Origin: an uncultured Akkermansia sp. | GTDB lineage: Bacteria > Verrucomicrobiota > Verrucomicrobiia > Limisphaerales > UBA9464 | Assembly: GCA_964430505.1 (NCBI GenBank) | Contig: CAYSGH010000010.1 | Location: forward strand, 13,959-77,958 | Length of the DNA: 64,000 nt | Direction of reading: 5' to 3' | Shown here: positions 1 through 64,000 of the stretch, piece after piece | Layout: every line of letters starts with the position of its first letter | Numbering within the stretch: the stretch's first letter is position 1 | Notes under the pieces: model-generated | Database searches by the model: none | What the model was told of the DNA's origin: nothing | The model's input: only the letters and a program-made list of their open reading frames with translations | Translations under genes and position numbers: made by a program

Positions 1-2232
1 GCAGCCACCGGTTTCCCACGCACCCTCCTCGCCACCGACGCCAACGGCGACGCCATCATCTCGGGGGGCACCTTCACCCTGAACCTCGTCGGGGCTGGCA
101 ACGACGGGGCCATCTTCGCCGCCAATCTGGCCGGCAACGTCACCACCGGCCCCCTCCGCATCTATCGCTGGGCCGATGACAAGCCCGAGACGCCTGTTGA
201 GCTCGCCTACTCCGGCAATCCCCTGGAGGGCATCGCCCTCCCGGGCAGTGCGAACGACCTGCGCTTCGGGGACGCCCTGGCCGTGCGGGGGTCCGGCGCA
301 CAAACCGAGCTTCTCCTCAGCGCCCGTTCCGGCCGGTACTTCCTCCTGCTCCAAACCCAGGACGGGAAGACTTTCACCCCCAAGGTCTTGACCAGCGACA
401 ATGCCGGACGCATCGGCCTCGGCCTGGCCTTCGGCGATGGCAACACGGCGTGGGCCAAGGCCGTGGGCCAACCCCTCACCCAGTTCCAGCTCGACCCCGT
501 CGCCGGCACCGCCAAGACCCTGCGCACCATCCCCACCACCGTCGTCTCTGGAAGCGTGACTGGCATCGGTTACGACCCGCAGACCACGCGCCTTGCCGCC
601 GTCAACTACGTCTCCCACACGCTCGCCGCGTACGACCTCGCCGACCCCGCCAACCCGGTCGCCCTCGGCTCCGCCCTCCCCTTTCCCACGAGCAACGGCA
701 ACGGCAACGGCACCGCCGCCGTCGGCCTCTCCGGCGACCGCATCATCGCCCTCGACACCAACAACGGCCTTCTCGCCGCCAAGGTTGAGAAGCCCGTGGT
801 CCCCGACCCGCCCTCCATCGCCTCGCAACCGGCCGGGGCCACCGTCTATGCCGGGGCGGACTTCGCATTGGCCGTGGCGGTTCAAGGAACGCCGCCCTTC
901 GCCTACCAGTGGTCCTTCAACGGGCAGCCCTTGCCCGGGAAAACCTCCTCCCAGCTCGTCCTCTCCGGCATCACGCGTGCGCAGGAGGGCACCTACGCCG
1001 TCGTCGTCACCAACGCGGCCGGGTCCGTCACCAGCCGTGATGCCATCCTCACGGTGAGGGAACCCGTGTCGTCCGCCCGGCTCCAGCCGCTCTGGTCGTT
1101 GGCACCGGGCAGCCGTCCCTACCTCAATGAGGACAACACCCAGCGGGGCCTCGCCCTCAACGCCCTCAACGGAAACGTCCTCCTCGTCTCCCGGTCCGGC
1201 TCCAACCAAGTCGTCGTGCTCGATGGCCAGACCGGCGCCGAAAAGCACAAGCTGGGCATGCTTCTCGGCGATGAAACCCCCGTCTCCGGCGGAACCTTCG
1301 CCGTCAACCAGGTTGGCGTGGCCAACGACGGGGTCGTCTTCGTGGGCAACCTCACCTTGGACGGCTCCACGACCGCGTTCCGCCTGTACCGCTGGGAAAA
1401 CGACTCGCCCGAGTCCGTCCCCGTGCTCCTCCCGGAAATTCCCGAGCTCGCCGTCGCCGAACGCTGGGGGGACGCCATGGCCGTGCGCGGCGCGGGTGAC
1501 CAAACCGAGGTGGCCCTCTCGGCCCGCAACGGCGGCGCGTTCGCCATCCTCAACGTCCGCGACGGGGGAGCCACCGTGGTCGCCAAGGTGTTTCGCCCCG
1601 AAGGCCTCGCGGCGGGCGACGTGGGCCTCGGGCTCGCCTTTGGGAAGGATTCAACGCTCTGGGCCACCGCCACCGGCAAGCCTTTGGTGCAACTCGGGTA
1701 CGACCTCGCCGCCGGCGCGTCCTCGATTCTCCAATCCTTTCCCGCGTCCATCGTCACCACCGCCGTCGGGCCGCTCGGCGCATCCGCCGACGGATCGGTG
1801 CTCGCCGGCATCGCCTTTGAAAACCCGGACAACCTCCAGTTGCTCGACCTCGCCGTAGCGGCCGAGCCCACCCTCGTGGACCAGGAGTTGATCCTGTCCG
1901 ACCGGCCCAACATCAACGGCACCGGGGCCGTCGCCCTGGGCAAGGACCGCGCCTACGCCTTGAACAGCAACAACGGCATCCAAGCCTATTCGCTCTCCGC
2001 CACCCCGCCGGCCGGCCCGGCCGCGCTTTCCCTGCGGCTCGCGTCGCCCGCCGAGGCCACCCTCTCCATTCGCGGGACCCCCGGAGCCACCTATCGCATC
2101 CAGTCGGCGACGACGATCACCGGGGCCTTCACTACCTCGGCCACGGTCACCTTGCCCGCGTCGGGTTCGGCCGACGTCATGGTGCCGGTCACGGCGGAGG
2201 CCGCCTTTTACTCGGCCATCCCGGGCCTTTGA
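1..2232 (+). CDS. Secreted repeat-module protein with an Ig-like (I-set type) domain; 5-prime partial
   Basis: Frame 1 is open from nt 1 ([17 protein letters not shown]...) into the listed ORF 283..2232, whose first codon is GTG. It carries three copies of a module with GGTF-x-(V/L)N-x-VG-x-x-(N/G)DG ... NL ... (I/L/V)Y(R/K)W. The central [10 protein letters not shown]...[14 protein letters not shown]...[17 protein letters not shown] looks like an Ig I-set domain. Confidence 0.8.
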
Positions 2233-2236
2233 CGGA

Positions 2237-3148
2237 ATGGTCGGCTTCGGGTGGCATGGGCGCGACATGACTGGCTTTCCATTGCATGTACGGGGCCCCC
2301 GCCGTGGCAACGGCACCCGCCAGGCCGGCTTCGGACTTCTCGCAGGCCACACCCTCGCCGGCCGTCGCCGCGAGGGGTTCACGCTGATCGAGTTGCTCGT
2401 GGTGATCGCCATCATCGCGATCCTCGCGGGCATGCTTCTCCCCGCGTTGTCCAAGGCCAAGGCCAAGGCCCAGGGCATCGCCTGCCTCAACAACCTGCGC
2501 CAGCTCACCCTGGCGTGGCAGATGTACGCCGACGACAGCCGCGGCTGGCTCGCCCCCAACGAGGCCTCTGGCGAGGTCAGCCTCGCCGGCTCGTGGATCC
2601 AAGGGGACGCCAAGACCGATGCCACACCCCGCAACATCGAACTCGGGTGCCTGTTCGCCTACAACCGTTCCCTCGCGATCTACCGCTGCCCCTCGGACCG
2701 CTCGCGCGTCCGCGGACGCCCCCAGTTGGCCCGCTTCCGGAGCATCTCCATGGGAACCGGCGTGGCGCACCTCAACCCGGACAAGATCCCGGCCCCGGTC
2801 TACCGCACGGACCAAATCCTCGCCCCGCCCCCTGCGCAGGCGTCCGTGTTCATCGACGAGGACGCGTGGAGCATCCAAAACGGCGCCCTGGGGATCGAGC
2901 CAACCGGGACGGGCGTTGCCCAGTTCTGGAACCTTCCCGCCAGCCGCCACAACGGGGCCGGCGTCCTGTCCTTCGCCGATGGCCATGCCGAGGTCTGGCG
3001 CTGGGCAGGGCCCCGCATTCTGGAGGCCTCCAAGGAAGTCGAGCGCTCCTACAAGGCCTCGCCCGATGCCTACTCGTCCGCCGCGCCCACCAAGGCAGGC
3101 GACCGCGACCTGCTGAGGCTCCAGGCCACCGTGCCGCCGCGCCGCTGA
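2237..3148 (+). CDS. Prepilin-type N-terminal cleavage/methylation domain protein (H-X9-DG / DUF1559-like)
   Basis: [33 protein letters not shown] pilin-like helix and a C-terminal SFADGHAE motif. The start is uncertain (ATG 2237 or 2267). Confidence 0.85.
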
Positions 3149-3293
3149 TGCCGCACCCGATCAACCGTCCTCCGCGCCGCGCCGCACCGCGCCGGAACGC
3201 CATGAACATTTCTTGTCATCCCCTTTGAAAAGTCGATTGACCGGGCTTCGTCACCCCTCTTTCATCGTCGCAGCGCATACCCCTTTAGAAGCC

Positions 3294-4364
3294 ATGAAGA
3301 CATCCACCCTGAAGCGCCTTGGCGCCGTGTTCCTCCCGGTCCTTCTCCCGTCCGCCTTGCTGGGCCAATCCGGCCTGGGCGTGACCTTGGCCCCCCTCAC
3401 CAGCTTCGGTGGCGGCGATGGCTGGCTCGCCCCGGGTGAAGGCGGCTACTCGTTCCTCGGCACCGGCAACAACGAGCGCGGCTTCGCCTTCGGCAATGGC
3501 CGTCTTTATCTCGTCTCCCGCGCGGGCGGTGTGAATGTCCGCATCCTCGACCGCACCACGGGGGCGGATGTGGGCAGCCTCAACACCACCGGCATCACCG
3601 GCGGCACCTTCGCCGTCAACATGGTGGGCGTTGGGGGCGACGGGGCCATCTACGTGGGAAACCTCACCACGGCGGCGTCTTCACCCTTCAAGGTGTACAA
3701 GTGGGCCAACGAATCCGACGAGCCTACCGTCGCCTACAACGTCAATCCCGGCCTCCCCCGCATCGGTGACTCGTTCGCCGTCCGGGGCTCGGGCGATTCC
3801 ACGGTGATCGTGGCGAGCGGAACGGGCTCCGCAGGTTTCGCATCCTTCTCCGGTGGCAACGCCACTGCCGTGGCTGTCCCAGGCACCGCCACCGGCGACT
3901 TTCGGCTCGGCCTCGCGTTCGCAGACGACAACCTCGTCGTGGGCACCCAAGGGGGCACCTGGCGCCTCGTCGAGTACGCCGGGAATGCCGGCACCTTGCT
4001 CCTCAGCGCCCCAACTACCTCCGCGTCGGAACGCCCCCTGTCCTACACGGAAATCGCCGGCATGGGACTCCTCGCCACCGTGGACACGGCCTCCTCCTTG
4101 GTCCGTGTCTATGACGTGACCAACCCCGCTGCCATCACCCTGCTCACCACCGGCAACAACACGACCGGAACCTTGGCCGGCAATGGCAACGGCGTCGGCT
4201 CCGTCGCTTGGGGCTCGCTCGAGGACGGTTCCCCCGTTCTCTACGCCATGAGCGCCAACCAAGGCATCCAGGCGTTCGCCGTCACCGTCGTCCCCGAGCC
4301 CGGCACCTACGGCCTCCTCGCCCTCGGCATCGGCGGCCTCTTCTTCTTTCGCCGTCGCCAGTAA
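3294..4364 (+). CDS. PEP-CTERM sorting-domain protein, single-module paralog of the 1..2232 protein
   Basis: ATG at 3294 gives a signal peptide (MKTSTLKRLGAVFLPVLLPSALLG). The internal GGTFAVNMVGVGGDGAIYVGNLT...FKVYKW module matches feature 1. The C-terminal VPEPGTYGLLALGIGGLFFFRRRQ is a PEP-CTERM anchor. Confidence 0.88.
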   Translation: MKTSTLKRLGAVFLPVLLPSALLGQSGLGVTLAPLTSFGGGDGWLAPGEGGYSFLGTGNNERGFAFGNGRLYLVSRAGGVNVRILDRTTGADVGSLNTTGITGGTFAVNMVGVGGDGAIYVGNLTTAASSPFKVYKWANESDEPTVAYNVNPGLPRIGDSFAVRGSGDSTVIVASGTGSAGFASFSGGNATAVAVPGTATGDFRLGLAFADDNLVVGTQGGTWRLVEYAGNAGTLLLSAPTTSASERPLSYTEIAGMGLLATVDTASSLVRVYDVTNPAAITLLTTGNNTTGTLAGNGNGVGSVAWGSLEDGSPVLYAMSANQGIQAFAVTVVPEPGTYGLLALGIGGLFFFRRRQ

Positions 4365-4481
4365 GCCTTCGACGGGCCAGCGATGCACGCCATGCCCGGC
4401 CTCCCAAGGCCGGGCGTTTTCGTCCCCTCCCACAACTCCCGCCCTAGCCGCCACCCCGCCTCCCCACGTAAGCTCGCCCCG

Positions 4482-5513
4482 ATGGCGCTCCGCTTCATCG
4501 CTTCCGTTCTCTCTTTCCTGGCCGCCCTCGGCCTTCTGGCGGCCGGGGACGACCGACGCGCCACCGTCCATGTCGTCGAGGACATCGAAGCCACTCGCGC
4601 CTTCGAGCCCGTGGAATCCACCGTCCGCGACATGGTCCAGCGCGGCCTCCAAGCCCTCGGCAAGACCAATGACACCCGTGCCGCGTGGCGCCGCTTCGTA
4701 GCGCCCAAGGACGTGGTCGGATTTCGCCTGTGCACCGCCCCGGGCCCCGTCACCGGCACGCGCCCCGTCGTCGTGCGCGCCCTCGTCCAATCCCTCCTCG
4801 CCGCCGGCCATCCCCCGCGCCAGGTCGTCCTCTGGGACAAGCGCGCCAGCGACATGATCCTGGCCGGCTACAGCAAGCTGGCCGACGAGCTCGGGGTCCG
4901 ATGGGCTGCCACCGAGGAAATGGGATGGGACGCCGACCACGCCTATGAGAACGCCACGGTGGGCCGGCTCCTCATCGGCGACCTCGAGTATTCGCGCCGG
5001 GACCGCGCTGATGCCGGCAAGCGGTCCCACGTCTCCAAGCTCCTCACGCGCGACGTCACCAAGATCGTGCTCGTCACGCCCCTGCTGAACCACAACCACC
5101 TCGGCCTCAATGGCCAGCTCGCCAACCTGTCCCTGGGAGCCGTGGACAACACCCTTCGCTTCGAGCAGGAAGCGTGGCGCCTCGCCGAGGCGCTCCCGGA
5201 AATCTGCGCCCTCGACGAGCTCTTCGGGAAGCTCGCCTTCGGCGTCTCCGACGCCCTCCTGTGCCAGTACCGCGGCGAGGACCGCACCCTCCTTCACTAC
5301 GCCGTCGCCCTGAACCAGCTCCGCTTCAGCACCGACCCCGTCGCGCTCGACATCCTCGGCATCCAAGACATCGAGCGCGCCCGGGCCACCCACCCGATCG
5401 ACGGCGAGAAGCCCATCAAGACCGACCTCTACTTCAACGCCGCGCTTCAGGAACTCGGCGTTGCCAACACCAACCTCATCGACGTCGCCCGCAATCGCCC
5501 CCAGCGGCCCTGA
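4482..5513 (+). CDS. Exported hypothetical protein (possibly DUF362-like; weak recollection only)
   Basis: ATG 4482 gives a hydrophobic N-terminus (MALRFIASVLSFLAALGLLAAG). The ORF is long, with coding-like composition in the correct intergenic slot. The family assignment is tentative. Confidence 0.6.
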   Translation: MALRFIASVLSFLAALGLLAAGDDRRATVHVVEDIEATRAFEPVESTVRDMVQRGLQALGKTNDTRAAWRRFVAPKDVVGFRLCTAPGPVTGTRPVVVRALVQSLLAAGHPPRQVVLWDKRASDMILAGYSKLADELGVRWAATEEMGWDADHAYENATVGRLLIGDLEYSRRDRADAGKRSHVSKLLTRDVTKIVLVTPLLNHNHLGLNGQLANLSLGAVDNTLRFEQEAWRLAEALPEICALDELFGKLAFGVSDALLCQYRGEDRTLLHYAVALNQLRFSTDPVALDILGIQDIERARATHPIDGEKPIKTDLYFNAALQELGVANTNLIDVARNRPQRP

Positions 5514-5532
5514 CCCTTCGCCGCCGGCCCCG

Positions 5533-6435
5533 TTATCGCCGCGCTCGCTCCACCCGATATCCCGTCGGGTCCGCCGCCGCCACGTGCACCTGCGACTCCG
5601 GCAATTCTCGTTGCATGGCACGGGCAACCGGAGCGGCATCTCCCGTCGCAAGGCACACGATCGTCGAGCCCGAGCCCGACAACCATCCGCCCACCGCCCC
5701 CGCACGCACGCCGGCCGCGATCACCTCGGGCAACGCGGGAATCAATGGGGTCCGACACGGCTGGTGCACCCGGTCGTCAAACATCCCGGCGAGTTGATCC
5801 AGGTTCCCGGACGCAAACGCCGCCGTGATCAGCGCCACCCGCCCCAGCGCATGCACCACGTCCGCCTTCGGATACTCGGACGGCAGCAACCGCCGCGCAT
5901 CCGCCGTGCGCACCTCGAAGCCCGGCACCAGCACCACGAAACGCGCCTTGGCCGACACCGGGAATCGCGCCACGCGCGCCCCCGTCCCTGCTGGGGCCGA
6001 CGCCGTGAAGCCCCCAAAGGTCGCAGGGGCCGCGTTGTCCGGATGTCCCTCCAGCTCGTTGGCCAACTGGAACACCCCCTCCTTGCCCAAACCAGAACCC
6101 GTCAACGCATCCAATGCGGCCAAAGCGCCCACCAACACGGTCGTCGAGGATCCCAGCCCGCGCGCAACCGGGACGTCTCCCGTGATCGAGATCTCAAAGC
6201 CGAACGAACGCGAACGCGTCGCACGGAAGAACGCCGCTGCCGCCTCGGCCACCATCTCCGTCGCCCCAGCCCGAGCCTCCTCCGCAATCGGCGACACGAT
6301 GCGGACGCCCTTCCCCGGCACGCGCGTCACGACCACGCGGTTGTAGAGCCTCAGCGCAATGCCCAGGACGTCGAAGCCGGACCCCAGGTTGGCCGTTGTC
6401 CCCGGCACTCGAACGGCGGCGGTGTTGGTTGTCAT
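5533..6435 (-). CDS. thrB: Homoserine kinase
   Basis: N-terminal VRVPGTTANLGSGFDVLGIAL and the GHMP-kinase motif ARGLGSSTTVLVGALAAL. About 300 aa. Confidence 0.9.
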   Translation of the reverse strand: MTTNTAAVRVPGTTANLGSGFDVLGIALRLYNRVVVTRVPGKGVRIVSPIAEEARAGATEMVAEAAAAFFRATRSRSFGFEISITGDVPVARGLGSSTTVLVGALAALDALTGSGLGKEGVFQLANELEGHPDNAAPATFGGFTASAPAGTGARVARFPVSAKARFVVLVPGFEVRTADARRLLPSEYPKADVVHALGRVALITAAFASGNLDQLAGMFDDRVHQPCRTPLIPALPEVIAAGVRAGAVGGWLSGSGSTIVCLATGDAAPVARAMQRELPESQVHVAAADPTGYRVERARR

Positions 6436-6467
6436 CGTTCCCTCTCTCTCCGTTTCCGCTCTTGCGG

Positions 6468-7448
6468 CTAGTCCTCGGCCTTGGTGTCCCGTCCGAGCAA
6501 ATCCTGCACCGCACGACGCGGCTCCTTGTCCTCGTACAACATCGCGTGCACCTCGCGGATGATCGGCGCATCCACCCCAAGGCGCACCGCCAGCTCATGG
6601 GCCGACAATGCGCACGGATGCCCCTCCACCACCGACGTCGCCGACGCGAGCAGTTCACGGACGCTTCCGCCGCGCCCCAGCTTCTCGCCAAACGACCGGT
6701 TCCGGCTCAGGCGCGAAAAGCACGTCACCATCAGGTCGCCCAGCCCGCTCAACCCGGCGAACGTCTCCCCTCGCGCCCCGCGGGCCATGCCCAACCGGCG
6801 CACCTCCGCCTGCCCACGTGTCACGAGCGCCGCCTTCGAGTTGTCCCCGAAGCCCAGCCCGTCGCACACGCCCGCCGCGATCGCGATCACGTTCTTCAGC
6901 GCCCCCCCCAGCTCCACCCCGGTCAGGTCTGTGCTCGTGTACACGCGAAACGACGCCCGGTGAAACCACCCCTGAACCCGCCGCGCCACCGACGCATCGG
7001 CCGATGCCGCCACCACCGCCGTGGGCACCCCGCGCGCCACCTCCAATGCCAGCGACGGCCCCGACAACGCCGCCGTCACCGTTCCCGGCAGCTCCTGCTC
7101 CAGGATCCCGGACATGGTCAGGCCCGTCGTCGCCTCGATGCCCTTCGTCGCGCTCACCACCACCCCGCCGAACCCCCGCATCCCGCGCGCCACCTGGCGC
7201 AGTACCGCCGAGGGCACTGCCACCACCACCCCGTCCGCGCCTTTCAGCGCCGCGTGCAAGTCGGGTTGAAACTCCATGTCCCCGGGCAGGCTCACCCCGG
7301 CCAGCGCCCTCGCGTGAACCCGGTCGCGCGCCAGCGCCTCCAAGGTCGCCGCGTCGTGGCCCCAGACGCGCACCGCATGGCCGTTGTGCCGAAGCACGCA
7401 CGCCAGCGCCGTCCCCCATGCCCCGGCACCCACCACCGTCAGCGTCAT
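6468..7448 (-). CDS. gpsA: NAD(P)H-dependent glycerol-3-phosphate dehydrogenase
   Basis: ATG at 7448 gives MTLTVVGAGAWGTALACVL (Rossmann GxGxxG). It also has GALKNVIAIAAGVCDGLGFGDNSKAALVTRG. The 581-aa ORF in the track is an upstream extension over plsY and was rejected. Confidence 0.93.
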   Translation of the reverse strand: MTLTVVGAGAWGTALACVLRHNGHAVRVWGHDAATLEALARDRVHARALAGVSLPGDMEFQPDLHAALKGADGVVVAVPSAVLRQVARGMRGFGGVVVSATKGIEATTGLTMSGILEQELPGTVTAALSGPSLALEVARGVPTAVVAASADASVARRVQGWFHRASFRVYTSTDLTGVELGGALKNVIAIAAGVCDGLGFGDNSKAALVTRGQAEVRRLGMARGARGETFAGLSGLGDLMVTCFSRLSRNRSFGEKLGRGGSVRELLASATSVVEGHPCALSAHELAVRLGVDAPIIREVHAMLYEDKEPRRAVQDLLGRDTKAED

Positions 7449-8167
7449 GGCGTCCCGTTCCCTTCCCCCGACTTGGCATCCTTGGCCTGCCCCAACCGCC
7501 GCTCTGTCCCTGCCATCAGCCGACGAATGTTCGCCTGATGCCGCGCGATCGCGAGCACTGACAACACCGCGCTGATCCACACCAGGGACCGTTGGCGAGG
7601 GGGCAGGAAGGCCTGCGCAAACGGCAGCGCTGCCGCCGCAAGGATGCTCGCCAGCGACACGTACCGGGACGCCGCCAACACCACCCCAAACACGCCCAGC
7701 GTCGCCACGAAGGGCAGGGGAGCCCACGCCGCCAACACGCCCGCCGAGGTCGCAATCCCCTTGCCGCCCTTGAACCGCAGCCAGCACGTGAAGTTGTGGC
7801 CCAGCACCGCGCAGACGCCGGCGACCAAGGCCGCCTGCTGCCGTGCATCCGTCGCATCCCCGCCCAACCACCGGGGCAATAGGATCACTGCCAACGCCCC
7901 CTTCAACGCGTCCGCCAACAGCACGAACACCCCCGGTCCCTTGCCCAGGATGCGAAACACGTTCGTCGCGCCAATGTTGCCGGAGCCCACGCCCCGGATG
8001 TCGATCCCGCGCGCACGCGCCACCAGGTACCCCGTCGGGATCGATCCCGCCAGGTACGCCAACACCACCAAGCCCGCCAACTGAGGCCACGTCACGCGCC
8101 CAAATTGCCCCGGCGGCGCCCTTCGACGCGAGCCCCGACTCCCGGCCCATTCCGGGTGCCCCTCCAT
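7445..8167 (-). CDS. plsY: Glycerol-3-phosphate acyltransferase PlsY
   Basis: AYLAGSIPTGYLVAR...GSGNIGATNVFRILG...HNFTCWLRFKGGKGIATSAG. The stop overlaps the gpsA ATG (ATGA at 7445-7448). The true start may be downstream of 8167. Confidence 0.88.
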   Translation of the reverse strand: MEGHPEWAGSRGSRRRAPPGQFGRVTWPQLAGLVVLAYLAGSIPTGYLVARARGIDIRGVGSGNIGATNVFRILGKGPGVFVLLADALKGALAVILLPRWLGGDATDARQQAALVAGVCAVLGHNFTCWLRFKGGKGIATSAGVLAAWAPLPFVATLGVFGVVLAASRYVSLASILAAAALPFAQAFLPPRQRSLVWISAVLSVLAIARHQANIRRLMAGTERRLGQAKDAKSGEGNGTP

Positions 8168-8237
8168 GCCCGCTCGGTCTGTCGGCCGCGTGCCTCACGC
8201 GGTGATCACCCATGCCTGTCGCCAGTCGGGACCCCCA

Positions 8238-8810
8238 TCACGGGGCCACCCATTGCCCGCGCCAAACGGCACCGTCCCGCACCCATTGCGCCCGCCGGTT
8301 TCCCGTCGGCCGCAGCCACAGCCAGTCCAGCCACTCCACCCGGCATCGCACCACCATGAAGTGGGCCGGCCCCACATCGCGGAAGTCGATGGCCTCCAGC
8401 GGCGCCTCCAAGGCCGCCCCGGGTGCGGCGTCGGACCCGTAGTTGGCACGCGATGCGGCTGGCACCCGCTCCCATGCCGCCCGCCACACGTCATCCCCGG
8501 CGTGCAACCGTCCGTCGCCACGCGCCCGCCATTGCACGCCCGTCGATGGGTCGTAAAACACCCACGTCATCGCCGCCGATCGTCGCAGGGCCGCGGCCTT
8601 GGGAGACCGCGCATCCGTGTGGAACTCCAAGTCCCCGGCCACGGCGTCCACCCCGCGGAGCACCACCACCCGCGCCCCGCCATCGTCCCCTGCCGTTGCC
8701 ACCACCGGGGTGCGAAGCGGATGCCCTGGGCTTCGGCTTGCATGGCCCAACAGCCGCCACCCCCCGTCCAGCACGTCGCCCAACGACCGCACGGCTTCGC
8801 CTTCCTTCAT
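8238..8810 (-). CDS. Pyridoxamine 5-prime-phosphate oxidase family (FMN-binding split-barrel) protein
   Basis: ATG at 8810 (MKEGEAVRSLGDVL...) overlaps the lnt stop (ATGA at 8807-8810). The VVVLRGVD...LEFHTDARSPKAAAL...VFYDP pattern is reminiscent of PNPOx-like proteins. The rest of the 503-aa track ORF runs out of frame over lnt. Confidence 0.65.
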   Translation of the reverse strand: MKEGEAVRSLGDVLDGGWRLLGHASRSPGHPLRTPVVATAGDDGGARVVVLRGVDAVAGDLEFHTDARSPKAAALRRSAAMTWVFYDPSTGVQWRARGDGRLHAGDDVWRAAWERVPAASRANYGSDAAPGAALEAPLEAIDFRDVGPAHFMVVRCRVEWLDWLWLRPTGNRRAQWVRDGAVWRGQWVAP

Positions 8811-10453
8811 GCCTCCACCTTTCTCGCAAGGCGCGCCCGGATGACCATCCAGCACGCCGCCGCCGCGCAGCCCCAGCCCAGCACGTCGCCATGCCGCGCA
8901 TACACCGTTCGCCCCGCCCCACCCAGCCCCACCGGCACCCGCACCACCACAAAACCCTCGGCATGCACCGAATCGCCACGCTCGCCCAGTTGCTCCCGGA
9001 CCACCCCGGTGGCGTCCACCCAACCGGTCACGCCGTTGTTGGTGCACCGCACCAAGGCCACGCCATTTTCCACGGCGCGGAACACGGCGTTCGCCAGGTG
9101 TTGCCACTGCGCCGACCCCCGCCCAAACCAGCCGTCGTTGGTCAACTCCAGCAGGAAGTCGGTCCCCGGCCGCACGTGTCCGCGCACGCCGTGCGGAAAG
9201 ATGTCCTCGAAGCAAATCACCGGCGCGGCCGACGCGCCCGCCAGGTCGAAGGACACCGGCTCCACGCCGGCCGAAAACCCATCCCCGATGGGTGTCAGGT
9301 GCCTCAGGAACGGCAACACGCCCGCCAGCGGGACGTACTCGCCAAAGATCACCAGCCGGCGCTTCCGATACGTTGCCGCCAATCGCCCATCCCGGCCCAC
9401 TGCGAAGGCCGCGTTGTAAAACTTTCCGGAGTCCGGCCCGCTTCCCTCGTCGTTGGCGCTGAACACCCAGGCCGCCCCGGCCCGCGACAACTCCGCCGTC
9501 ATCGACGCGAAGTTGTCCCGTCCCAGGCCAAAGTCCCCCTCGGGCCACACCACCACCTCCGGCCGCGTGGCCAAGGCCGCGCGCGTCAACCGGGCTGCCA
9601 CCCCAAACGAGCGGTCCCGTTCGGCCGGGTCCCACAGCAACGTCTGCGGGATCGACGGTTGCACCAATGCCATCTGCAGCATCCGGGGCGGTCGCTCGCG
9701 CTCCACCCGTCGCGCTTCCATGACCCGATGGAACCCGCCCCCCAGGCATGCGAGCACCGCCAGCAACGGGAGCCGCACCTCAGCCATCCAACCCCATCGG
9801 TCTTTCGGCCGGGACAGGAGGACGACCCCCGCGCCCGCCAACGCCACGGACATCCAGCAAACCAACAAGCTCAGCCCATGCACCCCGGCCACGCTCGCGA
9901 ACTGGACCAAGGGCACCTGACGCCACTGGGTCACGCCCAGTGCATTCCACGGGAAGCCCGTCAGCATCCAGCCCTTGACCCATTCCAACGCCACCCAACC
10001 CGCCGCCGCACCCATCGGCACGAGCATCCTGCGATGCCACGGGATGGAGGCATGCCGCTCGGCGGCGGACCTCCATCCGTCGGCGGCACCGGGTTGCCCG
10101 GAGCCGCGCACCCATGCGCCCCACATCAACCACAGGCCCGGGTACAACGCGCAGTATCCGGACAACGCCAGCCATCCTGCCACCGCTCCCACCGGATGCG
10201 GGATGCTCAACAACCATCGCAACGACACCAACGATTGCACCAGGCCGGCCACGTACCCGGTCCGGAACGCCCCCCCGGCGCGTTGTCCCGCCGCCGCGTG
10301 CCACAGCAGACCCGGCGCGACCCATGCCAACCCAGCAACGCCAGGCTCCGGATAGGCCAGCGCCCACAGCAACCCGGCGATGGCGGCCACGCCTTGGCGT
10401 CGCCCCTCATGGAGCCACCATCCCCTCAGCCCGCCTGTGCCCGCGCATTGCAT
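8807..10453 (-). CDS. lnt: Apolipoprotein N-acyltransferase
   Basis: C-terminal CN-hydrolase domain: VVWPEGDF, VICFEDIFPH, LLELTNDGWFGRGSAQWQH, plus multiple N-terminal TM helices. I chose ATG 10453 (MQCAG...) so the gene does not overlap the upstream gene. The track start at 10657 is possible but less likely. Confidence 0.85.
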   Translation of the reverse strand: MQCAGTGGLRGWWLHEGRRQGVAAIAGLLWALAYPEPGVAGLAWVAPGLLWHAAAGQRAGGAFRTGYVAGLVQSLVSLRWLLSIPHPVGAVAGWLALSGYCALYPGLWLMWGAWVRGSGQPGAADGWRSAAERHASIPWHRRMLVPMGAAAGWVALEWVKGWMLTGFPWNALGVTQWRQVPLVQFASVAGVHGLSLLVCWMSVALAGAGVVLLSRPKDRWGWMAEVRLPLLAVLACLGGGFHRVMEARRVERERPPRMLQMALVQPSIPQTLLWDPAERDRSFGVAARLTRAALATRPEVVVWPEGDFGLGRDNFASMTAELSRAGAAWVFSANDEGSGPDSGKFYNAAFAVGRDGRLAATYRKRRLVIFGEYVPLAGVLPFLRHLTPIGDGFSAGVEPVSFDLAGASAAPVICFEDIFPHGVRGHVRPGTDFLLELTNDGWFGRGSAQWQHLANAVFRAVENGVALVRCTNNGVTGWVDATGVVREQLGERGDSVHAEGFVVVRVPVGLGGAGRTVYARHGDVLGWGCAAAACWMVIRARLARKVEA

Positions 10454-10511
10454 CCTCGTTGCTCCTGCGGGTCGATGCTGCCGGGCACCGTCGCCCGCGC
10501 CAAGGAATGCC

Positions 10512-11168
10512 TCAAAAGCCCCGTCGCCGCCTCCGCATCTTGAACAGGCGCTCCGTGAAGCCCCCTTCCTTCTCAAACGCTCTCCCCAAGGCCTCCAGTT
10601 GCCGGCCCAGCAGGCTGCAAGCCACCTCCACCAACACCAACGCCGCATGGGCCGCAATCTCCGCGTACGTCCCGCCCGACGGCCGACCTGGCGTGGAAGC
10701 GGGGGGGATGGACTTGTTGGACTCGATGGACTCGATGGACTCCATGGACTCCCCCACCTCGCCCGCCCTAGGCCCTTCGCCTACCCCATGCGGTCCATGC
10801 GGTCCATCCCGTCCATCCCGTCCATCCCCCGCTTCCCGTTGCTCCTTCACCCATGCGGCGACGGCGTCGGCGGTGGTGCAGCGGAGGTCCACGAGGGATC
10901 GGCGGCGGGGATCGTTGCGGTCCCATTGCCTCAGGCCTCGCTGACGGAGGAAGTCCTCATAGTCCAGCTTCAGCTCCTCCAGGCTGGCGCGGGCGACGTT
11001 CGTCAGCCGCAGCTCGGTCTTCTTGGAGGTGCCGCTGGCCTGGCTGCCCTCGGCGATGTTTTGAACGCCGCTCCGGGCCGCTTGGACCATCGGGTCGTGC
11101 GTGCGGCTAAGGCGGTCGATGTATCGGTCGCAAAACCGGGCCGTCACGTCGTACACCAACTGGGCCAC
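10512..11168 (-). CDS. Four-helix-bundle protein (23S rRNA intervening-sequence protein family, suffix-domain type) with an internal tandem-repeat insert
   Basis: QLVYDVTARFCDRYIDRLSRTHDPMVQAARSGVQNIAEGSQASGTSKKTELRLTNVARASLEEL and the C-terminal GGFTERLFKMR. The listed start is a GTG. The conserved-looking upstream residues LIPSHGGYRRLKSFQ are in frame with no ATG/GTG/TTG, so the start is uncertain. Confidence 0.7.
   Translation of the reverse strand: MAQLVYDVTARFCDRYIDRLSRTHDPMVQAARSGVQNIAEGSQASGTSKKTELRLTNVARASLEELKLDYEDFLRQRGLRQWDRNDPRRRSLVDLRCTTADAVAAWVKEQREAGDGRDGRDGPHGPHGVGEGPRAGEVGESMESIESIESNKSIPPASTPGRPSGGTYAEIAAHAALVLVEVACSLLGRQLEALGRAFEKEGGFTERLFKMRRRRRGF
10710..10831. repeat. 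Two in-frame 9-nt tandem arrays inside the four-helix-bundle gene
   Basis: 10710-10754 has about 5 units of ggactcgat (ggacttgtt ggactcgat ggactcgat ggactccat ggactcccc). 10787-10831 has 5 units of catgcggtc/catcccgtc. On the minus strand these encode GDGRDGRDGPHGPHG and ESMESIESIESNKS. Confidence 0.9.
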
Positions 11169-11295
11169 CTGGAAGCTCTTCAGCCTCCGGTAGCCCCCAT
11201 GCGACGGAATCAGGGCCTCGTCCTCCCTCGGCGTGTCCGGGTCGTGCGTGGCGGCACGCCCGGACGCGCCGCACCCGGGCGCAAAGGCCGCCTGC

Positions 11296-13056
11296 CTAGC
11301 GCTTCGTCGGGTAGGCCGGCCACCACTTGCCCAGCTCCTCCGGCGTCTCCGGAACCTTCAGCGGGCGCACCACGCGGAACCCCAGGAACTGCGCGTCCGT
11401 CAGGTACCACTTGGACTTGGGCAACTGCGGGTCGCGCATCTTCCACGCCGCCTCCGAGGCCTTGCGCGCGGACGAGCGGAGCAGTTCCGGGTCGTCGTCC
11501 CAGGAACCGCCCCGGGCCACGTTGGGATACTCGGTGTCGATGGCCACGTAGGCCCGGTCGCCCACCTTGGAGTAATCGTCCACGTACCCGTCCATGACCC
11601 ATTCGGCCACGTTGCCCAGGATGTCGTGAAGGCCCCATGGGTTCGGCTTCTTCGTGCCCACCTTCCGGTACTTGCCATCCGCGTTGGCGAAGTACCACGC
11701 GTACTCGTCCAGCTTCGACTCGTCGTCGCCGAAGAAGTACCGCGTGGTCGTGCCTGCGCGGGCCGCGTATTCCCACTCCGCCTCGGTCGCAAGCCGGTAG
11801 AAGTGACCCGTCTTGGCCGACAACCAACGGCAGTACCGCGTTGCGGCGTAATGCGTCATGGAGATGGCCGGGAAACCGTCCTTGCCCATGCCAAAGCTCA
11901 TCTCGACGTACGGCGTCGTGGGACGGCTCACCGCATCCGCCTCCTTGCCCGTGTACAGGTTCTGGCCGGGCTTGGCCGCCGTGGGCAAGAGGTCCGGGAA
12001 GTTCATCAGCAACTCCCGGTCCACGCGCTCGGTCGGGACGTTGGTCCCCTTCTCGATGCTCGGGAACTGGAACACCTCGTACTCGTTCCACGTCACCTCC
12101 GTCTTGCCCATCCAGAACGGCTCGATCTTCAGCTTCCGCTGCGGGCCCTCGTCCGCCTTGCGTCCCTTCTCCCCGGCCGGGCTGCCCATCGTGAACTCGC
12201 CCGCCGGGATCGCCAGCATCTCGAAGGTGATGTCCGTGCCCGGCACCTTGCCGGTGTAGGCCGTCATGTCGGACGCGGCCTTCTCCTTGCTGGTCGCCAC
12301 GATCTTCGCATGGATCGCCTGCAGCATCGCCGCGTCGTCCCGCGCCAGCAGGCTCGTGGGCTCCTTCTGTGTCAGCACCAACCCGTCCGGCCAAACCGCC
12401 CCCTGGTCGATCCAGTTGCGGATCACGTCGCACTTCTCCTTCGACAACGGCCCGCCCTTCGCCTTCGGGGGCATCAGGTCCTCGTCGTCGGCCGGCAACA
12501 CCATCGTTGTGTACACCTTCGACTTCTCGGCATCCCCCACCACGATGGCGTCGCTCTTGAAGAACTCGGACTTCACGTCCATGCGCAGCTTGCCCTTCGC
12601 GTGGCCCTCCTTGTGGCACTGCACGCAATGCACCTCGATGATCGGCGCCACGTGCTTCACGAAGTCCACCTTCTCCTTCTGCGAAAGCTTGATCTCCTCC
12701 GGCCACTTCGCCCCCTGCTCAATCCACGCCTTCAACGTGTCCTGCTCCGCCTTCGTCAGCTTGTCGCCTTTCGGCGGCATGACGTCGTCATGGTCCGGCG
12801 GCAAGGTGGTCGTCGTGTACAACGGACTCTTCGCCGGGTCGCCGGGAACGATGGACGGCCCGTCCTCGCCGCCCTTCAACGCCCCCGCCAGCGTCACCAG
12901 GTTCAGCCCGCCCTTCGGCTTCTCGTCCCCATGGCATTTCAGGCAGTACACCTCCAGGATGGGGCGCACCTGGCGCTTGAAGTCCACGGGGTCGGCGGCG
13001 GTCACGGCCACCTGGCCGATCAACAATGCGGTGGAAAGGAAGGCAACTCGGTTCAT
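11296..13056 (-). CDS. Exported fusion of planctomycete-type cytochrome c domains with a formylglycine-generating-enzyme (SUMF1/FGE-sulfatase) domain
   Basis: ATG 13056 gives MNRVAFLSTALLIGQVAVTA (signal peptide). There are two CxxCH haem motifs (CLKCHGDEKPKGGLNL, CVQCHKEGHAKGKL). The C-terminal FTMGSPAGEKGR...EPFWMGKTEVTWNEY...RGGSWDDDPELLRSSAR is FGE-type. Confidence 0.85.
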   Translation of the reverse strand: MNRVAFLSTALLIGQVAVTAADPVDFKRQVRPILEVYCLKCHGDEKPKGGLNLVTLAGALKGGEDGPSIVPGDPAKSPLYTTTTLPPDHDDVMPPKGDKLTKAEQDTLKAWIEQGAKWPEEIKLSQKEKVDFVKHVAPIIEVHCVQCHKEGHAKGKLRMDVKSEFFKSDAIVVGDAEKSKVYTTMVLPADDEDLMPPKAKGGPLSKEKCDVIRNWIDQGAVWPDGLVLTQKEPTSLLARDDAAMLQAIHAKIVATSKEKAASDMTAYTGKVPGTDITFEMLAIPAGEFTMGSPAGEKGRKADEGPQRKLKIEPFWMGKTEVTWNEYEVFQFPSIEKGTNVPTERVDRELLMNFPDLLPTAAKPGQNLYTGKEADAVSRPTTPYVEMSFGMGKDGFPAISMTHYAATRYCRWLSAKTGHFYRLATEAEWEYAARAGTTTRYFFGDDESKLDEYAWYFANADGKYRKVGTKKPNPWGLHDILGNVAEWVMDGYVDDYSKVGDRAYVAIDTEYPNVARGGSWDDDPELLRSSARKASEAAWKMRDPQLPKSKWYLTDAQFLGFRVVRPLKVPETPEELGKWWPAYPTKR

Positions 13057-13182
13057 GCAACGCGGGCCGCAGCCTACACCGGTCGTTCGCCCCGGTGTCA
13101 AACAAGCCCTCCGCTCCGACGGCCCCGGATTCGGCAACATTCGATTGGCGACGCCCGCATCCGCCCCGCGACCCTCCCGCCC

Positions 13183-13872
13183 ATGAGCGCCGCGCCTCCG
13201 TTGTCCGCCACCTACTACCTCGACGTCCTCTCCTCCTGGTGTCACTGGGCTGAGCCCGCTTGGGTCGCCCTCCAACAACGGCACCGAGACGAGGTCGCGT
13301 TCGAGTGGAGAATCGCCCTCATGGACCCGTCCGGCATCGCCACCAGCCGCGAGCATTGCGACGCGTTCTATCGCCGGTCCGGCATCATCACCCGAGCCAC
13401 CCATCGCCTCTCCAGCGGATGGCTTGAGGACGGGGTCCGCGATTATTCCGCCCCCAACCTCGTCGCCGAGGCCGCACGGGACCTGGAAGCCGGGGACGAT
13501 CGCGCCCGCCTCGCCCTCGCCCATGCCGCCTTGGTCGAGGGTCGTCCATTGTCCCGCATCCCCGACGCCGCGCGCGTTGCCGCAGCCGCGACGGGCCTCG
13601 ACCCCGACCTCCTCGCCGTCCACGCCGACACCGAGGGCGTTCGTCGCCGCATCCGGGAGACGACCGATGAGTTCCTTCAACTGGGCGCGACGCAACGCCC
13701 CGCGTTCGTCCTCGAAAACGACATCGGGGACCGCGCCGTCCTGTCCGGGTTCCACCGGCCCGAGCCCTTGTTCGCGGCCGTCGAGGCCCTTCTGGCCGAC
13801 AGCCTTGCCTTCGCAAGCTGGCAGGCGCAGTTCGGGGACATGCCGGTTACGGGGCCGAAGCGCCGCCAATGA
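13183..13872 (+). CDS. DsbA-family thioredoxin-fold protein (HCCA-isomerase-like)
   Basis: ATG 13183 gives MSAAPPLSATYYLDVLSSWCHWAEPAW... This is only the last 229 codons of the 879-aa track ORF, which otherwise shadows the minus-strand FGE gene. Confidence 0.6.
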   Translation: MSAAPPLSATYYLDVLSSWCHWAEPAWVALQQRHRDEVAFEWRIALMDPSGIATSREHCDAFYRRSGIITRATHRLSSGWLEDGVRDYSAPNLVAEAARDLEAGDDRARLALAHAALVEGRPLSRIPDAARVAAAATGLDPDLLAVHADTEGVRRRIRETTDEFLQLGATQRPAFVLENDIGDRAVLSGFHRPEPLFAAVEALLADSLAFASWQAQFGDMPVTGPKRRQ

Positions 13873-14863
13873 AGTCCACGTCCGCGCTCAGCTCCGGCGT
13901 CAGATAACGGTCGGGGGCCTTCACCTTCACCTTCACCTGCAGCGTCCCCTTCTGTCGGCTCGCCTCCGGGGCAATCTCGGCCACCGTCGCCTCATAGCGC
14001 CGATCCCGGTACGCCTGCGGCGTCACCACGCAACGCTGCCCCAGTCTCACCTTCGCAAGGTCTGACTCCCCAAGGTCCACCTCCACCTGCAAGTCCCCCA
14101 GGTCCGCCACTGCCAGCAGGGACGTCGAAGGGCCGCGCCCGCTGCCGAACGACTGCGGCGTCACCAACTCGTCCGCGTCCACCATCCGCTCCAGCACCAC
14201 GCCGGTGACCGGGGATCGGATCGTGCACCATTCCAGCCACGTCTCGAGGAGCCTCCGTGCCCCCTCCACCTGCCGCAGCGTGGCCTCGGCCGACGCCAGT
14301 GCCAGGCCGGCGTCATCCAGCACCTTCTGCATCTCCACCTGCCCGCGAACGAGGTCCGTCGCGCGGCGCACGTCCATGCGCGCCTTGTCCACCGCGACCC
14401 TCGCCACCGCCACCTGTCCGTCGTTCTCCGCCATGCGCGCGCGGTACTCCGAGTCGTCCAGCCGCACCACCACCTGGCCGTTGGTCACCGAGTCCCCTTT
14501 GCGCACGCCGATCCACTTCACCACCCCCATGAAGCGCGGGCTCAGCTCAATGCGCTCGCGGGCCACGATGTAGCCCTGCGCCGTCAACGCCGATCCTTCC
14601 ACGCGCCCGGCCGACGCCGACGCCGTGGCGGGCGCGGACGAAGAAGCCGTTGCCGGCCCCGCTGCGGCATTGGTCCCCGACTTCATCTGGAGGTCCTTCG
14701 ACGAGGTGTGCGTGCGCTGGTTGTCGCCCGGGCGTGGCACGGCCAGCCACGCGACCACCGCCACCACCACGACCACTGCGCCGACGATCCAGCCCAGGGG
14801 GCCACCGCGGCGACGCTTGTCGTGGGACGCAATCCGAAGTCTCTCGAGGGGGTCCTGGCTCAT
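13847..14863 (-). CDS. Efflux periplasmic adaptor (HlyD/MacA-type membrane fusion protein)
   Basis: ATG 14863 (MSQDPLERL...), TM helix GWIVGAVVVVVAVVAWL, lipoyl/coiled-coil pattern VVKWIGVRKGDSVTNGQVVVRLDDSEYRARMAE...IRSPVTGVVLER. The start overlaps the upstream permease stop (ATGA). Confidence 0.85.
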   Translation of the reverse strand: MSQDPLERLRIASHDKRRRGGPLGWIVGAVVVVVAVVAWLAVPRPGDNQRTHTSSKDLQMKSGTNAAAGPATASSSAPATASASAGRVEGSALTAQGYIVARERIELSPRFMGVVKWIGVRKGDSVTNGQVVVRLDDSEYRARMAENDGQVAVARVAVDKARMDVRRATDLVRGQVEMQKVLDDAGLALASAEATLRQVEGARRLLETWLEWCTIRSPVTGVVLERMVDADELVTPQSFGSGRGPSTSLLAVADLGDLQVEVDLGESDLAKVRLGQRCVVTPQAYRDRRYEATVAEIAPEASRQKGTLQVKVKVKAPDRYLTPELSADVDFIGGASAP

Positions 14864-16113
14864 GCGCTCTTCAAGGCTGAAATCACCGGGGTCCGCGCGG
14901 CACGCAAGGCCGGCAACAGGCTGCCAGCCAGACCGATGAACACCGCAAACGCAAGCCCCAGGCCCATCAGGTCCGGCGTCACGCGAAACTGGAACACCGT
15001 CTCCGCGAAGGACTGGAAGTCGAGCGTGCCCGTCGTCAGCCCGTCGGTCAGGCGCGCCAGCGCGCACCCCGCCATCCCGCCCGCCGCCGCAAGGAACGCC
15101 CCCTCCACCATGAAGCACGCCACCACCGCCCGGCGCGAATAGCCGAGCACCCGCAGCGTCCCGATCTCGCGCGTGCGCGCCGCCACGCTCGCATACATCG
15201 TGTTCATCGCGGCAAACACCGCCCCCACCGACATCGCCACCCCCAGCACCGCCGCGATGTACTTGATCGGCTTCGCCGTCATCGTCTGCTTCGAGTAGTA
15301 GTCCACCTCGCCCTCCGCCCGGAGCGAGAACCGCCGGTCTCCCTCGATCCGCGCCACCAAGGCCCGAGCCTGCTCCGGGCCCGCCGGGCGCAGCAGCAGG
15401 CTCGAATACTGTTCCCGGTCAAACACCGTGCGCGCCTCGTCCGCGTCCATCCACGCCTCCGAGTCAAACGCGCTCCCGCCCGCCTCGAAGTGTCCCACCA
15501 CGCGCAGCCGCGCACGGCCTGCCTTCACCTCGCCCCCAATTCCAAAGTCCCGGAACCGGCGCGCCAACGACCGCGCCACCACGATCTCGCGGCGCCCGGG
15601 CTCGAACCATCGCCCTTCCACCAGCCGCACCTGCGGGCGCAGCTCCACCCCCGAGGCCGTCACCCCGCGCAACAACGTGTTGGCCTCGCCCGGCCCCTGC
15701 GCCCGCGCCGCCGAGATCACCGCCACCACCTCCGCCGAGATCACCGGGCGCCCCGCCGTGTTCCGCGCGATCCCCTCGAACGCCTCGATCGTGCGGAACT
15801 GCTCGCGCGTCACCAGGCTCCCGCTCTCGGCCTGCGACCCCTTGCGCACCACCAGCAGGTTGTCCGGGTCGCCCGTGCTCGCCGAGCTCGCCTCGATCCC
15901 GCGCGCCATCGCCCGCAAGGCCACGAAAACCGCCACCACGGCCGCAATCCCCAGCACGGTCGCCACCGACGACCGCCACCGCACCACCACGTTGCGCAGG
16001 TTGTACTGGATGGGCAGCCCCGCCAGCCGCGCAAGGCCTGCCACCAGCGCAAACGCGGCCGCCACCCCGGCGATCAACCCCAACCAACCCCATGCCTCGC
16101 CCGTGGTCCCCAT
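14860..16113 (-). CDS. ABC transporter permease, FtsX/MacB-type
   Basis: N-terminal TM helix, a large periplasmic domain, then a C-terminal three-TM FtsX block ([17 protein letters not shown]...). About 417 aa. Confidence 0.85.
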
Positions 16114-16122
16114 GCGCGCCCC

Positions 16123-17268
16123 TCAATCCAGCGTCTTCAACCCCGACACCACGCTCATCCGTCCCACCGAGATCGCTGGTCCCAGCGACGCCACCACTCC
16201 CAGCACCGCCGCCACCAGCCCCGCCGTGGCCATGATCCGCGGCGTCACCTCGAACACGATGAAGATCCCGCCCGTGAGCTTCTGGATGTCCAGCAACGTC
16301 CACGCCGCCCACGCGCCCCCAATCCCCAGCGCGCCGCCCAGCACCGACAACCCAAACCCCTCCGCGAGGATGAACCCCAGCAGGTCCCGGCGCTTGTACC
16401 CCAGCGCCTTCAACACCGCCATCTCCCGGAACCGCTCCCGGATCGCCATGCTCATCGTGCTCGCCGACACCAACGCCAGCGTGAACACGATCACCCCGTT
16501 CACCGTGCGTATGAGCGCCGCCACGTTCCCCAGCATCCCCACGAACCCCATCTGGAACGCCCGCTCGCTCTCCGCCCGAACCTCCGCCGCCGTGTTGGCA
16601 AACCGCCCGTCGATCGCCGCGATCACCCCGGGCACCTTCTCCGCCGACTCCACCCGCAGGTACCACGTCCCCACCGTCCCAAGATCGCCCGTCAGCTCGT
16701 CCAGCAGCTTGTGGTGAAAGAACACCCCCCGGTCGTCCACCGTCCCCTCGAACACCGCCGCGATCCGCAGGTCCAGGTCGCACGGGTAAAACGTCCCGCG
16801 AAACTTCATCCGGTCGCCCACCTTCAGCCCGTACCGCTTCATCGTGTCGCGCCCCACCATGCAGCCCGTCCGGTCCTTCACCCACGCGTCGTAGTCCCCC
16901 TCCGTGATGCGGCCCTCCACCAGCAACGACCGGAAGCGTACCGGCTCCACCGCGAACTGCGCGAAGCTCGTGAACTCCTCGTCGTTGTACTGCCCCCCGA
17001 AGTACGTGAACGGCGTCACCGCCACGATCCCCGGGATGCGCTCGATCTCCGCCAACTGCCGCGCCGGCAACGGCTGCACCAACGACACCTTGTTGCGCGC
17101 AATGATCCGCAGCGACGCCCCCTCCGACTCCGGCGGCACCGTCAGCTCCCGCTGCAACGTCATCATGCTCGTCAGCAACGCCGCGCTCACCGCCACGCTC
17201 GACACCGTCAGCAACGAACGCCGCGGGTTCCTCAGCGCGTTCTTCAGGATGAACGTCCACGTCGTCAC
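16123..17268 (-). CDS. ABC transporter permease, FtsX/MacB-type (second copy)
   Basis: GTG 17268 gives [32 protein letters not shown] and overlaps the ATPase stop (GTGA). C-terminal [24 protein letters not shown]. The upstream part of the 523-aa track ORF was rejected. Confidence 0.83.
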
Positions 17269-17996
17269 CGCACGATCTCCCCCTTCTCCAGGTGCAGGCT
17301 CCGCGTCCCGTATGCCGCCGCCTTCGGGTCGTGCGTCACCATGATCACCGTCTTCCCCGCCTCCCGCGCCAACGTCGCCAAAATCCCCAGCACGTCCGAC
17401 GCCGACTTCGCGTCCAGGTTCCCCGTCGGCTCGTCCGCCACCACCAACACCGGGTCCGTCACCAGCGCCCGCGCAATCGCCACCCGCTGCTGTTGCCCGC
17501 CGGACAACTGGTCCGGCCGGTGGTGCATCCGGTCCCCCAACCCCACCAGCTCCAGCGCCGCGCGCACCTGCTCCCGCCGCTGCGCCCGCCCCAGCCGCGT
17601 CAGCATCAGCGGCAGCTCCACGTTCTCCGCCGCCGTCAGCACCGGGATCAGGTTGAAGCTCTGGAACACGAACCCCACGTACTGGTTCCGCCATTCCGCC
17701 AGGTCCGACTCGTCCAGGTTCCCCACGTTGATCCCCTGCACCTCCACCTCCCCGGACGTCGGCCGGTCAATCCCCGCCACGATGTGCAGCAACGTGGACT
17801 TCCCAGACCCCGACGGCCCCATCAACACCACGAACTCGCCGGGGTGGATGTCCACCGACACCGAGTTCAACGCCGTCACGTCGATGTCCCCTTGCCGGTA
17901 CACCTTCGACAGGGACCGCACCCGCACGATCGGAGCCCCGGTTGTCGCCGGTGGCGCCGCAGCCTTCGCAGCGGGCGTGGGTTCGGGCTCGTTCAC
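17265..17996 (-). CDS. ABC transporter ATP-binding protein (MacB/LolD-type)
   Basis: Walker [12 protein letters not shown], signature [15 protein letters not shown], Walker [17 protein letters not shown] start. Confidence 0.93.
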
Positions 17997-18029
17997 GGCG
18001 CTGATGGGCTCGGGGTCCGGGTCGCGCCA

Positions 18030-19169
18030 CTACTTCTTGTACAACGGCTTCCGCGCCACCTCCGCCGGATGTCGCGTCCCCCGGATTTCCACCTCCAAGG
18101 CCGTCCCCGGCGTCGCCAATGCCTGCGGCACATAGGCCATCCCGATCCCCGCGCCGAGCGACGGGCTCTGCGTCCCGCTCACCACCACCCCCACCTTCTC
18201 GCCCCCGGCCCACACCGGGTAGCCCGGCCGCGGCGGGGCGGACCTGGCCGTCATCCGAAACGCAACGCACTTCTTGCTGACGCCCTCCGCCTTCTGCCGT
18301 GCCAGGACGGGGCGTCCCGAGAACTCCCCCTTGTCCAGGCTCACGAAGAACCCCAGCCCCGCCTCCATGGGCGTTGTCGCCTCGTCCAGCTCGTGCCCAT
18401 AAAGCGGGTAGCACACCTCCGTCCGCAACGTGTCGCGCGCGCCCAGGCCGGCCGGAACCAACCCATGCGGGCGCCCCGCCTCCAGCAGCCTCGCCCAAAC
18501 CGCCTCCACCGCCCCGGCGGGCACCACCACCTCGAAGCCGTCCTCGCCCGTGTAACCCGTCCGTGCCACCCACGCCTCCACGCCACCGAACGACCACCGC
18601 CCCAGCTCGTTCTTCTTCAGGTCCAACACCGACGCCACCGCCTTGCCGCCACCGGACGCGCCCGGGAACACCGACGCGATGAACGCCGCCACCGAGGGTC
18701 CCTGCACGGCCACGGCGGCCATGTCTCCGGATGCGTCCTCCACCTCCACGCCACCGCCGGGAAAGGCGGCGAGGCGCGACTGGAGCCATGCCACGTCCAC
18801 GTCCGCCCGCGATGCGTTGATGATGAGCAGGTATTCCTCCGTGGCCGTCCGGTACACGTACAGGTCATCCACGACGCCGCCGTCCTCCCGGCACATCAAC
18901 GTGTACTGCGCGTCGCCCACGCCGAGCTTCCGCACGTCGTTGGTGAGCGCCGAGTTCAGGAACGCCTCCGCCCTCGGGCCGCGCACCCACGCCTCGCCCA
19001 TGTGGCAGATGTCAAAGAGGCCCGCCGCGCGCCGCACCGCATGGTGCTCGTCCACGATCGACGTGTACTGCACGGGCATGTCCCAGCCGCCAAACTCGAT
19101 CAACCGCGCGCCCAGTGCTCGGTGGGCGGAGTGAAGGGGTGTCTTCCGAAGCGTCGTTTCCGTTTCCAT
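18030..19169 (-). CDS. gcvT: Glycine cleavage system aminomethyltransferase (T protein)
   Basis: [50 protein letters not shown] and the overall 379-aa layout. Confidence 0.93.
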
Positions 19170-19231
19170 CTGCGCCGCAGCCTGCCCCGGATGCCCCCAG
19201 GCCGCGACCCGATTCTCTCATTGTCCGCCGC

Positions 19232-20689
19232 TCATCCCACCACCGCCTTCACCACGTCGCCCGCCACGTCCGTCAGCCGGAAGTCCCTGCCGTTGAGCCG
19301 GAACACGAGCCGTTCATGGTCCAGGCCCAGCAGGTGCAGCATCGTCGCGTGCAGGTCGTTCACGCTCACCTTGTCCTGGACCGCCTTGTGCCCCACCTCG
19401 TCCGTCGCCCCGTGGTGCACCCCGCCCCGGACGCCGCCGCCCGCCATCCAGTACGTGAACGCGTGCGGGTTGTGGTCCCGGCCCGGGTTCGAGCCCTTCT
19501 GCGACACCGGCAACCGCCCGAACTCGCCGCCCCACACCACCAGCGTCTCGTCCAGCAGCCCGCGCCGCGCCAGGTCCTCGATCAAGGCCGCCACCGGCTG
19601 GTCCGTCTCCCGCGCGAACCCGCGGTGGTTGCCCGTGATGTCCTCGTGGCCGTCCCAGCTCCGCTGGTTCTCCATCCCGCCGGAGTAGATTTGCACGAAC
19701 CGCACGCCGCGCTCGATGAGCCTCCGCGCCATCAGGCATTGCCCCGCGAAATGCCGGCAATGCGACTGGTCCAGCCCGTACAGGCGCCGCACTTCCTCGG
19801 GCTCGCGTCCCAGGTCGAAGGCCTCCGGCGCCGCCGACTGCATCCGGTGCGCCAGCTCGAAGCTCTCCATCCGCGCCGCCAGCTCGTCCGCCACCGGCGA
19901 CGCCTCGCGATGCTCCCGGCCCAGCTCCGCCAGGAGGTCGAGCTGGGCCCTTCTCCCCGCCTCATCCACGCCGGCCGGTGGCCGCAGGTTGTCGATGGGC
20001 TCGCCCTTCGGACGCAGCCACGTGCCCTGGTATACCCCGGGCAGGAATCCCGCGCCCCAGTTGCTCGCGTGCCCCTTCGGCAAGCCCCGGTCCAAGGGGT
20101 CGCTCATCACCATGAAGGACGGCAGGTTCCTCCCCTCGCATCCCAGCCCGTACGTCACCCATGACCCCACACATGGGAACCCCATGCGCGTCGAGCCGGT
20201 GTTGATCATGAACAACGCCGGGCTGTGGTTGTTCGACTCCGTGTGGCACGAGTGCAGGAACGCCATCCGGTCCACGTGCCGCGACAGGTGCGGGAACAGG
20301 TCGCTCACCCACGTGCCGCTTTGCCCGTGGCGGGCCCACGCGAACGGCGACTTCATCAACGGCCCCACCGACTCGGTGAAGAAGCCCGTGCGCTTGTCGA
20401 AGCCTGCCAGCTCCTTGCCATGGCTGCGCTCCAGTTCCGGCTTGTAGTCCCACGTGTCCACCTGGCTGGGGCCGCCGTTCATGAAGAGCCAGATCACGTT
20501 GCGCGCCCGCGCCCGCGCATGCGCCGGACGCGGCGCCGTCGGGTCCAGCGCCGCCGCGCGCGCCCGGCCGCCCAGCAACCCCGCGTCCGAAAGCACCGTC
20601 GCCAGGCCCAGCAGGCCCGCCCCGTTGCCCGCGCGCCGCAACATCTCGCGACGGCTCAGCCGCCCCTCACTCCAGATACGCGAATTCAT
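19232..20689 (-). CDS. DUF1501 domain protein (sulfatase-fold, twin-arginine signal)
   Basis: ATG 20689 gives MNSRIWSEGRLSRREMLRRAGNGAGLLGLA (Tat-like). DUF1501-type body (FMNGGPSQVDTWDYKPE..., WGGEFGRLP..., GRDHNPH). The track start at 20698 is a TTG. Confidence 0.88.
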   Translation of the reverse strand: MNSRIWSEGRLSRREMLRRAGNGAGLLGLATVLSDAGLLGGRARAAALDPTAPRPAHARARARNVIWLFMNGGPSQVDTWDYKPELERSHGKELAGFDKRTGFFTESVGPLMKSPFAWARHGQSGTWVSDLFPHLSRHVDRMAFLHSCHTESNNHSPALFMINTGSTRMGFPCVGSWVTYGLGCEGRNLPSFMVMSDPLDRGLPKGHASNWGAGFLPGVYQGTWLRPKGEPIDNLRPPAGVDEAGRRAQLDLLAELGREHREASPVADELAARMESFELAHRMQSAAPEAFDLGREPEEVRRLYGLDQSHCRHFAGQCLMARRLIERGVRFVQIYSGGMENQRSWDGHEDITGNHRGFARETDQPVAALIEDLARRGLLDETLVVWGGEFGRLPVSQKGSNPGRDHNPHAFTYWMAGGGVRGGVHHGATDEVGHKAVQDKVSVNDLHATMLHLLGLDHERLVFRLNGRDFRLTDVAGDVVKAVVG

Positions 20690-23468
20690 CGAGTCCAAAG
20701 ATCACCTGTCCCACGTCTGCCCAGGCCCGCACGCGCGCCCCACCGTCCGCCGCCCCGCGACCACGCACGTATGCCAGCGCCGCCGCCTGCTCCCGCGCCG
20801 TCGGATCCCGTCCCAAGGCCAGCCCGTACATCCGACGCGCCACCGCCTCGTCGGCATCCCGCCCGGCCCCAGCGCGCCGCGCCATGGCCTCCGCCCAGGA
20901 TCGCACATGCGGCCCGTTCATGAGCAGCAGGGCCTGCGGGGCCACGGTCGTCACCGGCCGACGCGCCTGGCTCGTCAGCGGCTCCGGCGCGTCGAACGCC
21001 ACCATGTCCCCCACCAACTGGCTCCGTTTGACCGTCAGGTACACGCTCCGCCGCCGCGTCGCCGGGTCCAGCGTCCCGCGGCCATACATCGCCGGGTCCA
21101 GCACGCCGGATGCCGCCAGCATCGCGTCGCGCAACGCCTCCGCCTCCAGCCGCCGCGGCGTCCAGCGCGACCACAGCGCGTTCGACGGGTCCGACGCGCG
21201 CTTCATGGCGTCCACCGCCGCCGACTGGCGATAGGTCGCGCTTTCGAGGATGAGCCGGTGCAAGGGCTTCAACCGCCACCCGCCATGCACCAGCTCGCCC
21301 GCCAGCCAGTCCAGCAGCTCCGGGTGCGTCGGGCGCGCCCCTTGCGTCCCGAAGTCGTTGGGCGTCGCCACCAGCCCCGTCCCAAAGTGCTGTTGCCACA
21401 CCCGGTTCACGATGACCCGGGCCACCAGGTGGCCTGCGCCCTGGTCCGCGTCCGTCAACCACGCCGCCAACGTCCGCCGCCGACCCGTGTGTCGCGCCCC
21501 TTCTGGCGGCCGCCATGTCCACCGATCCTCGGGCGCGCGCAGCAACACCGACAATAAGCCCGGCGTCGCCACCCCGTCCTTTTGCTCCGTGCTGCCCCGC
21601 CTCAGGAAATGCGTGGCCTCCAGGAAGTCGCCGCCCTGCGTGTGCATCCGCACCGCCGGATACCCCTCGGCACAGGCCAGCACCTTCGTCGTCGAGGGCT
21701 TCGGGGCCGCCTTCACGTGCGCCTCCAACCGGCCCGAAGCCTCGCGCCAACCCGGGTCCTCCACGCGCCACCACGCCATCAAGGCGGCCCGCGCTCCCGC
21801 GTCCAGCCCGCGGCCCGCCCGCAACGCCGCCAACGCCTCCGCCACCGGCCCGGGCATCACCGCCCCCTTCAATGCCAGCTCCCCGCCGCGCCCCAGCGAC
21901 AAGCGCGGCCGCCCGATGTTGTGCCGCGTGTTCAACTCAAACTCGAGCCGCACCTCCCACTCCGTCCCACCCTCGAACCCCACGGGCTCCGCCAGCTCGA
22001 ACACCGCCGCATGGTCCTCGCCAAACTTGGGATCCACCGCCCATCCCGTCGTGCGCTCGCCATCCAGGGCCGACGTCACCGAAAGCCCGCCGGCGTTCTG
22101 CTCGAACGTCGCCCACGCCTTCCCGAAGGCCACCTCCCGCTTCTCGCCCCCCGAGGCCGGCCGCACCCACGCCCGCACGCGGCTGAGCCCGATGTTGCCG
22201 TTGTCCGCGCGCCCGGGGCCGCCCCGCGTCATCGACGGATGCGCCAGCGCCTCCACGCGCAGCGCCCGAACGCCCCGCGCCGTCGTCCGCGACACGAACG
22301 TGTACTGGTCCGTGTCGCCGTTCTTGCCCTCCGCAAGGAACGACCCGTCGCCCAGCGGCCGCAACATCGCGCCCGCCCGGCTCTTCGCCTCCGTGGGCAC
22401 CACCAGCTCCCACGCCGGCTCTGCCAGCCGCGCCGGCCCGCCCGACGCCACCCACGCGTCCAACCGCCCCGGCAACACGTCCGCCTCGTAACGCCTCAAC
22501 GCCTCCTCCAGCGGTCGCCGCTCCGCGTCGTGAATCGCCTTCGCCCGCCGATAACCCTCGGGATCCATGTCCACGTCCACCTCGGCCCGCACCGTCGTCG
22601 TGAACGTGGAAAGCAGCCGGTAGTAGTCGCGCGCGGGGATGGGGTCGAACTTGTGGTCGTGGCACCGCGCGCACCCCACGGTCAACCCCAGGAACGCCGT
22701 GCCCGTCGTCGCCAGCATGTCGTCCATGGCGTCGTAGCGCGTGCGCTCCACCTCGTTGGCCGTGATTTGCGTGGGGAACACGCCCGCCCCGAGGAACCCC
22801 GTCGCCATCATCGCCATCGGGTTGCCCGCGTCGTGCTCGTCCCCCGCCAACTGCCACCGCACGAAGTCATCGAACGGAAGGTCCGCGTTGAACGCGCGGA
22901 TCACGAAGTCGCGGTAGTGAAACGCGTTCGGCCGGTCGTAGTCGTGCTCGAACCCGGAGCTCTCCGCGAACCGCGCCACGTCCAGCCAATGCCGCGCCCA
23001 GCGCTCGCCATGCGCCGGGCTCGCCAGCAACCGCGCCACCCAGCGGCCCCATGCGTCCGGTGCCCCGTCCCGCTCGAGGGCCTCCACGTCCTCCGGCGAC
23101 GGCGGCAACCCCGTCACGTCCAGCGCCGCCCGCCGCGCCAACGTCCGCACCGGGGCCTCCGGGGCCGGGCGGACGCCCTTGGCCTCCATCGCGGCCAACA
23201 CAAAACGGTCCACCGGCGTCCGCACCCACGCCTCGTCGCGCACCTTCGGCGGCGTCACCCGCGCCAACGGCCGGAACGACCACCACCCGCGGTCCGCGTC
23301 CGTCACCTGGCCCTTGTGCGTGGCGCGCCCGAGCCAGTTGACGTGGTCGGCCGGGAGCTTCGGCTCCTCCGCATGCAACACGCCGCCCAAGCCCGCCGCA
23401 CCGCAAGCCAGCCCGAGGAGCCACCTTCCCCATCCCAACGACCGGCCCTTTCGCCGCGCCCCCTTCAC
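20667..23468 (-). CDS. DUF1549/DUF1553 (PSD1-type) protein
   Basis: GTG start with signal peptide. HWLDVARFAESSGFEHDYDRPNAFHYRDFVIRAFNADLPFD (DUF1549), CARCHDHKFDPIPARDYYRL, and a C-terminal DUF1553-like region. The start overlaps the stop of the upstream DUF1501 gene. Confidence 0.88.
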   Translation of the reverse strand: MKGARRKGRSLGWGRWLLGLACGAAGLGGVLHAEEPKLPADHVNWLGRATHKGQVTDADRGWWSFRPLARVTPPKVRDEAWVRTPVDRFVLAAMEAKGVRPAPEAPVRTLARRAALDVTGLPPSPEDVEALERDGAPDAWGRWVARLLASPAHGERWARHWLDVARFAESSGFEHDYDRPNAFHYRDFVIRAFNADLPFDDFVRWQLAGDEHDAGNPMAMMATGFLGAGVFPTQITANEVERTRYDAMDDMLATTGTAFLGLTVGCARCHDHKFDPIPARDYYRLLSTFTTTVRAEVDVDMDPEGYRRAKAIHDAERRPLEEALRRYEADVLPGRLDAWVASGGPARLAEPAWELVVPTEAKSRAGAMLRPLGDGSFLAEGKNGDTDQYTFVSRTTARGVRALRVEALAHPSMTRGGPGRADNGNIGLSRVRAWVRPASGGEKREVAFGKAWATFEQNAGGLSVTSALDGERTTGWAVDPKFGEDHAAVFELAEPVGFEGGTEWEVRLEFELNTRHNIGRPRLSLGRGGELALKGAVMPGPVAEALAALRAGRGLDAGARAALMAWWRVEDPGWREASGRLEAHVKAAPKPSTTKVLACAEGYPAVRMHTQGGDFLEATHFLRRGSTEQKDGVATPGLLSVLLRAPEDRWTWRPPEGARHTGRRRTLAAWLTDADQGAGHLVARVIVNRVWQQHFGTGLVATPNDFGTQGARPTHPELLDWLAGELVHGGWRLKPLHRLILESATYRQSAAVDAMKRASDPSNALWSRWTPRRLEAEALRDAMLAASGVLDPAMYGRGTLDPATRRRSVYLTVKRSQLVGDMVAFDAPEPLTSQARRPVTTVAPQALLLMNGPHVRSWAEAMARRAGAGRDADEAVARRMYGLALGRDPTAREQAAALAYVRGRGAADGGARVRAWADVGQVIFGLDEFAYLE

Positions 23469-24871
23469 GCGAGCACCCCCTTCACCACCTCGCCCGCCAC
23501 GTCCGTCAGCCGGAAGTCCCGGCCCGCGTGCCGGAACGTCAGCAGCTCATGGTCCATCCCCATCAGGTGCAGGATCGTCGCGTGGAAGTCGTGCACGTGG
23601 ACCCGGTCGCGCGCCGGCCGGATGCCATGCTCGTCCGAGGAGCCATGGACGCTCCCCGCGCGCACGCCTGCGCCCGCCAGCCACGACGAGAACACCCAGT
23701 GATGATGCTCCCGCCCCTTGGCGTCCGCCGCCGCGTTGAAGGGCGTCCGCCCGAACTCGGTCGTCCACACCACCAGCGTGTCGTCGAGCATGCCGCGCGA
23801 CCGCAGGTCCTTGAGCAACCCGGCGATGGCTTGGTCCACGTTCCGCGCCAACGGCCGGTGCGTCTCCATGTCCCCGTGCGCATCCCAGTTGTCCGACGAG
23901 CCCACGTCGATCAACTCCACGAACCGCACCCCGCGCTCGGCCAGCCTTCGCGCCACCAGGCATTGCCACGCAAACCCCTTCGTGCTGCCCCGTTCCAGCC
24001 CATACAACCGCAGCGTCGCGTCCGTCTCCCGCGACAAGTCGAACACGTCCGGCATCTCCATCTGCATCCCGAACGCGGTCTCGAACGACCGCATGCGTGC
24101 CGCCAGCGCGGGGTCGTCCGCGCGCAGCCCCAGGTGTCGGCGGTTCATCCGCGCCAACGCCTCCAGCTCCGCCTCCTGGCGACCCGGCACCACCCGCGGA
24201 CGCAGGTTCGCCACCGGCTCCGCCCCGGGCACCACCAACGTCCCCTGGTGCTCGGCCGGCAGGAAGTCGCTGGCCCACACCTGGCCGCCCGCATACGGGT
24301 TCCGCGGCGCAATCACCACGAACGACGGCAGGTTCCGGTTCTCCGTCCCCAGCCCGTAGCTCACCCAGCTCCCGAGGCTCGGCCGCGCAAACGTGAACGA
24401 CCCCGTGTGGATCCCCAGCGTCGCCTCGTAGTGGTTCGTGTGGTCCGACACCATCGACCGGATCACGCACAGCTCGTCCACGCAGCCCGCCATGTGCGGG
24501 AAGAGCTCGCTGACCTCCGTGCCGCAGCGCCCATGCGGCCGGAACGCCCATTGCGGCCGCTTCGCGAACATCTTGAAGTCCCCCTTCCGCCCCTGGAACT
24601 CGTCCACGCTCACCGTCTTGCCGTGGTCCCGCATCAACGCGGGCTTGGGATCCCATGACTCCACGTGCGACACCCCGCCGCTCATGTAGAGGAAGATCAC
24701 CCGCTTGGCCTTGGGAGCCTTCAACGGCGGACGCGCCGCCAGCCCGCCCACGGCGCCGCCCGCCGTCTCGGCCGCCATCCGCGACGCCAACGCCGGCACC
24801 AGCACCGTCCCCGCCGCGAGGGACCGCAGGAATCCCCGCCGCCCCAGCCCATGCCTCGTGAAGCCGTTCAT
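23465..24871 (-). CDS. DUF1501 domain protein (second copy)
   Basis: ATG 24871 gives MNGFTRHGLGRRGFLRSLAAGTVLVPALA (Tat-like). It is paralogous to 19232..20689 (FLYMSGGVSHVESWDPKP, WTTEFGRTP, GREHHHW). The upstream part of the 675-aa track ORF was rejected. Confidence 0.88.
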   Translation of the reverse strand: MNGFTRHGLGRRGFLRSLAAGTVLVPALASRMAAETAGGAVGGLAARPPLKAPKAKRVIFLYMSGGVSHVESWDPKPALMRDHGKTVSVDEFQGRKGDFKMFAKRPQWAFRPHGRCGTEVSELFPHMAGCVDELCVIRSMVSDHTNHYEATLGIHTGSFTFARPSLGSWVSYGLGTENRNLPSFVVIAPRNPYAGGQVWASDFLPAEHQGTLVVPGAEPVANLRPRVVPGRQEAELEALARMNRRHLGLRADDPALAARMRSFETAFGMQMEMPDVFDLSRETDATLRLYGLERGSTKGFAWQCLVARRLAERGVRFVELIDVGSSDNWDAHGDMETHRPLARNVDQAIAGLLKDLRSRGMLDDTLVVWTTEFGRTPFNAAADAKGREHHHWVFSSWLAGAGVRAGSVHGSSDEHGIRPARDRVHVHDFHATILHLMGMDHELLTFRHAGRDFRLTDVAGEVVKGVLA

Positions 24872-24882
24872 CGCGTTGCCCC

Positions 24883-27800
24883 TCAATCCACCGTCAGAAA
24901 TTCGTTGCTCGCGAACAACACCCGCGCCAAGGACGCCAGCGCCCCCTCGCCCCGGACCCGTGCATCCGAAAGAAATCGCACCCCGTCCTCCTGCTCCTCC
25001 GACGTCGGCGAACGCCCCAGCGCCATCCGGTACGCCGCCGTCACCCGGCCCGCGTCCCCCGACGCCGCCTCCATCGCGCGCGACGCCAGCCGCGCCGCCG
25101 CCGCGTGCACGAACGGGTCGTTCATGAAGTACAACGCCTGCGTCGGCACCGTCGTCGTCCGCCGCGTCGCCGTGCTCCCGTTCGGGTCTGCCCCGTCGAA
25201 CAACGCCAGGAACGGATGCCGCTGCAATCGCTGCGTCATCAGGTACACGCTCCGCCGCTCGTGCCCGTAAACCGCCGTGAACGGTCCGTGCTGCGTGTAG
25301 CCCCACGCCGTGGGCGACGGGAACGGATGCCCGCCCCCGACGCGCCGCTCGAGCCCGCCCGACGCCGCCAACAGCGCATCCCGCACCTCCTCCGCCCCCA
25401 GCCGACGCCGTGCAAACGGGGACCAAGCCTCGCCCTCCAACGCCGCGCCGCCGTCCTTCGCCGACGCCATCCCCACGCCCGGCTCCGGGCATTCCGCCCC
25501 GTTGCCTCCCCCGGCCGCGACGGGTCGTTCCAGCCCATGGCTGGCCTGCCGGTACGTCGCGCTCAGCACGATCAACCGGTGCATCGCCTTCATGGACCAG
25601 CCCATGCGCACGAACTCGGTCGCCAGGTGGTCCAGCAACGCCGGGTCCGAGGGCCGCGCGCCCCGCAGGCCAAAGTCATTCGGGGTGGCCACCAACGCCG
25701 CGCCGAAGTGCCATTGCCAAATCCGGTTGGCCATCACCCGCGCCGTCAGCGGGTTGGACGCGTCCGTCAGCCATTGGGCCAGCTCCAGCCTCCCGCTGGA
25801 TCGCGTCCCCTGGCCCACGCGCGCACCCCCCAACACCTTCAGGAACCCGCGCGGCACCACCTCGCCCGGTTGGTCCGGGTCGCCCCGCAACTGCACCCGT
25901 GCATCCCTCGGCGTGCCTTCCGAAACGGCGTAGGCCAGCTCCACCGGCCCCTCCACCAACAGCCTCTCCAGCTCGCCTCGCAGCGCCCCCGCTTGGCCCT
26001 CCAACGCCTCCAGTCGCGCCCGCAACGCCGCCGCCTTCTCGCGCCGATCCTGGTCAGCCACGGCCGACGCCGCCGCATCGCGCCCCGGCAACGGATCGTC
26101 GCGCACCACGAGGTTGTCCGCATCCACCAACGGCCGCGGCCCGCCGACGTTCCCATGGCTATCGATGAACGTGTAGTCCACCACCCCGTCCCAGCCCGTG
26201 GCCAATGCTCCCTCAAACGCCACCGCGCCGCCCACCCCGTCCGCCGCCTCCACCACCCCCGCATACCGCCGGGCCGAAAGATCCATCCGTACCCGCACCT
26301 GATGCCATGCGCCCGGCTTCAGGGCCGTCACCCGCCGCCGCTCGTCCCCATCGCGGATCCACAACGCACCCCCATTGAAATGAACCTCCAACGCCGAGGA
26401 CGTCCCGCCGCCGTGTCCGACGTAGTACCGCCACGTGCCCGGTTCCTGGCCATCGCCCGCGCAACGGAAGTCGAACCCTGCATGAAGTTCCTTCGCCTTG
26501 GCCGCCTCCCAGCGTCTCGGCAGCGTCTGCCCAAACCCGTTGTAGCCCTCCCCCGCCCCCATCCGCAGCCCCACGACTCCCGCCGGGTACAGGTTCCGCC
26601 ACGGGCTTTGCGAGGCCGCCGAGGCCTTCACCGAGGCGTTTGGCCCCGGGTGCCACGACCCCGACGGCGCCGCGCCATCGCGTTGCAGCTCGAGGTCGCC
26701 GTCCATCCCCGACAACGCCTCCAATTCCTTGCGAAGCCCCGAGGGCGACGGCCCCTCCCACGCCAACTCGGGCAGGTCCCGCGTCACCTCCCGGAACGGC
26801 ACCTCGCGCAGCTCCAGGTTGTCCAAGGCCAACGCCGCATGGGGATGATCCGACCGATCGGACCGATCGGACGGATCCCCCGAGGATCCCACCCCGACCC
26901 GCAGCGCTGCCAGCCCCGCCGCCGTCCCCAGCACGCGCACCGTCCCGATCTCACGTACGTTGCCCGGCACGCCCACCCGCGCGCGCGCGGTGCCGGCCGC
27001 GACGTCCACGTCCACCTGCACGTTGTGCCACTGGCCAGGCTCCGGGAGCGCCACCTCCACCGGTTGCCCGGCGTTGCCCTTCAACCACGCCCGATCCCCC
27101 GTGAACCGCACCTCCACGAGGGCCGCATCCCGCGACGCCCCCAGCCAGAGCCGGTGCGCGCCGGCCGGGTCCTTGGACTCCAGGCCGGACTTGAAGTCGA
27201 GTTGCAGGTGCCAGGTTCCGGAGCGGCGCAACAGCCCGGCCACGGCCGGCGACACCGCCTGCTCCATCCACCATGCGTTCGTCCCCGAGGAGATGGACGC
27301 CCCCACCCGGCCCGACGGATGGACGCTGCGAAACGGGCTTTGCGCGTCCGTCGTCACCGCGATGACGCCCTCGTACACCCAAGGCGGCACCAGCACCCCC
27401 TTGCTCCCGCCCGCCGCCGGGGCCTGCAGCTCCAGGTCCCCGTCCATCCCCTCCACCGGACGCAACACCGCCGAAGGCCCCGGCTTGCCCAGTGCCTCCA
27501 GCCGACGCGACACCTCCGACACGCGCCACTCATGCTCGCGCCACCGGGGCAACGCCTCGGACGGCGCCGCCACCGACGCCATCGAACGCACCCGTTGCTT
27601 CTGCTCCGAGCCCGGGAACGAAAACCGCGTGCTCTCCAGGATCCCGTACAACGCGTAGTAATCCGACGCCGGCACCGGGTCGTACTTGTGCGCATGGCAC
27701 CGCGCGCAGCCCAGCGTCAGCCCCAGGACCCCTTGTCCGATCGTGTCGATCGCGTCCTGCAACGTCAGGTGATGGTAGTTCTCCGAGTCGAACCCAAACC

Positions 27801-28404
27801 TGCGCGACACCGCCAGGAATCCCGTGGCCGTCACCCGTTCCCCATGCAACGCCGGGTCCCCCTGCATCGCCAGGACGTCGCCCGCCACCTGCTCCCGCAC
27901 AAACACGTCATAGGGCTTGTCCGCGTTGAACGACCGGATCACGTAGTCCCGGTACCGCCAGGCCACCGGCACCGGATAGTCCGCCGTCTCGCCCGCCGTG
28001 TCCGCGTACCGCGCCACGTCCAGCCAATGGCGTCCCCACCGCTCGCCGTAGGCCGACGACCCCAGCAGCCGCTCCACCACGCGTTCATGGGCCTCGGGCG
28101 CCGTGTCCGCCTCGAAGGCATCCGCCTCCGCCGCCGTCGGCGGCAACCCCGTGAGGTCCAGCGTCACGCGACGCAGCCATGCACGCCGATCGGCCTCCGC
28201 CGCGGGCTTCCCGCCGCGGGACTCCAACCGCGCCAACACAAACCGGTCGATGCTGGTCCGGCACCAACCGGCGTCGCGCACGACGGGCGCTGGCGGGGCA
28301 TGGACCGGCTGGAACGCCCAATGAGCCGAGGGATCCTCGCCGGCCATCAACGCGATGGAACCCATCGCAAGCACCGCCCCACATCTGTACGCTCGCCAAC
28401 GCAT
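24883..28404 (-). CDS. DUF1549/DUF1553 (PSD1-type) protein with a large central insert (second, longer copy)
   Basis: ATG 28404 gives MRWRAYRCGAVLAMGSIALMAG. HWLDVARYADTAGETADYPVPVAWRYRDYVIRSFNADKPYD, CARCHAHKYDPVPASDYYAL, and a C-terminal DUF1553-like region. About 500 residues of extra beta-rich sequence lie between them. Confidence 0.87.
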   Translation of the reverse strand: MRWRAYRCGAVLAMGSIALMAGEDPSAHWAFQPVHAPPAPVVRDAGWCRTSIDRFVLARLESRGGKPAAEADRRAWLRRVTLDLTGLPPTAAEADAFEADTAPEAHERVVERLLGSSAYGERWGRHWLDVARYADTAGETADYPVPVAWRYRDYVIRSFNADKPYDVFVREQVAGDVLAMQGDPALHGERVTATGFLAVSRRFGFDSENYHHLTLQDAIDTIGQGVLGLTLGCARCHAHKYDPVPASDYYALYGILESTRFSFPGSEQKQRVRSMASVAAPSEALPRWREHEWRVSEVSRRLEALGKPGPSAVLRPVEGMDGDLELQAPAAGGSKGVLVPPWVYEGVIAVTTDAQSPFRSVHPSGRVGASISSGTNAWWMEQAVSPAVAGLLRRSGTWHLQLDFKSGLESKDPAGAHRLWLGASRDAALVEVRFTGDRAWLKGNAGQPVEVALPEPGQWHNVQVDVDVAAGTARARVGVPGNVREIGTVRVLGTAAGLAALRVGVGSSGDPSDRSDRSDHPHAALALDNLELREVPFREVTRDLPELAWEGPSPSGLRKELEALSGMDGDLELQRDGAAPSGSWHPGPNASVKASAASQSPWRNLYPAGVVGLRMGAGEGYNGFGQTLPRRWEAAKAKELHAGFDFRCAGDGQEPGTWRYYVGHGGGTSSALEVHFNGGALWIRDGDERRRVTALKPGAWHQVRVRMDLSARRYAGVVEAADGVGGAVAFEGALATGWDGVVDYTFIDSHGNVGGPRPLVDADNLVVRDDPLPGRDAAASAVADQDRREKAAALRARLEALEGQAGALRGELERLLVEGPVELAYAVSEGTPRDARVQLRGDPDQPGEVVPRGFLKVLGGARVGQGTRSSGRLELAQWLTDASNPLTARVMANRIWQWHFGAALVATPNDFGLRGARPSDPALLDHLATEFVRMGWSMKAMHRLIVLSATYRQASHGLERPVAAGGGNGAECPEPGVGMASAKDGGAALEGEAWSPFARRRLGAEEVRDALLAASGGLERRVGGGHPFPSPTAWGYTQHGPFTAVYGHERRSVYLMTQRLQRHPFLALFDGADPNGSTATRRTTTVPTQALYFMNDPFVHAAAARLASRAMEAASGDAGRVTAAYRMALGRSPTSEEQEDGVRFLSDARVRGEGALASLARVLFASNEFLTVD

Positions 28405-28525
28405 CGGGAAGATGGTGGGCACGGTGCCAAGGACTCGCCCGTGCCGGAAGCCTTGGTTTCGGCCATGTGCGTCCGCCTCGTCCACGCCTTCCCGGTCGCG
28501 GCGCGGCGTTTCCACGGATCGGGAA

Positions 28526-29527
28526 CTACGCGAGGAGGCCCGCGAGGTCGGCCTTGAGACGCGCGGCCTCGGCCTGTGCTGGGTCCAGCGGCAGGCCCTT
28601 GGACATGCCAGGGCGCAGGTGGCCGACATGGGACAGCCAGGCGTCGCGCAGCAGGCTTTGGCGGCGTGTGACCAGCTCGACGATGGCGGCGCCCTTGGGA
28701 TGCAGCGCCGCCACGGCCCCGGGCGAGTCGGAGCCGGCCAACGACTCGGGGCCCCCCCAGTGCCGGATCAGTTGCCGAGCCATCAACCAATGGCCCAGCG
28801 GCCCCGGGTGCACGCCGTCGCCCGCGAGGACGAACTTCGGGTCCGTGCGGCGTGCATGGGCGATGAAATCCCTCATCGGTTGATGGACGGGCACGACGTT
28901 CCAGCCCCTCCGTTCGCCCTGCTGGACGAGCCATTGGTCAAAGCGGGCGAGGACGTCGTCGTAGCCCTCGAAGGGCTGGGGATAGGCGTCGCGCCCGGCA
29001 GGCAGGGTTCGGCCGGCGAGGGGCAGCGGGTCAAACACGGGCGGGGTCACGTGGACGATGGAGGCACCCGAGGCCGCGACCGCGTCGTGCAGCCTTTGGA
29101 TGCCGTCAAAGTGGCGTTGGCCCCGTTCGTCGGACCAGGGGTGATAGATGCCGTCGTTCATGCCGTAGCAGGCAACGACAAGGTCGGGGCGGACCTTTTC
29201 GAGGGCGCGAGCGAGGCGTTCGTGGAGGTCGGGCCGCGGGAACGCGCCTCCCGCGTGTCCCGGCTCCGAGAGGCCCGAGACGGTCTCGGAGGGCAGGCCG
29301 AGGTTGATGACCTCGCCCTCGAAGCGTGGGTGGCGGATCCGAAGCCAGGACTCGACGTGGACGACCCAGGTGCCCGCCCAGGTGATGCTGTCCCCGAGGA
29401 AAAGGATGGTGCGGGCTTGGGTCGGCTGGGGCCGGGCCTTGGGCCACGGCGCACAGGCGGGGGCGGCAACGAGGGGAAGGGCGGCCAGGGATTGCAGGAA
29501 GCGACGGCGGGGCAGGGTGGGATTCAT
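28526..29527 (-). CDS. SGNH/GDSL-family hydrolase, Tat-signal
   Basis: MNPTLPRRRFLQSLAALPLVAAP, block I ILFLGDSITWAG, block III VVACYGMNDG, C-terminal DGVHPGPLGH. Confidence 0.82.
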   Translation of the reverse strand: MNPTLPRRRFLQSLAALPLVAAPACAPWPKARPQPTQARTILFLGDSITWAGTWVVHVESWLRIRHPRFEGEVINLGLPSETVSGLSEPGHAGGAFPRPDLHERLARALEKVRPDLVVACYGMNDGIYHPWSDERGQRHFDGIQRLHDAVAASGASIVHVTPPVFDPLPLAGRTLPAGRDAYPQPFEGYDDVLARFDQWLVQQGERRGWNVVPVHQPMRDFIAHARRTDPKFVLAGDGVHPGPLGHWLMARQLIRHWGGPESLAGSDSPGAVAALHPKGAAIVELVTRRQSLLRDAWLSHVGHLRPGMSKGLPLDPAQAEAARLKADLAGLLA

Positions 29528-29530
29528 GGC

Positions 29531-29575
29531 GGCGGGAAGCGGGAAGCGGGGGTCAGGAAGCGGGGGGGGGCGTTA
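29531..29575. repeat. G-rich intergenic element, copy 1 (GGGAAGCGGGAAGCGGGGG...GGGGGGGGGCGTTACT)
   Basis: It fills the 45-nt spacer between the SGNH start (29527) and the stop of the prepilin-like gene (29573). A reverse-complement copy lies at 48932-48991. Confidence 0.8.
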
Positions 29576-30301
29576 CTTCAAGTCCTCGCCCCGGAGGCCG
29601 TTGATGGTCCAGTCGAGGTTGTAGATGAGGGTGGAGCCGTCCTTGAAGGGGGCGTTGAGGCGGTCGTAGAGGGCGTATTCCGAGTGGCCATCCACGAAGA
29701 GGAGGGACATGCCGCGCGGGCCATGGGCGGAGCTGGCGGTGCCCTTGCGGATGTCGTTCCACTTGCCCTTGGTGCTGGCGAAGCAGGGCGCGATGGCCTT
29801 CTTGGCGGGCGAGGTCACGTCGCGGACGGACCGGACCATGAGCTTTGAGTTGTCGTCGGAATGGTAGAACTGGTTGTAGTAGTAATAGGAGCAGGGGAAG
29901 AGCAGCTCGTTGGTGCGGATGGGGAAGCTGTTGGCGACGGCCCACTCGATGTTGAAGCCGCGCCCGCGCTCGGCGGGGCAGAGGTAGAACGAGCGCGCGT
30001 TGGTGCTGATGTAGGGGTTCATCAGCTTCAAGACATCCACGAATCCCATCTGCGGCCAGTCGCGGCCCGAGTAGGGGAACTGGTCGCGGAAGTCGGCCGT
30101 GTACAGGGCATAGGTGATGCCGAGCTGGCGGAGGTTGGAGGTGCACCGCGCCTGGAAGGCCTTGGCCTTGGCCTTGCCCAGCGCCGGGAGAAGCATCCCG
30201 GCGAGGATGGCGATGATCGCGATCACCACGAGCAGCTCGATGAGGGTAAAGGCCCGGTGCAACGAGGCGCCATGCGGGGCGGGCGAGTGCGGGGAGGACA
30301 T
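29573..30301 (-). CDS. Prepilin-type N-terminal cleavage/methylation domain protein (H-X9-DG-like)
   Basis: ATG 30301 gives [49 protein letters not shown]-terminal LLFVDGHSE. The upstream part of the 576-aa track ORF is a shadow of the plus-strand protease gene. Confidence 0.87.
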
Positions 30302-30473
30302 GGGAAGAGGCTCCCCCCAACCGCCCCTGCGTGGCAATTGGGATTCACTGCGCCGTGCAGGGGGCCAGGCCGGCTCGGGGGAAGCGGAGGAGGCGCCGGG
30401 GCTGGACGTTCGGTTCCCAAGGTTTTGGATGGCGCGGCCGGGCTGGCATGGGGCTAGCTTTGAACGAAACACG

Positions 30474-33137
30474 ATGAACAAGCGTCTCGGGGCACTCGCG
30501 CAGGCATGGACGTTGGGCATGATGGCTGCGGTCGGCTGCCTGGAGCCTGTCGTCGGCGCCGTTCCAAGCCGGTTCCACTTCAAGGAGCCTTCCCACACCG
30601 AGTACGAGCTGGTGGCCGACGCATCGGGCGCTTCGGGGACGTCGGAATGGCTGGAGGCTACGCGGCCGGGGGCGGATGGAGGACGCGTGTTCCTCGGACG
30701 AAAGCTGGTGATCGGGGTGGAGCCGGGGGTGGACGTGGGCCGGGTCATGGCCGGCCGAGGCTTGGAGAAGCTTCGGACGGGCCCGGGCGGGCTGGAGATT
30801 TGGCAGGGTGCGGATGCCCGGGCGGTGGCTTCGGTGGCGATGGCCCTGGCGGCCGAGCCGGGCGTGCGCGTGGCATGTCCGGTCATGCGACGGGACTGGG
30901 TCCTGCACACGCCGTATGCGTCGCGGCCCAAGGACCCGCTGTACCCGAGGCAATGGCACCTGGAGAACCGCCTGGGGACGGGGCGTTCGCGCGGGCCGGA
31001 CCTGAATGCCCGCGCCGCGTGGCCGGTGGCGCGCGGGGCGGGGGTCGTGGTGGGGATCGCCGACAACGGCGTGGAGGTGGCCCACCCGGACCTGGTTGCA
31101 CGGACGACGGGGCAGCCGCACTTCGACTTCGACGCGTCCGTTCCCCGTGGCCTTGGGACGGGCGCGGGCGACCACGGCACGGCGGTGGCCGGGTTGGTTG
31201 CGGCAACGCCGGACAACAACCGCGGCGTTGCGGGCGTCGCACCCGCCGCAAGCCTCGCGTCCTTGGTGATCTTTGCGGACGACGGCGACGGGGGGGAAGC
31301 CATTGTCCCGGATGACGCCCTGGCGGACGTGTTCCGGTACCGGCCGGAGGACGTCTGGGTTCAGAACCACAGTTGGGGGATTGGCTCGACGCGGCAGGTG
31401 CCCCGAGACCCGCTCACGGACGCGGCGATTGACGAGGCGACGAGGCTGGGACGTGGCGGCCTGGGGACGGTGATCGTGCGGGCGGCGGGCAACGGCCGGG
31501 AAAACCTGCTGAATGCCAACGACGACGGATTCTCGGCGGACCCGAGGGTGATCAGCGTCGGGGCGGTGCGGATGGACGGCCGTGCGACAATCTACAGCGA
31601 GCTGGGAGCCAACCTGCTGGTGGCGGCCCCCTCGGGCGATCCCAAGGCCGACGGCTCGGAGGATCTGACCTCGCCCAACTTGCCCACGACGGATCGGCGT
31701 GGGACGGCGGGCTACAACTGGACCGTGGGCGACTCGGGCGACTACGGCAGCGGCGACAGCGGCTTCAACGGGACCTCCGCCTCGACGCCCCTCGTTTCCG
31801 GCGTCGTGGCGTTGCTCTTGTCGGCCCGGCCGCAGCTTTCCCTGCGGGACGTGCAGCAGGTCCTGGCACTGTCCTCGCGGCATTGGGACCTGACGGACCC
31901 GGACATGGCGACCAACGGGGCCGGGTTGCGGGTGAGCCACAGCCTGGGGTTTGGCGTGCCGGACTCCGGGTTGGCGGTGGAATTGGCCCGGCGCTGGGAG
32001 CCCCGTCCGAGGTTGGAGCGCGTGGTGGTGACGGCCCGGCCGTCCGCACCCATCCCGGACGACACGTGCCGCCTGGTGATCGAGGGCACGCCCTTGCTGC
32101 CTTCCAACCTGCGAAGCATCCGGGTGATCCCCGGGATGGGCGTGTTCCCGGACGCCGGGATGACGGCCGCGACGTTGCAGTACGTGGGCCGGGGCAATAC
32201 CAACCTTCCCGCGACGCTCAAGGGGCGCGTGGCGCTCATCGCGGAAGGAACCAATACCGAGGCCGACAAGGTGGCGCGGGCCGCCCGGGCGGGCGCGGTG
32301 GCGGCCGTCATCTTTCGCAACGCCGGGGACACGGAAATCGACGTCATGCCCGCCACGTCCTTGTCGCCCATCCCGGCCTTCCAGATGGGCCAGACGGCGG
32401 GCGACACGCTGGCGCGGGTGCTGGGAACCCGCACCAACTACACCGCGCGGGTCACCTCGTCGGCAGCCACCGTGCGGTTCAACGTGGACCGCTCGCTGAC
32501 CTGCGAGCACGTCGGCGTCCAGGTCCGCACCACGCACACGGCACGCGGCGACCTTCGCATCACCCTCGTCTCGCCCTCCGGGACGCGGTCCGTGCTCCAA
32601 AACCTGAGCGACGACACCAACGCGGGACCCACGGACTGGGTTTACTGGACGACGCACCACTTCTTCGAGCCGACGAAGGGGGAATGGGTGCTCGAAGTCC
32701 GTGACCTGCGGGAGAACGACCTCGGCACCCTCGTCTCGGCGGAGCTGATCGTGGAGGGCGTCCCCGTGACGGACGAGGACCAGGACGGGATGGACGACGC
32801 ATGGGAGCGCCGTTGGTTCGGAGGCTTGTCCCGGGGCCCCTTGGAGGACCCGGGCCAGCACGGGCTGATGTTGGTTCGGGAGCAATGCCTCGCGGGCGAC
32901 CCCATGGCCCCCGGGCATCCCTTCCCCAGGACGTTGCAGATCCTCGACAACGCGTTCGTCCGCGTGACGTTCCCCACCGTGATTGGCTGGGGCTATCGAC
33001 TGGAGTTCTCCAACGAGCTGGGCGGCGCCTCCGCCGTGCAGACCAACAGCCCCGGCCGCGTCGGCGAGGTCGAGTTGATGGTCCCCTACGAGGCCCGTGA
33101 CGAACGCTGGTACAAGGTCATCCCCACGCCGCCCTGA
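30474..33137 (+). CDS. Secreted S8 subtilisin/kexin-like serine protease with PA domain and proprotein-convertase P domain
   Basis: ATG 30474 gives [21 protein letters not shown]. Triad motifs [48 protein letters not shown]-like [12 protein letters not shown]...[12 protein letters not shown]-domain-like [23 protein letters not shown]...GEWVLEVRD. Confidence 0.9.
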
Positions 33138-33157
33138 CGGAGTTCTGCCTGCGCCCG

Positions 33158-33898
33158 TCAGACCCCGCGCGCAACCGTCCAGACCACCGCTTCGCGGGCC
33201 CCGGCCCTTCGCAGGATGGAGGCGACCGCGTCCGTCGTCGCGCCCGTCGTCAGGACGTCGTCCACCACGATCCAGGACGTGCCCTCCAGCCGGGGACGTC
33301 CGCACGGGAAGAACGCCCGGCGGACGTTCGCGGCGCGTTGCTCGCGCGACAGGGTCGTCTGCGAGTCCGTCGGGACGCGCCGCACCACCAGGTCCGTCCG
33401 AACGGGCAACCCCAGCGGCCGCGCCAGGATCCGTGCCAAGCGCTCGGCCTGGTTGAACTCGCGCTCGCGTTGCCGCACCGGATGCAGCGGCACGGGCACG
33501 ATGCCCGCCCAGGGCGCGGAGCCGAGGTCCGCCAAGGCCGCCGGGAGCCAGAGATCCCGAAGGAACGGCTCCAGCCACAGCGCGCCGCCGTACTTGTACA
33601 GGTGGATCGCCTGGCGCACGGGGCCGTCCACCTCCACCGCCGCGCGTGCCCGGGAAAAAGCGAGGTCAACCCCGGAGCAGTTCGGGCACTCGAAGGCGTG
33701 CGTGATGGCCCCGGCAAACGGCAGCCCACAACGGTCGCAGGAAGGGCCCGTGATCGGCCGCACACGGGCACGGCATTCATCGCACACAAAACCCTGTGCC
33801 GACGTGGCATGACGCTCGTGGCAAAGCTGGCAGCGCTCCGGGAAAACAAGGCTCAAGGCCGCGCGGGCGGCGGCCTGGATGGCAAGTCGTGGCTTCAT
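33158..33898 (-). CDS. ComF-family phosphoribosyltransferase-domain protein
   Basis: N-terminal zinc-finger pattern CQLCH...CDEC...CDRCG...CPNC and the PRTase motif IVVDDVLTTGATT. ATG 33898 (MKPRLAIQ...). Confidence 0.85.
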   Translation of the reverse strand: MKPRLAIQAAARAALSLVFPERCQLCHERHATSAQGFVCDECRARVRPITGPSCDRCGLPFAGAITHAFECPNCSGVDLAFSRARAAVEVDGPVRQAIHLYKYGGALWLEPFLRDLWLPAALADLGSAPWAGIVPVPLHPVRQREREFNQAERLARILARPLGLPVRTDLVVRRVPTDSQTTLSREQRAANVRRAFFPCGRPRLEGTSWIVVDDVLTTGATTDAVASILRRAGAREAVVWTVARGV

Positions 33899-34120
33899 GG
33901 GCTCGGCCCCGCACCCGGGGCGTCGAACTCCACGGTGGCGCACGGGGACGCCCGGCGCGAGGGCCCTTCCCATGGCCGTCAGTCATCGCCCTCACGACGT
34001 TGGTTGCCAGCGGTTTTCCCGCCGCCACGCGGGCCTTGAGCCACCGCCGTCCGCCGCGAGCCCATGGAATCCATCCTTGCCGGGCTGACGTCCGGGCGGT
34101 TAGACGTCCGCACCTTGACC

Positions 34121-36940
34121 ATGGGCAAGCCACTGATCATTGCCGAGAAGCCATCCGTTGCCGCCGACATCACGCGCGCCCTCGGCGGCTTCCAAAAGGA
34201 CAAGTCCGGCACCTTCTACGAAAGCGCCAACGCCGTGGTGTCCTTCGCCGTCGGGCACCTGCTGGAGCTGATCGTCCCGGACGAGTTCGAGGTGAAGAAG
34301 GGGAAGTGGTCCTTTGCCGCCTTGCCACACCTGCCGCCCCGGTTTGGCCTCGCCCCGACGGACAAGGGCCAGGAGCAGCTCAAGGCGCTCGCGCGATTGG
34401 TCAAGCGCAAGGACGTGGACACCCTCGTGAATGCCTGCGACGCCGGGCGCGAAGGGGAGCTCATCTTCCGCAACATCGCCGCCTACACCGCCGCGCGGCA
34501 GCCCGTCCAACGCCTCTGGCTCCAGTCCATGACGCCCCAGGCCATCCGCGAGGGGTTCGAGCGGCTGCGTTCCGACGCCGACATGCGCCCCCTGGCGGAC
34601 GCCTCGCGGTGCCGTTCCGAGGCGGACTGGCTCGTGGGGATCAACGGGACCCGCGCCATGACGGCCTTCAACAGCAAGGCGGGCGGCTTCTTCCTCACGA
34701 CCGTCGGACGCGTGCAGACGCCGACCCTCGCCATCGTCGTCGAGCGCGAAGACCGCATCCGGCGCTTCGTGCCCCGGACCTACTGGGAGGTGCAGGGAAC
34801 GTTCGAGGGCTCCGGCGGCGCCTACGCGGGCAAGTGGTTCGATGAATCCTTCCGAAAGCCCGAGGGGAAGGATGCGGACGCGGATCTCCGCGCGGAGCGG
34901 ATCTGGGACCGGGAGCGCGCCGAGGGCATCCGGGCGCGGTGCGAGGGCAGGCCGGGGGTGGTGACGGAGGAAAGCAAGGCGGCGACGCAGCTCTCGCCCC
35001 TGCTGTATGACCTGACGACGCTGCAACGGGAGGCCAACGGGCGGTTTGGTTTCAGCGCGAAGAACACCCTCTCCATTGCCCAGGCATTGTACGAGAAGCA
35101 CAAGGTCCTCACCTATCCCCGTACCGACTCGCGGCACCTCCCGGAGGACTACCTCGCCACGGTGCGCAAGACGTTGCAGGGGTTCACGGAGCCGGAGGCG
35201 GCCGGGCTGCCGTTCGGGGGCTTCGCGGGCCGCATCCTCTCCGAGGGCTGGCTGCGGCCCAACAAGCGCGTCTTCAACAACGCCAAGGTCAGCGACCACT
35301 TCGCCATCATCCCCACCGGCGTGGTGCCGCGCGGCCTGAGCGAGGCGGAGCAAAAGTTGTTCGACATGGTGACGCGGCGCTTCCTCGCCATCTTCTATCC
35401 CGCCGCCGAGTTCCTGGAGACGACGCGCATCACGCGCGTGGAGGGCGAGCCCTTCAAGAGCGTGGGCAAGGTGCTGGTGAAGGCGGGCTGGCTGGAGGTG
35501 TACGGCAAGGAGGCGGCGGCGGACGACGAGACGCCCAACCTCGCGCCGGTCGTCGCGGGCGAGACGGTGGAGACGCGGGCCATCGACGTGCGGGAAACCC
35601 AGACCAAGCCGCCCGCGCGGTTCACCGAGGCCACGTTGCTCAGCGCCATGGAGGGCGCGGGCAAGGCCATCGAGGACGACGAGCTGCGCGACGCCATGGC
35701 CGAGCGCGGCCTCGGCACGCCCGCCACGCGGGCCTCCATCATCGAGGGCCTCCTCACCGAGGGCTACCTCCTCCGCCAAGGACGCGAGCTCGTCGCCACC
35801 GCCAAGGCCTTCTCCCTCATCCAGCTCCTCGGCGGGCTCGGCGTGTCCGAGCTCACGCGCCCCGACCTCACCGGCGAGTGGGAGTTCCGCCTCAAGCGCA
35901 TGGAACAGGGCAAGCTCGGCCGGGACGAGTTCATGTCCGACATCCGCCACTTCACCGAGGAAATGGTCCGGAAGGCGAAGCTGTACGACAAGGACACCAT
36001 CCCGGGGGACTTCGGGAAGCTGACGACGCCGTGCCCGCGCTGCGGCGGCGAGGTCCACGAGAAGTTCCGCGAGTTCAAGTGCACCCAGTGCACGTTCGCC
36101 GTCCGCAAGGTGATGTCCGGCCGGATGTTCGACCCGGCGGAGGTGGAGACGCTGGTGCGCGAGCGCCAGATCGGCCCGTTGGACGGGTTCCGATCCAAGC
36201 TGGGCCGCCCCTTCTCCGCCGTCATCAAGCTCACGGCGGAGCACGAGGCGAAGTTCGACTTCGGGGACGACGGAGCCGACGGCGAGGGGGGCGAGGAAAA
36301 GCCCGTGGACTTCACCGGGCGCGAGCCCGTCGGCGCGTGCCCCAAGTGCCAGGCGCGCGTGTTCGAGAACGGCGCGAACTACGCCTGCGAGAAGTCCGTC
36401 GGGGCCGGCAAGAGCTGCGACTTCCGGACGGGCGTCCTCATCCTGGGGCAGCCCGTGGACCGCATCCAGGCGGGGCGTTTGCTTGGCGAGGGACGCACGG
36501 AGCTGCTCAAGGGCTTCGTCTCGCGAAAGACCAACCGCAAGTTCGAGGCCTTCCTCGTCCTCAAGGACGGCAAGGTGGGCTTCGAGTTCCCGCCGCGGGA
36601 ACGCAAGGGCCCCGCCAAGGCCGCCGCCGCGCCCGTCGTCCACGACTTCACCGGCCAGGCGCCCCTGGGCCAGTGCCCCAAGTGCAAGGGCAACCTCTAC
36701 GTGGGCGGCGACCACTACCTGTGCGAGCGCACCCAGGCCGCCGAGAAGCGCTGCGCCTTCAAGGTCGGGCGCACCATCCTCGGGCGCGCCATCGAGCCGG
36801 AGCAGCTCGCCAAGCTGGCCAAGGACGGCCGCACCGACCTGCTCGAGGGCTTCACCAGCCGCTCCGGACGCCCCTTCAAGGCCCACCTCGTCCTCAAGGG
36901 CAAGACCAAGGTCGAGTTCGAGTTCCCCGACTCGCGCTGA
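34121..36940 (+). CDS. topB: DNA topoisomerase III with three C-terminal zinc ribbons
   Basis: Toprim start MGKPLIIAEKPSVAADI, active-site tyrosine context LTYPRTDSRHL, QTPTLAIVVERE. C-terminal CPRCGG..CTQC, CPKCQA..YACE, CPKCKG..YLCE. Confidence 0.93.
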   Translation: MGKPLIIAEKPSVAADITRALGGFQKDKSGTFYESANAVVSFAVGHLLELIVPDEFEVKKGKWSFAALPHLPPRFGLAPTDKGQEQLKALARLVKRKDVDTLVNACDAGREGELIFRNIAAYTAARQPVQRLWLQSMTPQAIREGFERLRSDADMRPLADASRCRSEADWLVGINGTRAMTAFNSKAGGFFLTTVGRVQTPTLAIVVEREDRIRRFVPRTYWEVQGTFEGSGGAYAGKWFDESFRKPEGKDADADLRAERIWDRERAEGIRARCEGRPGVVTEESKAATQLSPLLYDLTTLQREANGRFGFSAKNTLSIAQALYEKHKVLTYPRTDSRHLPEDYLATVRKTLQGFTEPEAAGLPFGGFAGRILSEGWLRPNKRVFNNAKVSDHFAIIPTGVVPRGLSEAEQKLFDMVTRRFLAIFYPAAEFLETTRITRVEGEPFKSVGKVLVKAGWLEVYGKEAAADDETPNLAPVVAGETVETRAIDVRETQTKPPARFTEATLLSAMEGAGKAIEDDELRDAMAERGLGTPATRASIIEGLLTEGYLLRQGRELVATAKAFSLIQLLGGLGVSELTRPDLTGEWEFRLKRMEQGKLGRDEFMSDIRHFTEEMVRKAKLYDKDTIPGDFGKLTTPCPRCGGEVHEKFREFKCTQCTFAVRKVMSGRMFDPAEVETLVRERQIGPLDGFRSKLGRPFSAVIKLTAEHEAKFDFGDDGADGEGGEEKPVDFTGREPVGACPKCQARVFENGANYACEKSVGAGKSCDFRTGVLILGQPVDRIQAGRLLGEGRTELLKGFVSRKTNRKFEAFLVLKDGKVGFEFPPRERKGPAKAAAAPVVHDFTGQAPLGQCPKCKGNLYVGGDHYLCERTQAAEKRCAFKVGRTILGRAIEPEQLAKLAKDGRTDLLEGFTSRSGRPFKAHLVLKGKTKVEFEFPDSR

Positions 36941-37298
36941 ACCGGCCCCGCTCCCCGCTACCTGCTGCCCGCTTGGCACCTCGCCTCGCGCGTGGCATGG
37001 CCCTGCCTGCCATCCTGCCGGGGCATTCCGAGATTTGTCGTGAAGCAACTGCCGAGGGGTCTTTATCCTTTCGCCTAGAGGACGGTTCCCACGCGGCAAT
37101 GAGCACTCCCTCCAGAACTGCACGAGCGACCTCCCTTGGGGGGCCAAAGACGGGCAACAAGGGATGGGCGAGCCTCTTGCTGGATCGCCTAGGGCGCCCG
37201 CCAAGGCTGTCCTTGGCCGGAACGATTCAGTTGGATCGGTCGTGCTTGGGCGCAGCCCACCGGGTGGGTAGCACCCCCATTCGTTGCTCCGGCCTCCC

Positions 37299-40200
37299 AT
37301 GAATCCCGAAGTCCGCACACCGTCCGGCATCCGGGACAACCACCAACGTGGGACCGTCGGGAACTTTCTGCGTCATCACCTGAGACCGGGAGCCGACCTC
37401 GATCTCGTCACCGCCTACTTCACCGTGTACGCCCATGACCGGTTGAAGTCGGAGCTGGCATCCTTGGGACGCGTTCGTCTCCTCTTTGGGGAGGCCGCCT
37501 TCATCCACACGCTCGACCCGGGCAGGAAGGACGGGGCCGCCTACGTGCTCACCGACGATGGCCTTTCGCTTCCTGCGGGCCTCTCCCAGCGGCACGTCGC
37601 CCGCGCCTGCGCCGACTGGATCCGCGAACGGGTGGAGGTTCGGTCGGTCACGCGCACGGGATTCCTCCACGGCAAGATGTCCCACGTGCGACGCGGCGAG
37701 TTGTCCGCCGCCATTGTGGGCAGCTCCAACTTCACCACGCGCGGCCTCGGGCTCGCCGAGGCCAACAACAACGTGGAGTTGAACCTCGTGGTGAGCGACG
37801 ACCGCGACCGCATGGACCTCGCCACGTGGTTCGAGGAGCTTTGGAACGACCCCGCCCGCGTGGAGGACGTGAAGGCCCGCGTCCTGGAATACCTGTCGCA
37901 GGTCTATCGCGACCAACCCCCCGAGTTCATCTACTTCAAGACGCTGTTCCACCTCTTCAAGCCGTTCCTCGAAAGCGGCACCGACCTCGACGCGGCTCTC
38001 CAGCGGACCACGCTGCTGGAGGCGGCGATCTGGAAGGCCCTGTTCTCCTTCCAGAAGGACGGCGCAAAGGCCGCCATCAACAAGCTGCGCGAGCACGGCG
38101 GATGCATCCTCGCGGACAGCGTCGGACTCGGGAAAACCTTCGAGGCCCTCGCAGTCATCAAGTACTTCGAGCTGAAGAACGAGCGCGTCCTTGTGCTCTG
38201 CCCCAGGAAGCTGGCCGACAACTGGCTCATCTACCGCCAGAACAGCGCCCTCAACCCCTTCGAGAAGGACCGGTTCCGCTACGACGTCCTGCACCACACC
38301 GACCTCTCGCGCGAGTCCGGCCTCTCCAACGGCATCGACCTCGCCTCCCTCAACTGGAGCAACTACGACCTCGTCGTCATCGACGAGTCCCACAACTTCC
38401 GCAACAACACCGTCGGCCCCAAGGGCGACGATGGCCAACCCGTGCGGCGCACGCGTTACGAGCGGCTCATCGAGGACATCATCGGCAAGGGCATTCGCTC
38501 CAAGGTCCTGCTCCTCTCCGCCACCCCGGTCAACAACGAGCTCGCCGACCTCCGCAACCAAATCTCCTTCATCGCAGGTGGCGACGTCGCCCGGGATCCC
38601 AGGGTGGACGCCGCCTTCGCAACCACGCTCGGCGTCCGCAGCCTCAAGGCCACCACCCGCGACGCCCAGGTCCGCTTCACCACGTGGGCCAAGCGCCCCC
38701 CGAACGAACGCGACAAGAAGGACCTCATCCATGTTCTGGGCGGAGACTTCCTCAAGCTCCTCGACGCCCTCACCATTGCCCGGTCCCGCCGCCACATCGC
38801 CACCCATTACGAGGCGGAGATGAAGCGGCTGGGCGGCTTTCCTAAGCGCCTTCCGCCCGCGTCCATCCACTCGGAGATCGACTCGGCGGGGGCCTTCCCC
38901 AGCTACGACGACGTCGCGGCCAAGCTGGACCAGTACAAGCTGTGGCTATTCCGGCCCTCGGAGCACTTGCGCCAGGACCTGCCCCGGGACACGCGGGACG
39001 CCTACGAGCGGCGCATCGGCGGGTTCACCCAGCAAGGCCGCGAGCGCATCCTGACCGGCATGATGCGCGTCAGCCTCCTCAAGCGCCTCGAAAGCTCCAT
39101 CGACTCCTTCCGCATCTCCCTCCGGCGGATGCTGGGGAAGATCGAGCATCTGGAGGCCCGGATGGCGCGCTTCGAGAAGTTCCAGCAGGAGAACCCCAAC
39201 CTCGACCACGACACGCTCGGCCCCGAGGAGCTGGATGACCCCGAGCTGGCGGAGGCCCTGGAGGTGGGCCGCCGGACCACCTTCAAGATGGCCCACCTCG
39301 ACCTCGACCTGTGGCGCGTCCACCTGGCAGACGACCGCCTTCAGCTCAGCGCCTTGCTCCTGCTGGCCGAGCCCATCCATCCCAGCCGCGACGCCAAGCT
39401 CGCGGAGTTGAAGGCCCGGATTGCCAGCAAGGCCCGGAACCCCACCCTGGACAAGGACGGCCAGCCCAACCGCAAGGTCCTCGTCTTCACCGCCTACGCG
39501 GACACCGCCCGCTACCTGTACGACCAGTTGCACCCATGGGCCCGGCAGGAGCTGGGCCTCCATGCCTCATTGGTGGTGGGCAGTGGCGAGAACGCATCCA
39601 CTTACACCGCCTCCACCAGCTTCACCGACGTGCTCCTCGACTTTTCACCCCGCTCCAAGCGGCGTGCCGAGCTTCGCGCAAAGCCCGATTCCGCAGAGGT
39701 GGACCTTCTCGTCGCCTCCGACTGCATCTCCGAGGGCCAAAACCTCCAGGACTGCGACACGGTCATCAATTACGACATCCACTGGAACCCCGTCCGCATC
39801 GTCCAGCGCTTTGGCCGCATCGACCGCATCGGATCCAAGGCCGTCTCCGTTCACCTCGTCAACTTCTGGCCCACCGCGCACCTCGACCGCTACATCAACC
39901 TCAAGCTGCGCGTGGAGGCACGCATGGCGCTGGTGGACCTCGCCGCCACCCAGACCGACAACCCCCTCGACGAGCAGCAGATCGAGGACCTCGTCACCGC
40001 CGACCTGCGCCTCCGAGACCGCCAGCTTGTCCGCCTCAAGGACGAGGTGCTCGACCTCGAAGACCTCGACGACGCCGTCACCCTGGCAGACTTCTCCCTC
40101 GACGACTTCCGCCTCGACCTCCTGCGGTACCTGGAGGCCAACCGTGCGCGGCTCGAACAGGCTCCTTCGGGGCTTTACGCCGTGGTGCCCTCGGTGGCCT

Positions 40201-40649
40201 CCATTCCCATCGCCCAACCCGGGGCCATCTTCTGCCTGCGCCACAAAGGCGGCGAGTCCGCCGCCAAGAACGACAAGGTCAACCCGCTCAATCCGCACTA
40301 CCTGGTGTATGTCCATGCCGACGGCCAGGTGCGGATGACGTTCACGCAGTCCAAGTCCGTCCTGAACCTGTGTCGCGAGCTGGCGCTCGGGAAGACGGAA
40401 CCCTACGCGGAATTCTGCCGCCTGTTTGACCGTCAGACCGAGCAGGGGAGCAACCTGTGCGCCTACGATGACATGCTGCGCAGCGCCGTGACGTCGATCA
40501 CCGCGACGTTCCAACAGAAGCTCGCCGCCGGTTTGCAGAGTGGACGCCAGTTCATCCTGCCCACGCTGGAAGAACAGGTGGCCGCCGATTCAGAGTTCGA
40601 GCTGCTCACTTGGCTCGTGATCCTGTCACCGGCGTCGCCCGGCACCTGA
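37299..40649 (+). CDS. PLD-family (single HKD) nuclease domain fused to a SNF2-type SF2 helicase
   Basis: HKD motif GFLHGKMSHV...AIVGSSNFTTRGLG. SNF2 motifs ILADSVGLGKTFEALAV (I), DLVVIDESHNFRN (II), LLLSATPVNN (III), DCISEGQNLQDC...DIHWNPVRIVQRFGRIDRIGS (V/VI). ATG 37299 is preferred over TTG 37284. Confidence 0.9.
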   Translation: MNPEVRTPSGIRDNHQRGTVGNFLRHHLRPGADLDLVTAYFTVYAHDRLKSELASLGRVRLLFGEAAFIHTLDPGRKDGAAYVLTDDGLSLPAGLSQRHVARACADWIRERVEVRSVTRTGFLHGKMSHVRRGELSAAIVGSSNFTTRGLGLAEANNNVELNLVVSDDRDRMDLATWFEELWNDPARVEDVKARVLEYLSQVYRDQPPEFIYFKTLFHLFKPFLESGTDLDAALQRTTLLEAAIWKALFSFQKDGAKAAINKLREHGGCILADSVGLGKTFEALAVIKYFELKNERVLVLCPRKLADNWLIYRQNSALNPFEKDRFRYDVLHHTDLSRESGLSNGIDLASLNWSNYDLVVIDESHNFRNNTVGPKGDDGQPVRRTRYERLIEDIIGKGIRSKVLLLSATPVNNELADLRNQISFIAGGDVARDPRVDAAFATTLGVRSLKATTRDAQVRFTTWAKRPPNERDKKDLIHVLGGDFLKLLDALTIARSRRHIATHYEAEMKRLGGFPKRLPPASIHSEIDSAGAFPSYDDVAAKLDQYKLWLFRPSEHLRQDLPRDTRDAYERRIGGFTQQGRERILTGMMRVSLLKRLESSIDSFRISLRRMLGKIEHLEARMARFEKFQQENPNLDHDTLGPEELDDPELAEALEVGRRTTFKMAHLDLDLWRVHLADDRLQLSALLLLAEPIHPSRDAKLAELKARIASKARNPTLDKDGQPNRKVLVFTAYADTARYLYDQLHPWARQELGLHASLVVGSGENASTYTASTSFTDVLLDFSPRSKRRAELRAKPDSAEVDLLVASDCISEGQNLQDCDTVINYDIHWNPVRIVQRFGRIDRIGSKAVSVHLVNFWPTAHLDRYINLKLRVEARMALVDLAATQTDNPLDEQQIEDLVTADLRLRDRQLVRLKDEVLDLEDLDDAVTLADFSLDDFRLDLLRYLEANRARLEQAPSGLYAVVPSVASIPIAQPGAIFCLRHKGGESAAKNDKVNPLNPHYLVYVHADGQVRMTFTQSKSVLNLCRELALGKTEPYAEFCRLFDRQTEQGSNLCAYDDMLRSAVTSITATFQQKLAAGLQSGRQFILPTLEEQVAADSEFELLTWLVILSPASPGT

Positions 40650-40660
40650 TCGCCGCGCCC

Positions 40661-42181
40661 ATGGTCGCCAAGCAGTCCATCTTCATCAGCTCCGTCCAGA
40701 AGGACCTGGCCGCCGAGCGCCGGGCCCTGAAGGACTTCGTGCAGGGCGATCCCTTGCTCCGCCAATTCTTCGAGGTGTTCCTGTTCGAGGACTTGCCGGC
40801 CTCGGACCGCCGCGCCGACGAGGTCTATCTGGCCGAGGTGGACCGCTGCGCCCTCTACGTCGGCCTGTTGGGCAACGAATACGGCCGTGAGGACGCGGCC
40901 GGGATTTCGCCCACCGAACACGAGTTCAACCGGGCGACCGCCGCGGGCAAGCCCCGCTTCATCTACGTCCGGGGCACGGATGACTCCGCCCGCCATCCCA
41001 AGATGCGGGCGCTCGTGCGCCGGGCCGGGGACCAGCTCATCCGACGGCGTTTCAGCGGCATCGCTGAACTCAATGCTGCCGTTTACTCCAGCCTGGTGGA
41101 GCTGCTCGGCCACCGGGGAATGCTCCGCACGGTGCCGTTTGATGCAGCAGCCTGCCCCGGGGCCACGCTGGCCGACATGGTGCCTGACAAGGTTGGGGCG
41201 TTTCTGGCCCGGGCCGGCCACACGCGCGGCTACGCGCTGGCGCCCGGCACCCCCATGTCCGACGCCCTGACGCACCTGAACCTGCTCGACGGGGAGACGC
41301 CCAATCACGCCGCCCTGTTGCTGTTTGGCCGGGACCCGCAGCGCTGGCTCATTTCCTCGGCCGTGAAGTGCCTGCATTTTCACGGCGCCGAAGTGCGCAA
41401 GCCGATCCCCTCCCACCAGGTGTATCGCGGCACCGTGTTCGATCTCGTGGACCAGGCGGTGGACTTCGTGATGTCCAAGGTCGCCCGTTCGGTCGGCACC
41501 CGGGCCGCCTCCAATGCCGTCCCGGTCGCCTACGAACTGCCCCGCGAGGCGGTGGCCGAAGCCATCGTCAACGCCGTGGCCCACCGCGACTACGCCTCCA
41601 ACGCCTCCGTGCAGGTCATGCTGTTCGCCAACCGCCTGGAAGTGTGGAATCCCGGCGAACTGCCCGCCTCGCTGACCCCCGAGCGACTCACCCGTCCCCA
41701 TGCGTCCATTCCGCGGAATCCGCTGCTGGCCGGACCGCTGTTCCTCGCGGGCTACATCGAGCAGGCCGGCACCGGCACGCTCGACATGATTGCCCGCTGC
41801 CGCGACGCGGGACTACGGGCGCCGGAATTCCACCAGGATGGCGCCAGCTTCATCCAGACTCTCTGGAGACCGGCACCGGAAGTCAGCCCACAGGATACAG
41901 GGCAAGTCACGGGGCAAGTCACGGGGCAAGTCACGGGGCAAGTCAGCCGGGAAGTGGAGCGCCTGCTCCGCGTGTTGGACGGCGAGATGACGCGGTTGGA
42001 AATCCAGGAACGCCTCGACCTCAAAGGCCGGGCCAACTTCGAGGAACGCTATCTCCAGCCAGCGCTTCAGGGAGGCCACGTTGAACGCACCATTGCCGAC
42101 AAGCCCCAAAGCCGCCTCCAAAGATACCGCCTCACCGCCCAGGGCCGCGCCTGGCGGGTGAGCCAATCCAAGAGCACCTGA
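40661..42181 (+). CDS. DUF4062-like N-terminal domain fused to a RecG-like ATP-binding (HATPase_c_4) / winged-helix putative regulator
   Basis: N-terminal SIFISSVQKDLAAERRALKDFV...EVYLAEVDRCALYVGLLGNEYG (DUF4062-like). Middle AALLLFGRDPQRWL...KCLHFHG. EAIVNAVAHRDYASNASVQVMLFANRLEVWNPG...IEQAGTGTLDM (HATPase_c_4-like). (GQVT)x4 linker. C-terminal RLEIQERLDLKGRANFEERYLQPAL wHTH-like tail. Confidence 0.8.
   Translation: MVAKQSIFISSVQKDLAAERRALKDFVQGDPLLRQFFEVFLFEDLPASDRRADEVYLAEVDRCALYVGLLGNEYGREDAAGISPTEHEFNRATAAGKPRFIYVRGTDDSARHPKMRALVRRAGDQLIRRRFSGIAELNAAVYSSLVELLGHRGMLRTVPFDAAACPGATLADMVPDKVGAFLARAGHTRGYALAPGTPMSDALTHLNLLDGETPNHAALLLFGRDPQRWLISSAVKCLHFHGAEVRKPIPSHQVYRGTVFDLVDQAVDFVMSKVARSVGTRAASNAVPVAYELPREAVAEAIVNAVAHRDYASNASVQVMLFANRLEVWNPGELPASLTPERLTRPHASIPRNPLLAGPLFLAGYIEQAGTGTLDMIARCRDAGLRAPEFHQDGASFIQTLWRPAPEVSPQDTGQVTGQVTGQVTGQVSREVERLLRVLDGEMTRLEIQERLDLKGRANFEERYLQPALQGGHVERTIADKPQSRLQRYRLTAQGRAWRVSQSKST
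41900..41947 (+). repeat. In-frame 12-nt tandem repeat (gggcaagtcacg x4) encoding (GQVT)4
   Basis: Four consecutive units read directly from the sequence. The last unit is degenerate (gggcaagtcagc). Confidence 0.92.
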
Positions 42182-42188
42182 TTTCCTC

Positions 42189-42404
42189 ATGCCTTCCCAT
42201 CCCGAGCTTCTGCCGCGGACCAAGTCCGCCCTTGGCGCTGGCGACCGCCGGCTTCGGTGTGCCGTGACCTCAAGCATCGCGACGTCCCCGCAGAAGCTCG
42301 CCGCAGGGTTGCCGAGCCGCCGCCCGTTCCTCCTGCCCACACGGGACAAAAAGGTGGCAGCCGATTCCGAGTTTGAGCTGCTGACCTGGTTCCTCATTCT
42401 CTAG
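42189..42404 (+). pseudogene. 71-codon ORF whose last 47 codons are a diverged duplicate of the helicase C-terminus (relic or small helicase-tail protein)
   Basis: 42261-42401 aligns codon-for-codon with 40485-40625 (AVTSSIATSPQKLAAGLPSRRPFLLPTRDKKVAADSEFELLTWFLIL versus AVTSITATFQQKLAAGLQSGRQFILPTLEEQVAADSEFELLTWLVIL). By hand, 33 of 47 codons are identical. Confidence 0.5.
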
Positions 42405-42475
42405 CCATGAGACCCGCCGACATGAGCATGGGCTCCCAAGTCACTCACATCCCTACACACAAGCAGTAAGGTCTC

Positions 42476-45400
42476 ATGCCCGACCCAAACTTCCGACAAC
42501 AGCTTGCGGATGCTCTTTCCGACTTTGCCCGCGCGCCCTTGGCCGAGGCTTCGACCACGTTCTTCGGCAAGCTCGGCTACGGCAGCAAGCGGCGTCTCCA
42601 GTTTCCTTCGCTGACGGGGCTGCTCGCACAGTTCGACACGTCTGGCAGCGTGGCGGAAAAGCTGCCCAAGACTGGCTCCAAGAGCCCGGTCACCGTGGTG
42701 CAACTTACCAGTGAAGAAATCGCCGCAAACTCCGGTGGACAGTTGGCTTCGCTTGCCGGCAGCGGAGCCGACCTTCGCCAGATCGAGTCTTACCTCTTCC
42801 TCACGATTGCCCTGCCGGAATCGGACTACACCCGCACTCAACTGGCGGACTACGCCCGCGCCATTAATTCGCTGTTTCCCCAGCCGGTTCTCGTCCTGTT
42901 CCAGCACGGCGGGACAATCTCGTTGGCGATCACCTACCGGCGCACCAACAAGCGCGATGCTTCTCGGGATGTTATCGCCCGGAAGGTCACGCTCATCCGC
43001 GATATTGCCTGCGCTCAACCGCACTCCGGCCACCTTGCGATTCTCGAAGACTTCTCGCTTCCTGCACTATCCCGTGCCCGCCAACGCGACATCCGTAGTT
43101 TCGCCGACCTCGACGACGCCTGGCGCGAATCGCTTTCCACGCAGCTTCTCAATCGGGAGTTCTACCGCGAAATCGCCAACTGGTATTTCTGGGCGCGCGA
43201 ACACGCGATCTTTCCGAAGGACGCTCCGCTCGACGCCGACGGCAAGCCTTCGCTTCCGCTAATTCGACTGCTGACCCGCCTGATCTTCTGCTGGTTTCTG
43301 CGCGAGAAGTCGCTCCCCGGACTCGGCACGCTTATCCCGGCGGACTTGTTCGATTCGGCCTGCATCCGCCGTTTCCTGCGCGATTCCTCGCCGGAGGCCA
43401 CCACCTATTACACCGGCATCCTCCAGAATTTGTTTTTTGCGACTCTCAACGCCGAGATGGACGAGCCGGGCCGGCCGCAGAAGCGCCACTTTATCGGCGA
43501 AGGGGAGGAGGACGAGGCGGATGAGCACTTCAACGCCGCCGTCTGGCGCAACAAAAGGCTGCTGGCCAAGGATGCCGAAACGGAGGTTGAAACGCTCTTC
43601 CGACGCATTCCCTTCCTCAACGGCGGTCTCTTTGAATGCCTCGACGAACCCGTCTTCGACCAGAAGGGCAAGAAGACCGGCGAAAAACGCGTGGACGGTT
43701 TCTCAACCAAACCTTCCAAGCAGGCGAGGGTTCCCAATTTCCTCTTCTTTGGTCCCGACCAAACCGTGGACCTGTCCGGCACCTACGGCGACAGCTCGCG
43801 GCGGCAGGAAACCGTCAGGCCATTGCTGGAGATCTTTCGCGGCTACAAATTCACCCTCACCGAAAACACGCCCATCGAGGAAGAAGTCGCGCTGGACCCT
43901 GAGTTGCTTGGCCACGTTTTCGAGAACCTCCTCGCCGCCTTCAATCCCGAGACCGGAACCATCGCCCGAAAGGCCACCGGTTCCTTCTACACGCCGCGAG
44001 TCGTGGTGGACTGGATGGTGGACGAAGCCCTTGTCGCCTACCTCACCGGGCGCGTTCCCGCTGCGACCGAAGCGCAAGTTCGCGACCTGCTTTCATGGGA
44101 ACGCGACACGCATGAGATCCCTCCCGAGACCGTTTCTTCCCTGGTTGACGCAGTGGACTCGCTCAAGTCGCTCGACCCCGCGTGTGGTTCGGGTGCTTTC
44201 CCAATGGGACTGCTGCAAAAGCTGGTTCACCTCCTCCGCAAGCTTGACCCCAACAACAAACAATGGCGTGCGCGGCAACAGGCTGCGGTCGAGGCGATGG
44301 ATAGTTCCACCGCGAGGGAGGTGGCGTTCGCCGCCTTGGAAAAGGCGTTCGCCCACGACGAGGACGACTATGGTCGCAAGCTCTACCTCATCGAGAACTG
44401 CCTCTACGGCGTGGACATCCAACCCATCGCCGTCCAGATAGCGAAGCTGCGGTTCTTCATCGCCCTCGTTGTCGAGCAAACCATCGCGCCTGACCGGTTC
44501 AACTACGGCATCCTTCCGCTGCCCAACCTCGAAACGAAGATTGTCGCAGCCAACACACTCCTGGGGCTGCGGCGCGGCCAGCTCATGCTGGGATCGAATG
44601 AAGTCCGCTCCCTTGAGGGACAGCTTCAACGTGTGCGCCATGACTACTTCACCGCACGTCGCTACACGGACAAGAAGGCGCTGCGAACGCGTGATCGTGA
44701 ACTCTGCCGCAAATTGGCCACGGCGCTGGCCAGCAGCGGCGAATGCTCGCCTGCCGACGCACAGCGCCTGGCCGACTGGAATCCCTATGACACCAACCGC
44801 GAGGCTCCGTTCTTCGACCCGGGCTGGATGTTCGGCCTTGCGGTCGGCCGACAGCGCCCCAGCGCGGCGACACTGCGCGGCAACCTGGCCGCCATCGTCA
44901 ACCGGACGGCGGGGCAGATGGAGTTGGGCGCTGCGCCTCCGCCCGATCCGGGCTTCGACATCATCCTGGGCAACCCGCCTTATGTCCGTCAGGAGGAGCT
45001 GAAAAACGTGAGCGTAACAGACAGCGCTGGCCGCCCGCGCCCGCTCAAGGAGGTGCTCAAGGAGCAATACGAATGCTTCACCGGCACCGCCGACCTCTAC
45101 GTCTATTTCATCGAGCGCTCCCTCCAGCTCCTCCGCATCGGCGGCGTCCTCAGCTTCATCACCAGCAACAAGTACTTCCGCGCCGCCTATGGCGAACGCC
45201 TTCGCGCCTACCTCCTCTACGCAACCCGCCCGCGCGTGCTCCTCGATTTCGGCGACGCCCCGCTCTTCACCGCCATCGCCTATCCCTGCATCCTCGTGGT
45301 GCAAAAGACCCGCGCCTTGGAAAAGGGCGGGCTGCCTCCAACGGATAAATTCCAAAACGAGACGACCTTCCGCCAGCTCATCTCAGACGAGGCGGCGGCC

Positions 45401-46588
45401 TCGAAGATCCGAGTCTTCCCGTGGACGCCAGGCCCGCCACTCCGCGACTTCCCGGCGATCTTTGAAGAGAAAAGTTTCAATCTCGAACAACGCGAGCTGA
45501 AACCCGGTGGGTGGAAGTTCCAATCGGATGCAAACCGAAGTGTTCGGCGACGAATGGAGCAGGGATCGAACCCCCTCGGCAAATTTACGGGCGATTTAGT
45601 GATTAATGGGGTTAAGTCAGGCGGCAAAGACGCATTCGTGCTTTCTACTAAGGAACGGGATGCCCTGCTAAAGCTTGAGCCGCAGGCCGGGCGCATCGTC
45701 CGTCGCCTGCTCAAGGGCAGAGACATTAAGCGATGGTGCGTAACTGAGGAAGATCGGTGGCTAATTTACATGCCTTGGCATTTTCCATTGAACGATGACG
45801 CGACAATTACCCGCGCCAGCAAGAAGGCAGAAGATGAGTTCAAAGCAAAGTATCCGGCGACCTATGCTCATCTTGCGCAGTTCAAGGATATGTTGTCGGC
45901 GCGAGACCAAGCGGAGACTGGAATTCGCTATGAGTGGTATTGCTTAGCCCGACCGCGGCCGGAAGCTGAGCCGTTCTTCTCAAAGCCTAAAATTGCTTTC
46001 CCAGATATCGCTGCTGCGCCGTGCTTCGCTTGGGATGAGGGTGACCACGCTATTGAAAACACTGCATATTTGATCCCAGGCAATAAGTGGATTCTTGGCG
46101 TGCTGAACTCGCCGGCAGTATTTTGGTATTGCCTTCAAATCAGCAACACAATTCGTGGCGGCTACGTTCGCTTCATTCGCCAGTATGTGGAACAAATTCC
46201 CATTCCAACAGCAAGCGCCGAGGAACAACAGTGGTGCGAGCGATTGGCGGAAGCGTTGATTTTCCTGCACCGCCCGGAAGTGGCCGCTGGGGCGGGGGCC
46301 GCGCCGGTGAGCCTGATGGCCGCGTGGTTCGAGCAGTGGCTGAACGGGCTGGTCTATGAGCTTTTCTTCCGCGCGGAGCTCCACGCTCGCCACCTCCGCC
46401 TCTTCGAGGAAACCGCCAAACCCACCAGCGCCCCGCCCGCCCTTGCCCCGCTACGCGACGACCCCGCGAAGCTCGCCGCTCTCCAAGCCTGCTTCGAGCG
46501 GACCTACGACGTCAACCACCCCCTCCGGGCCATGCTCTTCTCCCTCCGCTCCCTCGAACCCATCCGCATCATCGAAGGCGAGGCATGA
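42476..46588 (+). CDS. Large gamma-class N6-adenine DNA methyltransferase (Eco57I/PglX/DrmMI-like) with a C-terminal target-recognition region
   Basis: Motif I LDPACGSGAFPMGLL (about residue 566) precedes motif IV ILGNPPYVRQEE (about residue 831). Eco57I-type YVYFIERSLQLLRIGGVLSFITSNKYF. TaqI_C-like LKGRDIKRWCVTEEDRWLIYMPW. 1370 aa. Confidence 0.9.
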   Translation: MPDPNFRQQLADALSDFARAPLAEASTTFFGKLGYGSKRRLQFPSLTGLLAQFDTSGSVAEKLPKTGSKSPVTVVQLTSEEIAANSGGQLASLAGSGADLRQIESYLFLTIALPESDYTRTQLADYARAINSLFPQPVLVLFQHGGTISLAITYRRTNKRDASRDVIARKVTLIRDIACAQPHSGHLAILEDFSLPALSRARQRDIRSFADLDDAWRESLSTQLLNREFYREIANWYFWAREHAIFPKDAPLDADGKPSLPLIRLLTRLIFCWFLREKSLPGLGTLIPADLFDSACIRRFLRDSSPEATTYYTGILQNLFFATLNAEMDEPGRPQKRHFIGEGEEDEADEHFNAAVWRNKRLLAKDAETEVETLFRRIPFLNGGLFECLDEPVFDQKGKKTGEKRVDGFSTKPSKQARVPNFLFFGPDQTVDLSGTYGDSSRRQETVRPLLEIFRGYKFTLTENTPIEEEVALDPELLGHVFENLLAAFNPETGTIARKATGSFYTPRVVVDWMVDEALVAYLTGRVPAATEAQVRDLLSWERDTHEIPPETVSSLVDAVDSLKSLDPACGSGAFPMGLLQKLVHLLRKLDPNNKQWRARQQAAVEAMDSSTAREVAFAALEKAFAHDEDDYGRKLYLIENCLYGVDIQPIAVQIAKLRFFIALVVEQTIAPDRFNYGILPLPNLETKIVAANTLLGLRRGQLMLGSNEVRSLEGQLQRVRHDYFTARRYTDKKALRTRDRELCRKLATALASSGECSPADAQRLADWNPYDTNREAPFFDPGWMFGLAVGRQRPSAATLRGNLAAIVNRTAGQMELGAAPPPDPGFDIILGNPPYVRQEELKNVSVTDSAGRPRPLKEVLKEQYECFTGTADLYVYFIERSLQLLRIGGVLSFITSNKYFRAAYGERLRAYLLYATRPRVLLDFGDAPLFTAIAYPCILVVQKTRALEKGGLPPTDKFQNETTFRQLISDEAAASKIRVFPWTPGPPLRDFPAIFEEKSFNLEQRELKPGGWKFQSDANRSVRRRMEQGSNPLGKFTGDLVINGVKSGGKDAFVLSTKERDALLKLEPQAGRIVRRLLKGRDIKRWCVTEEDRWLIYMPWHFPLNDDATITRASKKAEDEFKAKYPATYAHLAQFKDMLSARDQAETGIRYEWYCLARPRPEAEPFFSKPKIAFPDIAAAPCFAWDEGDHAIENTAYLIPGNKWILGVLNSPAVFWYCLQISNTIRGGYVRFIRQYVEQIPIPTASAEEQQWCERLAEALIFLHRPEVAAGAGAAPVSLMAAWFEQWLNGLVYELFFRAELHARHLRLFEETAKPTSAPPALAPLRDDPAKLAALQACFERTYDVNHPLRAMLFSLRSLEPIRIIEGEA

Positions 46589-48582
46589 GAATTACGCGAA
46601 TCGTCCTAAACGACTTCCGGGGATTTCCGGGGCAGGCCAATTTCGAATTCCGGCTTGATGGCAGTAACCTACTGCTCTTCGGCGAAAATGGGAGCGGCAA
46701 ATCCTCGCTGTTCGTCGCGCTGCGCGAATTCTTCGACCTCAGAATGAATCCGGCACCTTTCGGCCGGTTTCGCAACGTTTTCACGCGTGATGCGACTGGC
46801 CAACCGCTGACTTGTGGAAGGGTCGGTGTGGAGTTCGACGACGGCACGGGGTTGCACACATGGGACATCGTGAACGATGTGCGACCGCACGCCGCGCAAC
46901 CGGTAGCCGATACCGCACTGCGCTTTGGAGCGGTTGATTACCGCGCGATGCTGAAGACGAACTTCGTCCATGAAAGCGGCTATCCGAACCTATTCGACTT
47001 GCTGGTGAACGGGGTCCTGAACCGGATGCCCGTGTTGGTGGCAGGCGGTGCTCAAACCACATTGGGAGATCTCGATGCGCGGATGAGGGCCGCGAAGCCT
47101 GAACGGCATTACCCTAGTCAACTTGCCAAAGTCGATGCCGCATGTCTTGCGCTCAACCAAGCGCTGCAAAATCACCTCCCGCAGGTCGTCGCCACAGCGA
47201 ACCAGATTCTCTCTGTGTTTGGAAACATCGGAGTCACGTTTCAGCTCATTCCTCCACCACTCCCGGTGAACCCACCGCAGGATCCCGCTCCAGCCAATCC
47301 ACCCCACCTTCGCTACGATCGGGCAGCCCGGAACTTCAAGAACATGAAGATTGACTTCGTGGCGCAACTCAATGGCCATGGCCCTGACGAGCCTCAGCAC
47401 TTTCTCAACGAGGCGCGACTGTCCGCAATTGCGATCTCGATCTATCTGGCGGCGCTGCGGGCAAGCATGCCTCCCAATCCCGTCGGCGCGAATCCGCCCG
47501 CGAAAGTCATGCTACTGGACGATGTTCTCATCGGCCTCGACATGTCGAATCGCCAACCGATCCTCGACGTTCTTACCCGAGTTGATCGCCCGAATGCACC
47601 GGGATTCGCTGATTGGCAGGTGCTCCTGCTTACCCACGATCAGGGATGGTATTCACTTGCTCGCAGGCGACTCAGGAACTGGCGCGCGGTGCGCCTCGCA
47701 TCAGGCCACAGTGGAACCTACGACGTGCCGATCCTCTATGACGACACGTCTCTAATTGAACGTGCTGTGCATCATCTTAACGTCTCCGGCGATGAACGCG
47801 CCGCAGGAGTGTATCTGCGAACCGCGTTTGAGGAGATGATTAAGTCGTTTTGCGCCCGGACGCGAACCCCAGTCGCTTACCACCGGGCTGATGAGCACCC
47901 GAAGTCGACCAATGTATTCTGGCAACCGATCTGCGCCGTCAAGGTAGGACGCGTACTTTTGATCGATGCTGGATTGAAACGGGACGTGGAATCAGCCCGC
48001 AGCAATGTCGCCAACCCGTTGTGCCATTTCGGGAACAGTATGCCATTGTACAGCGAGACGGTGAGCGCGATTTCCATCCTGCGTCGGCTACAAATTCGAC
48101 TTGATTCGTATCCAGACAAAAATGCTGATCCGCCACAGCACCCTCGCACTGCGCTGGATTTGGCGCAGGAGGCCTGCGCGGCGGCGGCCAATTTTTCCCC
48201 TTGGACTGCCGCTGTCCACTTGAGATCGGCTTTCGACGATTCCGTTTCTAGGCTGGCAGCAAGGTGGAGCGTCCAAGTGACTTACTCCATCAACTTGTTG
48301 GACTTTGCGACACAGCGCCTTTGGAACCTGCTGCGGCAAGCTCCCAGCGGCCTAGCAACGACTCATGCAACACACGTTGCCGGCATACACGCGCACTCGG
48401 ATATTTTTCTTCAAGAGTTGGATCCAACCGCCATAGCTCGACGCAATCAGGGCTACTTCCAATCAGCTCTTTTAGCTTTGCTCCATTCGGGAACTCCTGT
48501 GCCCGGCCTTCCGTCTCCTGGCTTAAGTTCGGCAACGGCTGCGTCATCTTCGTCTACAACGTGGCTAGATGCTGTTCCGTAA
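46585..48582 (+). CDS. ABC-type (AAA_13/PrrC-RloC-like) ATPase with an unassigned C-terminal domain of about 300 aa
   Basis: The ATG overlaps the MTase stop (ATGA at 46585-46588). Walker A LFGENGSGKSSLF, signature-like FLNEARLSAIAISIYLAAL, Walker B/D-loop VMLLDDVLIGLDMSNR, H-loop VLLLTHDQGWY. The C-terminal half has YLRTAFEEM and NVANPLCHFGNS. Confidence 0.8.
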   Translation: MRITRIVLNDFRGFPGQANFEFRLDGSNLLLFGENGSGKSSLFVALREFFDLRMNPAPFGRFRNVFTRDATGQPLTCGRVGVEFDDGTGLHTWDIVNDVRPHAAQPVADTALRFGAVDYRAMLKTNFVHESGYPNLFDLLVNGVLNRMPVLVAGGAQTTLGDLDARMRAAKPERHYPSQLAKVDAACLALNQALQNHLPQVVATANQILSVFGNIGVTFQLIPPPLPVNPPQDPAPANPPHLRYDRAARNFKNMKIDFVAQLNGHGPDEPQHFLNEARLSAIAISIYLAALRASMPPNPVGANPPAKVMLLDDVLIGLDMSNRQPILDVLTRVDRPNAPGFADWQVLLLTHDQGWYSLARRRLRNWRAVRLASGHSGTYDVPILYDDTSLIERAVHHLNVSGDERAAGVYLRTAFEEMIKSFCARTRTPVAYHRADEHPKSTNVFWQPICAVKVGRVLLIDAGLKRDVESARSNVANPLCHFGNSMPLYSETVSAISILRRLQIRLDSYPDKNADPPQHPRTALDLAQEACAAAANFSPWTAAVHLRSAFDDSVSRLAARWSVQVTYSINLLDFATQRLWNLLRQAPSGLATTHATHVAGIHAHSDIFLQELDPTAIARRNQGYFQSALLALLHSGTPVPGLPSPGLSSATAASSSSTTWLDAVP

Positions 48583-48931
48583 TTACAAGAGCCAGAATTC
48601 CCTATGTTCGCGACGGAGTCACGGCTGTCATGCCGGGGTTAGGCTGGTCTTAAGGTCGTTGATTGGCCCCCTTGTGAACATCACGACGGTTCTTTCAGAT
48701 CCCGCATCCTTCATCAGTCATGGCGAGGCATTGTACCAACTCATTTTGACTGTAGAAGCGCCACGTAGTGAGGGCGATGGCAAAAGAATTTGTTTGAACG
48801 GCCGTATTGAGTTGGTTCCCGTGGTCGATGGTTTGTGTTTGCCTCGATTCACTGGATAGAAAAGCCGGTACAAAGACTCCATCAGCATCGCGGGCACGTA
48901 GGCTCCCCAGTCGCAAGCCAGCCCCTGGACT

Positions 48932-48991
48932 AGTACCCGCCCCCCCCGCCTCCCGCCCCTCGCTTCCCGCTTCCCGCCTCCCGCTTCCCCG
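48932..48991. repeat. G-rich intergenic element, copy 2 (C-rich on the plus strand)
   Basis: The reverse complement ...GGCGGGAAGCGGGAAGCGAGGGGCGGGAGGCGGGGGGGGCGGGTACT matches 29531-29575. The first 18 nt are identical, and identity is about 85% over about 47 nt by hand alignment. Confidence 0.8.
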
Positions 48992-49171
48992 TCCTGTCGC
49001 TCCGGCACGCCGGGCTTGCCATCTCGCGTGGGTGGGCCTTCATGCTCGCATCGGGCCGTTGCGCGCGGGGCGTGACGGCCCGCCGGGCGAAGTATTTCCT
49101 AACAAAGGCCCGCCTCGTGCGTCATCCGAAGGGGCGCGGCAGGGGCGGCGCGCCCGGAAATGGGAACGAGC

Positions 49172-52100
49172 ATGAAGACGTTGTGGGTGCGGGCGTTGGG
49201 CGGGCTGTGCGTGGCCGCCCGGTTGTGGGCGGCGGAGGGGCCGGGCTTCGTGGAGGCCTTTGTCCTCGCGGAGGACCGGGAGGCCGTGCTGGCGCGGCTC
49301 GTCCCGGGGACGGAGGAGCATTACTTCTTCCATGCCCTGCACTGGCAGAACACGGGCCAGGCCCAGCGGCTGGGCGAGGTGCTCGACGCCTGGGGCAAGC
49401 GCTTCCCGGACTCGGCGCTGCGACGCGAGATCCTGAACCGCGAGGCCCTGCTGGCGCACGCGAAGGATCCCCAGAAAACCCTCGCCTACCTGCGCGAGCA
49501 ACTCGGCCCGCACCTCGCCCACGTCCAGGTGCTGCCCGACCGCCCGCCCGACCTCCCCGCCGCCCTCGACCCGGCGCGCATTTCCCGGGACGCCTTCCTG
49601 AACCGCGTGCTGGCGTCGGACGACCTCGGCGGGGCGTCGGAGGAAATCCTGGAGTTGCTGGTGCGCGAGAAGCGCGCCCTGCGGCCGTCGCAGCGGCGCG
49701 CGTTGCTCCAGCGGCTGCGTTGGCCTTCGACGCCGGGCCTCGTGGAGCTGGTCGCGGAGGACCTCCGGGCCGAGGGCAGCCGCGGCTTCGGCGAGTTCGA
49801 GGTGCACCGGATGTTGCTGCCCGGCCAACTGGACCGGCTGCGCGAGCTGGCACCGGTGGTGGCGACGCAGGATGCCTACGTCCACGAGCGCATCCGCAGG
49901 CTGGCTCCGGGCGCGGACGCGGACGGCGAGCTGGACCCCGCCGAGCGCGAGGCCTGGCTGGGACGGGTTTGGGCCTTGGCCAAGGACCTGCCGCCGCGCT
50001 TCAACACCCTCAAGGCGCACGTCCTGCACGGGCGGCTCCAACTGGACCGCGCCCGGGGCACCTGGGACCGCGCCCGGTTCGTCGAGTACCTCAAGCTGCC
50101 GCGGCCGTTCCCATGGGTGAGCCCCCGCCTGTTGCAGGAGTCGGACGGCGGGCGGCACCCCGTCGATGTGAACGCCGCGTTCGGCGAACTCGCCCTCGGG
50201 CTGCCGCCCGTTTCGGCCGAGGAGCCGTTGGTCCGCGAGTTCTTCCTCCACTTCGCGGCCGACGACGAGGCGTGGGAGCCGTGGACGGAATGGTTGAGGG
50301 ACACGTGGGTGAAGGCCGCCTTTGCCGAGGCCAAGATCACGTCGGGCAAGGGCGAGCCCGAGAAGTGGGCGTCCATGTTGTCGCCGTCCGCGTACCAGGC
50401 GTTGCGGGACCGGGTGGACATCGACCTGTCGCCCACGAACCCCGCCTTCGTCGCGCCGGGCGCGGACGTGTCGGTGAAGGTCCACCTCAAGAACACATCG
50501 CGCCTGCTGGTGCGGGTGCACGAGGTCAACACGACGGGCTACTACCTCGCCCAGGGGCGGCCATTGAACACGGACCTGCCCGTGGAGGGCCTCGTGGCCA
50601 ACATCGAGCAGGCGCACGAGGGCGACCCGTCGCCGTTTCGCCGCGTGGAGCGGACGTTTTCGTTCCCGGAGCTGAAGGGGCGTCGCGGAGCATGGCTGGT
50701 GGAGTTCATCGGGGGCGGCCGTTCGTCGCGGGCATTGATCCGGTCGGGGCAGTACACGGCGTTGCAGCAACCCGGGGCGGCCGGGGTGGAGCTGCTGGTG
50801 CTCGACGAGGCGCGCCAGCCGGTGACCAACGCCGTGGCGTGGCTCGACGGGCGCCGGATCGCCGCCAACGAGACCGGGCGCATCCAGGTGCCGTTCACCG
50901 CCGCGCCCGGCCGAAGGCCCGTGGTGATTTCGGACCCGCAGGGCAACTTCGCCAGCCTCACGGCCTTCGACCACCCCGGCGAGGCCTATGAGCTGGACGC
51001 GCGGTTCCACGTCGAGCGCGAGCAACTGCTGGCCGGGCGCGAGGCCACGCTCGTCGTCCGCCCCATCCTGCGCCTCAACGGCGAGCAGGTGGCCTCCGGG
51101 CTCGTCGAGGAGCCCGTGCTGCGCATCCTGTCCACGACCCACGACGGCATCACGTCCACCCTCGAGCGCCCGGCGGCCGGCCTTGGCGTGTCCGGCGTCC
51201 ACACCCAGTTGTTCCGCGTGCCCGACCGGCTCGCGACGCTTGCCGTGACCTTGTCCGGCAAGGTCGCGCACCTGACGTCGGGCGGCGAGAAGCGGCCCGT
51301 GTCCGCCAGCAAGGAATGGAAGGTCAACGCCACGGACCCGACGCCGGGCGTCGCGGCGGCGCACTTCGTGCGGCACGCGGCGGGCCATTCGCTGGAGGTC
51401 CTCGGGCGCAACGGCGAGCCCATGCCGGACCAGGTGGTGGAGTTGGTCGTGACCCGGCGGGGCTTTGGCCTCACGGAGACCGTGCCGGTTCGGACCGACG
51501 CCGAGGGCCGCGTGGACCTGGGCGCGTTGGAGGGGGTGGAGCGCGTGGTCGCGCGCTTGGCGTCGGGCGCGCCGCCGGCCGAGCTGGCGCCGGAGACGAG
51601 CCTCCGGAACTGGCCGCCCGCATGGCATCTCCTCGCGGGGCAACCCCTGGAGCTGCCCTGGGAGGGCGACCTTGGCGACGGCGACGTGTCGCTCATGGAA
51701 CTGCGCGGCGGCAGGCCCGTGGCCGACCGGTCCGGCGCGGCCATGCTGGACGGCGGCCGGGTCACGGTGCGCGGGCTGGAGCCGGGTGATTACCGGCTGC
51801 GGGTTCGGCACCGGGGCTTCCGCGAGATGGACGTGCGCGTGGCGGCGGGCGCTCCCGTGGGCCGATGGATCGTGGGGGCGACACGGCGGCTCGAGGCCGT
51901 GCAGGTGCGGCCCGTCCTGGCGACGGTCTCCGTGGACACCAACCGCCTCGTCGTGCAGGTGCGCAACGCGACGCCCCGGACGCGCGTCCATGTGTCGGCC
52001 GGGCGCTTCCGGCCGCCGTGGTCGTTGTTCGCGTCGTTGGCCGGCGGGATGCGTGGCGGTGAGGTGGCGGTGCCGGAGCGGCTTCCGAACCTCTACTCGG

Positions 52101-55100
52101 GCGGGCGCGAGATCGGCGACGAGCATCGCTACATCCTGGACCGGCGCTATGCCGCGAAGTTCCCGGGCAACATGCTCGCGCGCCCCGGCCTCTTGCTCAA
52201 TCCCTGGGACAAGCGCGAGACCGACGGGCAGGCGGTGGAGGTCCTCGCGGGGCTGCGGGCGATGCAGACGACGGGCGACCGCGCCGCCGCCAAGATGGCC
52301 GCCGCGATGGCCGACGCGCTGGAACGCTCGGCGGCGGGCACGGACCCGAACATCGACTTCCTCGCGGAGCCGTCGCCGGCGTTGTGGAACCTGGTGCCGG
52401 ACGTGCAAGGGAGGCTGGAGGTGCCGGCGTCGGCCCTGGGCGACCGCCAGCTCGTGCAGGTCCTCGTGGAGGACGGCGAGCAGGCCGCGTGGTCGGCCCA
52501 TGTCGTGCCCGGCAAGGTGACGCGGATGCGGGACCTTCGCCTGGCGCGGCCCATGGACCCGGCGGGCGGCGCGGTGGAGCGCCAGCAGGTGGAGCTGGTG
52601 GCGAAGGGAACCGTTCTCACGATGCCCGCGACGGGCGGCGCGGCCATCGAGGTGTACGACAGCGTCGCCGCCCTCCACGCGTTGTTTTCGTCGATGCGGC
52701 CGGATGCGACCCTGGCGCAGTTCGGGTTCGTGGCGCGTTGGCCGTCGTTGTCGGCGGAGGAGAAGCGCGCGCGCTACTCGGAGTTTGCCTGCCATGAGCT
52801 GAACCTGTTTCTGGAGCGCAAGGACCCGGCGTTCTTCGCCGAGGTGGTCCGCCCGTACCTGGCCAACAAGAAGGACAAGACGTTCATGGACGAGTACCTG
52901 CTCGGCATGGACCTGTCGCGGCACCTGGAGCCGTGGGCGCACGCGCGGCTCAACATGGCGGAACGGGCGTTGCTGGGGCGGCGGCTGGACGCGCGCCGCG
53001 AGGCCGAGGCCCGTCATCTTCGGGAGCTTTGGGAGCTGTTGCCGCCGGATCCCGAGGGCCTGGGCCGGATGTTCGAGACGGCGTTGCGCGGCCGGGCGAT
53101 GGCTGGGCGCGCGGCGGGCACGGAGCGTGGCCTGATGGAGATGGAGATGGAGCAGGCGTCCGCGGACGCGCCGGCGTCGGGACCCATCGTCGCCGGCAAG
53201 CCGATGGCGGCCCCGGCACCGGCGGGCGCCTTCGGGGGCGGCGCAGGGGGCCTCGCGGGACGACCGGCGGAGCCCGAGATGGGCCGGCGGTTTGGCCTGA
53301 TGCGGTCGGAGGCGACGCTGGCCAAGGACAAAAGGACGGCCAGCGCGAATGGCCCGGCTCTCGCGAAGGCCCAGGACGCCAAGGCGGTTGACGCGTTGTT
53401 TTTTTACGACACGCAATGGGACGGGGCGGACCGGCTGGAGCTGAAGCGTGTCCTGGAGCGCCGCAAGGAGGCCCTCGGCGACGCCTACCACCGGGCGCTC
53501 GGCCGGACGCGCGAGTGGGCCGAGAACAACTACCATCGGCTGCCCATCGAGCGACAGGACGCGGCGCTGGTGCCCATCAATGGGTTTTGGAAGGACCTCG
53601 CGGCATGGGATGGGAAGGGGACGTTCCTCTCCACCAACGTGGCGCAGGCAGCGCGCGGCTTCACCGAGATGATGCTGGCGCTGGCGGTGCTGGACGTGCC
53701 CTTCGAGGCGCCCAAGCACGAGAGCAAGGTGGAGGGCGGCCAGTTCACCTTCACGGCGGGCGGTCCTGCCATCGTGTTCCGCAGGCAGGTCCAGCCGCTG
53801 CCCGCCGCGCCGGCCGGCGGGCTGCTGGTCAGCGAGTCGTTCTTCCGGGCGGACGCCCCCAAGCGCATGGAGGGCAACGAGGCCGTCGATGCATTCGTCA
53901 CCGGCGAGTTCCAGTCCGGCGTGGTCTATGGGGCGCGCGTCGTCGTGGGCAACCCGGGCTCCGCGCCGGTGCGGGCCGACGTGCTGACGCAGGTTCCCAA
54001 GGGCGCGCTGCCCGTCGCGGGCAGCCGGATGACGCACGGGCGTCCCCTCCGCCTGGAGCCCTACGCCACGCAGCAGTTCGAGTACTTCTTCTACTTCCCG
54101 GCGACGGGCGAGGACACGGTGCAACCCCACTTCCCCGCGCACGCGGCCGTGGGCGGGCGTCCCTCGGGAAGCGCGCGCCCGCAGGATTTCAGCGTGGTGC
54201 GGCGCCTTTCCAAGGTGGACACGGCGTCCTGGGAACACGTGTCGCAGCAGGCGACGGACGAGGAGGTGCTGTCGTTCCTTGGGCGGACGAACGTCGCACG
54301 GCTGGAATTGGAGAAGGTCGCGTGGCGCTCGCGCAAGAGCGCCGACTTCATGGGGCGCCTGATGACGTTGCTACGCGACCGCAATGCATGGAGCGAGCCC
54401 AATGCCCGCTATGCGCTGGTCCACGACAACCCGCAGGTGTTGTCCGAGTGGCTCCGGCACCGGGACGACTTCATCGGGCGGTGTGGCTCGTGGTTTTCCA
54501 ACGCGCTCGTCCGGATCGACCCGGTGGAACGGCGCGCCTTCGAGCACCTCGAGTACTCGCCCCTGGTGAACCAACGGTTCCATCGGTTCGGGGCGGAGCG
54601 GCAAATCCCCAACCCGGCGCTGCTGGCCCACTACCGGCGCCTGCTCGACATCCTCGCGCACAAGCCCGCCCTCGACGCCAACGACCAGTTGTCGCTCGTG
54701 TACTTCCTGTTCCTCCAGGACCGCGTGGAGGAGGCGTTGGCGCGCCTGGCCAAGGTGTCGGCGAACGACGTCGCCACGCGGCTCCAGCACGACTACCTCC
54801 GCTGCTACGCCGCCTTCTACCAGGGCAAGGCCGCCGACGCCCGGGCCATCGCCGCCGCCCATGCGCGGCATCCGGTCGAGCGCTGGCGGTCGTTGTTCGC
54901 CGAGGTCGTGGCGCAGGCGGACGAGGCCGAGGGTCGCCCGGTGGCGCGGCCCGGCGACGTGACGGACCGCGAGCGGACGGAGGCGGAGCTTGCGGCGCGG
55001 GAGCCCGTCGTGGACCTGCGCGTGGACGGCGGGCTCGTGCGGGTGGGCAGCCGCAACGTGCGCGAGGTGACGTTGAACTATTACCTCATGGACCCGGAGT

Positions 55101-55654
55101 TCCTGTTCAGCACCAGCCCGTTCGTGGCGAGCGATCCCGGCCGGTTTTCCATCGTCAAGCCCACGGCCACCTCCGTCCACGCCGTGGAGGAGGGCAAGCC
55201 CGGCGTGGACGTGCCGCTCCCGGAGCGATTCGTGAAGGCCAACGTGCTCGTCGAGGTGGTCGGCGGCGGACGCCGGAAGACCCAGGCGCACCATGCCAAC
55301 ACCTTCCGCCTCGTGCTTTCGGAGAACCACGGCCGCCTGGAGCTGCGCGACGCGCAAGGCAACCAGCCCGTGCCCCGGGCCTACGTGAAGGCCTACGCCC
55401 GCATCGCCGGCGGCGGCGTCCGCTTCCTCAAGGATGGCTACACCGACCTTCGCGGGCGCTTCGACTACGCCAGCATCCACGAGACCGCCGCCGATCCCGT
55501 CCCCGTGCGCGCCGGCGGCGAGGGCTCCCCGCAGGGCATGGACCATCCCGCCCTCGTCTCCCGCGAGCTGTCCTCCGTCGAGAAAATCGCGTTGCTCGTC
55601 CTCAGCGACACCCACGGGGCCGCCGTCCGAGAGGTGGACCCGCCCCGGAGGTGA
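49172..55654 (+). CDS. Very large (2160 aa) secreted protein of unknown function with helical regions and repeated beta-sandwich-like modules
   Basis: ATG 49172 gives a signal peptide (MKTLWVRALGGLCVAARLWAAEG). The 6.5-kb frame is uninterrupted. Recurring segments such as NAVAWLDGRRIAANETGRIQVPF, VRTDAEGRVDLGAL and GRVTVRGLEPGDYRLRVRH resemble MG/CarboxypepD_reg-type sandwiches. I recognise no catalytic motif. Confidence 0.85.
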   Translation: MKTLWVRALGGLCVAARLWAAEGPGFVEAFVLAEDREAVLARLVPGTEEHYFFHALHWQNTGQAQRLGEVLDAWGKRFPDSALRREILNREALLAHAKDPQKTLAYLREQLGPHLAHVQVLPDRPPDLPAALDPARISRDAFLNRVLASDDLGGASEEILELLVREKRALRPSQRRALLQRLRWPSTPGLVELVAEDLRAEGSRGFGEFEVHRMLLPGQLDRLRELAPVVATQDAYVHERIRRLAPGADADGELDPAEREAWLGRVWALAKDLPPRFNTLKAHVLHGRLQLDRARGTWDRARFVEYLKLPRPFPWVSPRLLQESDGGRHPVDVNAAFGELALGLPPVSAEEPLVREFFLHFAADDEAWEPWTEWLRDTWVKAAFAEAKITSGKGEPEKWASMLSPSAYQALRDRVDIDLSPTNPAFVAPGADVSVKVHLKNTSRLLVRVHEVNTTGYYLAQGRPLNTDLPVEGLVANIEQAHEGDPSPFRRVERTFSFPELKGRRGAWLVEFIGGGRSSRALIRSGQYTALQQPGAAGVELLVLDEARQPVTNAVAWLDGRRIAANETGRIQVPFTAAPGRRPVVISDPQGNFASLTAFDHPGEAYELDARFHVEREQLLAGREATLVVRPILRLNGEQVASGLVEEPVLRILSTTHDGITSTLERPAAGLGVSGVHTQLFRVPDRLATLAVTLSGKVAHLTSGGEKRPVSASKEWKVNATDPTPGVAAAHFVRHAAGHSLEVLGRNGEPMPDQVVELVVTRRGFGLTETVPVRTDAEGRVDLGALEGVERVVARLASGAPPAELAPETSLRNWPPAWHLLAGQPLELPWEGDLGDGDVSLMELRGGRPVADRSGAAMLDGGRVTVRGLEPGDYRLRVRHRGFREMDVRVAAGAPVGRWIVGATRRLEAVQVRPVLATVSVDTNRLVVQVRNATPRTRVHVSAGRFRPPWSLFASLAGGMRGGEVAVPERLPNLYSGGREIGDEHRYILDRRYAAKFPGNMLARPGLLLNPWDKRETDGQAVEVLAGLRAMQTTGDRAAAKMAAAMADALERSAAGTDPNIDFLAEPSPALWNLVPDVQGRLEVPASALGDRQLVQVLVEDGEQAAWSAHVVPGKVTRMRDLRLARPMDPAGGAVERQQVELVAKGTVLTMPATGGAAIEVYDSVAALHALFSSMRPDATLAQFGFVARWPSLSAEEKRARYSEFACHELNLFLERKDPAFFAEVVRPYLANKKDKTFMDEYLLGMDLSRHLEPWAHARLNMAERALLGRRLDARREAEARHLRELWELLPPDPEGLGRMFETALRGRAMAGRAAGTERGLMEMEMEQASADAPASGPIVAGKPMAAPAPAGAFGGGAGGLAGRPAEPEMGRRFGLMRSEATLAKDKRTASANGPALAKAQDAKAVDALFFYDTQWDGADRLELKRVLERRKEALGDAYHRALGRTREWAENNYHRLPIERQDAALVPINGFWKDLAAWDGKGTFLSTNVAQAARGFTEMMLALAVLDVPFEAPKHESKVEGGQFTFTAGGPAIVFRRQVQPLPAAPAGGLLVSESFFRADAPKRMEGNEAVDAFVTGEFQSGVVYGARVVVGNPGSAPVRADVLTQVPKGALPVAGSRMTHGRPLRLEPYATQQFEYFFYFPATGEDTVQPHFPAHAAVGGRPSGSARPQDFSVVRRLSKVDTASWEHVSQQATDEEVLSFLGRTNVARLELEKVAWRSRKSADFMGRLMTLLRDRNAWSEPNARYALVHDNPQVLSEWLRHRDDFIGRCGSWFSNALVRIDPVERRAFEHLEYSPLVNQRFHRFGAERQIPNPALLAHYRRLLDILAHKPALDANDQLSLVYFLFLQDRVEEALARLAKVSANDVATRLQHDYLRCYAAFYQGKAADARAIAAAHARHPVERWRSLFAEVVAQADEAEGRPVARPGDVTDRERTEAELAAREPVVDLRVDGGLVRVGSRNVREVTLNYYLMDPEFLFSTSPFVASDPGRFSIVKPTATSVHAVEEGKPGVDVPLPERFVKANVLVEVVGGGRRKTQAHHANTFRLVLSENHGRLELRDAQGNQPVPRAYVKAYARIAGGGVRFLKDGYTDLRGRFDYASIHETAADPVPVRAGGEGSPQGMDHPALVSRELSSVEKIALLVLSDTHGAAVREVDPPRR

Positions 55655-55770
55655 GGGTTTTGTGATGCATGGGGCCCAGGACCCTCATGGGGCTCATCGG
55701 GCGTTTCGCGCCTCCGATCCTTCCCTGCCTCGCGCTTGCAGCCGCACCCTGCTCCTGCGATCCAACGCTC

Positions 55771-55992
55771 GTGGATTCCACCTCCAAGCGAGAGTTCAGC
55801 GTCATCGTGGAACGAGACGCGGACGGGTACTACATCGCGACCGTCCCCGGCCTGCGCGGTTGCCATACCCAGGCTCGTTCCTTGGACCAGCTTCAGGAGC
55901 GAATCCGAGAGGCCATCGAGCTATGCCTCGAATCGGAGGATGAGCGCCTCCCTGCCTGTGAGTTCATCGGGGTCCAACGGGTCGCCCTTTAG
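55771..55992 (+). CDS. hicB: HicB-family (UPF0150) antitoxin-like protein
   Basis: EFSVIVERDADGYYIATVPGLRGCHTQARSLDQLQERIREAIELCLE is a typical HicB N-domain. GTG 55771 gives a 73-aa product. The track start at 55669 adds an implausible 34-aa leader. Confidence 0.7.
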   Translation: MDSTSKREFSVIVERDADGYYIATVPGLRGCHTQARSLDQLQERIREAIELCLESEDERLPACEFIGVQRVAL

Positions 55993-56075
55993 CCGAAACC
56001 ATCGGACCGGGCTTGCTCGCGAAGATCATCTCGGACGCCGAGTTGGACCTGGATTCCTTTCTTCGCTTGCTCTGA
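55962..56075 (+). pseudogene. hicA: Truncated hicA-like toxin remnant (C-terminal ~37 codons only)
   Basis: The frame after the TGA at 55959 reads VHRGPTGRPLAETIGPGLLAKIISDAELDLDSFLRLL*. It resembles the HicA C-terminus (V-P-x-H ... GTL+-I++Q-+-S-EEF--LL). The N-terminal dsRBD half (about 40 codons) is missing and there is no start codon. Confidence 0.45.
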
Positions 56076-56126
56076 GGCCTTTCCCGCTTCGCTCCCGATC
56101 CGTCGGCCACGTCCACGCCCCCACCC

Positions 56127-59100
56127 TCAAGGCCCCAGGCGCAGCCTATAGAACCGCGATCCGCCCGGTGCCCCGTCCGTCGAATCCAGCAGGACCTGGA
56201 TGCCATTCGTGGCCAACAACCCCGTCTTCCAAACTGCGTAGGGTCCGCCCAGCGCGTCGGCCCGAAGCACCGAGAACGAGCGCCCGGGCGTGCCCGTCCA
56301 CTCCAGCAGGGCGCCGTCGGCCGTCGGGCGCCCGCCCACGAGCGCGTCGCGAAGGAGGGGGTCGGTGCCGGCCTGCCATTCCACCGTCTCGCTGAATCCA
56401 TCGCCGTCGCGGTCCGACACGGGCGTTCCTTGCAGGTCGCCCAAGGCCGATAGTTCCCACGCATCCGGCAGGCTGTCCGCGTCCGTGTCGGGTTGGGCGA
56501 GGTCCAGGGCGACGGACTCCGCCTGCGCGCCGGGCCGCGCGTGGAGATGGAGGAGCAGGGCGTGGATGCGGCCGGTCGCCGTCGCCCCGTTGACGCTGGC
56601 GTTGGAACGGCGCACGGCCGCGGCCACCGTCCGTCCCTCGCGTTGCCACAAGCCGCCGGGCCTGACGGACGCCGTGCCATCGATCAAGGGCCGGGCTGGA
56701 TGAAACACAATCCATGGCGTCGAGTCCGCAAACGAACCGTCCGTCCGAACCCGGTACCGCACCACCGCCGTCGTGCTCGTGATCCCCAGCGCGGAGGCGC
56801 TTGCCGACAAAACCATCGCCCCGTTTTCCAGGGCGGCCGGGTCCGCCTCCGACGCCAGCAACCGGTTCCAGTCCGCCGCCGCCACCCACGCGGCCGAGCC
56901 GTTTCGCGCCGCGGCGACGTGGCCGTCCGTGGCGGACTTTTCGTCCGAAAGATTATTGGCCGTCACCAGGCCGGTGTCCGCGTTGGAAAGCGTGGCGTCC
57001 ACGGTGCCGTTGCCATCGCGGTCGATCTCCACGTCCACGCGGGTGAACGCCCGTGACGGCGTCGCCCATGCGCCCGCCATGGCGACGCCGAACGACAAGG
57101 TGGTGGAGGCCATGCTGCCCTTCGCGGGGAAGTCCGACGCTGCGCCCGCCGCGACGATGTCCGTCGCCAGGCCATCGCCCGACGCCGTGGCGCTGGTATT
57201 GAAATACCCGCGTTGGAACACCGCCACCCATCCGCCGTCCGCCGGGCTCGTCGTGGGCGCGGTGGGCAAGGTCACGGCGACGGGATCGCCCGTCGCCACG
57301 CCGGACAACGGGGCCGTCGCCACCGGTTGGCCCACGGCCCGCACCACCGCATGCCAGGGCACATGAACGTCCACGGTGCCACCCCGGAACCACACCTGGC
57401 CCGACGCCTCGGGGATGCCCTGTCGCGCGCGCCCCAGCGATTGCGTGGCCGACGCCAGGTCTGCGTTGGGAACGAGCCGGGCGGGATCGACCTCCAACCG
57501 GACGCCCACCTGCACGGAGCCGTTCGGCGGCACGGTGAGCGTCTCGGGAACCACCACGACGCGTGCCCCGGGCTGGGCCAACGTGGATGTGGCCTCGGCA
57601 CGCAGCGTGACGGCTTCGGGGCCGTGGTTCACCACCGTGACGGACTGCGTCCTGACGAGCGGTTGCCACGCCACGATGCGGCCGAACGAGAGGCTCACGG
57701 CCTCGGGATTCGTCGCGGAATACGCCACCACGGTGGTTCGCGCGGCGGCGGCCACGTCGAGCCGGCCCGCGCCGGCCCATGACTCGGGGAAGGCCGCGCC
57801 GTTGGTCCCGCGCAGGGGGGACACGGCGGTGTTCATGAGCGCCGACTTGATGTCGCGCCCCGGCCATTGCGGACGCGCTTGCCGGACCAACGCCGCGGCC
57901 CCCGCCACGTGCGGGGACGCCATCGACGTGCCCGTCATCGGCGCGGCCAGGTTGCCCGAGCCTGCACGCACGGACTCGATGGAGGAGCCCGGCGCGGCGA
58001 GGTCCGGCTTGAGCCGCGCCGTGGGCCACACGGGGCCGCGCGAGCTGCTCTCGTTCATGGAGTCGGCGAGCTCCGGGAACCCGATGCGGACGTCGTCGCC
58101 CAACGTCACGGTGACGCCCCCGGCCAGCGCGGCCTTGATGCGGTCGCCGTCGGGGCGCGAGATCATCACGGCGGGGATGGTCATGTCGGCGGCGGGTCCG
58201 CTGGCTCCCATGACGATGGGGGGGCCATCCACGTTGTTGACGACGACGACGGCGGTGGCTCCGACGGCCTGCAAGGCGCGGATCTTGTCCAGGAAGAAGC
58301 ACGTGCCCCGGTCCACGAGGGCGATGTTTCCCGCCAACTCCGCCCCGTTCTGGATGGGGTCGCACGCGAGGTTGGGAATCACCTGCACCAGCCTTCCCGT
58401 GAGCTTGGGCAACGTGGCCAAGGGCGGCGTGAACTGCCCCTCCACGGCCGCCGCCTTGCCCGCGACCCAATCCGGCCCGTCGATGGCGATCGCGCCCGTC
58501 CCGAAGCCGTCGTCGTAGGCGTTGGCCACGGCGATCGCGGCGGCGGCGCACGCGGGCGAATCCACCTTGTAGGCCGCGTTGCCGCCGTTGCCCGAGGACA
58601 GCACCACGACGCAACCCAGGCCCAGCAGACGACGAATCGCGGCCGCCTGGGGCTCCTCCGCATCGTCGGTGCCGAACGAGCTGCCCAGCGAAAGGTTCGC
58701 GACGTCGAGATGGTCCGATGGATTCCCATTGCGGTCGGGGTCGGCCACGTGGTCCAGCGCCTGGAGGATGATGCTCGTGGACGTAAGCCCGCCCCGCCCG
58801 AACACCTTGATGGCATGGAGCGTGGCCTCCGGCGCGACGCCCGGGCCGATGCGCCATGCATTCGACCCGGCCGCCGCGTCATACGGGCCACGAAAGGTGG
58901 AGCCATCCGCCAGCACCCCCATGCCCGCCGCGATCCCCGCGACGTGACTGCCGTGCCCGTTTGCGGACGGGTCCAGAGGGTCCGGGTCCGGCTGGGGCGA
59001 GGATGACGACGCGCTCGCCGAGTCGTAGTCATCTCCCACCAGGTCCGTGCCGCCGGTCACCTTGGCCGTGGGAAAGGTGCCGGGCTCGACCACGGCAGGA

Positions 59101-59696
59101 TCGTTGGAGGCATGGTCCGTGGCTGCGCCGGAGCCCCCGAAACCCGCATGGAGGTAATCGATCCCGGAATCCACGACGCCGATGCGAAGCCCGCGGCCCG
59201 TGTGGGGCGTGAGGGCGGTCCAGGCGACGGGCGCGCGGACGAACGGGACGCTCGAGGCCGTCGAACGTGCGTGATGCCGTTCCTCCAGGACGCGCGCCAC
59301 GCCGGGGAGCGCTGCCAGCGCATCCACGGACCCGGCGGGCACTTCCACCCATGCGCCGTGATTGAGCAATTCCCACGTCATCAACACTCGGCCGCCTTGT
59401 GCCCCGATGGCGGCGGCGAGGCGCGCCTGGTCCGCCCGAAGCCGCGCCCGGGCGCCGTCGATCTGCGGGGGCGTGGCCCGGCGCAGGTGCCACTCGGCGA
59501 TGGGTTCGCCGTCCAGCAGCACGATCCGGCGCACCGGCGGGGGCCGTGATGGCGCTGGCTCGGCGGCGCGCAGGTCGCACGGCAGGCTGGCGAAAAGCAC
59601 GCCGGCCGCCGCCACGACGCTTCGCAAGCCCAACCTCGGCGTGCGGCCCGTGGGCCGACCGATCGGGCGGGGCGAGGCGTTGCCGCTTGCGTTCAT
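56127..59696 (-). CDS. Secreted S8 subtilisin-family serine protease with PA domain and a C-terminal Ca-binding (thrombospondin type 3-like) repeat region
   Basis: Triad IGVVDSGIDYLHAGF, NGHGSHVAGIAAG, TGTSMASPHVAGAAALV. PA-like NIALVDRGTCFFLDKI...ATAVVVVNN. C-terminal DTDADSLPDAWE...DRDGDGFSETVEWQAGTDP. Confidence 0.9.
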   Translation of the reverse strand: MNASGNASPRPIGRPTGRTPRLGLRSVVAAAGVLFASLPCDLRAAEPAPSRPPPVRRIVLLDGEPIAEWHLRRATPPQIDGARARLRADQARLAAAIGAQGGRVLMTWELLNHGAWVEVPAGSVDALAALPGVARVLEERHHARSTASSVPFVRAPVAWTALTPHTGRGLRIGVVDSGIDYLHAGFGGSGAATDHASNDPAVVEPGTFPTAKVTGGTDLVGDDYDSASASSSSPQPDPDPLDPSANGHGSHVAGIAAGMGVLADGSTFRGPYDAAAGSNAWRIGPGVAPEATLHAIKVFGRGGLTSTSIILQALDHVADPDRNGNPSDHLDVANLSLGSSFGTDDAEEPQAAAIRRLLGLGCVVVLSSGNGGNAAYKVDSPACAAAAIAVANAYDDGFGTGAIAIDGPDWVAGKAAAVEGQFTPPLATLPKLTGRLVQVIPNLACDPIQNGAELAGNIALVDRGTCFFLDKIRALQAVGATAVVVVNNVDGPPIVMGASGPAADMTIPAVMISRPDGDRIKAALAGGVTVTLGDDVRIGFPELADSMNESSSRGPVWPTARLKPDLAAPGSSIESVRAGSGNLAAPMTGTSMASPHVAGAAALVRQARPQWPGRDIKSALMNTAVSPLRGTNGAAFPESWAGAGRLDVAAAARTTVVAYSATNPEAVSLSFGRIVAWQPLVRTQSVTVVNHGPEAVTLRAEATSTLAQPGARVVVVPETLTVPPNGSVQVGVRLEVDPARLVPNADLASATQSLGRARQGIPEASGQVWFRGGTVDVHVPWHAVVRAVGQPVATAPLSGVATGDPVAVTLPTAPTTSPADGGWVAVFQRGYFNTSATASGDGLATDIVAAGAASDFPAKGSMASTTLSFGVAMAGAWATPSRAFTRVDVEIDRDGNGTVDATLSNADTGLVTANNLSDEKSATDGHVAAARNGSAAWVAAADWNRLLASEADPAALENGAMVLSASASALGITSTTAVVRYRVRTDGSFADSTPWIVFHPARPLIDGTASVRPGGLWQREGRTVAAAVRRSNASVNGATATGRIHALLLHLHARPGAQAESVALDLAQPDTDADSLPDAWELSALGDLQGTPVSDRDGDGFSETVEWQAGTDPLLRDALVGGRPTADGALLEWTGTPGRSFSVLRADALGGPYAVWKTGLLATNGIQVLLDSTDGAPGGSRFYRLRLGP

Positions 59697-60565
59697 GCGC
59701 GCGGGGCTTGGGGTCTCGAAAGCCCCAGCCGCTTGGCCACTTCCTCCGCGAGGACCTCGTACGCCGCCGCGCCCGCGCTGTAGCGGTCGTAGTGGATGAT
59801 GGGCTTGCCGAAGCTGGGCGCCTCCGCCAGCCGCGTCGTCCGGGGAATCACCGTGTCGAAGACGCGGTCGCCAAAGTGCTGGCGCACCTCCCCCACCACG
59901 GACTGCGAGAGCTTCGTGCGGGCATCAAACATGGTCATCAACACCCCGAGGATCTCCAGCCCGGGGTTGATGCCGCCGTCCCGGATCTGGGAAAGAATGC
60001 GGCTCACGGCGGCAATCCCCTCCAGCGCGAAGTACTCGCATTGCAGCGGGATGATGAGGCGGTCCACCGCCGCATACGCGTTGAGCGTGAGCAACCCCAA
60101 CGAAGGCGGGCAATCCACCAGGATCACGTCGAACCGCCCGGAGTCCCGCACCGGCCCCAGGATGCGGCGCAGGCGGTTCAGGTTGTCGTCCGAGCGCGCC
60201 AGCTCCACCTCCGCGCCGCACAGGTCCACCTCGCTGGGAATGATGGAGAGATTTGGGAACGGCGTGGGCTGGATGCGCCCGAGCAGGTCGCCGTCGCCCA
60301 CCAACGGCCGGTACACGGACCCACCCTCGGTCTTTTCAACGCCGACGGCGGAGGTGGCGTTGGCCTGGGAGTCGAGGTCCACCAGCAGGATGCGATGCCC
60401 TTGCGCCGCGAGGCACGCCGCGAGGTTGACGGTGGTGGTGGTCTTGCCGACGCCGCCCTTTTGGTTGGCGACGGCGACGACATGCGTGATGGGCGGGACG
60501 TGCTCTGGCACGCGACAATCAAGGGACAGCCCCAACCCCGCTGGCAATCCCGAAACCGGCCGCAT
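59693..60565 (-). CDS. parA: ParA/Soj-family ATPase
   Basis: Deviant Walker A VVAVANQKGGVGKTTTTVNLAA, ILLVDLDSQANAT, VILVDCPPSLGLLTLNA. The stop overlaps the ATG of the downstream S8 protease (ATGA at 59693-59696). ATG 60565 was chosen to avoid overlap with glpF. Confidence 0.88.
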   Translation of the reverse strand: MRPVSGLPAGLGLSLDCRVPEHVPPITHVVAVANQKGGVGKTTTTVNLAACLAAQGHRILLVDLDSQANATSAVGVEKTEGGSVYRPLVGDGDLLGRIQPTPFPNLSIIPSEVDLCGAEVELARSDDNLNRLRRILGPVRDSGRFDVILVDCPPSLGLLTLNAYAAVDRLIIPLQCEYFALEGIAAVSRILSQIRDGGINPGLEILGVLMTMFDARTKLSQSVVGEVRQHFGDRVFDTVIPRTTRLAEAPSFGKPIIHYDRYSAGAAAYEVLAEEVAKRLGLSRPQAPRA

Positions 60566-60687
60566 GGCGCGGCGCTCGGACGGGGCTGCGGTTGAGGTCG
60601 GTGGCGTTGGGCCGGGGCGTTTTCGCGTTTCCCACGGAGGGGTGCGATGGGGCAACCTTTTCACGATCCCGTTGGGTGTTGGAGCGC

Positions 60688-61419
60688 ATGAAACCATTTC
60701 TGGCGGAGCTGTTGGGCACGGCATTGCTGGTGTTGTTGGGCAATGGCGTGGTGGCGAACGTGGTGCTGAAGCAGACGAAGGGGCACGCCTCGGGCTGGCT
60801 GGTCATCACCACGGGATGGGCGCTGGCGGTGACCTTCGCGGTGTACTGCGTGAACGCGTTCAGCGGGGCGCACCTGAACCCGGCGGTGACCGTGGGGCTG
60901 GCGTCGATCGGGAGGCTGGAGTGGGTGACGGTGCCGACCTACGTGGCGGCGCAGATGGCGGGGGCTTTCGTGGGGGCGGCCCTGGTGTGGTTGGCCTACT
61001 TGCCGCACTGGGGACTCACGGACGATGCCGGTGCCAAGCTCGCCGCGTTCGCCACCGCGCCCGCCGTCCGAAGCCCGCTCGCCAACGTCGCGTGCGAGGC
61101 CATCGGGACCGGCGTCCTGATGCTGGGCGTCCTCGCGATTCTCTCGCCTGCGAACTTGGTCCCCAACACGGGGTTCGAGAAGGGGTTCGCTCCGGCGTTG
61201 GTGGGCGTGATCGTGTGGGCCGTGGGGATCTCTCTGGGCGGGCCGACCGGGTACGCGATCAACCCGGCCCGCGACCTGGGGCCGCGCATCGCCCATGCGG
61301 TGCTGCCGGTCGCGGGGAAGGGCGGGTCGGACTGGTCGTATGCGTGGGTGCCGGTCGTCGGGCCGCTGCTGGGAGGCGTGCTCGGGGCCTGGGTGTACCG
61401 GCTGTTGTGGGGCGCGTGA
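60688..61419 (+). CDS. glpF: Aquaglyceroporin (MIP family glycerol uptake facilitator)
   Basis: MKPFLAELLGTALLVLLGNG, first NPA box SGAHLNPAVTVG, second NPA box INPARDLGPRIAH. Confidence 0.92.
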   Translation: MKPFLAELLGTALLVLLGNGVVANVVLKQTKGHASGWLVITTGWALAVTFAVYCVNAFSGAHLNPAVTVGLASIGRLEWVTVPTYVAAQMAGAFVGAALVWLAYLPHWGLTDDAGAKLAAFATAPAVRSPLANVACEAIGTGVLMLGVLAILSPANLVPNTGFEKGFAPALVGVIVWAVGISLGGPTGYAINPARDLGPRIAHAVLPVAGKGGSDWSYAWVPVVGPLLGGVLGAWVYRLLWGA

Positions 61420-61485
61420 TGCGCGCCGAGGACCCGCGCCGCGTTTTTCAAGGCTCTTGAACCGTCTCCCCGTGTTGAATCCCCC

Positions 61486-62973
61486 ATGAAAGCCATCCTT
61501 GCCCTGGACCAGGGCACCACCAGCTCGCGCGCCATCTTGTTCGACCACTCCGGCGGGGTGGTGGCGGTGGCGCAGAAGGAGTTCCCCCAGTTGTTCCCGA
61601 GGCCCGGCTGGGTCGAGCACGACCCCGCCGCGATCTGGTCGTCGCAATGGGAGGTCGCGCGCGACGTGCTCGCCAAGGCGGACATCTCCCCGACGGACGT
61701 CGCGGGCATCGGCATCACCAACCAGCGGGAGACGACGCTGGTGTGGGATCGGAAGACGGGCCGCCCGATCCACAACGCCATCGTGTGGCAGGACCGGCGG
61801 ACGGCACCGATGTGCGACGCCCTGAGGCGGCGTGGGCTGGCCCCGCTTATCCGGCGCAAGACAGGGCTCGTGGTGGACGCGTACTTCAGCGCGACCAAGG
61901 TGGCGTGGTTGTTGAAGCACGTGGCCGGCGCCATGGCGCGGGCGCGGCGCGGCGAGCTGGCCTTTGGAACGGTGGACTCGTGGCTCGTCTGGAACCTCAC
62001 GGGCGGCCGGGTGCACGTGACGGACGCGAGCAACGCCTCGCGGACGATGCTCTACAACCTGCGCACGGGGGACTGGGACGACGAGTTGCTGGGGATCTTC
62101 GGCGTGCCGCGCTCGATGCTCCCGGAGGTGCGGTCGTCCAGCGAGGTGTACGGCGAGGCCAGGCTGGGGTCCGTGCCGGTGCCGATCACGGGCATCGCGG
62201 GCGACCAGCAGGCGGCCTTGTTCGGGCAGGCGTGCCATGCGCCCGGCATGGCCAAGAACACGTATGGAACGGGCTGCTTCATGCTGATGCACACGGGCGA
62301 CCGATTGATCCGGTCCAAGAACAACCTGCTGACGACCGTGGCGTGGCGCGTGGGTGGCAAGACGGAGTTTGCCCTGGAGGGAAGCGTGTTCATCGCGGGC
62401 GCGGCGGTGCAGTGGCTGCGCGACGGGCTGGGGATCATCCAGTCGAGCTCGGACGTGGAGGCATTGGCGGCATCGGTGTCGGACAACGGCGGGGTGTACG
62501 TGGTGCCGGCGTTCGCGGGGCTGGGGACGCCGCACTGGGATGCCTACGCGCGCGGCGCGATCCTCGGGCTCACGCGCGGCAGCACGGCGGCGCACGTGGC
62601 GCGCGCCACGTTGGAGGGGATCGCGTTCCAGGTGCGCGACGTCCTCGAGGCGATGCACCGGGACGCGGGCATCCGCCTGCGGGAGCTGCGCGTCGATGGC
62701 GGCGCCTCCACCAACAACCTGCTCATGCAGTTCCAGTCCGACATCCTCGGCGTGCCGGTCGTCCGGCCTCGGGTGGCCGAGACGACGGCGCTGGGCGCGG
62801 CGTACCTGGCCGGGCTGGCGGCGGGGTTCTGGGAGGATCGGCGCGACATCGCGCGGCAATGGCAGGTGGACCGGCGGTTTGCGCCGGGGATGCGGCCGGC
62901 GCCGCGCAAGGCGTTGATCCAAGGCTGGGAGAAGGCGCTTGGGCGTTCCAAGGCATGGGCCGCGGAGGAGTGA
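61486..62973 (+). CDS. glpK: Glycerol kinase
   Basis: [84 protein letters not shown]. Confidence 0.95.
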
Positions 62974-62988
62974 CATCGCGAGGGGATT

Positions 62989-63127
62989 GGGGAACGCCGC
63001 GTGGGGGCACGCGGCCTACGGATGGGCATGCGATGGTAGGCCGGGTGCCTTCACCCGGCGCTGGGATGAGGGATTTGGGACAGGCATGGGGAACGCCGCG
63101 TGGGGGGGCACGCGGCCTGCGGATGGG
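62989..63127. repeat. Intergenic REP-like array: two direct copies of a ~38-nt hairpin unit flanking a third related hairpin
   Basis: Unit 1 (62989-63026) and unit 2 (63088-63127) read GGGGAACGCCGCGTG-G(4/6)-CACGCGGCCT(A/G)CGGATGGG, with 8-bp stems GCCGCGTG/CACGCGGC. The central hairpin at 63040-63059 reads GCCGGGTG-CCTT-CACCCGGC. Confidence 0.85.
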
Positions 63128-63147
63128 AAGGGCGGCATGAACTTGGA

Positions 63148-64000
63148 ATGAAGGCGTTGGTGGCTGGCATTCGCAGGGCGCTGCACGGGCCGTGCGCGGT
63201 CCCGTTGGGCGCGCCGTTGATGGTGGCGGTCTCGGGCGGGGCGGACTCGATGGCCTTGCTCCATGGGCTGGCGCGATTGCCGCGTCGGGATCGCCATGCG
63301 TTGGTGGTGGCGCACCTGGACCACGGGCTGCGGGGCGAGGCGTCGCGTGAGGACGCGCGGTTCGTCCGGGAATGGGCGGGCAAGCTGGGCGTCCCCTTTC
63401 ACGGGGAGACGGTGTCGGTCCGCGACGCGGCCGAGCGGACGCGGGAGGGCCTTGAGACGACGGCGCGGCATTTGCGGCACCAGTTCCTTGCGAGGATGGC
63501 CGCGGAGACGGGCGTGGCGCACGTGGCGTTGGCGCATCACGCACGCGACCAGGCGGAGTTGTTCTTCCTTCGGTTGATGCGCGGCTCCGGGACGGAGGGA
63601 CTGGCCGGGATGCGGCATCGGGGACCGTCGTCGGCCGAGCCCTCGGTGACGTTGGTGCGGCCGTTGCTGGAGGAGTCGCCGGAGGCTCTCCGCGAGGCGT
63701 TGGCCTCGGAGGGCTTGCCGTGGCGCGAGGACGCCACGAACGAGGACACGAGCATCCCGCGCAATGCCATCCGGCACGGGTTGCTGCCGGTGTTGCGGCG
63801 GCTGGCGGGGCCGTCGGCCGAGGCGCTCGTGGTGCGGGCGATGTCGGTGTTGCGGGAGGAGTCGGACTTCGTGGACGCGGCGTTGGAGCGGGCGTTGATG
63901 GAGGGGCAAGCGATGGAGGGCTTGCCCTTGGCGTTGCGGCGGCGCGCGGTGGTTCGGCAGTTGATCGCGTTGGGGCACGAGCCCACGCACGAGCTGGTGG
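63148..64000 (+). CDS. tilS: tRNA(Ile)-lysidine synthase; 3-prime partial (runs off the window)
   Basis: It is not in the ORF track because no stop is reached. ATG 63148 gives MKALVAGIRRALHGPCAVPLGAPLMVAVSGGADSMALLHGLA (PP-loop SGGxDS), VVAHLDHGLRGEASREDARFV, and later WREDATNEDTSIPRNAIRH. Confidence 0.88.
   Translation, partial: MKALVAGIRRALHGPCAVPLGAPLMVAVSGGADSMALLHGLARLPRRDRHALVVAHLDHGLRGEASREDARFVREWAGKLGVPFHGETVSVRDAAERTREGLETTARHLRHQFLARMAAETGVAHVALAHHARDQAELFFLRLMRGSGTEGLAGMRHRGPSSAEPSVTLVRPLLEESPEALREALASEGLPWREDATNEDTSIPRNAIRHGLLPVLRRLAGPSAEALVVRAMSVLREESDFVDAALERALMEGQAMEGLPLALRRRAVVRQLIALGHEPTHELV

What the first reader, a model, noticed from the sequence alone, without database searches (positions are those of the whole stretch)
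37299..48582. RM-like island: PLD-SNF2 helicase-nuclease + giant N6A methyltransferase + coupled AAA_13-like ATPase, which fits no named defence system I can recall
The genes are co-directional and tightly packed.

- Gene (i), 37299..40649, has a single HKD phospholipase-D nuclease motif (FLHGKMSHV...GSSNFT) fused in front of a SNF2 helicase core.
- Gene (ii), 42476..46588, is a 1370-aa gamma-class adenine methyltransferase (DPACGSGAF then NPPY) with an Eco57I/TaqI_C-type recognition tail.
- Gene (iii), 46585..48582, is an ABC ATPase whose ATG overlaps the methylase stop.

I see no classical restriction endonuclease or S subunit, so this is not type I. There is no Res/Mod pair, so it is not type III. 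There is no PglZ or BrxC, so it is not BREX. PLD + SNF2 + N6A-MTase equals the DrmC/DrmD/DrmMI parts of class 1 DISARM. However, the DISARM core DrmA/DrmB (DUF1998) is absent from the window, and here PLD and SNF2 are a single polypeptide. The extra ATPase and an inserted DUF4062 gene add candidate sensor/effector modules. The locus also has lower G+C than its surroundings. The working hypothesis is a methylation-guarded, translocase-driven nuclease system with an attached NTPase effector.
Basis: partly seen in the sequence, partly recalled or inferred. Interest (0 to 1): 0.85.

Follow-up and report, generated by a model that had tools for sequence, protein, structure and literature searches.

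The report
Helicase-nuclease, methylase, PrrC-like ATPase defence triad
This is a real three-gene, restriction-modification-like anti-phage system (a motor-nuclease, a large adenine methylase that also reads the DNA target, and an ATPase that probably carries a latent RNase); it is conserved in the same gene order across many bacterial phyla, yet I could find no name or experimental study for it.

Summary
Window 37299-48582 encodes:
- an HKD(PLD)-SNF2 protein of 1116 aa;
- a DUF4062 gene;
- a 1370-aa gamma-class N6A methylase with a TaqI_C recognition domain;
- a 665-aa ABC ATPase whose ATG overlaps the methylase stop codon.

I scanned one genome per species with the ATPase family. Of 66 loci with enough upstream DNA, 57 have the methylase upstream and 50 have the full order HKD-SNF2, methylase, ATPase. 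Neighbouring genes often overlap by 4 nt. The hosts span at least 10 phyla.

New points:
- The ATPase C-terminus folds like HEPN. Its invariant R-x3-E...H triad (78/78 sequences) has the pattern of the anticodon nuclease PrrC.
- The ATPase's constant partner is the TaqI_C domain plus its tail. That partner also occurs as a stand-alone protein and fused to TIR-TPR.
- The methylase has no conserved nuclease residues, so it is not Type IIG.
- The DUF4062 gene is an embedded single-gene NADase defence (Swarozyc/Evangelion type).
- The methylase-ATPase pair is compositionally foreign to the helicase (GC3 0.62-0.74 against 0.90).

DISARM, BREX, MANTIS/Gao_RL, Hma, ARMADA and Pbe each fail on a defining component. 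Verdict: a new variant of the BREX/DISARM-related methylation-based systems. Interest 0.62.

The parts
37299..40649 (+). HKD(PLD)-SNF2 motor-nuclease, 1116 aa. It has a single HKD motif (H124/K126 at 37662-37688; GSSNFT at 37719-37736), an SNF2 core (~38040-39878; Walker A K279, DESH 362-365, motif VI 836-846) and a conserved C-terminal domain.
   Evidence: Pfam PLDc_2, SNF2-rel_dom and Helicase_C. PADLOC 'HKD+Snf2' PDLC01075 at 9e-123. NCBIfam DrmD scores 154 bits, below the 610 cut-off. Homologues lie upstream of the methylase in 50/66 loci, and 49 of those carry HxK...GSxN. Clade-B homologues also hit PLDc_2.
40661..42181 (+). Embedded accessory gene, 506 aa. It has a DUF4062 (TIR-like NADase) core (SPTEHEF at 40907-40927), HATPase_c_4 and a Fic-like_C winged helix, with a (TGQV)x4 linker at 41897-41944. 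It is not a core subunit.
   Evidence: Pfam. DUF4062 is described as a single-gene NADase defence. A homologous gene is inserted at varying positions in only a few loci: L023, L060, L066, L081, L090, L098.
42476..46588 (+). Modification and specificity subunit, 1370 aa. Its regions are a DUF4391-like N-terminal domain (~42773-43165), an MmeI/PglX-type helical region (~43148-44035), a gamma-class N6A methylase (motif I 44174-44200, NPPY 44972-44983) and a TaqI_C recognition domain plus conserved helical tail (~45563-46585).
   Evidence: Pfam Eco57I and TaqI_C. DUF4391 is below threshold in 5 of 6 clade-A N-terminal regions, and MmeI_hel is weak. PDB profile hits: CamA and M.BseCI at E-47/E-45, BrxX/PglX at E-15. 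There is no invariant D/E/K in aa 1-220 of 22 homologues. The recognition domain is the most divergent segment between close relatives.
46585..48582 (+). ABC ATPase with a C-terminal tandem HEPN-like region, 665 aa. The ABC head is at 46585-47739 (Walker A 46681-46707, signature-like 47401-47427, Walker B 47509-47541, H-loop 47623-47640). HEPN-like domain 1 is at 47740-48114 (R412, E416, K420 at 47815-47844; N477..H481 at 48013-48027). HEPN-like repeat 2 is at ~48142-48489. The ATG overlaps the methylase stop codon.
   Evidence: Alignment A1. AF2 model with pLDDT 84; Foldseek best hits are SMC/Rad50 heads. The C-terminal model has pLDDT 86, and its best compact hits are HEPN proteins, with E>1. 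R412, E416 and H481 are invariant in 78/78 sequences. The PrrC triad is R320-x3-E324...H356.
42182..42475 (.). Intergenic spacer of 294 nt, where the composition changes between the HKD-SNF2/DUF4062 module and the methylase/ATPase module. It is a probable module junction and internal promoter region.
   Evidence: GC and GC3 per gene. In most other loci the SNF2 stop overlaps the methylase start by 4 nt, so this spacer and the DUF4062 gene are insertions relative to the common layout.

Best explanation
The locus is a three-component, ATP-dependent, methylation-based restriction system. It belongs to the broad group built on an SNF2 helicase plus a PglX-like N6-adenine methylase (DISARM class 1, BREX type 3, ARMADA, MANTIS and other BREX-related systems).

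Proposed roles:
- The 1370-aa protein recognises a short, probably asymmetric, DNA site through its single TaqI_C domain. It marks host DNA by m6A. It has no nuclease of its own.
- The HKD-SNF2 protein is the restriction arm. Two copies pair their single HKD motifs into one PLD active site. SNF2-driven translocation couples recognition of unmethylated sites to DNA cleavage.
- The ABC ATPase is translationally coupled to the methylase and docks on its TaqI_C domain and tail. Its HEPN-like C-terminus carries a PrrC-type Arg-Glu-His triad. I propose it is an NTP-gated RNase held latent by the methylase complex. It would fire when that complex is inhibited by phage anti-restriction proteins, or when it engages foreign DNA, stopping translation as a second strike.
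- The DUF4062 gene between helicase and methylase is an independent embedded NADase defence.

What is shown: the domain content, intact motifs, conserved gene order and coupling, the invariance of the triad, and the portability of the TaqI_C-plus-ATPase pair.

What is inferred: methylation as the self mark, DNA cleavage by HKD-SNF2, RNase activity and the guard logic.
For: Component identities:
- Pfam, PADLOC and NCBIfam assignments.
- Catalytic motifs are intact.

Conservation:
- The ATPase profile retrieved 80 species-level loci.
- Of 66 loci with at least 7.5 kb upstream, 57 have the methylase core upstream and 50 have SNF2 upstream of it; 49 of those carry an HKD motif.
- 4-nt start/stop overlaps are frequent at both junctions.
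- No other gene is conserved in the neighbourhood.
- The triad also occurs in metagenome and viral contigs in unrelated contexts.

Methylase:
- The methylase lacks a nuclease. There is no invariant acidic or lysine residue in aa 1-220 and no nuclease family hit.
- Its recognition domain diverges fastest: 50% identity against 87% for the catalytic core in the closest relative. This is expected for a specificity determinant.

ATPase:
- The model has an SMC/Rad50-like head.
- The best compact Foldseek hits for the C-terminal domain are HEPN proteins: 1o3u prob 0.92, 1wol 0.85, 2q00, 4nqf, HepT, Csm6.
- R412, E416 and H481 are invariant in 78/78 sequences, as conserved as the Walker residues. K/R420 gives the HEPN E-x3-K/R motif.
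- The PrrC catalytic triad is R320-x3-E324...H356, and PrrC is genetically linked to a type Ic RM enzyme.
- The same ATPase family sits downstream of a stand-alone TaqI_C protein and of TIR-TPR-TaqI_C proteins that have no methylase domain. Its primary role therefore cannot be loading a methylase.

Precedent for an HKD-SF2 dimer as the restriction arm of a methylation-based system: MtsD of MANTIS.
Against: - There is no experimental evidence for any activity.
- The HEPN assignment is weak statistically. All Foldseek E-values are above 1. There is no Pfam, PADLOC PrrC/RloC or PDB sequence match to the C-terminal domain. The canonical R-x4-6-H motif is replaced by N-x3-H.
- In MANTIS, the second ATPase is required for methylation itself, so a loader or regulator role is a live alternative.
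- The two modules differ in composition and have different nearest relatives, so their co-operation in this particular genome is assumed.
- A sizeable minority of loci lack HKD-SNF2 in the upstream 10 kb (16/66; in two of them, L011 and L078, HKD-SNF2 lies downstream instead).
Confidence: 0.55

Rival explanations
1. Dual-ATPase model, as in MANTIS and BREX. The ABC ATPase is a DNA loader or regulator needed for methylation and for licensing restriction, playing the part of MtsA or BrxC. Its helical C-terminus is a non-catalytic docking or nucleic-acid-binding domain.
For: - MANTIS needs its AAA+ ATPase to load the methylase and to license the HKD-SF2 nuclease.
- The ATPase head resembles the DNA-clamping SMC/Rad50 heads.
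- It is translationally coupled to the methylase.
- The HEPN assignment is statistically weak.
Against: - The R/E/H triad is invariant in 78/78 sequences and has PrrC spacing, which suggests catalysis.
- The same ATPase pairs with TaqI_C proteins that have no methylase domain, in 13/66 loci and on a Nostoc plasmid.
- ABC and DUF499 AAA+ ATPases are unrelated folds.
Confidence: 0.2
2. The locus is a juxtaposition of independent systems, not one system. The parts would be a stand-alone HKD-SNF2 nuclease (Type IV-like, as SauUSI), a methylase that is an orphan or Type IIG-like enzyme, and a two-gene TaqI_C-plus-ABC abortive module that happens to be fused to the methylase.
For: - The modules differ in GC3 and in nearest relatives.
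- The TaqI_C-plus-ABC pair exists without helicase or methylase.
- The HKD+Snf2 family has its own PADLOC model from another context.
- Defence genes commonly embed in one another.
Against: - The order SNF2, methylase, ATPase recurs in 50/66 loci across many phyla, with 4-nt overlaps at both junctions.
- A modification-dependent nuclease next to an active methylase would be self-toxic.
- No nuclease residues are conserved in the methylase.
Confidence: 0.15
3. It is a degenerate or split member of an already named system (class 1 DISARM, BREX, MANTIS/Gao_RL or Hma) whose missing core genes lie elsewhere in the genome.
For: PADLOC gives partial hits to DrmD, DrmMI, PglX, HmaA and BrxHII. The SNF2 plus PglX-like methylase dyad is shared with DISARM, ARMADA and BREX type 3.
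Against: - All NCBIfam scores are far below the cut-offs: DrmD 154 against 610, PglX 53 against 500.
- No DrmA/B, PglZ, BrxC, DUF499, DUF3780 or YprA was found in the proteins scanned in the window or as a recurring neighbour in 80 loci.
- The ATPase is consistently ABC-type.
Confidence: 0.05

Closest known systems
MANTIS (Gao_RL; Type-2 DUF499-centred BREX-related system)
   Same: It is a methylation-based defence with an N6-adenine methylase that carries the target-recognition domain. Its restriction arm is an HKD/PLD nuclease fused to the N-terminus of an SF2/SNF2 ATPase. It has a second ATPase.
   Different: - The second ATPase there is a DUF499 ORC/Cdc6-type AAA+ (MtsA) with a small DUF3780 partner (MtsB). 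Here it is an ABC ATPase with a HEPN-like tail, and there is no DUF3780.
- The methylase here is Eco57I/TaqI_C (PglX/IIG-like) with a DUF4391-like N-terminus.
- The helicase is only distantly related: NCBIfam 'phospholipase D-like anti-phage protein' scores 129 bits against a cut-off of 1100.
PrrC - EcoprrI (anticodon nuclease embedded in a type Ic RM locus) and RloC
   Same: Both have an ABC NTPase N-domain plus a C-terminal helical RNase-type domain with an Arg-x3-Glu...His triad. The gene lies next to the specificity determinant of a restriction-modification system. The proposed role is a latent second-strike effector.
   Different: - The partner here is a single-chain methylase with a TaqI_C domain plus an HKD-SNF2 nuclease, not HsdMSR.
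- The family is not detected by the PADLOC PrrC/RloC models.
- Many members, including this one, carry two tandem HEPN-like domains.
- RNase activity is untested.
Class 1 DISARM, ARMADA and BREX type 3
   Same: All share a dyad of an SNF2 (RapA/BrxHII-like) helicase and a large PglX-like N6A methylase. DISARM also has a PLD nuclease, DrmC.
   Different: There is no DrmA/DrmB (DUF1998) and no YprA helicase, and BrxC and PglZ are also absent. PLD is fused to the helicase. The third component is ABC-HEPN-like.
PbeABCD / CxC-ABC ATPase-centred systems
   Same: They combine an HKD nuclease fused to an SF2 helicase with an ABC ATPase, and sometimes with DNA methylases.
   Different: The ABC there has a long coiled coil with a CxC zinc hook and an obligatory DndE-like partner, and the methylases are cytosine-specific. 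Here the insert is a single ~36-residue helix, there is no DndE, and the methylase is N6A. The PbeC hit covers only the N-terminus.
Type IIG/IIL restriction-modification enzymes (Eco57I, MmeI)
   Same: They share the helical spacer, the gamma-class N6A methylase and the TaqI_C-type recognition domain in one chain. The best PADLOC model is REase_MTase_IIG at 1.7e-77.
   Different: No N-terminal PD-(D/E)XK nuclease is present: there are no invariant D/E/K residues in aa 1-220 and no nuclease family hit. The nuclease is supplied in trans by HKD-SNF2.

Membership tests
Class 1 DISARM | DrmA (helicase with DUF1998) and DrmB core genes | tested here: not met
   There is no DUF1998 or DrmB hit among the proteins scanned with Pfam or PADLOC. 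The DrmA hit on gene i covers only the generic helicase C-domain. No such gene recurs in 80 related loci.
Class 1 DISARM | DrmD SNF2 helicase and DrmMI methylase at family level | tested here: not met
   NCBIfam DISARM_DrmD scores 154.5 bits against a cut-off of 610. The PADLOC DrmMI hit at 1.4e-29 is partial, against 1.7e-77 for the IIG-type model.
BREX | PglZ phosphatase and BrxC ATPase; PglX methylase | tested here: not met
   There is no PglZ or BrxC hit in the window. NCBIfam PglX models score 47-53 bits against cut-offs of 400-900.
MANTIS / Gao_RL / Type-2 BR | DUF499 AAA+ ATPase (MtsA) and DUF3780 protein (MtsB) | tested here: not met
   The proteins scanned in the window give no DUF499 or DUF3780 Pfam hit. 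The ATPase model is an ABC head resembling SMC/Rad50.
MANTIS / Gao_RL / Type-2 BR | N-terminal HKD nuclease fused to an SF2/SNF2 helicase, plus an N6A methylase | tested here: met
   PLDc_2, SNF2-rel_dom and Helicase_C in gene i; Eco57I/NPPY methylase in gene ii. The match is in kind only, because the family-level score is far below cut-off.
Hma / Type-1 BR | SNF2 helicase with a C-terminal PD-(D/E)XK nuclease (HmaA), a methylase (HmaB; called m5C-type in the PADLOC paper, and N6-adenine in the later BR-systems paper) and a DUF499 ATPase (HmaC) | tested here: not met
   Here the nuclease is an N-terminal HKD, the methylase is N6A and the ATPase is ABC. The HmaA hit at 4e-25 is partial.
Type IIG restriction-modification enzyme | Endonuclease domain in the same polypeptide as the methylase and recognition domain | tested here: not met
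   In 22 homologues there is no invariant D/E/K in aa 1-220. The only family signal there is DUF4391, below threshold. PDB profile hits start at the methylase core. A structure of the N-terminus was not predicted.
PrrC/RloC-type ABC-HEPN restriction RNases | ABC NTPase N-domain with Walker A/B, signature and H-loop | tested here: met
   The motifs are invariant in 78 sequences. Foldseek matches SMC/Rad50 heads at E 1e-10.
PrrC/RloC-type ABC-HEPN restriction RNases | C-terminal catalytic Arg-x3-Glu...His triad in a HEPN-fold domain | tested here: inconclusive
   The triad pattern is present and invariant in 78/78 sequences (PrrC triad). HEPN proteins are the best compact structural matches, but with E>1. 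There is no sequence-profile match to PrrC/RloC or HEPN models.
PrrC/RloC-type ABC-HEPN restriction RNases | tRNA anticodon-loop cleavage, latent until the linked restriction system is inhibited | not testable with these tools
   This requires biochemistry or infection assays.
PbeABCD / CxC-ABC systems | CxC zinc-hook coiled-coil ABC ATPase with a DndE-like partner | tested here: not met
   The model shows only a single 36-residue helix as the insert. No DndE-like conserved neighbour was found. The PbeC hit is limited to residues 1-46.
ARMADA | YprA-like (DUF1998-type) helicase with a Vsr nuclease | tested here: not met
   No such gene is present in the window or as a recurring neighbour in related loci.
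Swarozyc / Evangelion (DUF4062 NADase defence) - for the embedded gene only | DUF4062 TIR-like core plus an auxiliary sensor region in a single gene | tested here: met
   Pfam DUF4062 scores 74.9 bits against a cut-off of 24.7. The auxiliary region is HATPase_c_4 plus Fic-like_C. NADase activity and the catalytic Glu were not verified.

The most novel reading that the evidence does not exclude
The TaqI_C domain with its tail, together with the ABC-HEPN-like ATPase, is a portable sensor-effector cassette. In it, a DNA sequence-recognition domain borrowed from restriction-modification enzymes gates a PrrC-like RNase. The cassette plugs into different front ends:
- a methylase with an HKD-SNF2 nuclease, as here;
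- TIR-TPR proteins;
- nothing at all.

The triad would then be a previously unnamed defence family in which DNA restriction and translation shut-off are hard-wired through one recognition domain.
Probability: 0.3. Interest if true: 0.8.

Novelty: new variant of a known kind. Interest (0 to 1): 0.62.

Why it matters
Methylation-based defences beyond classical restriction-modification (BREX, DISARM, MANTIS, MADS, ARMADA) are being dissected now. A central open question is how extra ATPases couple self-marking to restriction.

This triad is a widespread alternative solution:
- About 1,000 ATPase clusters at the 50% identity level match at E<=1e-30.
- The full triad is present in 50 of 66 informative species.
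- The hosts include cultured Agrobacterium, Shinella, Acidiphilium, Geomobilimonas and Geminisphaera strains.

It uses an ABC ATPase with a PrrC-like triad instead of an AAA+ ATPase. If the guard model holds, the PrrC paradigm (an RNase held latent by a restriction enzyme) would extend beyond type I systems. It would also show that a TaqI_C recognition domain can serve as the docking or sensing element.

In practical terms, current annotation would label the methylase as a 'Type IIG' enzyme and leave the nuclease and ATPase unassigned. Defence inventories would therefore under-count or mis-type these loci.

Tried and rejected
Searches that found nothing:
- Pfam on the ATPase C-terminal region of five family members, at E up to 10, gave nothing relevant.
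- A PDB sequence-profile search with a C-terminal-domain alignment gave only chance TPR-like hits.
- PADLOC on the C-terminal halves gave only weak mad3 and LmuB hits, and no PrrC or RloC.
- The plasmid collection gave only one hit, although it was informative: the Nostoc two-gene module.
- No tRNA gene occurs in the window, and no integrase turned up among the ORFs I scanned, so no mobile-element boundary could be drawn.

Foldseek with the full-length ATPase is dominated by the ABC head, so the tail had to be modelled alone.

Candidate components and systems rejected:
- The upstream topoisomerase, the DZR-PRTase gene and the 2164-aa downstream ORF are not part of the system. None recurs in 80 loci.
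- A search for a fourth conserved gene found only clade-specific extras.
- MADS is rejected. Its mandatory MAD6-8 are absent and MAD2 scores 25 bits against a cut-off of 720.
- The label 'Schlafen' for the DUF4062 gene is rejected, because there is no AlbA_2/Schlafen hit.

Unresolved:
- The origin of PADLOC model 'C3a139 HKD+Snf2' could not be traced. It is not in the UG/Abi reverse-transcriptase paper.
- Krishnan et al. 2020 on ABC ATPases is not held in the library.

Full report
**Observation.** The window is about 69% G+C and comes from a Verrucomicrobiota metagenome-assembled genome. Exact-sequence look-ups place its proteins in clusters that NCBI names 'MAG... Verrucomicrobiota bacterium', and the flanking genes are typical DUF1501/DUF1549/DUF1553 genes. 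GC3 analysis and translation confirm four co-directional genes:
- HKD-SNF2, ATG 37299-40649, 1116 aa;
- a DUF4062 gene, ATG 40661-42181;
- a 1370-aa methylase, 42476-46588;
- a 665-aa ATPase, 46585-48582, whose ATG overlaps the methylase TGA (ATGA).

These include FLHGKMSHV...GSSNFT, DPACGSGAF, NPPY and the Walker A motif. SNF2 motifs I, II, III and VI are also intact.

**Component identities.**
- Gene i: Pfam gives PLDc_2, SNF2-rel_dom and Helicase_C.
- Inserted gene: DUF4062, HATPase_c_4 and Fic-like_C.
- Gene ii: Eco57I and TaqI_C.
- Gene iii: only N-terminal SMC_N/AAA_23-type matches.
- PADLOC matches gene i almost end to end to a model described as 'HKD+Snf2' (9e-123). It matches gene ii best to Type IIG enzyme-methylase models (1.7e-77). 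It gives only partial hits to DrmD, DrmMI, PglX, HmaA and BrxH.
- NCBIfam scores are all far below the curated cut-offs: DrmD 154 against 610, PglX 53 against 500, 'phospholipase D-like anti-phage protein' 129 against 1100, MAD2 25 against 720. There is no model for gene iii.
- The other large window ORFs that I scanned hit no PADLOC model.

**Is the triad conserved?** Yes.
- The ATPase has about 1,900 detectable relatives in the word-indexed search. In the exhaustive search it matches 1,042 representatives of 50%-identity clusters at E<=1e-30.
- A 67%-identical homologue lies in a metagenome contig with the operon PLD-SNF2, Eco57I/TaqI_C methylase, a small ORF and the ATPase. It sits between ThiF/JAB genes upstream and GmrSD (with a HamA/Hachiman gene further on) downstream.
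- An 81%-identical homologue follows the same methylase, and the C-terminus of the helicase is visible at the contig edge.
- A scan of one genome per species returned 80 loci. They come from Desulfobacterota, Cyanobacteriota, Poribacteria, Latescibacterota, Chloroflexota, Alpha- and Betaproteobacteria, Bacteroidota, Acidobacteriota, Planctomycetota, Chlorobiota and Verrucomicrobiota.
- Of the 66 loci with at least 7.5 kb upstream, 57 have the methylase core upstream on the same strand. In 38 it is immediately adjacent.
- 50 of the 66 have an SNF2 gene upstream of that, and 49 of those carry an HxK...GSxN motif.
- Pfam confirms PLDc_2 in the divergent 'clade B' helicases.
- The methylase stop and ATPase start overlap by 4 nt in most loci, and the SNF2 stop and methylase start do so in many.
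- No further gene is conserved. The upstream topoisomerase, the PRTase and the giant downstream ORF of the window do not recur.
- Several IMG/VR contigs also carry the full triad.

**The ATPase.**
- Alignment of 23 and then 78 family members shows invariant Walker A, signature-like (NEARLS), Walker B and H-loop residues. A roughly 120-residue helical domain follows.
- In that domain R412, E416 and H481 are invariant in 78/78 sequences, N477 in 76/78, and K/R420 in 66/78.
- The window protein and other long forms carry a second, degenerate copy of this domain. Compare LRSAFDD...IHAHSD with LRTAFEE...NPLCH.
- The AF2 model of the whole protein (pLDDT 84) matches SMC/Rad50 heads.
- The tail modelled alone (pLDDT 86) has HEPN-domain proteins as its best compact matches. 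These are TM0613 (prob 0.92, TM 0.63), ST0689 (0.85), 2q00, 4nqf, HepT, Csm6 and Csx1. All E-values are above 1.
- Sequence profiles find nothing for the tail.
- The triad has the composition and R-x3-E spacing of the catalytic triad of the anticodon nuclease PrrC (Arg320, Glu324, His356). PrrC is also an ABC NTPase fused to a C-terminal RNase domain and is genetically linked to a restriction enzyme.
- E416-x3-K420 also fits the E-x3-[KR] motif noted for HEPN domains.
- I therefore treat the tail as HEPN-like and probably catalytic. Formal membership remains inconclusive.

**The ATPase's partner.**
- In 13 of 66 loci the gene that overlaps the ATPase start is not a methylase. In the three Poribacteria examples I scanned (L010, L015, L016) it is a TIR-TPR-TaqI_C protein.
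- On Nostoc plasmid pANSO36B it is a stand-alone 338-aa TaqI_C protein, with no methylase among the genes listed for the 12 kb on either side (the PLSDB gene table is incomplete).
- The last ~340 residues of the window methylase align end to end with both partners: 29% identity at E 1e-45, and 33% at E 2e-56. The alignment runs through the shared C-terminal '...RIIEG' tail.
- The invariant association is therefore between the TaqI_C domain plus tail and the ATPase. This argues that the ATPase is not primarily a methylase loader.

**The methylase.**
- A 22-sequence alignment shows the MmeI/PglX-type helical motifs (FLNGGLF, DPELLG.VFE.LL, FYTP), motif I and NPPY.
- Residues 1-220 contain no invariant acidic or lysine residue.
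- That region gives only below-threshold DUF4391 matches, in 5 of 6 clade-A proteins.
- The profile matches CamA and M.BseCI strongly, and BrxX/PglX and M.TaqI more weakly.
- So this is a modification-plus-specificity protein, not a Type IIG enzyme, although current HMM sets would label it as one.
- Between the window and its closest relatives, the recognition domain is the most divergent segment. It is 50% identical to L003, where the catalytic core is 87% and the ATPase head 86%. For L006 the figures are 42%, 65% and 68%. This is as expected for a specificity determinant.

**Mosaic structure.**
- GC3 values are 0.95 (topoisomerase), 0.90 (HKD-SNF2), 0.85 (DUF4062), 0.74 (methylase), 0.62 (ATPase) and 0.93 (downstream ORF).
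- HKD-SNF2 and the DUF4062 gene are most similar (61-73%) to those of Geminisphaera colitermitum TAV2, another verrucomicrobium with the same four-gene order.
- The methylase and ATPase are only 30-42% identical to Geminisphaera's. They are 50-87% identical to those of a 57% G+C metagenome contig, whose G+C they match.
- The methylase-ATPase pair therefore looks like a cassette exchanged by horizontal transfer behind a resident helicase.

**The DUF4062 gene.**
- Three 2026 preprints show that DUF4062 is a TIR-like NADase. It forms single-gene abortive-infection defences (Swarozyc, Evangelion) made of a DUF4062 core plus a variable auxiliary region.
- The window gene has that layout.
- Related genes are inserted between different pairs of triad genes in only a handful of loci: L023, L060, L066, L081, L090 and L098.
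- It is thus an embedded independent system. This pattern is documented for Hma, BREX, DISARM and type I RM loci.
- I found no Schlafen/AlbA_2 signal.

**Comparison with known systems.**
- MANTIS (Gao_RL; Type-2 BREX-related) is the closest in logic. It has an N6A methylase carrying the recognition domain, an HKD-SF2 dimeric nuclease and a second ATPase. It is defined by a DUF499 AAA+ ATPase and a DUF3780 protein, and both are absent here.
- Hma/Type-1 BR has a C-terminal PD-(D/E)XK nuclease on the helicase and a DUF499 ATPase.
- DISARM, ARMADA and BREX type 3 share the SNF2 plus PglX-like dyad. They need DrmA/B, YprA, or BrxC and PglZ respectively.
- PbeABCD/CxC systems combine an HKD-SF2 protein with an ABC ATPase. 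That ATPase has a zinc-hook coiled coil and a DndE partner.
- PrrC-EcoprrI supplies the best analogy for gene iii.
- None of these is a membership match.

**Mechanism and confidence.**
- My best reading (0.55) is an RM-like triad. The methylase marks and reads sites. HKD-SNF2 dimers translocate and cut unmarked DNA. The ABC-HEPN-like protein, docked on the TaqI_C domain and tail, is a latent NTP-gated RNase acting as a second strike.
- A MANTIS-like loader or regulator role for the ATPase is the main rival (0.2).
- A mere juxtaposition of independent systems is less likely, given the conserved order and gene overlaps (0.15).
- Everything beyond domain content, conservation and coupling is inference.

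**Novelty.**
- I found no name or experiment for this triad in PADLOC-DB v2, NCBIfam release 20, Pfam or the searchable literature.
- RefSeq calls the components 'AAA family ATPase' and 'TaqI-like C-terminal specificity domain-containing protein'.
- I could not consult REBASE, the current DefenseFinder or Krishnan et al. 2020.
- I rate it a new variant of a known kind (methylation-based, BREX/DISARM-related restriction). Interest is 0.62. It is widespread, testable in cultured strains and informative for the question of how accessory ATPases and backup RNases are wired to restriction. It is not categorically new.

Noticed in passing
L010 6240-10004; L015 6582-10004; L016 7491-10004; L087 10988-13434: The same ATPase family is translationally coupled to partners that lack a methylase domain. 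In Poribacteria MAGs (L010, L015, L016) the partner is a TIR-TPR-TaqI_C protein. On Nostoc plasmid pANSO36B it is a stand-alone 338-aa TaqI_C protein, with no methylase among the genes listed nearby. This points to a portable two-gene TaqI_C-plus-ABC module that may be a defence system in its own right.
   Followed up: partly
window 40661-42181: The DUF4062 gene belongs to the recently described TIR-like NADase defence family (Swarozyc/Evangelion). Here its auxiliary region is HATPase_c_4 plus a Fic-like_C winged helix. It also has a perfect (TGQV)x4 linker repeat at 41897-41944.
   Followed up: partly
window 42182-48582 versus 37299-42181: There is a sharp step in codon composition inside the system: GC3 0.85-0.90 for the helicase and DUF4062 genes against 0.62-0.74 for the methylase and ATPase. 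The two halves also have different nearest relatives. This suggests cassette exchange of the specificity-plus-ATPase module. The Geminisphaera locus L081 shows the same kind of step.
   Followed up: partly
window 34064-36940: A topoisomerase (Topoisom_bac plus three Toprim_Crpt repeats) lies directly upstream of the helicase. NCBI names cluster mates 'DNA topoisomerase III', and it hits the PADLOC DpdF model at 5e-116. It is adjacent in close relatives (members of the same >=90%-identity protein clusters) but is not a conserved neighbour in other loci.
   Followed up: partly
window 49160-55654: A 2164-aa ORF with host-like codon usage (GC3 0.93) has no significant Pfam, NCBIfam or PADLOC match. 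It is followed by a HicB-like antitoxin gene (55669-55992) with no obvious HicA partner.
   Followed up: no
window 33158-33973 (- strand): A double-zinc-ribbon plus phosphoribosyltransferase protein (ComF-like) has weak PADLOC hits to the ShosT and PsyrT toxins (about 5e-8). It is not conserved next to the triad elsewhere.
   Followed up: no
window 42773-43165 (methylase aa ~100-230): The methylase N-terminal domain resembles the uncharacterised family DUF4391, below threshold in 5 of 6 clade-A homologues scanned. The library search found no functional study of DUF4391. It may be the interface to the helicase or a degenerate nuclease-like fold.
   Followed up: partly
PADLOC model PDLC01075: A PADLOC model named 'C3a139' and described as 'HKD+Snf2' matches gene i at 9e-123 over nearly its full length. 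I could not find which study or system that model comes from.
   Followed up: partly

What the first reader, a model, noticed from the sequence alone, without database searches (positions are those of the whole stretch)
40485..42404. Diverged 141-nt duplication of the helicase 3-prime end brackets an inserted gene cassette
The last 47 conserved codons of the helicase (40485-40625, ...AVTSITATFQQKLAAGL...VAADSEFELLTWLVIL) recur in frame at 42261-42401 (...AVTSSIATSPQKLAAGL...VAADSEFELLTWFLIL) followed directly by TAG. By my hand alignment, 33 of 47 residues are identical and the two copies are the same length.

The first copy reads on for 7 extra codons (SPASPGT*). The DUF4062/HATPase_c_4 gene and about 80 nt lie between the copies. 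The second copy ends 71 nt before the methylase ATG, which looks like the ancestral helicase-methylase junction.

This suggests one of two events. The accessory gene may have entered by recombination using helicase-tail homology. Alternatively, the helicase plus cassette may have been swapped in from a related system, leaving the old tail. The relic keeps an ATG-initiated 71-codon ORF (42189..42404). It could still be made as a free helicase-tail peptide next to the methylase.
Basis: seen in the sequence. Interest (0 to 1): 0.7.

Follow-up and report, generated by a model that had tools for sequence, protein, structure and literature searches.

The report
Recombination scar in a defence operon
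A decayed second copy of the end of a helicase gene, fused to the first 17 codons of a lost methylase gene, marks the spot where DNA from a related anti-phage system, carrying an accessory gene, was spliced into this operon; it is a real but ordinary evolutionary scar.

Summary
Window 40485-40625 and 42261-42401 align without gaps (111/141 nt, 33/47 aa). A profile of the helicase C-terminus built from 120 homologues hits the second copy at E about 2e-11.

The second copy is a decayed fragment of a helicase of the same clade as the resident one. It is not a universal feature: of about 165 independent homologous loci, only one other carries a second tail.

Its ATG and first ~17 codons (42189-42239) are the start of a different methylase gene. 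That gene is intact in a related contig (L002), which has helicase, the same DUF4062 cassette, then its methylase 7 nt later, with no relic. The join to the helicase tail lies in a short microhomology (~42229-42239).

Upstream, the helicase becomes L002-like only from ~40131. I therefore read ~40131-42238 as a patch from an L002-like system, integrated by one homologous crossover in the helicase and one illegitimate join, which stranded the old tail.

The helicase-methylase slot is a common cargo site: about 28 of the ~66 loci where both genes could be placed.

Strain variants have since deleted the methylase and ATPase. No evidence supports a function for the relic peptide. This is a known kind of event, of modest interest.

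The parts
37299..40649 (+). HKD/PLD + SNF2 helicase-nuclease gene (1116 aa), the restriction-type core gene of the operon
   Evidence: Pfam PLDc_2, SNF2-rel_dom, ResIII, Helicase_C. PADLOC C3a139 'HKD+Snf2', 410 bits. The search returned its capped maximum of 8000 homologues, the best 120 of which are 56-99% identical.
40131..42238 (+). Inferred imported patch of L002-like DNA: helicase 3' ~500 nt, the cassette, and the donor methylase start
   Evidence: Informative sites: window=L002 244 vs window=L003 207 upstream of 40131, and 76 vs 19 downstream (max chi-square 21.7, 0 of 1000 permutations reach it). dS window-L002 is 0.80 for helicase codons 1-944, 0.44 for codons 945-1116 and 0.39 for cassette codons 1-405. 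blastn to L002 ends at 42238.
40461..40625 (+).
   Evidence: Tail HMM 120 bits. The motif ..TFQQKLAAGLQSGRQF.LPT..EQ....FELVTWLVI is conserved in all 120 best homologues.
40661..42181 (+). Embedded accessory gene: DUF4062 + HATPase_c_4 + Fic-like_C winged helix (506 aa)
   Evidence: Pfam. 81% aa identity to the L002 gene in the same slot. The same architecture sits in the same slot in L054 and L061.
42189..42239 (+). 5' remnant (~17 codons, MPSHPELLPRTKSALGA) of an L002-type methylase gene, with its start codon 7 nt after the cassette stop
   Evidence: Window 42096-42238 = L002 7352-7494, 84.6% identity, E = 2e-40. The L002 methylase ATG is at 7445.
42229..42239 (+). Illegitimate junction: a short stretch that matches both the methylase start and the helicase tail (roughly CCTKGSGC)
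   Evidence: Three-way comparison of the window relic, the L002 methylase start and window copy 1.
42237..42404 (+). Copy 2: decayed relic of the last ~55 codons of a helicase of the same clade, ending in TAG
   Evidence: Tail HMM 44.4 bits, E = 2e-11. Closest to the window/L002/L003 clade tails (alignment score 155-169), against <=107 for the other surveyed loci. dN/dS 0.23. Changes at invariant columns F1071, L1106 and V1107.
42189..42404 (+). Chimeric 71-codon ORF (methylase start fused in frame to helicase tail); a by-product, probably translated
   Evidence: No Pfam or PADLOC family. The identical ORF is called on six metagenome contigs.
42405..42475 (+). 71-nt spacer before the resident methylase; flanked by a perfect 9-nt inverted repeat CATGAGACC/GGTCTCATG that includes the methylase ATG
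   Evidence: the repeat finder pair I3. The predicted fold is no more stable than shuffled sequence, z = 0.16.
42476..46588 (+). Resident Eco57I-type N6-adenine methylase with TaqI_C specificity domain (1370 aa)
   Evidence: Pfam. Only 37% aa identity to the L002 methylase. 66-71% to its nearest relatives, whose loci read helicase tail, methylase, ATPase.
46585..48582 (+). SMC/ABC-like ATPase, overlapping the methylase stop by 4 nt; third core gene
   Evidence: Pfam SMC_N, AAA_23 and others, all below the curated cut-offs. 83% aa identity to the ATPase that follows the methylase in L007.

Best explanation
The duplication is a scar of recombination between two related defence operons of the same type: an HKD-SNF2 helicase-nuclease, an Eco57I-type methylase and an ATPase.

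The most likely sequence of events is as follows.
1. The resident operon read helicase, short gap, methylase (42476-46588), ATPase.
2. DNA arrived from a related system organised like contig L002: helicase, DUF4062 accessory gene, a different methylase.
3. On the left it recombined by homology inside the helicase gene, at about 40131.
4. On the right it was joined illegitimately at a short microhomology (~42229-42239). That join linked codon ~17 of the donor's methylase to the resident helicase ~55 codons before its stop.
5. The result was a helicase with a new, intact 3' end, a newly embedded accessory gene, and the old tail stranded downstream as a fragment fused in frame to the donor methylase's start codon.

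This is the pattern of homology-facilitated illegitimate recombination. The stranded tail has since accumulated changes at conserved residues and has no function of its own.

Shown directly: the duplication, the chimeric nature of the ORF, the relic-free L002 arrangement, the mosaic helicase, and the rarity of second tails. Inferred: which partner was resident, the single-event reading, and the recombination pathway.
For: - L002 (helicase 87% aa identical) has helicase, the same cassette, then its methylase 7 nt later, with no relic.
- Window 42096-42238 matches L002 across the cassette end, the 7-nt spacer and the first 50 nt of the L002 methylase gene (84.6%, E = 2e-40). The match then stops, and helicase-tail similarity starts at ~42229 in an overlapping microhomology.
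- The two methylases are only 37% identical, too divergent for a homologous right-hand crossover.
- Left boundary: the window is as far from L002 as from L003 over helicase codons 1-944 (dS 0.80 vs 0.67). It is half as far over codons 945-1116 and cassette codons 1-405 (dS 0.44 and 0.39). The maximum chi-square breakpoint is at 40131, reached by 0 of 1000 permutations.
- The relic is closest to the tails of the window/L002/L003 clade, not to the helicases that sit beside the nearest relatives of the resident methylase. Its dS to L002-type tails (0.53-0.83) resembles that of the helicase 5' part. This fits the relic being this gene's own former tail.
- Decay: dN/dS is 0.23 against 0.07-0.15 for functional tails. 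There are substitutions at invariant columns. The HMM score is 44 bits against 76 bits for the same segment of an intact tail.
- The slot is a cargo site in about 28 of the ~66 loci with a placed methylase.
- Second tails are rare. The one other case (L074) has the same layout: helicase, a 251-aa methylase N-terminal fragment, a tail relic, then cargo and a complete methylase.
- The pathway itself, with 3-10 bp microhomologies and one homologous anchor, is documented (PMC6382021, citing de Vries and Wackernagel 2002).
Against: - The direction cannot be proved. No contig with the proposed ancestor (this helicase with an intact relic-type tail next to this methylase) was found. The nearest methylase relatives are only ~70% identical, and the metagenome scan returned no close helicase relatives.
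- The left breakpoint rests on three sequences. The helicase also shows another L002-like patch at 38799-39098, so more than one event may be involved.
- The relic is short. With about 30 differences, dN/dS alone cannot reject an old in-place duplication (my estimate).
- The nearest relatives of the resident methylase have a helicase stop that overlaps the methylase start or lies within 5 nt of it. The 71-nt spacer may therefore be a further, unexplained scar.
- GC content does not discriminate, because the L002 methylase is also ~61% GC.
Confidence: 0.6

Rival explanations
1. Same kind of scar, opposite history. An L002-like operon (helicase, cassette, methylase A) was resident. The methylase-ATPase module of a second system replaced methylase A from codon ~17 onward and dragged along the last ~55 codons of its own helicase. 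Equivalently, two complete systems lay in tandem and a microhomology-mediated deletion removed everything from methylase A codon 17 to the second helicase's codon -55.
For: - The junction structure is equally compatible with this history.
- Relic tail, methylase, ATPase is the standard gene order in the methylase's relatives L005-L010.
- L074 and L023 also carry a truncated methylase 5' fragment upstream of a complete methylase, which looks like methylase replacement.
- Microhomology deletions do occur in this lineage: L091 has two.
Against: - It does not explain why the helicase becomes L002-like only from ~40131 unless a separate event is added.
- The relic tail belongs to the window helicase's own clade, not to the clade paired with the nearest relatives of this methylase and ATPase.
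Confidence: 0.28
2. The chimeric 71-codon ORF is kept because it is useful. It could be a translated leader that carries ribosomes from the cassette stop to the methylase start. That would prevent polarity, or open the 9-bp stem that pairs with the methylase ATG. Alternatively it could be a free tail peptide that binds the methylase.
For: - The ORF keeps the donor methylase's start codon 7 nt after the cassette stop, a context suited to coupled translation.
- The fusion is in frame and open for 71 codons.
- A perfect 9-nt inverted repeat pairs the sequence just after the ORF stop with the methylase ATG.
- The tail is a highly conserved part of the helicase.
Against: - The predicted fold is no better than shuffled sequence, z = 0.16.
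- The relic has lost family-invariant residues and has a raised dN/dS.
- An open frame of this length in 65% GC DNA, together with a 1-in-3 chance of an in-frame fusion, needs no selection (my estimate).
- Strains L091 and L092 keep the ORF but have lost the methylase it would serve.
- Only one of ~165 independent loci has anything similar, and that relic has no evident start codon.
Confidence: 0.07
3. The tail was duplicated in place, by tandem duplication or by a site-specific element that copies the 3' end of its target gene. The cassette was cargo of that element.
For: Both copies have the same length and frame and bracket a single gene. Integrating elements that rebuild the 3' end of their target leave this kind of pattern (general knowledge).
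Against: - The copies differ at 21% of positions with dS ~0.65.
- A methylase gene start lies between the cassette and the relic.
- The bracketed segment holds one gene and no integrase or transposase.
- L002 carries the same cassette with no duplication.
- The longest identical run between the copies is 14 nt.
Confidence: 0.03

Closest known systems
Homology-facilitated illegitimate recombination (de Vries and Wackernagel 2002; summarised in PMC6382021)
   Same: One end of the foreign DNA is anchored by homology (the helicase gene). The other is joined at a short G+C-rich microhomology close to the anchor. Foreign DNA is gained and a short stretch of recipient DNA is lost.
   Different: It is known from laboratory transformation of Acinetobacter, Streptococcus pneumoniae and Pseudomonas stutzeri. 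Here it is only inferred from sequence, in an uncultured lineage. The anchor is ~80% identical rather than near-identical, and the route of DNA entry is unknown.
Genes 'embedded' within Hma, BREX, DISARM and Type I restriction-modification operons (Payne et al. 2024, bioRxiv 10.1101/2024.01.29.577857)
   Same: An accessory gene sits between core genes, in the same orientation, in a slot that holds many different cargoes. In my survey about 28 of the ~66 loci with a placed methylase have cargo between helicase and methylase. That paper reports embedded genes in 62.7% of Hma systems.
   Different: A term search of that paper found no occurrence of 'recombination', 'acquired', 'exchange' or 'hotspot', so it does not appear to address how cargo gets in. 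This locus preserves both junctions of one such event.
Type-2 BREX-related ('BR', formerly Hma) systems: HKD + Swi2/Snf2 helicase, N6-methylase, DUF499 ATPase, DUF3780 (PMC12839542)
   Same: An N-terminal HKD nuclease fused to a Snf2 helicase as the likely restriction effector, a large N6-adenine methylase, and an ATPase in one operon.
   Different: The ATPase here is SMC/ABC-like, not DUF499. No DUF3780 gene is present. The PADLOC HmaA match is partial (86 bits) and there is no HmaC match.
Unit of evolution spanning the 3' part of one gene, the intergenic region and the 5' part of the next (Tsuru and Kobayashi 2008, PMC2568036; known to me from its abstract)
   Same: Recombination breakpoints fall inside genes. 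A gene's tail therefore travels with its downstream neighbour's start, as with the relic tail plus methylase here, or the helicase 3' end plus cassette plus methylase start.
   Different: That case concerns tandem paralogues within one species and homologous exchange. Here one junction is illegitimate and leaves dead fragments.
Duplication of a target gene's 3' end by integrating elements (for example islands in tRNA genes)
   Same: Two copies of a gene's end bracket the inserted DNA, and the upstream copy keeps the gene intact.
   Different: There is no integrase. The copies are 21% diverged rather than sharing an identical core, and a fragment of a third gene lies inside the bracket.

Membership tests
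Scar of homology-facilitated illegitimate recombination | One boundary of the foreign segment lies within sequence homologous between donor and recipient (the anchor) | tested here: inconclusive
   A change of relatedness occurs at ~40131 inside the helicase (max chi-square 21.7, 0/1000 permutations; dS 0.80 upstream against 0.44 downstream). It rests on three sequences, and another L002-like patch exists at 38799-39098.
Scar of homology-facilitated illegitimate recombination | The other boundary is an illegitimate join at a microhomology of a few base pairs | tested here: met
   The L002 methylase-start match ends at ~42238-42239 and the helicase-tail match begins at ~42229. The overlap matches both partners imperfectly.
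Scar of homology-facilitated illegitimate recombination | RecA-dependent integration of incoming linear DNA | not testable with these tools
   Needs genetics in the host or a model organism.
Non-functional gene fragment (pseudogene relic) | Truncated copy of a longer conserved gene, with relaxed constraint | tested here: met
   Only the last ~55 of 1116 codons are present. HMM score is 44 bits against 76 for the same segment of an intact tail. F1071S, L1106F and V1107L fall at invariant or nearly invariant columns. dN/dS is 0.23 against 0.07-0.15. The sample is small, about 30 differences.
Hma system as defined in PADLOC (HmaA helicase, HmaB methylase, HmaC ATPase) | All three proteins match the Hma models | tested here: not met
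   The helicase hits HmaA only partially (86 bits, against 410 bits for C3a139 'HKD+Snf2'). The ATPase's 20 listed PADLOC hits include no HmaC. HmaB is not among the methylase's best 25 hits.
Type-2 BREX-related system (PMC12839542) | DUF499 AAA+ ATPase and a standalone DUF3780 gene alongside the HKD-Snf2 helicase and N6-methylase | tested here: not met
   HKD-Snf2 helicase and N6-methylase are present. The ATPase matches SMC_N, AAA_23 and AAA_15 only, and no operon ORF matches DUF499 or DUF3780.
DISARM class 1 | DrmD helicase and DrmMI methylase together with DrmA, DrmB (DUF1998) and DrmC | tested here: not met
   NCBIfam DrmD scores 154.6 bits against a cut-off of 610. No DrmA or DrmB-like gene is in the operon.
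Site-specific integrating element that duplicates its target's 3' end | A recombinase gene in the inserted segment and near-identical repeats at both ends | tested here: not met
   The bracketed segment holds one gene with DUF4062, HATPase_c_4 and Fic-like_C domains. The repeats are 78.7% identical, with a longest identical run of 14 nt.

The most novel reading that the evidence does not exclude
Conserved core genes of multi-gene defence operons act as homology anchors through which embedded accessory genes are passed between related systems. When the downstream core gene is too diverged for a second homologous crossover, the join is illegitimate and leaves dead fragments. Such scars (this window, L074, L023, and the 3-codon remnant in L003) could then be used to trace the direction and frequency of cassette flow. 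In this family the last ~55 codons of the helicase may be a preferred boundary, because two independent junctions fall within ~15 nt there.
Probability: 0.35. Interest if true: 0.45.

Novelty: new member of a known kind. Interest (0 to 1): 0.3.

Why it matters
Accessory genes nested inside restriction-like defence operons are now used to discover new anti-phage systems. The main paper on this approach does not appear to address how they get in: a term search of it found no mention of recombination, acquisition or exchange.

This locus preserves both ends of one such acquisition. It has a homologous boundary in the helicase gene and an illegitimate join that left a fragment of the donor's methylase gene fused to the old helicase tail. 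It therefore gives a concrete, testable route for cassette exchange between related systems.

Strain variants show what happens afterwards: loss of the methylase and ATPase, together with an in-frame deletion that disables the helicase.

Beyond that, it is an ordinary recombination scar. It does not reveal a new gene, RNA or mechanism.

Tried and rejected
- GC content as a marker of foreign origin. The window's methylase and ATPase have lower GC than the helicase and cassette, but so does the L002 methylase (61%). The signal is uninformative.
- Looking for the donor or ancestor. The nearest methylase relatives are ~70% identical, and their helicase tails are of another type. The genome scan gave one helicase at 75% and the rest at 68% or below. 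The metagenome scan gave nothing above 56%. The exact methylase protein is not on record.
- A hairpin in the 71-nt spacer as a regulatory element. The 9-bp stem appears in the minimum-energy fold, but the fold is no more stable than shuffles, z = 0.16.
- Promoter and terminator scan of the operon. There was nothing above the shuffled expectation.
- Structure prediction of the helicase, to see whether the tail is a separate module. The C-terminal 200 residues have pLDDT 30-50, so no inference was drawn and no fold search was run.
- dN/dS as a test between an in-place duplication and an imported copy. It is suggestive only, with about 30 differences.
- Filing the operon under Hma, Type-2 BR or DISARM. 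Defining components are missing or below cut-offs.
- Assembly artefact. Rejected, because six independent contigs carry the ORF.
Full report
**Observation**

Copy 1 runs on for seven codons to a stop at 40647-40649. Copy 2 is followed by TAG at 42402-42404. The methylase ATG is 71 nt further on, at 42476. The ORF 42189-42404 has 71 codons.

The similarity is far beyond chance. blastn gives E = 5e-29 in a self-comparison of 33-50 kb. A profile of the last 85 residues of 120 helicase homologues scores copy 2 at 44.4 bits, E about 2e-11. Weaker in-register similarity extends ~24-30 nt further upstream.

The exact 71-aa ORF is called on six contigs from at least five samples. One contig spans cassette end, relic and methylase start at 100% identity, so the arrangement is not an assembly artefact.

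**The operon**

All genes are on the + strand:
- An HKD/PLD + SNF2 helicase, 37299-40649.
- A DUF4062 + HATPase_c_4 + Fic-like_C gene, 40661-42181.
- The 71-codon ORF, 42189-42404.
- An Eco57I-type methylase with a TaqI_C specificity domain, 42476-46588.
- An SMC/ABC-like ATPase, 46585-48582.

The helicase family is large, and the named relatives are mostly Verrucomicrobiota. Its C-terminal tail is conserved in all 120 best hits, ending in FELVTWLVI. Copy 2 is therefore a fragment of a helicase of this family.

Copy 2 carries substitutions at invariant or nearly invariant columns (F1071S, L1106F, V1107L). Further changes fall in the well-conserved TFQ, GLQ and EQ motifs. Its dN/dS against functional tails is 0.23, compared with 0.07-0.15 among functional tails. 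It is decaying.

**What the relic ORF is made of**

Contig L002 has a helicase 87% identical in protein. It reads helicase, the same accessory gene, then a 1369-aa methylase starting 7 nt after the accessory gene's stop, with no relic.

blastn aligns window 42096-42238 with L002 7352-7494 at 84.6% identity, E = 2e-40. That span covers the end of the accessory gene, the 7-nt spacer and the first 50 nt of the L002 methylase gene.

So the ATG at 42189 and the first ~17 codons of the ORF are the start of an L002-type methylase gene. The match to L002 stops at ~42238-42239, and the match to the helicase tail begins at ~42229. The few overlapping bases resemble both partners. The ORF is an in-frame chimera of a methylase start and a helicase end.

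The window's full-length methylase is only 37% identical to the L002 methylase. The helicases are 87% identical. The accessory genes are 81% identical overall and nearly identical over the first ~410 residues.

**The left boundary**

I compared the helicase genes of the window, L002 and L003. The three are roughly equidistant up to ~40130: sites where the window agrees only with L002 number 244, and only with L003, 207. Downstream, the window sides with L002, 76 to 19. The maximum chi-square is 21.7, reached in 0 of 1000 permutations.

Synonymous divergence gives the same picture. Window-L002 dS is 0.80 for helicase codons 1-944, 0.44 for codons 945-1116 and 0.39 for the first 405 codons of the accessory gene.

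The relic's dS to L002-type tails is 0.53-0.83, like the helicase's 5' part. The relic is much closer to the tails of this clade (alignment score 155-169) than to any other surveyed tail (107 or less). That includes the tails found beside the nearest relatives of the window's methylase and ATPase.

**Best reading**

A segment of about 2.1 kb (~40131-42238) from an L002-like system was integrated into a resident operon. It comprised the helicase 3' end, the accessory gene and the start of the donor's methylase. The resident operon read helicase, short gap, methylase, ATPase.

On the left the join was a homologous crossover in the helicase. On the right it was an illegitimate join at a microhomology, ~55 codons before the resident helicase's stop. 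The resident tail was left behind as the relic.

This is the pattern of homology-facilitated illegitimate recombination, in which one homologous anchor is combined with a join at 3-10 bp of microhomology (PMC6382021, citing de Vries and Wackernagel 2002). The methylases are too diverged to offer a second homologous crossover, which explains why the right end is illegitimate.

I put 0.6 on this specific history. I put about 0.9 on the broader statement that the duplication is a non-functional scar of recombination between two related systems.

**Rival history**

The same structure would arise if the methylase-ATPase module, with the end of its own helicase, replaced the L002-type methylase. It would also arise if two systems in tandem were fused by a deletion.

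Two points favour this. Tail, methylase, ATPase is the standard order in the methylase's relatives. Two other loci carry a methylase 5' fragment upstream of a complete methylase.

Two points count against it. It does not explain the boundary at 40131, and the relic belongs to the window helicase's own clade. No contig with either proposed ancestor was found, so the direction remains an inference.

**Comparison with other loci**

I collected about 175 loci of the family. In the first 90 loci I placed the methylase relative to the helicase stop in ~66:
- In about 37, the gap is -4 to +85 nt. A 71-nt gap is therefore compatible with a direct junction, although the closest methylase relatives have an overlap or 5 nt.
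- In about 28, the gap is 250-3500 nt and holds cargo.

The cargo is varied:
- The same DUF4062 architecture (L002, L054, L061).
- Schlafen/AlbA_2 + HATPase_c_4 proteins.
- DUF1016/YhcG nucleases.
- PDDEXK_3, Uma2 and Fic proteins.
- Toxin-antitoxin pairs.
- Bro-N and KilA-N proteins.
- IS200 transposases.

[quoted passage not shown] A term search of that paper found no mention of recombination, acquisition or exchange.

A second tail copy occurs only in the window's own strains and in L074, a Latescibacterota genome. L074 has the same layout: helicase, a 251-aa methylase N-terminal fragment fused to a sigma-70 fragment, a tail relic, two cargo genes, then a complete methylase. L023 has a ~215-aa methylase fragment before its complete methylase.

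L003 and L004 keep the stop, spacer and first three codons of the DUF4062 gene, followed by a PDDEXK_3 gene.

Scars are therefore rare but recurrent.

**Function of the relic**

The ORF probably is translated, because it keeps a start codon placed 7 nt after the upstream stop. Nothing indicates that the product matters:
- It has lost conserved residues.
- It matches no family.
- Strains L091 and L092 keep it although they have lost the methylase.

A perfect 9-nt inverted repeat pairs the sequence just after its stop with the methylase ATG. The fold is no more stable than shuffled sequence.

The helicase model was too poor in the C-terminal 200 residues to say whether the tail is a separate module.

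**What the system is**

It works like a restriction-modification system with an HKD-Snf2 effector. It resembles the Type-2 BREX-related (formerly Hma) systems (PMC12839542, PMC8565338). It lacks their DUF499 ATPase and DUF3780 gene. It matches no curated NCBIfam family above cut-off, and it is not DISARM. I do not file it under any of these.

**Verdict**

This is a correct observation and a largely correct interpretation, now with both junctions mapped and the ORF shown to be a chimera. It is a new example of a known kind of event. It has some value as a worked case of how embedded defence genes are exchanged. Interest 0.3.

Noticed in passing
window 42446-48838 and 38438-40464; loci L091, L092: Strain variants from other samples (97-99.7% identical) lack 42446-48838, which holds the methylase and ATPase. 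L091 also has an in-frame helicase deletion of 38438-40464 at the microhomology ACGATGRC, leaving a 437-aa PLD/partial SNF2/tail protein. The system is being dismantled in part of the population. Losing the methylase together with disabling the helicase is what a restriction-type system would require.
   Followed up: partly
window ~40450-40471: Two independent illegitimate junctions fall within ~15 nt of each other at about -55 codons of the helicase. One is the relic's left junction (equivalent to 40450-40463). The other is the right end of the L091 deletion (40464-40471). I estimate the chance of this at roughly 1-2% for a 3.3-kb gene. Whether this is a hot spot or selection for keeping the tail is unexplained.
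   Followed up: no
window 41900-41945: A perfect 12-nt tandem repeat, GGGCAAGTCACG x3.8, encodes (GQVT)x4 in the linker of the accessory protein. It is absent from L002, and contig L001 breaks exactly there. It could be a length-variable linker.
   Followed up: partly
window 41880-42096: The C-terminal winged-helix (Fic-like_C) part of the accessory protein is a different allele from L002 (dN 0.66, dS 1.18). The flanks are ~90% identical. This is a domain swap inside the cargo gene.
   Followed up: partly
L003 4216-4238 and L004: After the helicase stop these contigs keep the same 11-nt spacer and the first three codons (ATGGTCGCC) of the DUF4062 gene. They then diverge into a PDDEXK_3 nuclease gene. 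This is another cargo replacement with a breakpoint just inside the replaced gene.
   Followed up: partly
L074 13249-15036; L023 13492-14427: These are independent scars in a Latescibacterota and a Poribacteria genome. L074 has a 251-aa methylase N-terminal fragment fused to a sigma-70 region 1.2/2 fragment, followed by a helicase tail relic. L023 has a ~215-aa methylase N-terminal fragment just upstream of the complete methylase.
   Followed up: partly
window 42406-42414 and 42470-42478: A perfect 9-nt inverted repeat, CATGAGACC/GGTCTCATG, flanks the 71-nt spacer and includes the methylase start codon. The first arm contains ATGA placed like the stop/start overlap seen in relatives. The spacer may be a further scar.
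   Followed up: partly
window 45400-46200 (methylase residues ~963-1253) and 42476-42770 (residues 1-98): GC drops to 51-55% over the TaqI_C specificity region. That region is only 20-54% identical to otherwise 80-90% identical relatives, as expected for a swapped target-recognition domain. The first ~100 residues are also unusually diverged (39-46%).
   Followed up: partly
window 46585-48582 vs L007: The ATPase is 83% identical to that of L007, while the adjacent methylase is 70% identical and the helicase tails belong to different clades. Core genes of this family reassort. The 150-aa gene that follows the ATPase in L002 and L005 is absent here.
   Followed up: partly
window 48936-48989: A C-rich heptamer array (CCCGCCT x6.4) lies in the ~580-nt non-coding stretch between the ATPase and the next, high-GC gene. 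The right end of the L091/L092 deletion (48839) lies ~100 nt upstream of it.
   Followed up: no

What the first reader, a model, noticed from the sequence alone, without database searches (positions are those of the whole stretch)
46585..48582. Methylase-coupled ABC ATPase with a PrrC/RloC-like layout and an unassigned C-terminal half
The N-terminal ~350 aa carry ABC motifs in the AAA_13 style: GENGSGKSS; LNEARLSAIAISIYLAAL in the signature position; VMLLDDVLIGLD; LLLTHD. The remaining ~300 aa match nothing I recognise.

That C-terminal half contains an R-x3-E (YLRTAFEEM) and a later N-x3-H (NVANPLCHFG). This is reminiscent of the Arg/Glu/His residues described for the PrrC anticodon-nuclease domain, although the spacing differs.

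PrrC is the classic case of an ABC-ATPase/ribonuclease embedded in, and silenced by, an RM locus. Here the ATGA overlap with the methylase stop implies stoichiometric co-expression. The gene may therefore be an abortive-infection backup triggered when the RM-like module is inhibited. It is also the lowest-GC gene of the island.
Basis: inference. Interest (0 to 1): 0.65.

Follow-up and report, generated by a model that had tools for sequence, protein, structure and literature searches.

The report
ABC ATPase fused to HEPN-like nuclease
The gene encodes an ATP-driven switch protein fused to a probable RNA-cutting (HEPN-like) domain, made together with the DNA methylase of a restriction-like phage-defence island, so it resembles the classic PrrC "suicide RNase" but belongs to a separate, unnamed and widespread family.

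Summary
The 665-aa ORF at 46585-48582, every quoted motif and the ATGA overlap with the methylase stop are all there. It is also the lowest-GC gene of the island.

Residues 1-385 are an SMC/Rad50-type ABC ATPase head (AF2 pLDDT 90). The unassigned C-terminal half is not a coiled coil. It is two tandem copies of one helical domain.
- Copy 2 (520-640) is a degenerate duplicate that has lost N and H.

Copy 1 looks like a HEPN domain by fold and by weak end-to-end Pfam matches, all below significance thresholds.

The family is large (at least 758 clusters at 50% identity, many phyla) and no Pfam, NCBIfam or PADLOC model covers its C-terminus. The gene almost always follows, often with a 4-nt overlap, a protein ending in a TaqI_C recognition domain plus a C-terminal tail. 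That protein is usually an Eco57I-type methylase next to a PLD-SNF2 helicase-nuclease, and sometimes a TPR or TIR-TPR protein.

PrrC-like function is plausible but untested, and membership of the PrrC/RloC family is not supported. I rate it a new variant of a known kind, of moderate interest.

The parts
46585..48582 (+). Whole gene: ABC ATPase fused to tandem HEPN-like domains (665 aa)
   Evidence: ORF and translation. More than 1900 homologues. AF2 pLDDT 90.2, pTM 0.80.
46585..46588 (+). ATGA start/stop overlap with the methylase gene
   Evidence: Sequence read directly. The same 4-nt overlap with the upstream ORF is inferred in 36 of 79 related genome loci.
46585..47739 (+). ABC ATPase head (aa 1-385), SMC/Rad50/RecF-like, with a single 36-aa helix (177-212) instead of a long coiled coil
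   Evidence: Foldseek against PDB: SMC1A, Rad50, RecN and RecF heads and the retron I-A ATPase, E down to 5.6e-11. Secondary structure from AF2. Sub-threshold Pfam SMC_N, AAA_23, AAA_15 and AAA_21 hits.
46675..46710 (+). Walker A / P-loop, LFGENGSGKSSL
   Evidence: G33, E34, N35, G36, G38 and K39 are invariant.
47401..47454 (+). Motif in the ABC-signature position (FLNEARLS..., a variant of LSGGQ)
   Evidence: N275, E276 and L279 are invariant. Assignment to the signature position is by its place in the fold (inference).
47503..47541 (+). Walker B plus D-loop (MLLDDVLIGLD), with Asp313 where ABC ATPases usually have the catalytic Glu
   Evidence: L311, D312, D313, G317 and D319 are invariant.
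47620..47640 (+). H-loop / switch region (VLLLTHD)
   Evidence: Q345, T350 and D352 are invariant; His351 is the majority residue.
47740..48114 (+). HEPN-like module 1 (aa 386-510), the putative active domain
   Evidence: AF2 shows helices 390-399, 404-426, 443-450 and 462-476, a hairpin, and helix 489-507. HEPN proteins recur among the Foldseek hits. Pfam HEPN matches run end to end but stay below threshold.
47818..47832 (+). R412-x3-E416 in helix 1, followed by K420 (E-x3-K)
   Evidence: R 113/113 and E 112/113. Position 420 is K, R or Q in 110/113.
48013..48027 (+). N477-P-L-x-H481 in the loop after helix 3, preceded by R472
   Evidence: N and H 113/113. R472 is R in 89 and K in 9 of 113.
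48142..48504 (+). HEPN-like module 2 (aa 520-640), a degenerate duplicate of module 1; absent from the ~480-aa short forms
   Evidence: hhalign of module 1 against module 2: probability 99%, E 1.9e-17, 117 columns. It keeps LR..AF[DE] but has lost N..H.
48505..48579 (+). Pro/Ser-rich linker and a short C-terminal W-L-D-type motif
   Evidence: Alignment of the long forms. The last block is modelled with pLDDT 92. Function unknown.
42476..46588 (+). Partner gene: Eco57I-family (type IIG-like) N6-adenine DNA methylase, 1370 aa, with DPACGSGAF and NPPY motifs
   Evidence: Pfam Eco57I 1.2e-32 and TaqI_C 7e-14. PADLOC REase_MTase_IIG 1.7e-77. Motifs located.
45707..46585 (+). TaqI_C recognition domain plus C-terminal tail of the methylase (aa 1078-1370), the part that co-occurs with the ABC gene
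   Evidence: Methylase homologues with the tail have an ABC gene downstream in 21 of 25 loci; those without it in 1 of 28 (Fisher p 7.7e-10). In the split or replaced variants only this segment is kept next to the ABC gene.
37284..40649 (+). PLD (HKD-type) nuclease fused to an SNF2 helicase, the likely DNA-restriction effector of the island
   Evidence: Pfam PLDc_2, SNF2-rel_dom and Helicase_C. PADLOC C3a139 'HKD+Snf2' 9.2e-123. Found upstream of the methylase in most related loci.
40610..42181 (+). Accessory gene: DUF4062 + HATPase_c_4 + Fic-like_C winged helix (the Schlafen-type module seen beside BREX-like systems)
   Evidence: Pfam. Present in only a minority of related loci, for example L080. 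Described as a widespread accessory gene in PMC12839542.

Best explanation
The gene encodes the ATP-switch/effector subunit of a restriction-like defence island made of a PLD-SNF2 helicase-nuclease, a type IIG-like N6-adenine methylase and this protein.

Shown:
- An SMC/Rad50-type ABC ATPase head is followed by two tandem copies of one helical domain.
- The first copy carries an invariant R-x3-E...N-x3-H set.
- The second copy is degenerate.
- The gene is translationally coupled to a protein that ends in a TaqI_C recognition domain plus a C-terminal tail, and it co-varies with that tail.

Inferred:
- The helical domain is a divergent HEPN domain, that is, a metal-independent RNase.
- The protein docks on the methylase's recognition domain and tail, and is held latent there.
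- ATP binding makes the ABC heads engage. With Asp replacing the catalytic Glu after Walker B, hydrolysis may be slow.
- Head engagement would bring HEPN modules together into an active site.
- RNA cleavage (tRNA, mRNA or rRNA) would then stop translation.
- That would act either as a second-line abortive response when the DNA-targeting arm is blocked (the PrrC logic), or as a co-effector fired when the recognition domain reports foreign DNA.
For: - ABC head: AF2 pLDDT 90.2, Foldseek hits to SMC, Rad50, RecN and RecF heads at E 5.6e-11, and invariant Walker A, Walker B, D-loop and switch residues.
- C-terminal active-site-like set: R412, N477 and H481 are 113/113 and E416 is 112/113, in a domain that is otherwise about 27% identical.
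- HEPN-like, by fold: among the top 50 PDB hits of the C-terminal model, HEPN proteins recur with the best target TM-scores. These are 1wol (prob 0.92, TMt 0.59), 1o3u (0.63), 2q00 (0.71), HepT 5yep and 6m6w, 7ae6, 4nqf and Csm6.
- HEPN-like, by sequence: the weak Pfam hits cluster in HEPN-related families. DUF4145 matched 5 members, HEPN 3 (best 4.5e-4), plus Las1, HEPN_AbiA_CTD and PaREP1. Two matches cover the HEPN profile end to end, positions 7-114 and 12-110 of 117.
- E416-x3-K420 fits the E-x3-[KR] feature of HEPN helix 1 (PMC3710099).
- PrrC's catalytic candidates are R320-x3-E324 and H356 (PMC1484252).
- Tandem duplication: hhalign probability 99%.
- Coupling to the partner: methylase directly upstream in distant phyla; 4-nt overlap in 36 of 79 loci; tail against ABC presence 21/25 versus 1/28, p 7.7e-10; the ABC gene stays with TaqI_C+tail when that segment is fused to TPR or TIR-TPR instead.
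- Defence context: PADLOC and NCBIfam hits of the neighbours, and the GC-poor island.
Against: - No HEPN match is statistically significant. Foldseek E-values are at least 1.2, the best Pfam HEPN score seen is 17.8 bits against a cut-off of 22, and a profile search of PDB sequences found nothing.
- The canonical HEPN R-x4-6-H spacing is not met. It is R472-x8-H481, and R472 is only 79% R.
- I could not align the domain with real PrrC or RloC sequences, so equivalence of the R/E/H residues is by pattern only. The E-to-H spacing is 65 residues here against 32 in PrrC.
- I could not inspect model coordinates, so clustering of the four residues in space is not shown.
- No data on RNase activity, toxicity, complex formation or phage defence.
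- The gene is close to universal within its methylase subclade. That fits a core subunit as well as an accessory 'backup'.
Confidence: 0.55

Rival explanations
1. The protein is a core, non-suicidal subunit of the restriction machine. It would work as an ATP-dependent DNA clamp, scanner or licensing factor, like Mad3 in MADS, BrxC/DUF499 in BREX-related systems or DndD/PbeC. It would couple target recognition by the methylase's recognition domain to the PLD-SNF2 nuclease. The HEPN-like domain would bind nucleic acid or the partner protein rather than cleave RNA.
For: - The gene is present in 21 of 25 loci of its methylase subclade and is translationally coupled, which looks like an obligate subunit.
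- The best PADLOC hit is Mad3, E 1.3e-9, covering two stretches of an ABC head. mad3 is needed for MADS defence, while plasmids grown in a mad3 deletion strain were used as the methylated stock (bioRxiv 10.1101/2023.03.30.534895).
- Analogous ATPase + methylase + helicase-nuclease triads are described as BREX-related systems (PMC12839542).
- Some HEPN domains are non-catalytic, for example MtlR (PMC3710099).
Against: - Four invariant polar residues of the kinds used by metal-independent RNases (Arg, Glu, Asn, His), in an otherwise fast-evolving domain, are more typical of an active site than of a binding surface.
- The duplicated module lost exactly N and H while keeping the fold. This is the usual pattern for an active/inactive pair.
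- The same dyad occurs with TPR or TIR-TPR partners that have no methylase domain. In one of these loci (L010) the neighbouring helicase-nuclease is NERD + UvrD-like rather than PLD-SNF2.
- The match to the Mad3 model is confined to generic ABC motifs.
Confidence: 0.27
2. The C-terminal half is only a structural dimerisation or coiled-coil domain (SMC/RecF-like) with no catalytic or sensing role.
For: The region is all-helical. ABC ATPases of this clade often carry helical dimerisation inserts. No significant database match was found.
Against: - AF2 predicts two compact helical bundles, not a coiled coil (pLDDT 86-90).
- Invariant R, E, N and H.
- The best structural neighbours are HEPN domains, not SMC hinge or coiled-coil regions.
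- The only coiled-coil-position insert is one 36-aa helix inside the head.
Confidence: 0.06
3. The HEPN-like domain is catalytic, but its substrate is not cellular RNA. It might act on DNA, on a nucleotide second messenger, or on phage RNA only, so the system would not be abortive.
For: Substrate cannot be read from sequence. The TIR-containing partner variants hint at nucleotide-signal chemistry in related loci.
Against: The characterised catalytic HEPN domains reviewed in PMC3710099 are RNases. The window protein has no recognisable ligand-sensing domain such as CARF.
Confidence: 0.1

Closest known systems
PrrC anticodon nuclease of E. coli (and RloC), Pfam AAA_13
   Same: An N-terminal ABC-type NTPase is fused to a C-terminal helical RNase-type domain. 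An R-x3-E pair is followed by an essential His (PrrC R320, E324, H356; PMC1484252). The nuclease domain is assigned to the HEPN superfamily (PMC3710099). The gene is embedded in, and presumably controlled by, a DNA modification/restriction locus.
   Different: - No AAA_13 match.
- E-to-H spacing is 65 residues against 32.
- There is an extra invariant Asn and a second, degenerate domain copy.
- There is no RloC-type long coiled coil or zinc hook.
- The partner is a type IIG-like methylase (its TaqI_C domain and tail) plus a PLD-SNF2 protein, not a type Ic HsdMSR enzyme.
- Coupling is by start/stop overlap.
Other ABC-HEPN fusions listed by Anantharaman et al. 2013 (APECO1_4465, ERFG_01251)
   Same: The same general architecture, and a predicted role as a suicidal RNase regulated by an ABC ATPase, often near R-M genes (PMC3710099).
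   Different: I could not obtain these sequences to compare. Those families are described in prophages or near CRISPR-Cas loci, not downstream of Eco57I-type methylases.
BREX-related (BR) / Hma systems: DUF499 ATPase (often HEPN-fused) + N6-methylase + helicase-nuclease (PMC12839542, PMC8565338)
   Same: The same three-part logic: an ATPase carrying a HEPN domain, an N6-adenine methylase and a helicase-nuclease. Type-2 BR systems also use an N-terminal HKD nuclease fused to an SNF2 helicase. Schlafen-type accessory genes sit beside these systems too.
   Different: The ATPase here is an ABC head of about 385 aa, not a DUF499/ORC-Cdc6-type AAA+ protein. The HEPN-like domain is C-terminal, not N-terminal. 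None of the four island genes scanned is DUF3780. HmaA similarity is weak (E 4.2e-25) next to the C3a139 model (9.2e-123).
MADS (methylation-associated defence system), Mad3
   Same: An ABC-like ATPase encoded beside the system's methylase. Mad3 is the best PADLOC hit of the window protein.
   Different: The hit covers only the generic ABC motifs. The window methylase scores 24.9 bits against a MAD2 cut-off of 720. None of the four island genes scanned returned a model for the mandatory mad6-8 genes. The Mad3 model (374 positions) has no counterpart of the HEPN-like region.
PARIS (AriA ABC ATPase + AriB TOPRIM nuclease) and Septu / retron-Eco7 PtuA-PtuB
   Same: An ABC ATPase controls a nuclease. 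In published cases that nuclease cuts host tRNA after sensing a phage anti-restriction protein or other trigger (PMC11464382, PMC12673091, as indexed). There are weak N-terminal PADLOC hits to PtuA and AriA, and the retron I-A ATPase is among the Foldseek hits.
   Different: In those systems the nuclease is a separate TOPRIM or HNH protein. Here it is a fused HEPN-like domain, and the partner is a methylase.

Membership tests
PrrC/RloC (Pfam AAA_13, PF13166) | Sequence match to the AAA_13 family model at its gathering score | tested here: not met
   No AAA_13 hit at E <= 0.01 for the window protein. 18 of 64 relatives have weak hits, best E 1.1e-5.
PrrC/RloC (Pfam AAA_13, PF13166) | N-terminal ABC-type NTPase motifs (Walker A, signature, Walker B, switch His) | tested here: met
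   Invariant motifs and an ABC head fold. The signature is the variant LNEAR, and Walker B is followed by Asp rather than Glu.
PrrC/RloC (Pfam AAA_13, PF13166) | C-terminal Arg-x3-Glu ... His catalytic triad (PMC1484252) | tested here: inconclusive
   The pattern is present and invariant (R412, E416, H481). The spacing differs, and no alignment with PrrC sequences could be made.
PrrC/RloC (Pfam AAA_13, PF13166) | Genetic linkage to a type Ic hsdMSR enzyme (PrrC), or a long coiled coil with zinc hook (RloC) | tested here: not met
   The neighbours are a PLD-SNF2 protein and an Eco57I-type methylase. Only a single 36-aa helix is inserted in the head.
PrrC/RloC (Pfam AAA_13, PF13166) | tRNA anticodon-loop cleavage activity | not testable with these tools
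   Needs biochemistry or tRNA sequencing.
HEPN superfamily | Four-helix up-down bundle with structural similarity to solved HEPN domains | tested here: inconclusive
   The AF2 bundle is confident. HEPN proteins are the recurrent best-fitting PDB hits (TMt 0.59-0.71, prob up to 0.92), but all have E >= 1.2.
HEPN superfamily | R-x4-6-H motif before or at the start of the last core helix | tested here: not met
   The spacing is R472-x8-H481, with R472 at 79% R. The invariant pair is N477-x3-H481.
HEPN superfamily | Conserved acidic residue in helix 1, typically E-x3-[KR] (PMC3710099) | tested here: met
   E416 is 112/113. Position 420 is K in 78, R in 15 and Q in 17 of 113.
HEPN superfamily | Match to a Pfam HEPN-clan model at its gathering score | tested here: not met
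   Best E 4.5e-4. Best bit score seen is 17.8 against a cut-off of 22, although the match covers profile positions 7-114 of 117. The window protein itself has no hit.
ABC ATPase superfamily (SMC/Rad50/RecF-like heads) | Walker A, Walker B, D-loop and H-loop in an ABC head fold | tested here: met
ABC ATPase superfamily (SMC/Rad50/RecF-like heads) | Catalytic Glu immediately after the Walker B Asp | tested here: not met
   D313 is invariant at that position. The consequence for hydrolysis is inferred only.
BREX-related type-2 / Hma system (PMC12839542) | DUF499 (ORC/Cdc6-type) ATPase and DUF3780 protein beside the methylase and the HKD-SNF2 helicase | tested here: not met
   The HKD-SNF2 protein and the N6-methylase are present. 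The ATPase is an ABC head, and none of the four island genes scanned matches DUF499 or DUF3780.
DISARM class 1 | DrmA helicase and DrmB (DUF1998) together with DrmD, DrmMI and DrmC | tested here: not met
   There are only partial DrmD and DrmMI similarities, far below the NCBIfam cut-offs (154.5 against 610). The four island genes returned no DUF1998/DrmB match and only a weak DrmA-model hit, E 2.6e-20, on the SNF2 helicase.
MADS | Orthologues of the MAD2 methylase and the mandatory MAD6-8 | tested here: not met
   MAD2 scores 24.9 bits against a cut-off of 720. The Mad3 hit is limited to ABC motifs. No mad6-8 model appears for any island gene among the hits shown.

The most novel reading that the evidence does not exclude
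The conserved unit is not 'methylase plus guard'. It is a portable two-protein module: a TaqI_C-type DNA recognition domain with a C-terminal docking tail, paired with the ABC-HEPN protein. Evolution has plugged this dyad onto different front ends (an Eco57I-type methylase, a TPR array, TIR-TPR) and beside different DNA nucleases (PLD-SNF2, NERD-UvrD). It would be a sequence-specific DNA sensor that converts occupancy or methylation state of a DNA motif, through an ABC ATP switch, into RNA cleavage. That would be a previously unnamed abortive-infection module.
Probability: 0.2. Interest if true: 0.75.

Novelty: new variant of a known kind. Interest (0 to 1): 0.55.

Why it matters
ABC-ATPase-controlled nucleases such as PrrC, RloC, PARIS and Septu/retron PtuAB are a recurring way for bacteria to turn failure of a first-line defence into translational shutdown. 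This family would add a widespread member (at least 758 clusters at 50% identity, found in Poribacteria, Cyanobacteria, Bacteroidota, Proteobacteria, Verrucomicrobia, Acidobacteria, Planctomycetes and others). It has no model in Pfam, NCBIfam or PADLOC, so current defence-finders annotate it only as 'AAA family ATPase'.

It offers four obvious catalytic residues to mutate, a natural active/degenerate domain pair, and a clear candidate docking partner (the methylase tail). That makes the 'how does an R-M enzyme silence its RNase guard' question testable in a two-gene construct. It also gives the PLD-SNF2 + type IIG-like methylase systems a defined third component.

Tried and rejected
- Is the ~185-aa gene downstream of the short forms the missing module 2? 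No. The L003 and L010 downstream proteins are unrelated to each other and to residues 506-665.
- Sequence searches of the PDB found only Walker A-level ABC hits with the whole protein, and nothing relevant with the C-terminal profile.
- PADLOC, NCBIfam and Pfam gave no hit on residues 370-665 of the window protein.
- Foldseek of the C-terminal model against viral structures (BFVD) gave nothing meaningful.
- The profile search of 1.84 billion representatives was meant to find the domain in other architectures. Full-length hits in the top 150 carry it at the C-terminus of ~480- or ~640-aa proteins, and the shorter hits may be fragments, so no clearly different architecture was seen.
- I tried to read Krishnan et al. 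2020 (ABC ATPase classification, NAR 48:10045), which may already describe this clade. It is not held.
- I could not obtain PrrC, RloC or APECO1_4465 sequences with the available collections, so there is no direct profile-profile comparison.
- Hma, DISARM, MADS and PbeABCD were each considered as the system's identity and rejected on missing defining components (see the membership rows).
- No tRNA gene marks the island border.
- Plasmid collection: the closest methylase homologues (no more than 44% identity, partial) have other downstream genes, such as a hypothetical protein plus a TIR protein. This shows the third component is exchangeable.

Full report
**1. Observation**

The window is about 70% GC. 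A GC-poorer island runs from roughly 37.0 to 49.0 kb. It holds four co-directional genes:
- 37284-40649: a PLD(HKD)-SNF2 helicase-nuclease (PADLOC C3a139 'HKD+Snf2', E 9.2e-123).
- 40610-42181: a DUF4062 + HATPase_c_4 + winged-helix accessory protein.
- 42476-46588: a 1370-aa Eco57I/TaqI_C (type IIG-like) N6-adenine methylase.
- 46585-48582: the 665-aa target.

The ATGA overlap with the methylase stop is real. The target is the lowest-GC gene of the island at 57.2% (GC3 0.62), at the end of a steady decline along the operon.

**2. The family**

The protein has more than 1900 homologues with E < 1e-3. They fall into two size classes:
- about 480 aa, covering residues 1 to ~505 of the query;
- about 640 aa, full length.

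Sources name them only 'AAA family ATPase', 'ATP-binding protein' or similar. In a 64-sequence alignment with 31% mean column identity, the invariant residues fall into two groups:
- ABC motifs: G33-E-N-G-x-G-K39; N275, E276 and L279 in the signature position; L311-D312-D313 with G317 and D319; Q345, T350 and D352.
- C-terminal residues: exactly R412, E416, N477 and H481, with C423, L476, E491 and A495 at 90% or more.

Over 113 distinct sequences, R412, N477 and H481 are 113/113 and E416 is 112/113.

**3. Structure**

AF2 with the family alignment gives a confident model (pLDDT 90.2, pTM 0.80).
- Residues 1-385 form an ABC head. Its best PDB neighbours are SMC1A, Rad50, Smc2/4, RecN and RecF heads and the retron I-A ATPase (E down to 5.6e-11). 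A single 36-aa helix sits where SMC proteins have their coiled coil.
- The Walker B Asp is followed by an invariant Asp instead of the usual catalytic Glu. This suggests a slow, switch-like ATPase (inference).
- The C-terminal half consists of two compact helical bundles, 390-507 and 523-632. It is not a coiled coil.

Profile-profile comparison shows that bundle 2 is a duplicate of bundle 1 (hhalign probability 99%, E 1.9e-17 over 117 columns). Bundle 2 keeps the LR..AF[DE] helix but has lost the N..H motif. The short forms lack it entirely.

**4. What the C-terminal domain is**

No library model matches the window protein's C-terminus. Three weaker lines of evidence all point to the HEPN superfamily.
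- Fold: with the C-terminal model (pLDDT 86.5), the PDB hits with the best fit to the target are HEPN proteins. These are 1wol (prob 0.92, TMt 0.59), 1o3u, 2q00 (TMt 0.71, rmsd 3.6), HepT (5yep, 6m6w), 7ae6, 4nqf and Csm6. All have E >= 1.2.
- Weak Pfam hits: scanning 38 C-terminal sequences one by one, the recurrent weak hits are DUF4145 (5 members), HEPN PF05168 (3, best 4.5e-4), Las1, HEPN_AbiA_CTD and PaREP1. In two module-1 sequences the HEPN match covers profile positions 7-114 and 12-110 of 117, but scores 17.8 bits against a cut-off of 22.
- Motifs: helix 1 carries E416-x3-K420, the E-x3-[KR] feature of HEPN domains (PMC3710099).

The canonical R-x4-6-H motif is not met. The family has R472-x8-H481, with an invariant N477-x3-H481 in the loop after helix 3.

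PrrC's catalytic candidates are R320-x3-E324 and H356 (PMC1484252), and its nuclease domain has been assigned to HEPN (PMC3710099). Residue equivalence was not established, because I could not obtain PrrC sequences.

I put the HEPN assignment at about 0.8, and catalytic RNase function at somewhat less.

**5. Genomic context**

*Loci selected through the ABC protein.* Eighty genome loci from many phyla were selected through the ABC protein. The genes immediately upstream break down as follows:
- 47 loci: a full or near-full Eco57I-type methylase with an NPPY-type motif (44 match the window methylase; 3 are too diverged to align).
- 19 loci: a protein that shares only the last ~350 residues of the window methylase (TaqI_C plus tail).
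- 13 loci: some other ORF.
- 3 loci: no upstream ORF could be scored, because the contig ends there.

The SNF2 helicase, usually with the PLD domain, lies upstream of that in most loci. The upstream ORF overlaps the ABC start by exactly 4 nt in 36 of 79 loci. A 39%-identical short form in a deltaproteobacterial MAG has the same PLD-SNF2 / methylase / ABC order and the same overlap.

*Loci selected through the methylase.* This control avoids selecting on the ABC gene. Among the 80 metagenome loci kept, 53 have at least 2 kb downstream.
- Methylase homology reaches the last ~15 residues of the window methylase: ABC gene downstream in 21 of 25.
- Methylase homology stops earlier: ABC gene downstream in 1 of 28.
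- Fisher p = 7.7e-10, not corrected for phylogeny.

*Variants.* Two variants were examined in detail.
- In Poribacteria locus L010 the upstream protein is TPR + TaqI_C + tail, preceded by a NERD + UvrD-like helicase.
- In L008 it is TIR + about 20 TPR + TaqI_C + tail, next to a tail-less methylase.

The conserved partner of the ABC-HEPN-like protein is therefore the TaqI_C recognition domain plus its C-terminal tail, whatever is fused in front of it. That points to a physical complex (inference).

On plasmids, more distant SNF2 + methylase pairs carry other third genes, for example a hypothetical protein plus a TIR protein. The third component is exchangeable.

**6. Mechanism**

*Shown:*
- the domain architecture;
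- the invariant residues;
- the tandem duplication;
- the conserved coupling to the recognition domain and tail;
- the defence-island context.

*Inferred:*
- The protein sits on the methylase's recognition domain and tail in a latent state.
- ATP-driven engagement of two ABC heads brings HEPN modules together. In long forms, this could also involve rearrangement of the intact/degenerate pair.
- The R/E/N/H site then cleaves RNA and arrests translation.

The data do not decide what fires it. One option is loss of the DNA-targeting arm to a phage inhibitor (PrrC logic; the PARIS precedent is PMC11464382). Another is the recognition domain meeting unmodified target DNA. A third is that the protein is mainly a licensing ATPase for the PLD-SNF2 nuclease, as mad3 is required for MADS defence (bioRxiv 10.1101/2023.03.30.534895). 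Its near-universal presence within its methylase subclade fits a core subunit at least as well as an optional backup.

**7. Comparison with known systems**

It works like PrrC/RloC and the other ABC-HEPN fusions (PMC3710099), but it fails the AAA_13 model test. It also lacks type I hsd linkage and the RloC coiled coil.

The locus parallels BREX-related/Hma systems (HEPN-bearing ATPase + N6-methylase + helicase-nuclease; PMC12839542, PMC8565338). However, it uses an ABC head instead of DUF499, and none of the island genes scanned is DUF3780.

It is not DISARM, MADS or PbeABCD. The defining components are absent or score far below cut-offs.

Krishnan et al. 2020, which classifies ABC ATPases in R-M-like systems, could not be read. 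Prior description of this clade there cannot be excluded.

**8. Verdict**

The architecture and the key residues are right. 'AAA_13 style' and membership of the PrrC family are not supported. The abortive-backup role is plausible but untested.
- It is a new variant of a known kind: an unnamed, widespread ABC-HEPN-like family (at least 758 clusters at 50% identity with E <= 1e-3) tied to TaqI_C-tail partners in PLD-SNF2/methylase islands.
- Interest is moderate, 0.55.

Noticed in passing
window 48569-48859 (+): A 96-codon ORF starts 14 nt before the ABC stop. It is homologous to the N-terminus of ~440-470-aa proteins encoded just downstream of long-form ABC genes in L090 and L091. L143 carries a match to a more central part of those proteins. 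These proteins end in what reads like an HNH motif (C-x2-C ... HH ... C-x2-C-H-x2-H). Pfam finds nothing. The window appears to keep only a truncated remnant of this fifth gene at the island's right edge.
   Followed up: partly
window 37284-48582: GC3 falls steadily along the operon: PLD-SNF2 0.895, accessory gene 0.844, methylase 0.738, ABC 0.619. This suggests the methylase/ABC end is a more recent or differently sourced acquisition than the helicase end.
   Followed up: partly
window 40610-42181 (+): A DUF4062 + HATPase_c_4 + Fic-like_C winged-helix gene lies between the helicase and the methylase. It is a second candidate RNA-targeting accessory effector (Schlafen-type, as described beside BREX-like systems). 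It is present in only a minority of related loci; L080 from Geminisphaera colitermitum is nearly identical in layout.
   Followed up: partly
L008 6240-10004; L010 6164-10004: In Poribacteria, the gene overlapping the ABC start is TIR + ~20 TPR + TaqI_C + tail (L008) or TPR + TaqI_C + tail (L010). The L010 gene is preceded by a NERD + UvrD-like helicase. Neither ABC partner protein has a methylase domain; L008 carries a separate tail-less methylase just upstream.
   Followed up: partly
window 37284-40649 (aa ~129-151): The PLD motif of the helicase-nuclease reads HGKMSHVR...GSSNFT. His, Lys and GSxN are present, but there is no Asp at the usual +7 position of H-x-K-x4-D. The likely true start is the ATG 15 nt downstream of the listed TTG.
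   Followed up: no
window 34064-36940 (+): A type IA DNA topoisomerase with C-terminal Toprim_Crpt repeats lies immediately upstream of the island. No tRNA gene or obvious integrase marks the border.
   Followed up: no
window 49160-55654 (+): A 2164-aa ORF in 72% GC DNA directly after the island has no Pfam hit. A 1732-aa ORF runs antisense to it. Gene callers on other contigs also call the + strand ORF (2160 aa). Its nature is unknown.
   Followed up: no
window ~48925-48995: A polypyrimidine tract of CCCGC/TTCCCG-type repeats sits at the right-hand border of the GC-poor island.
   Followed up: no
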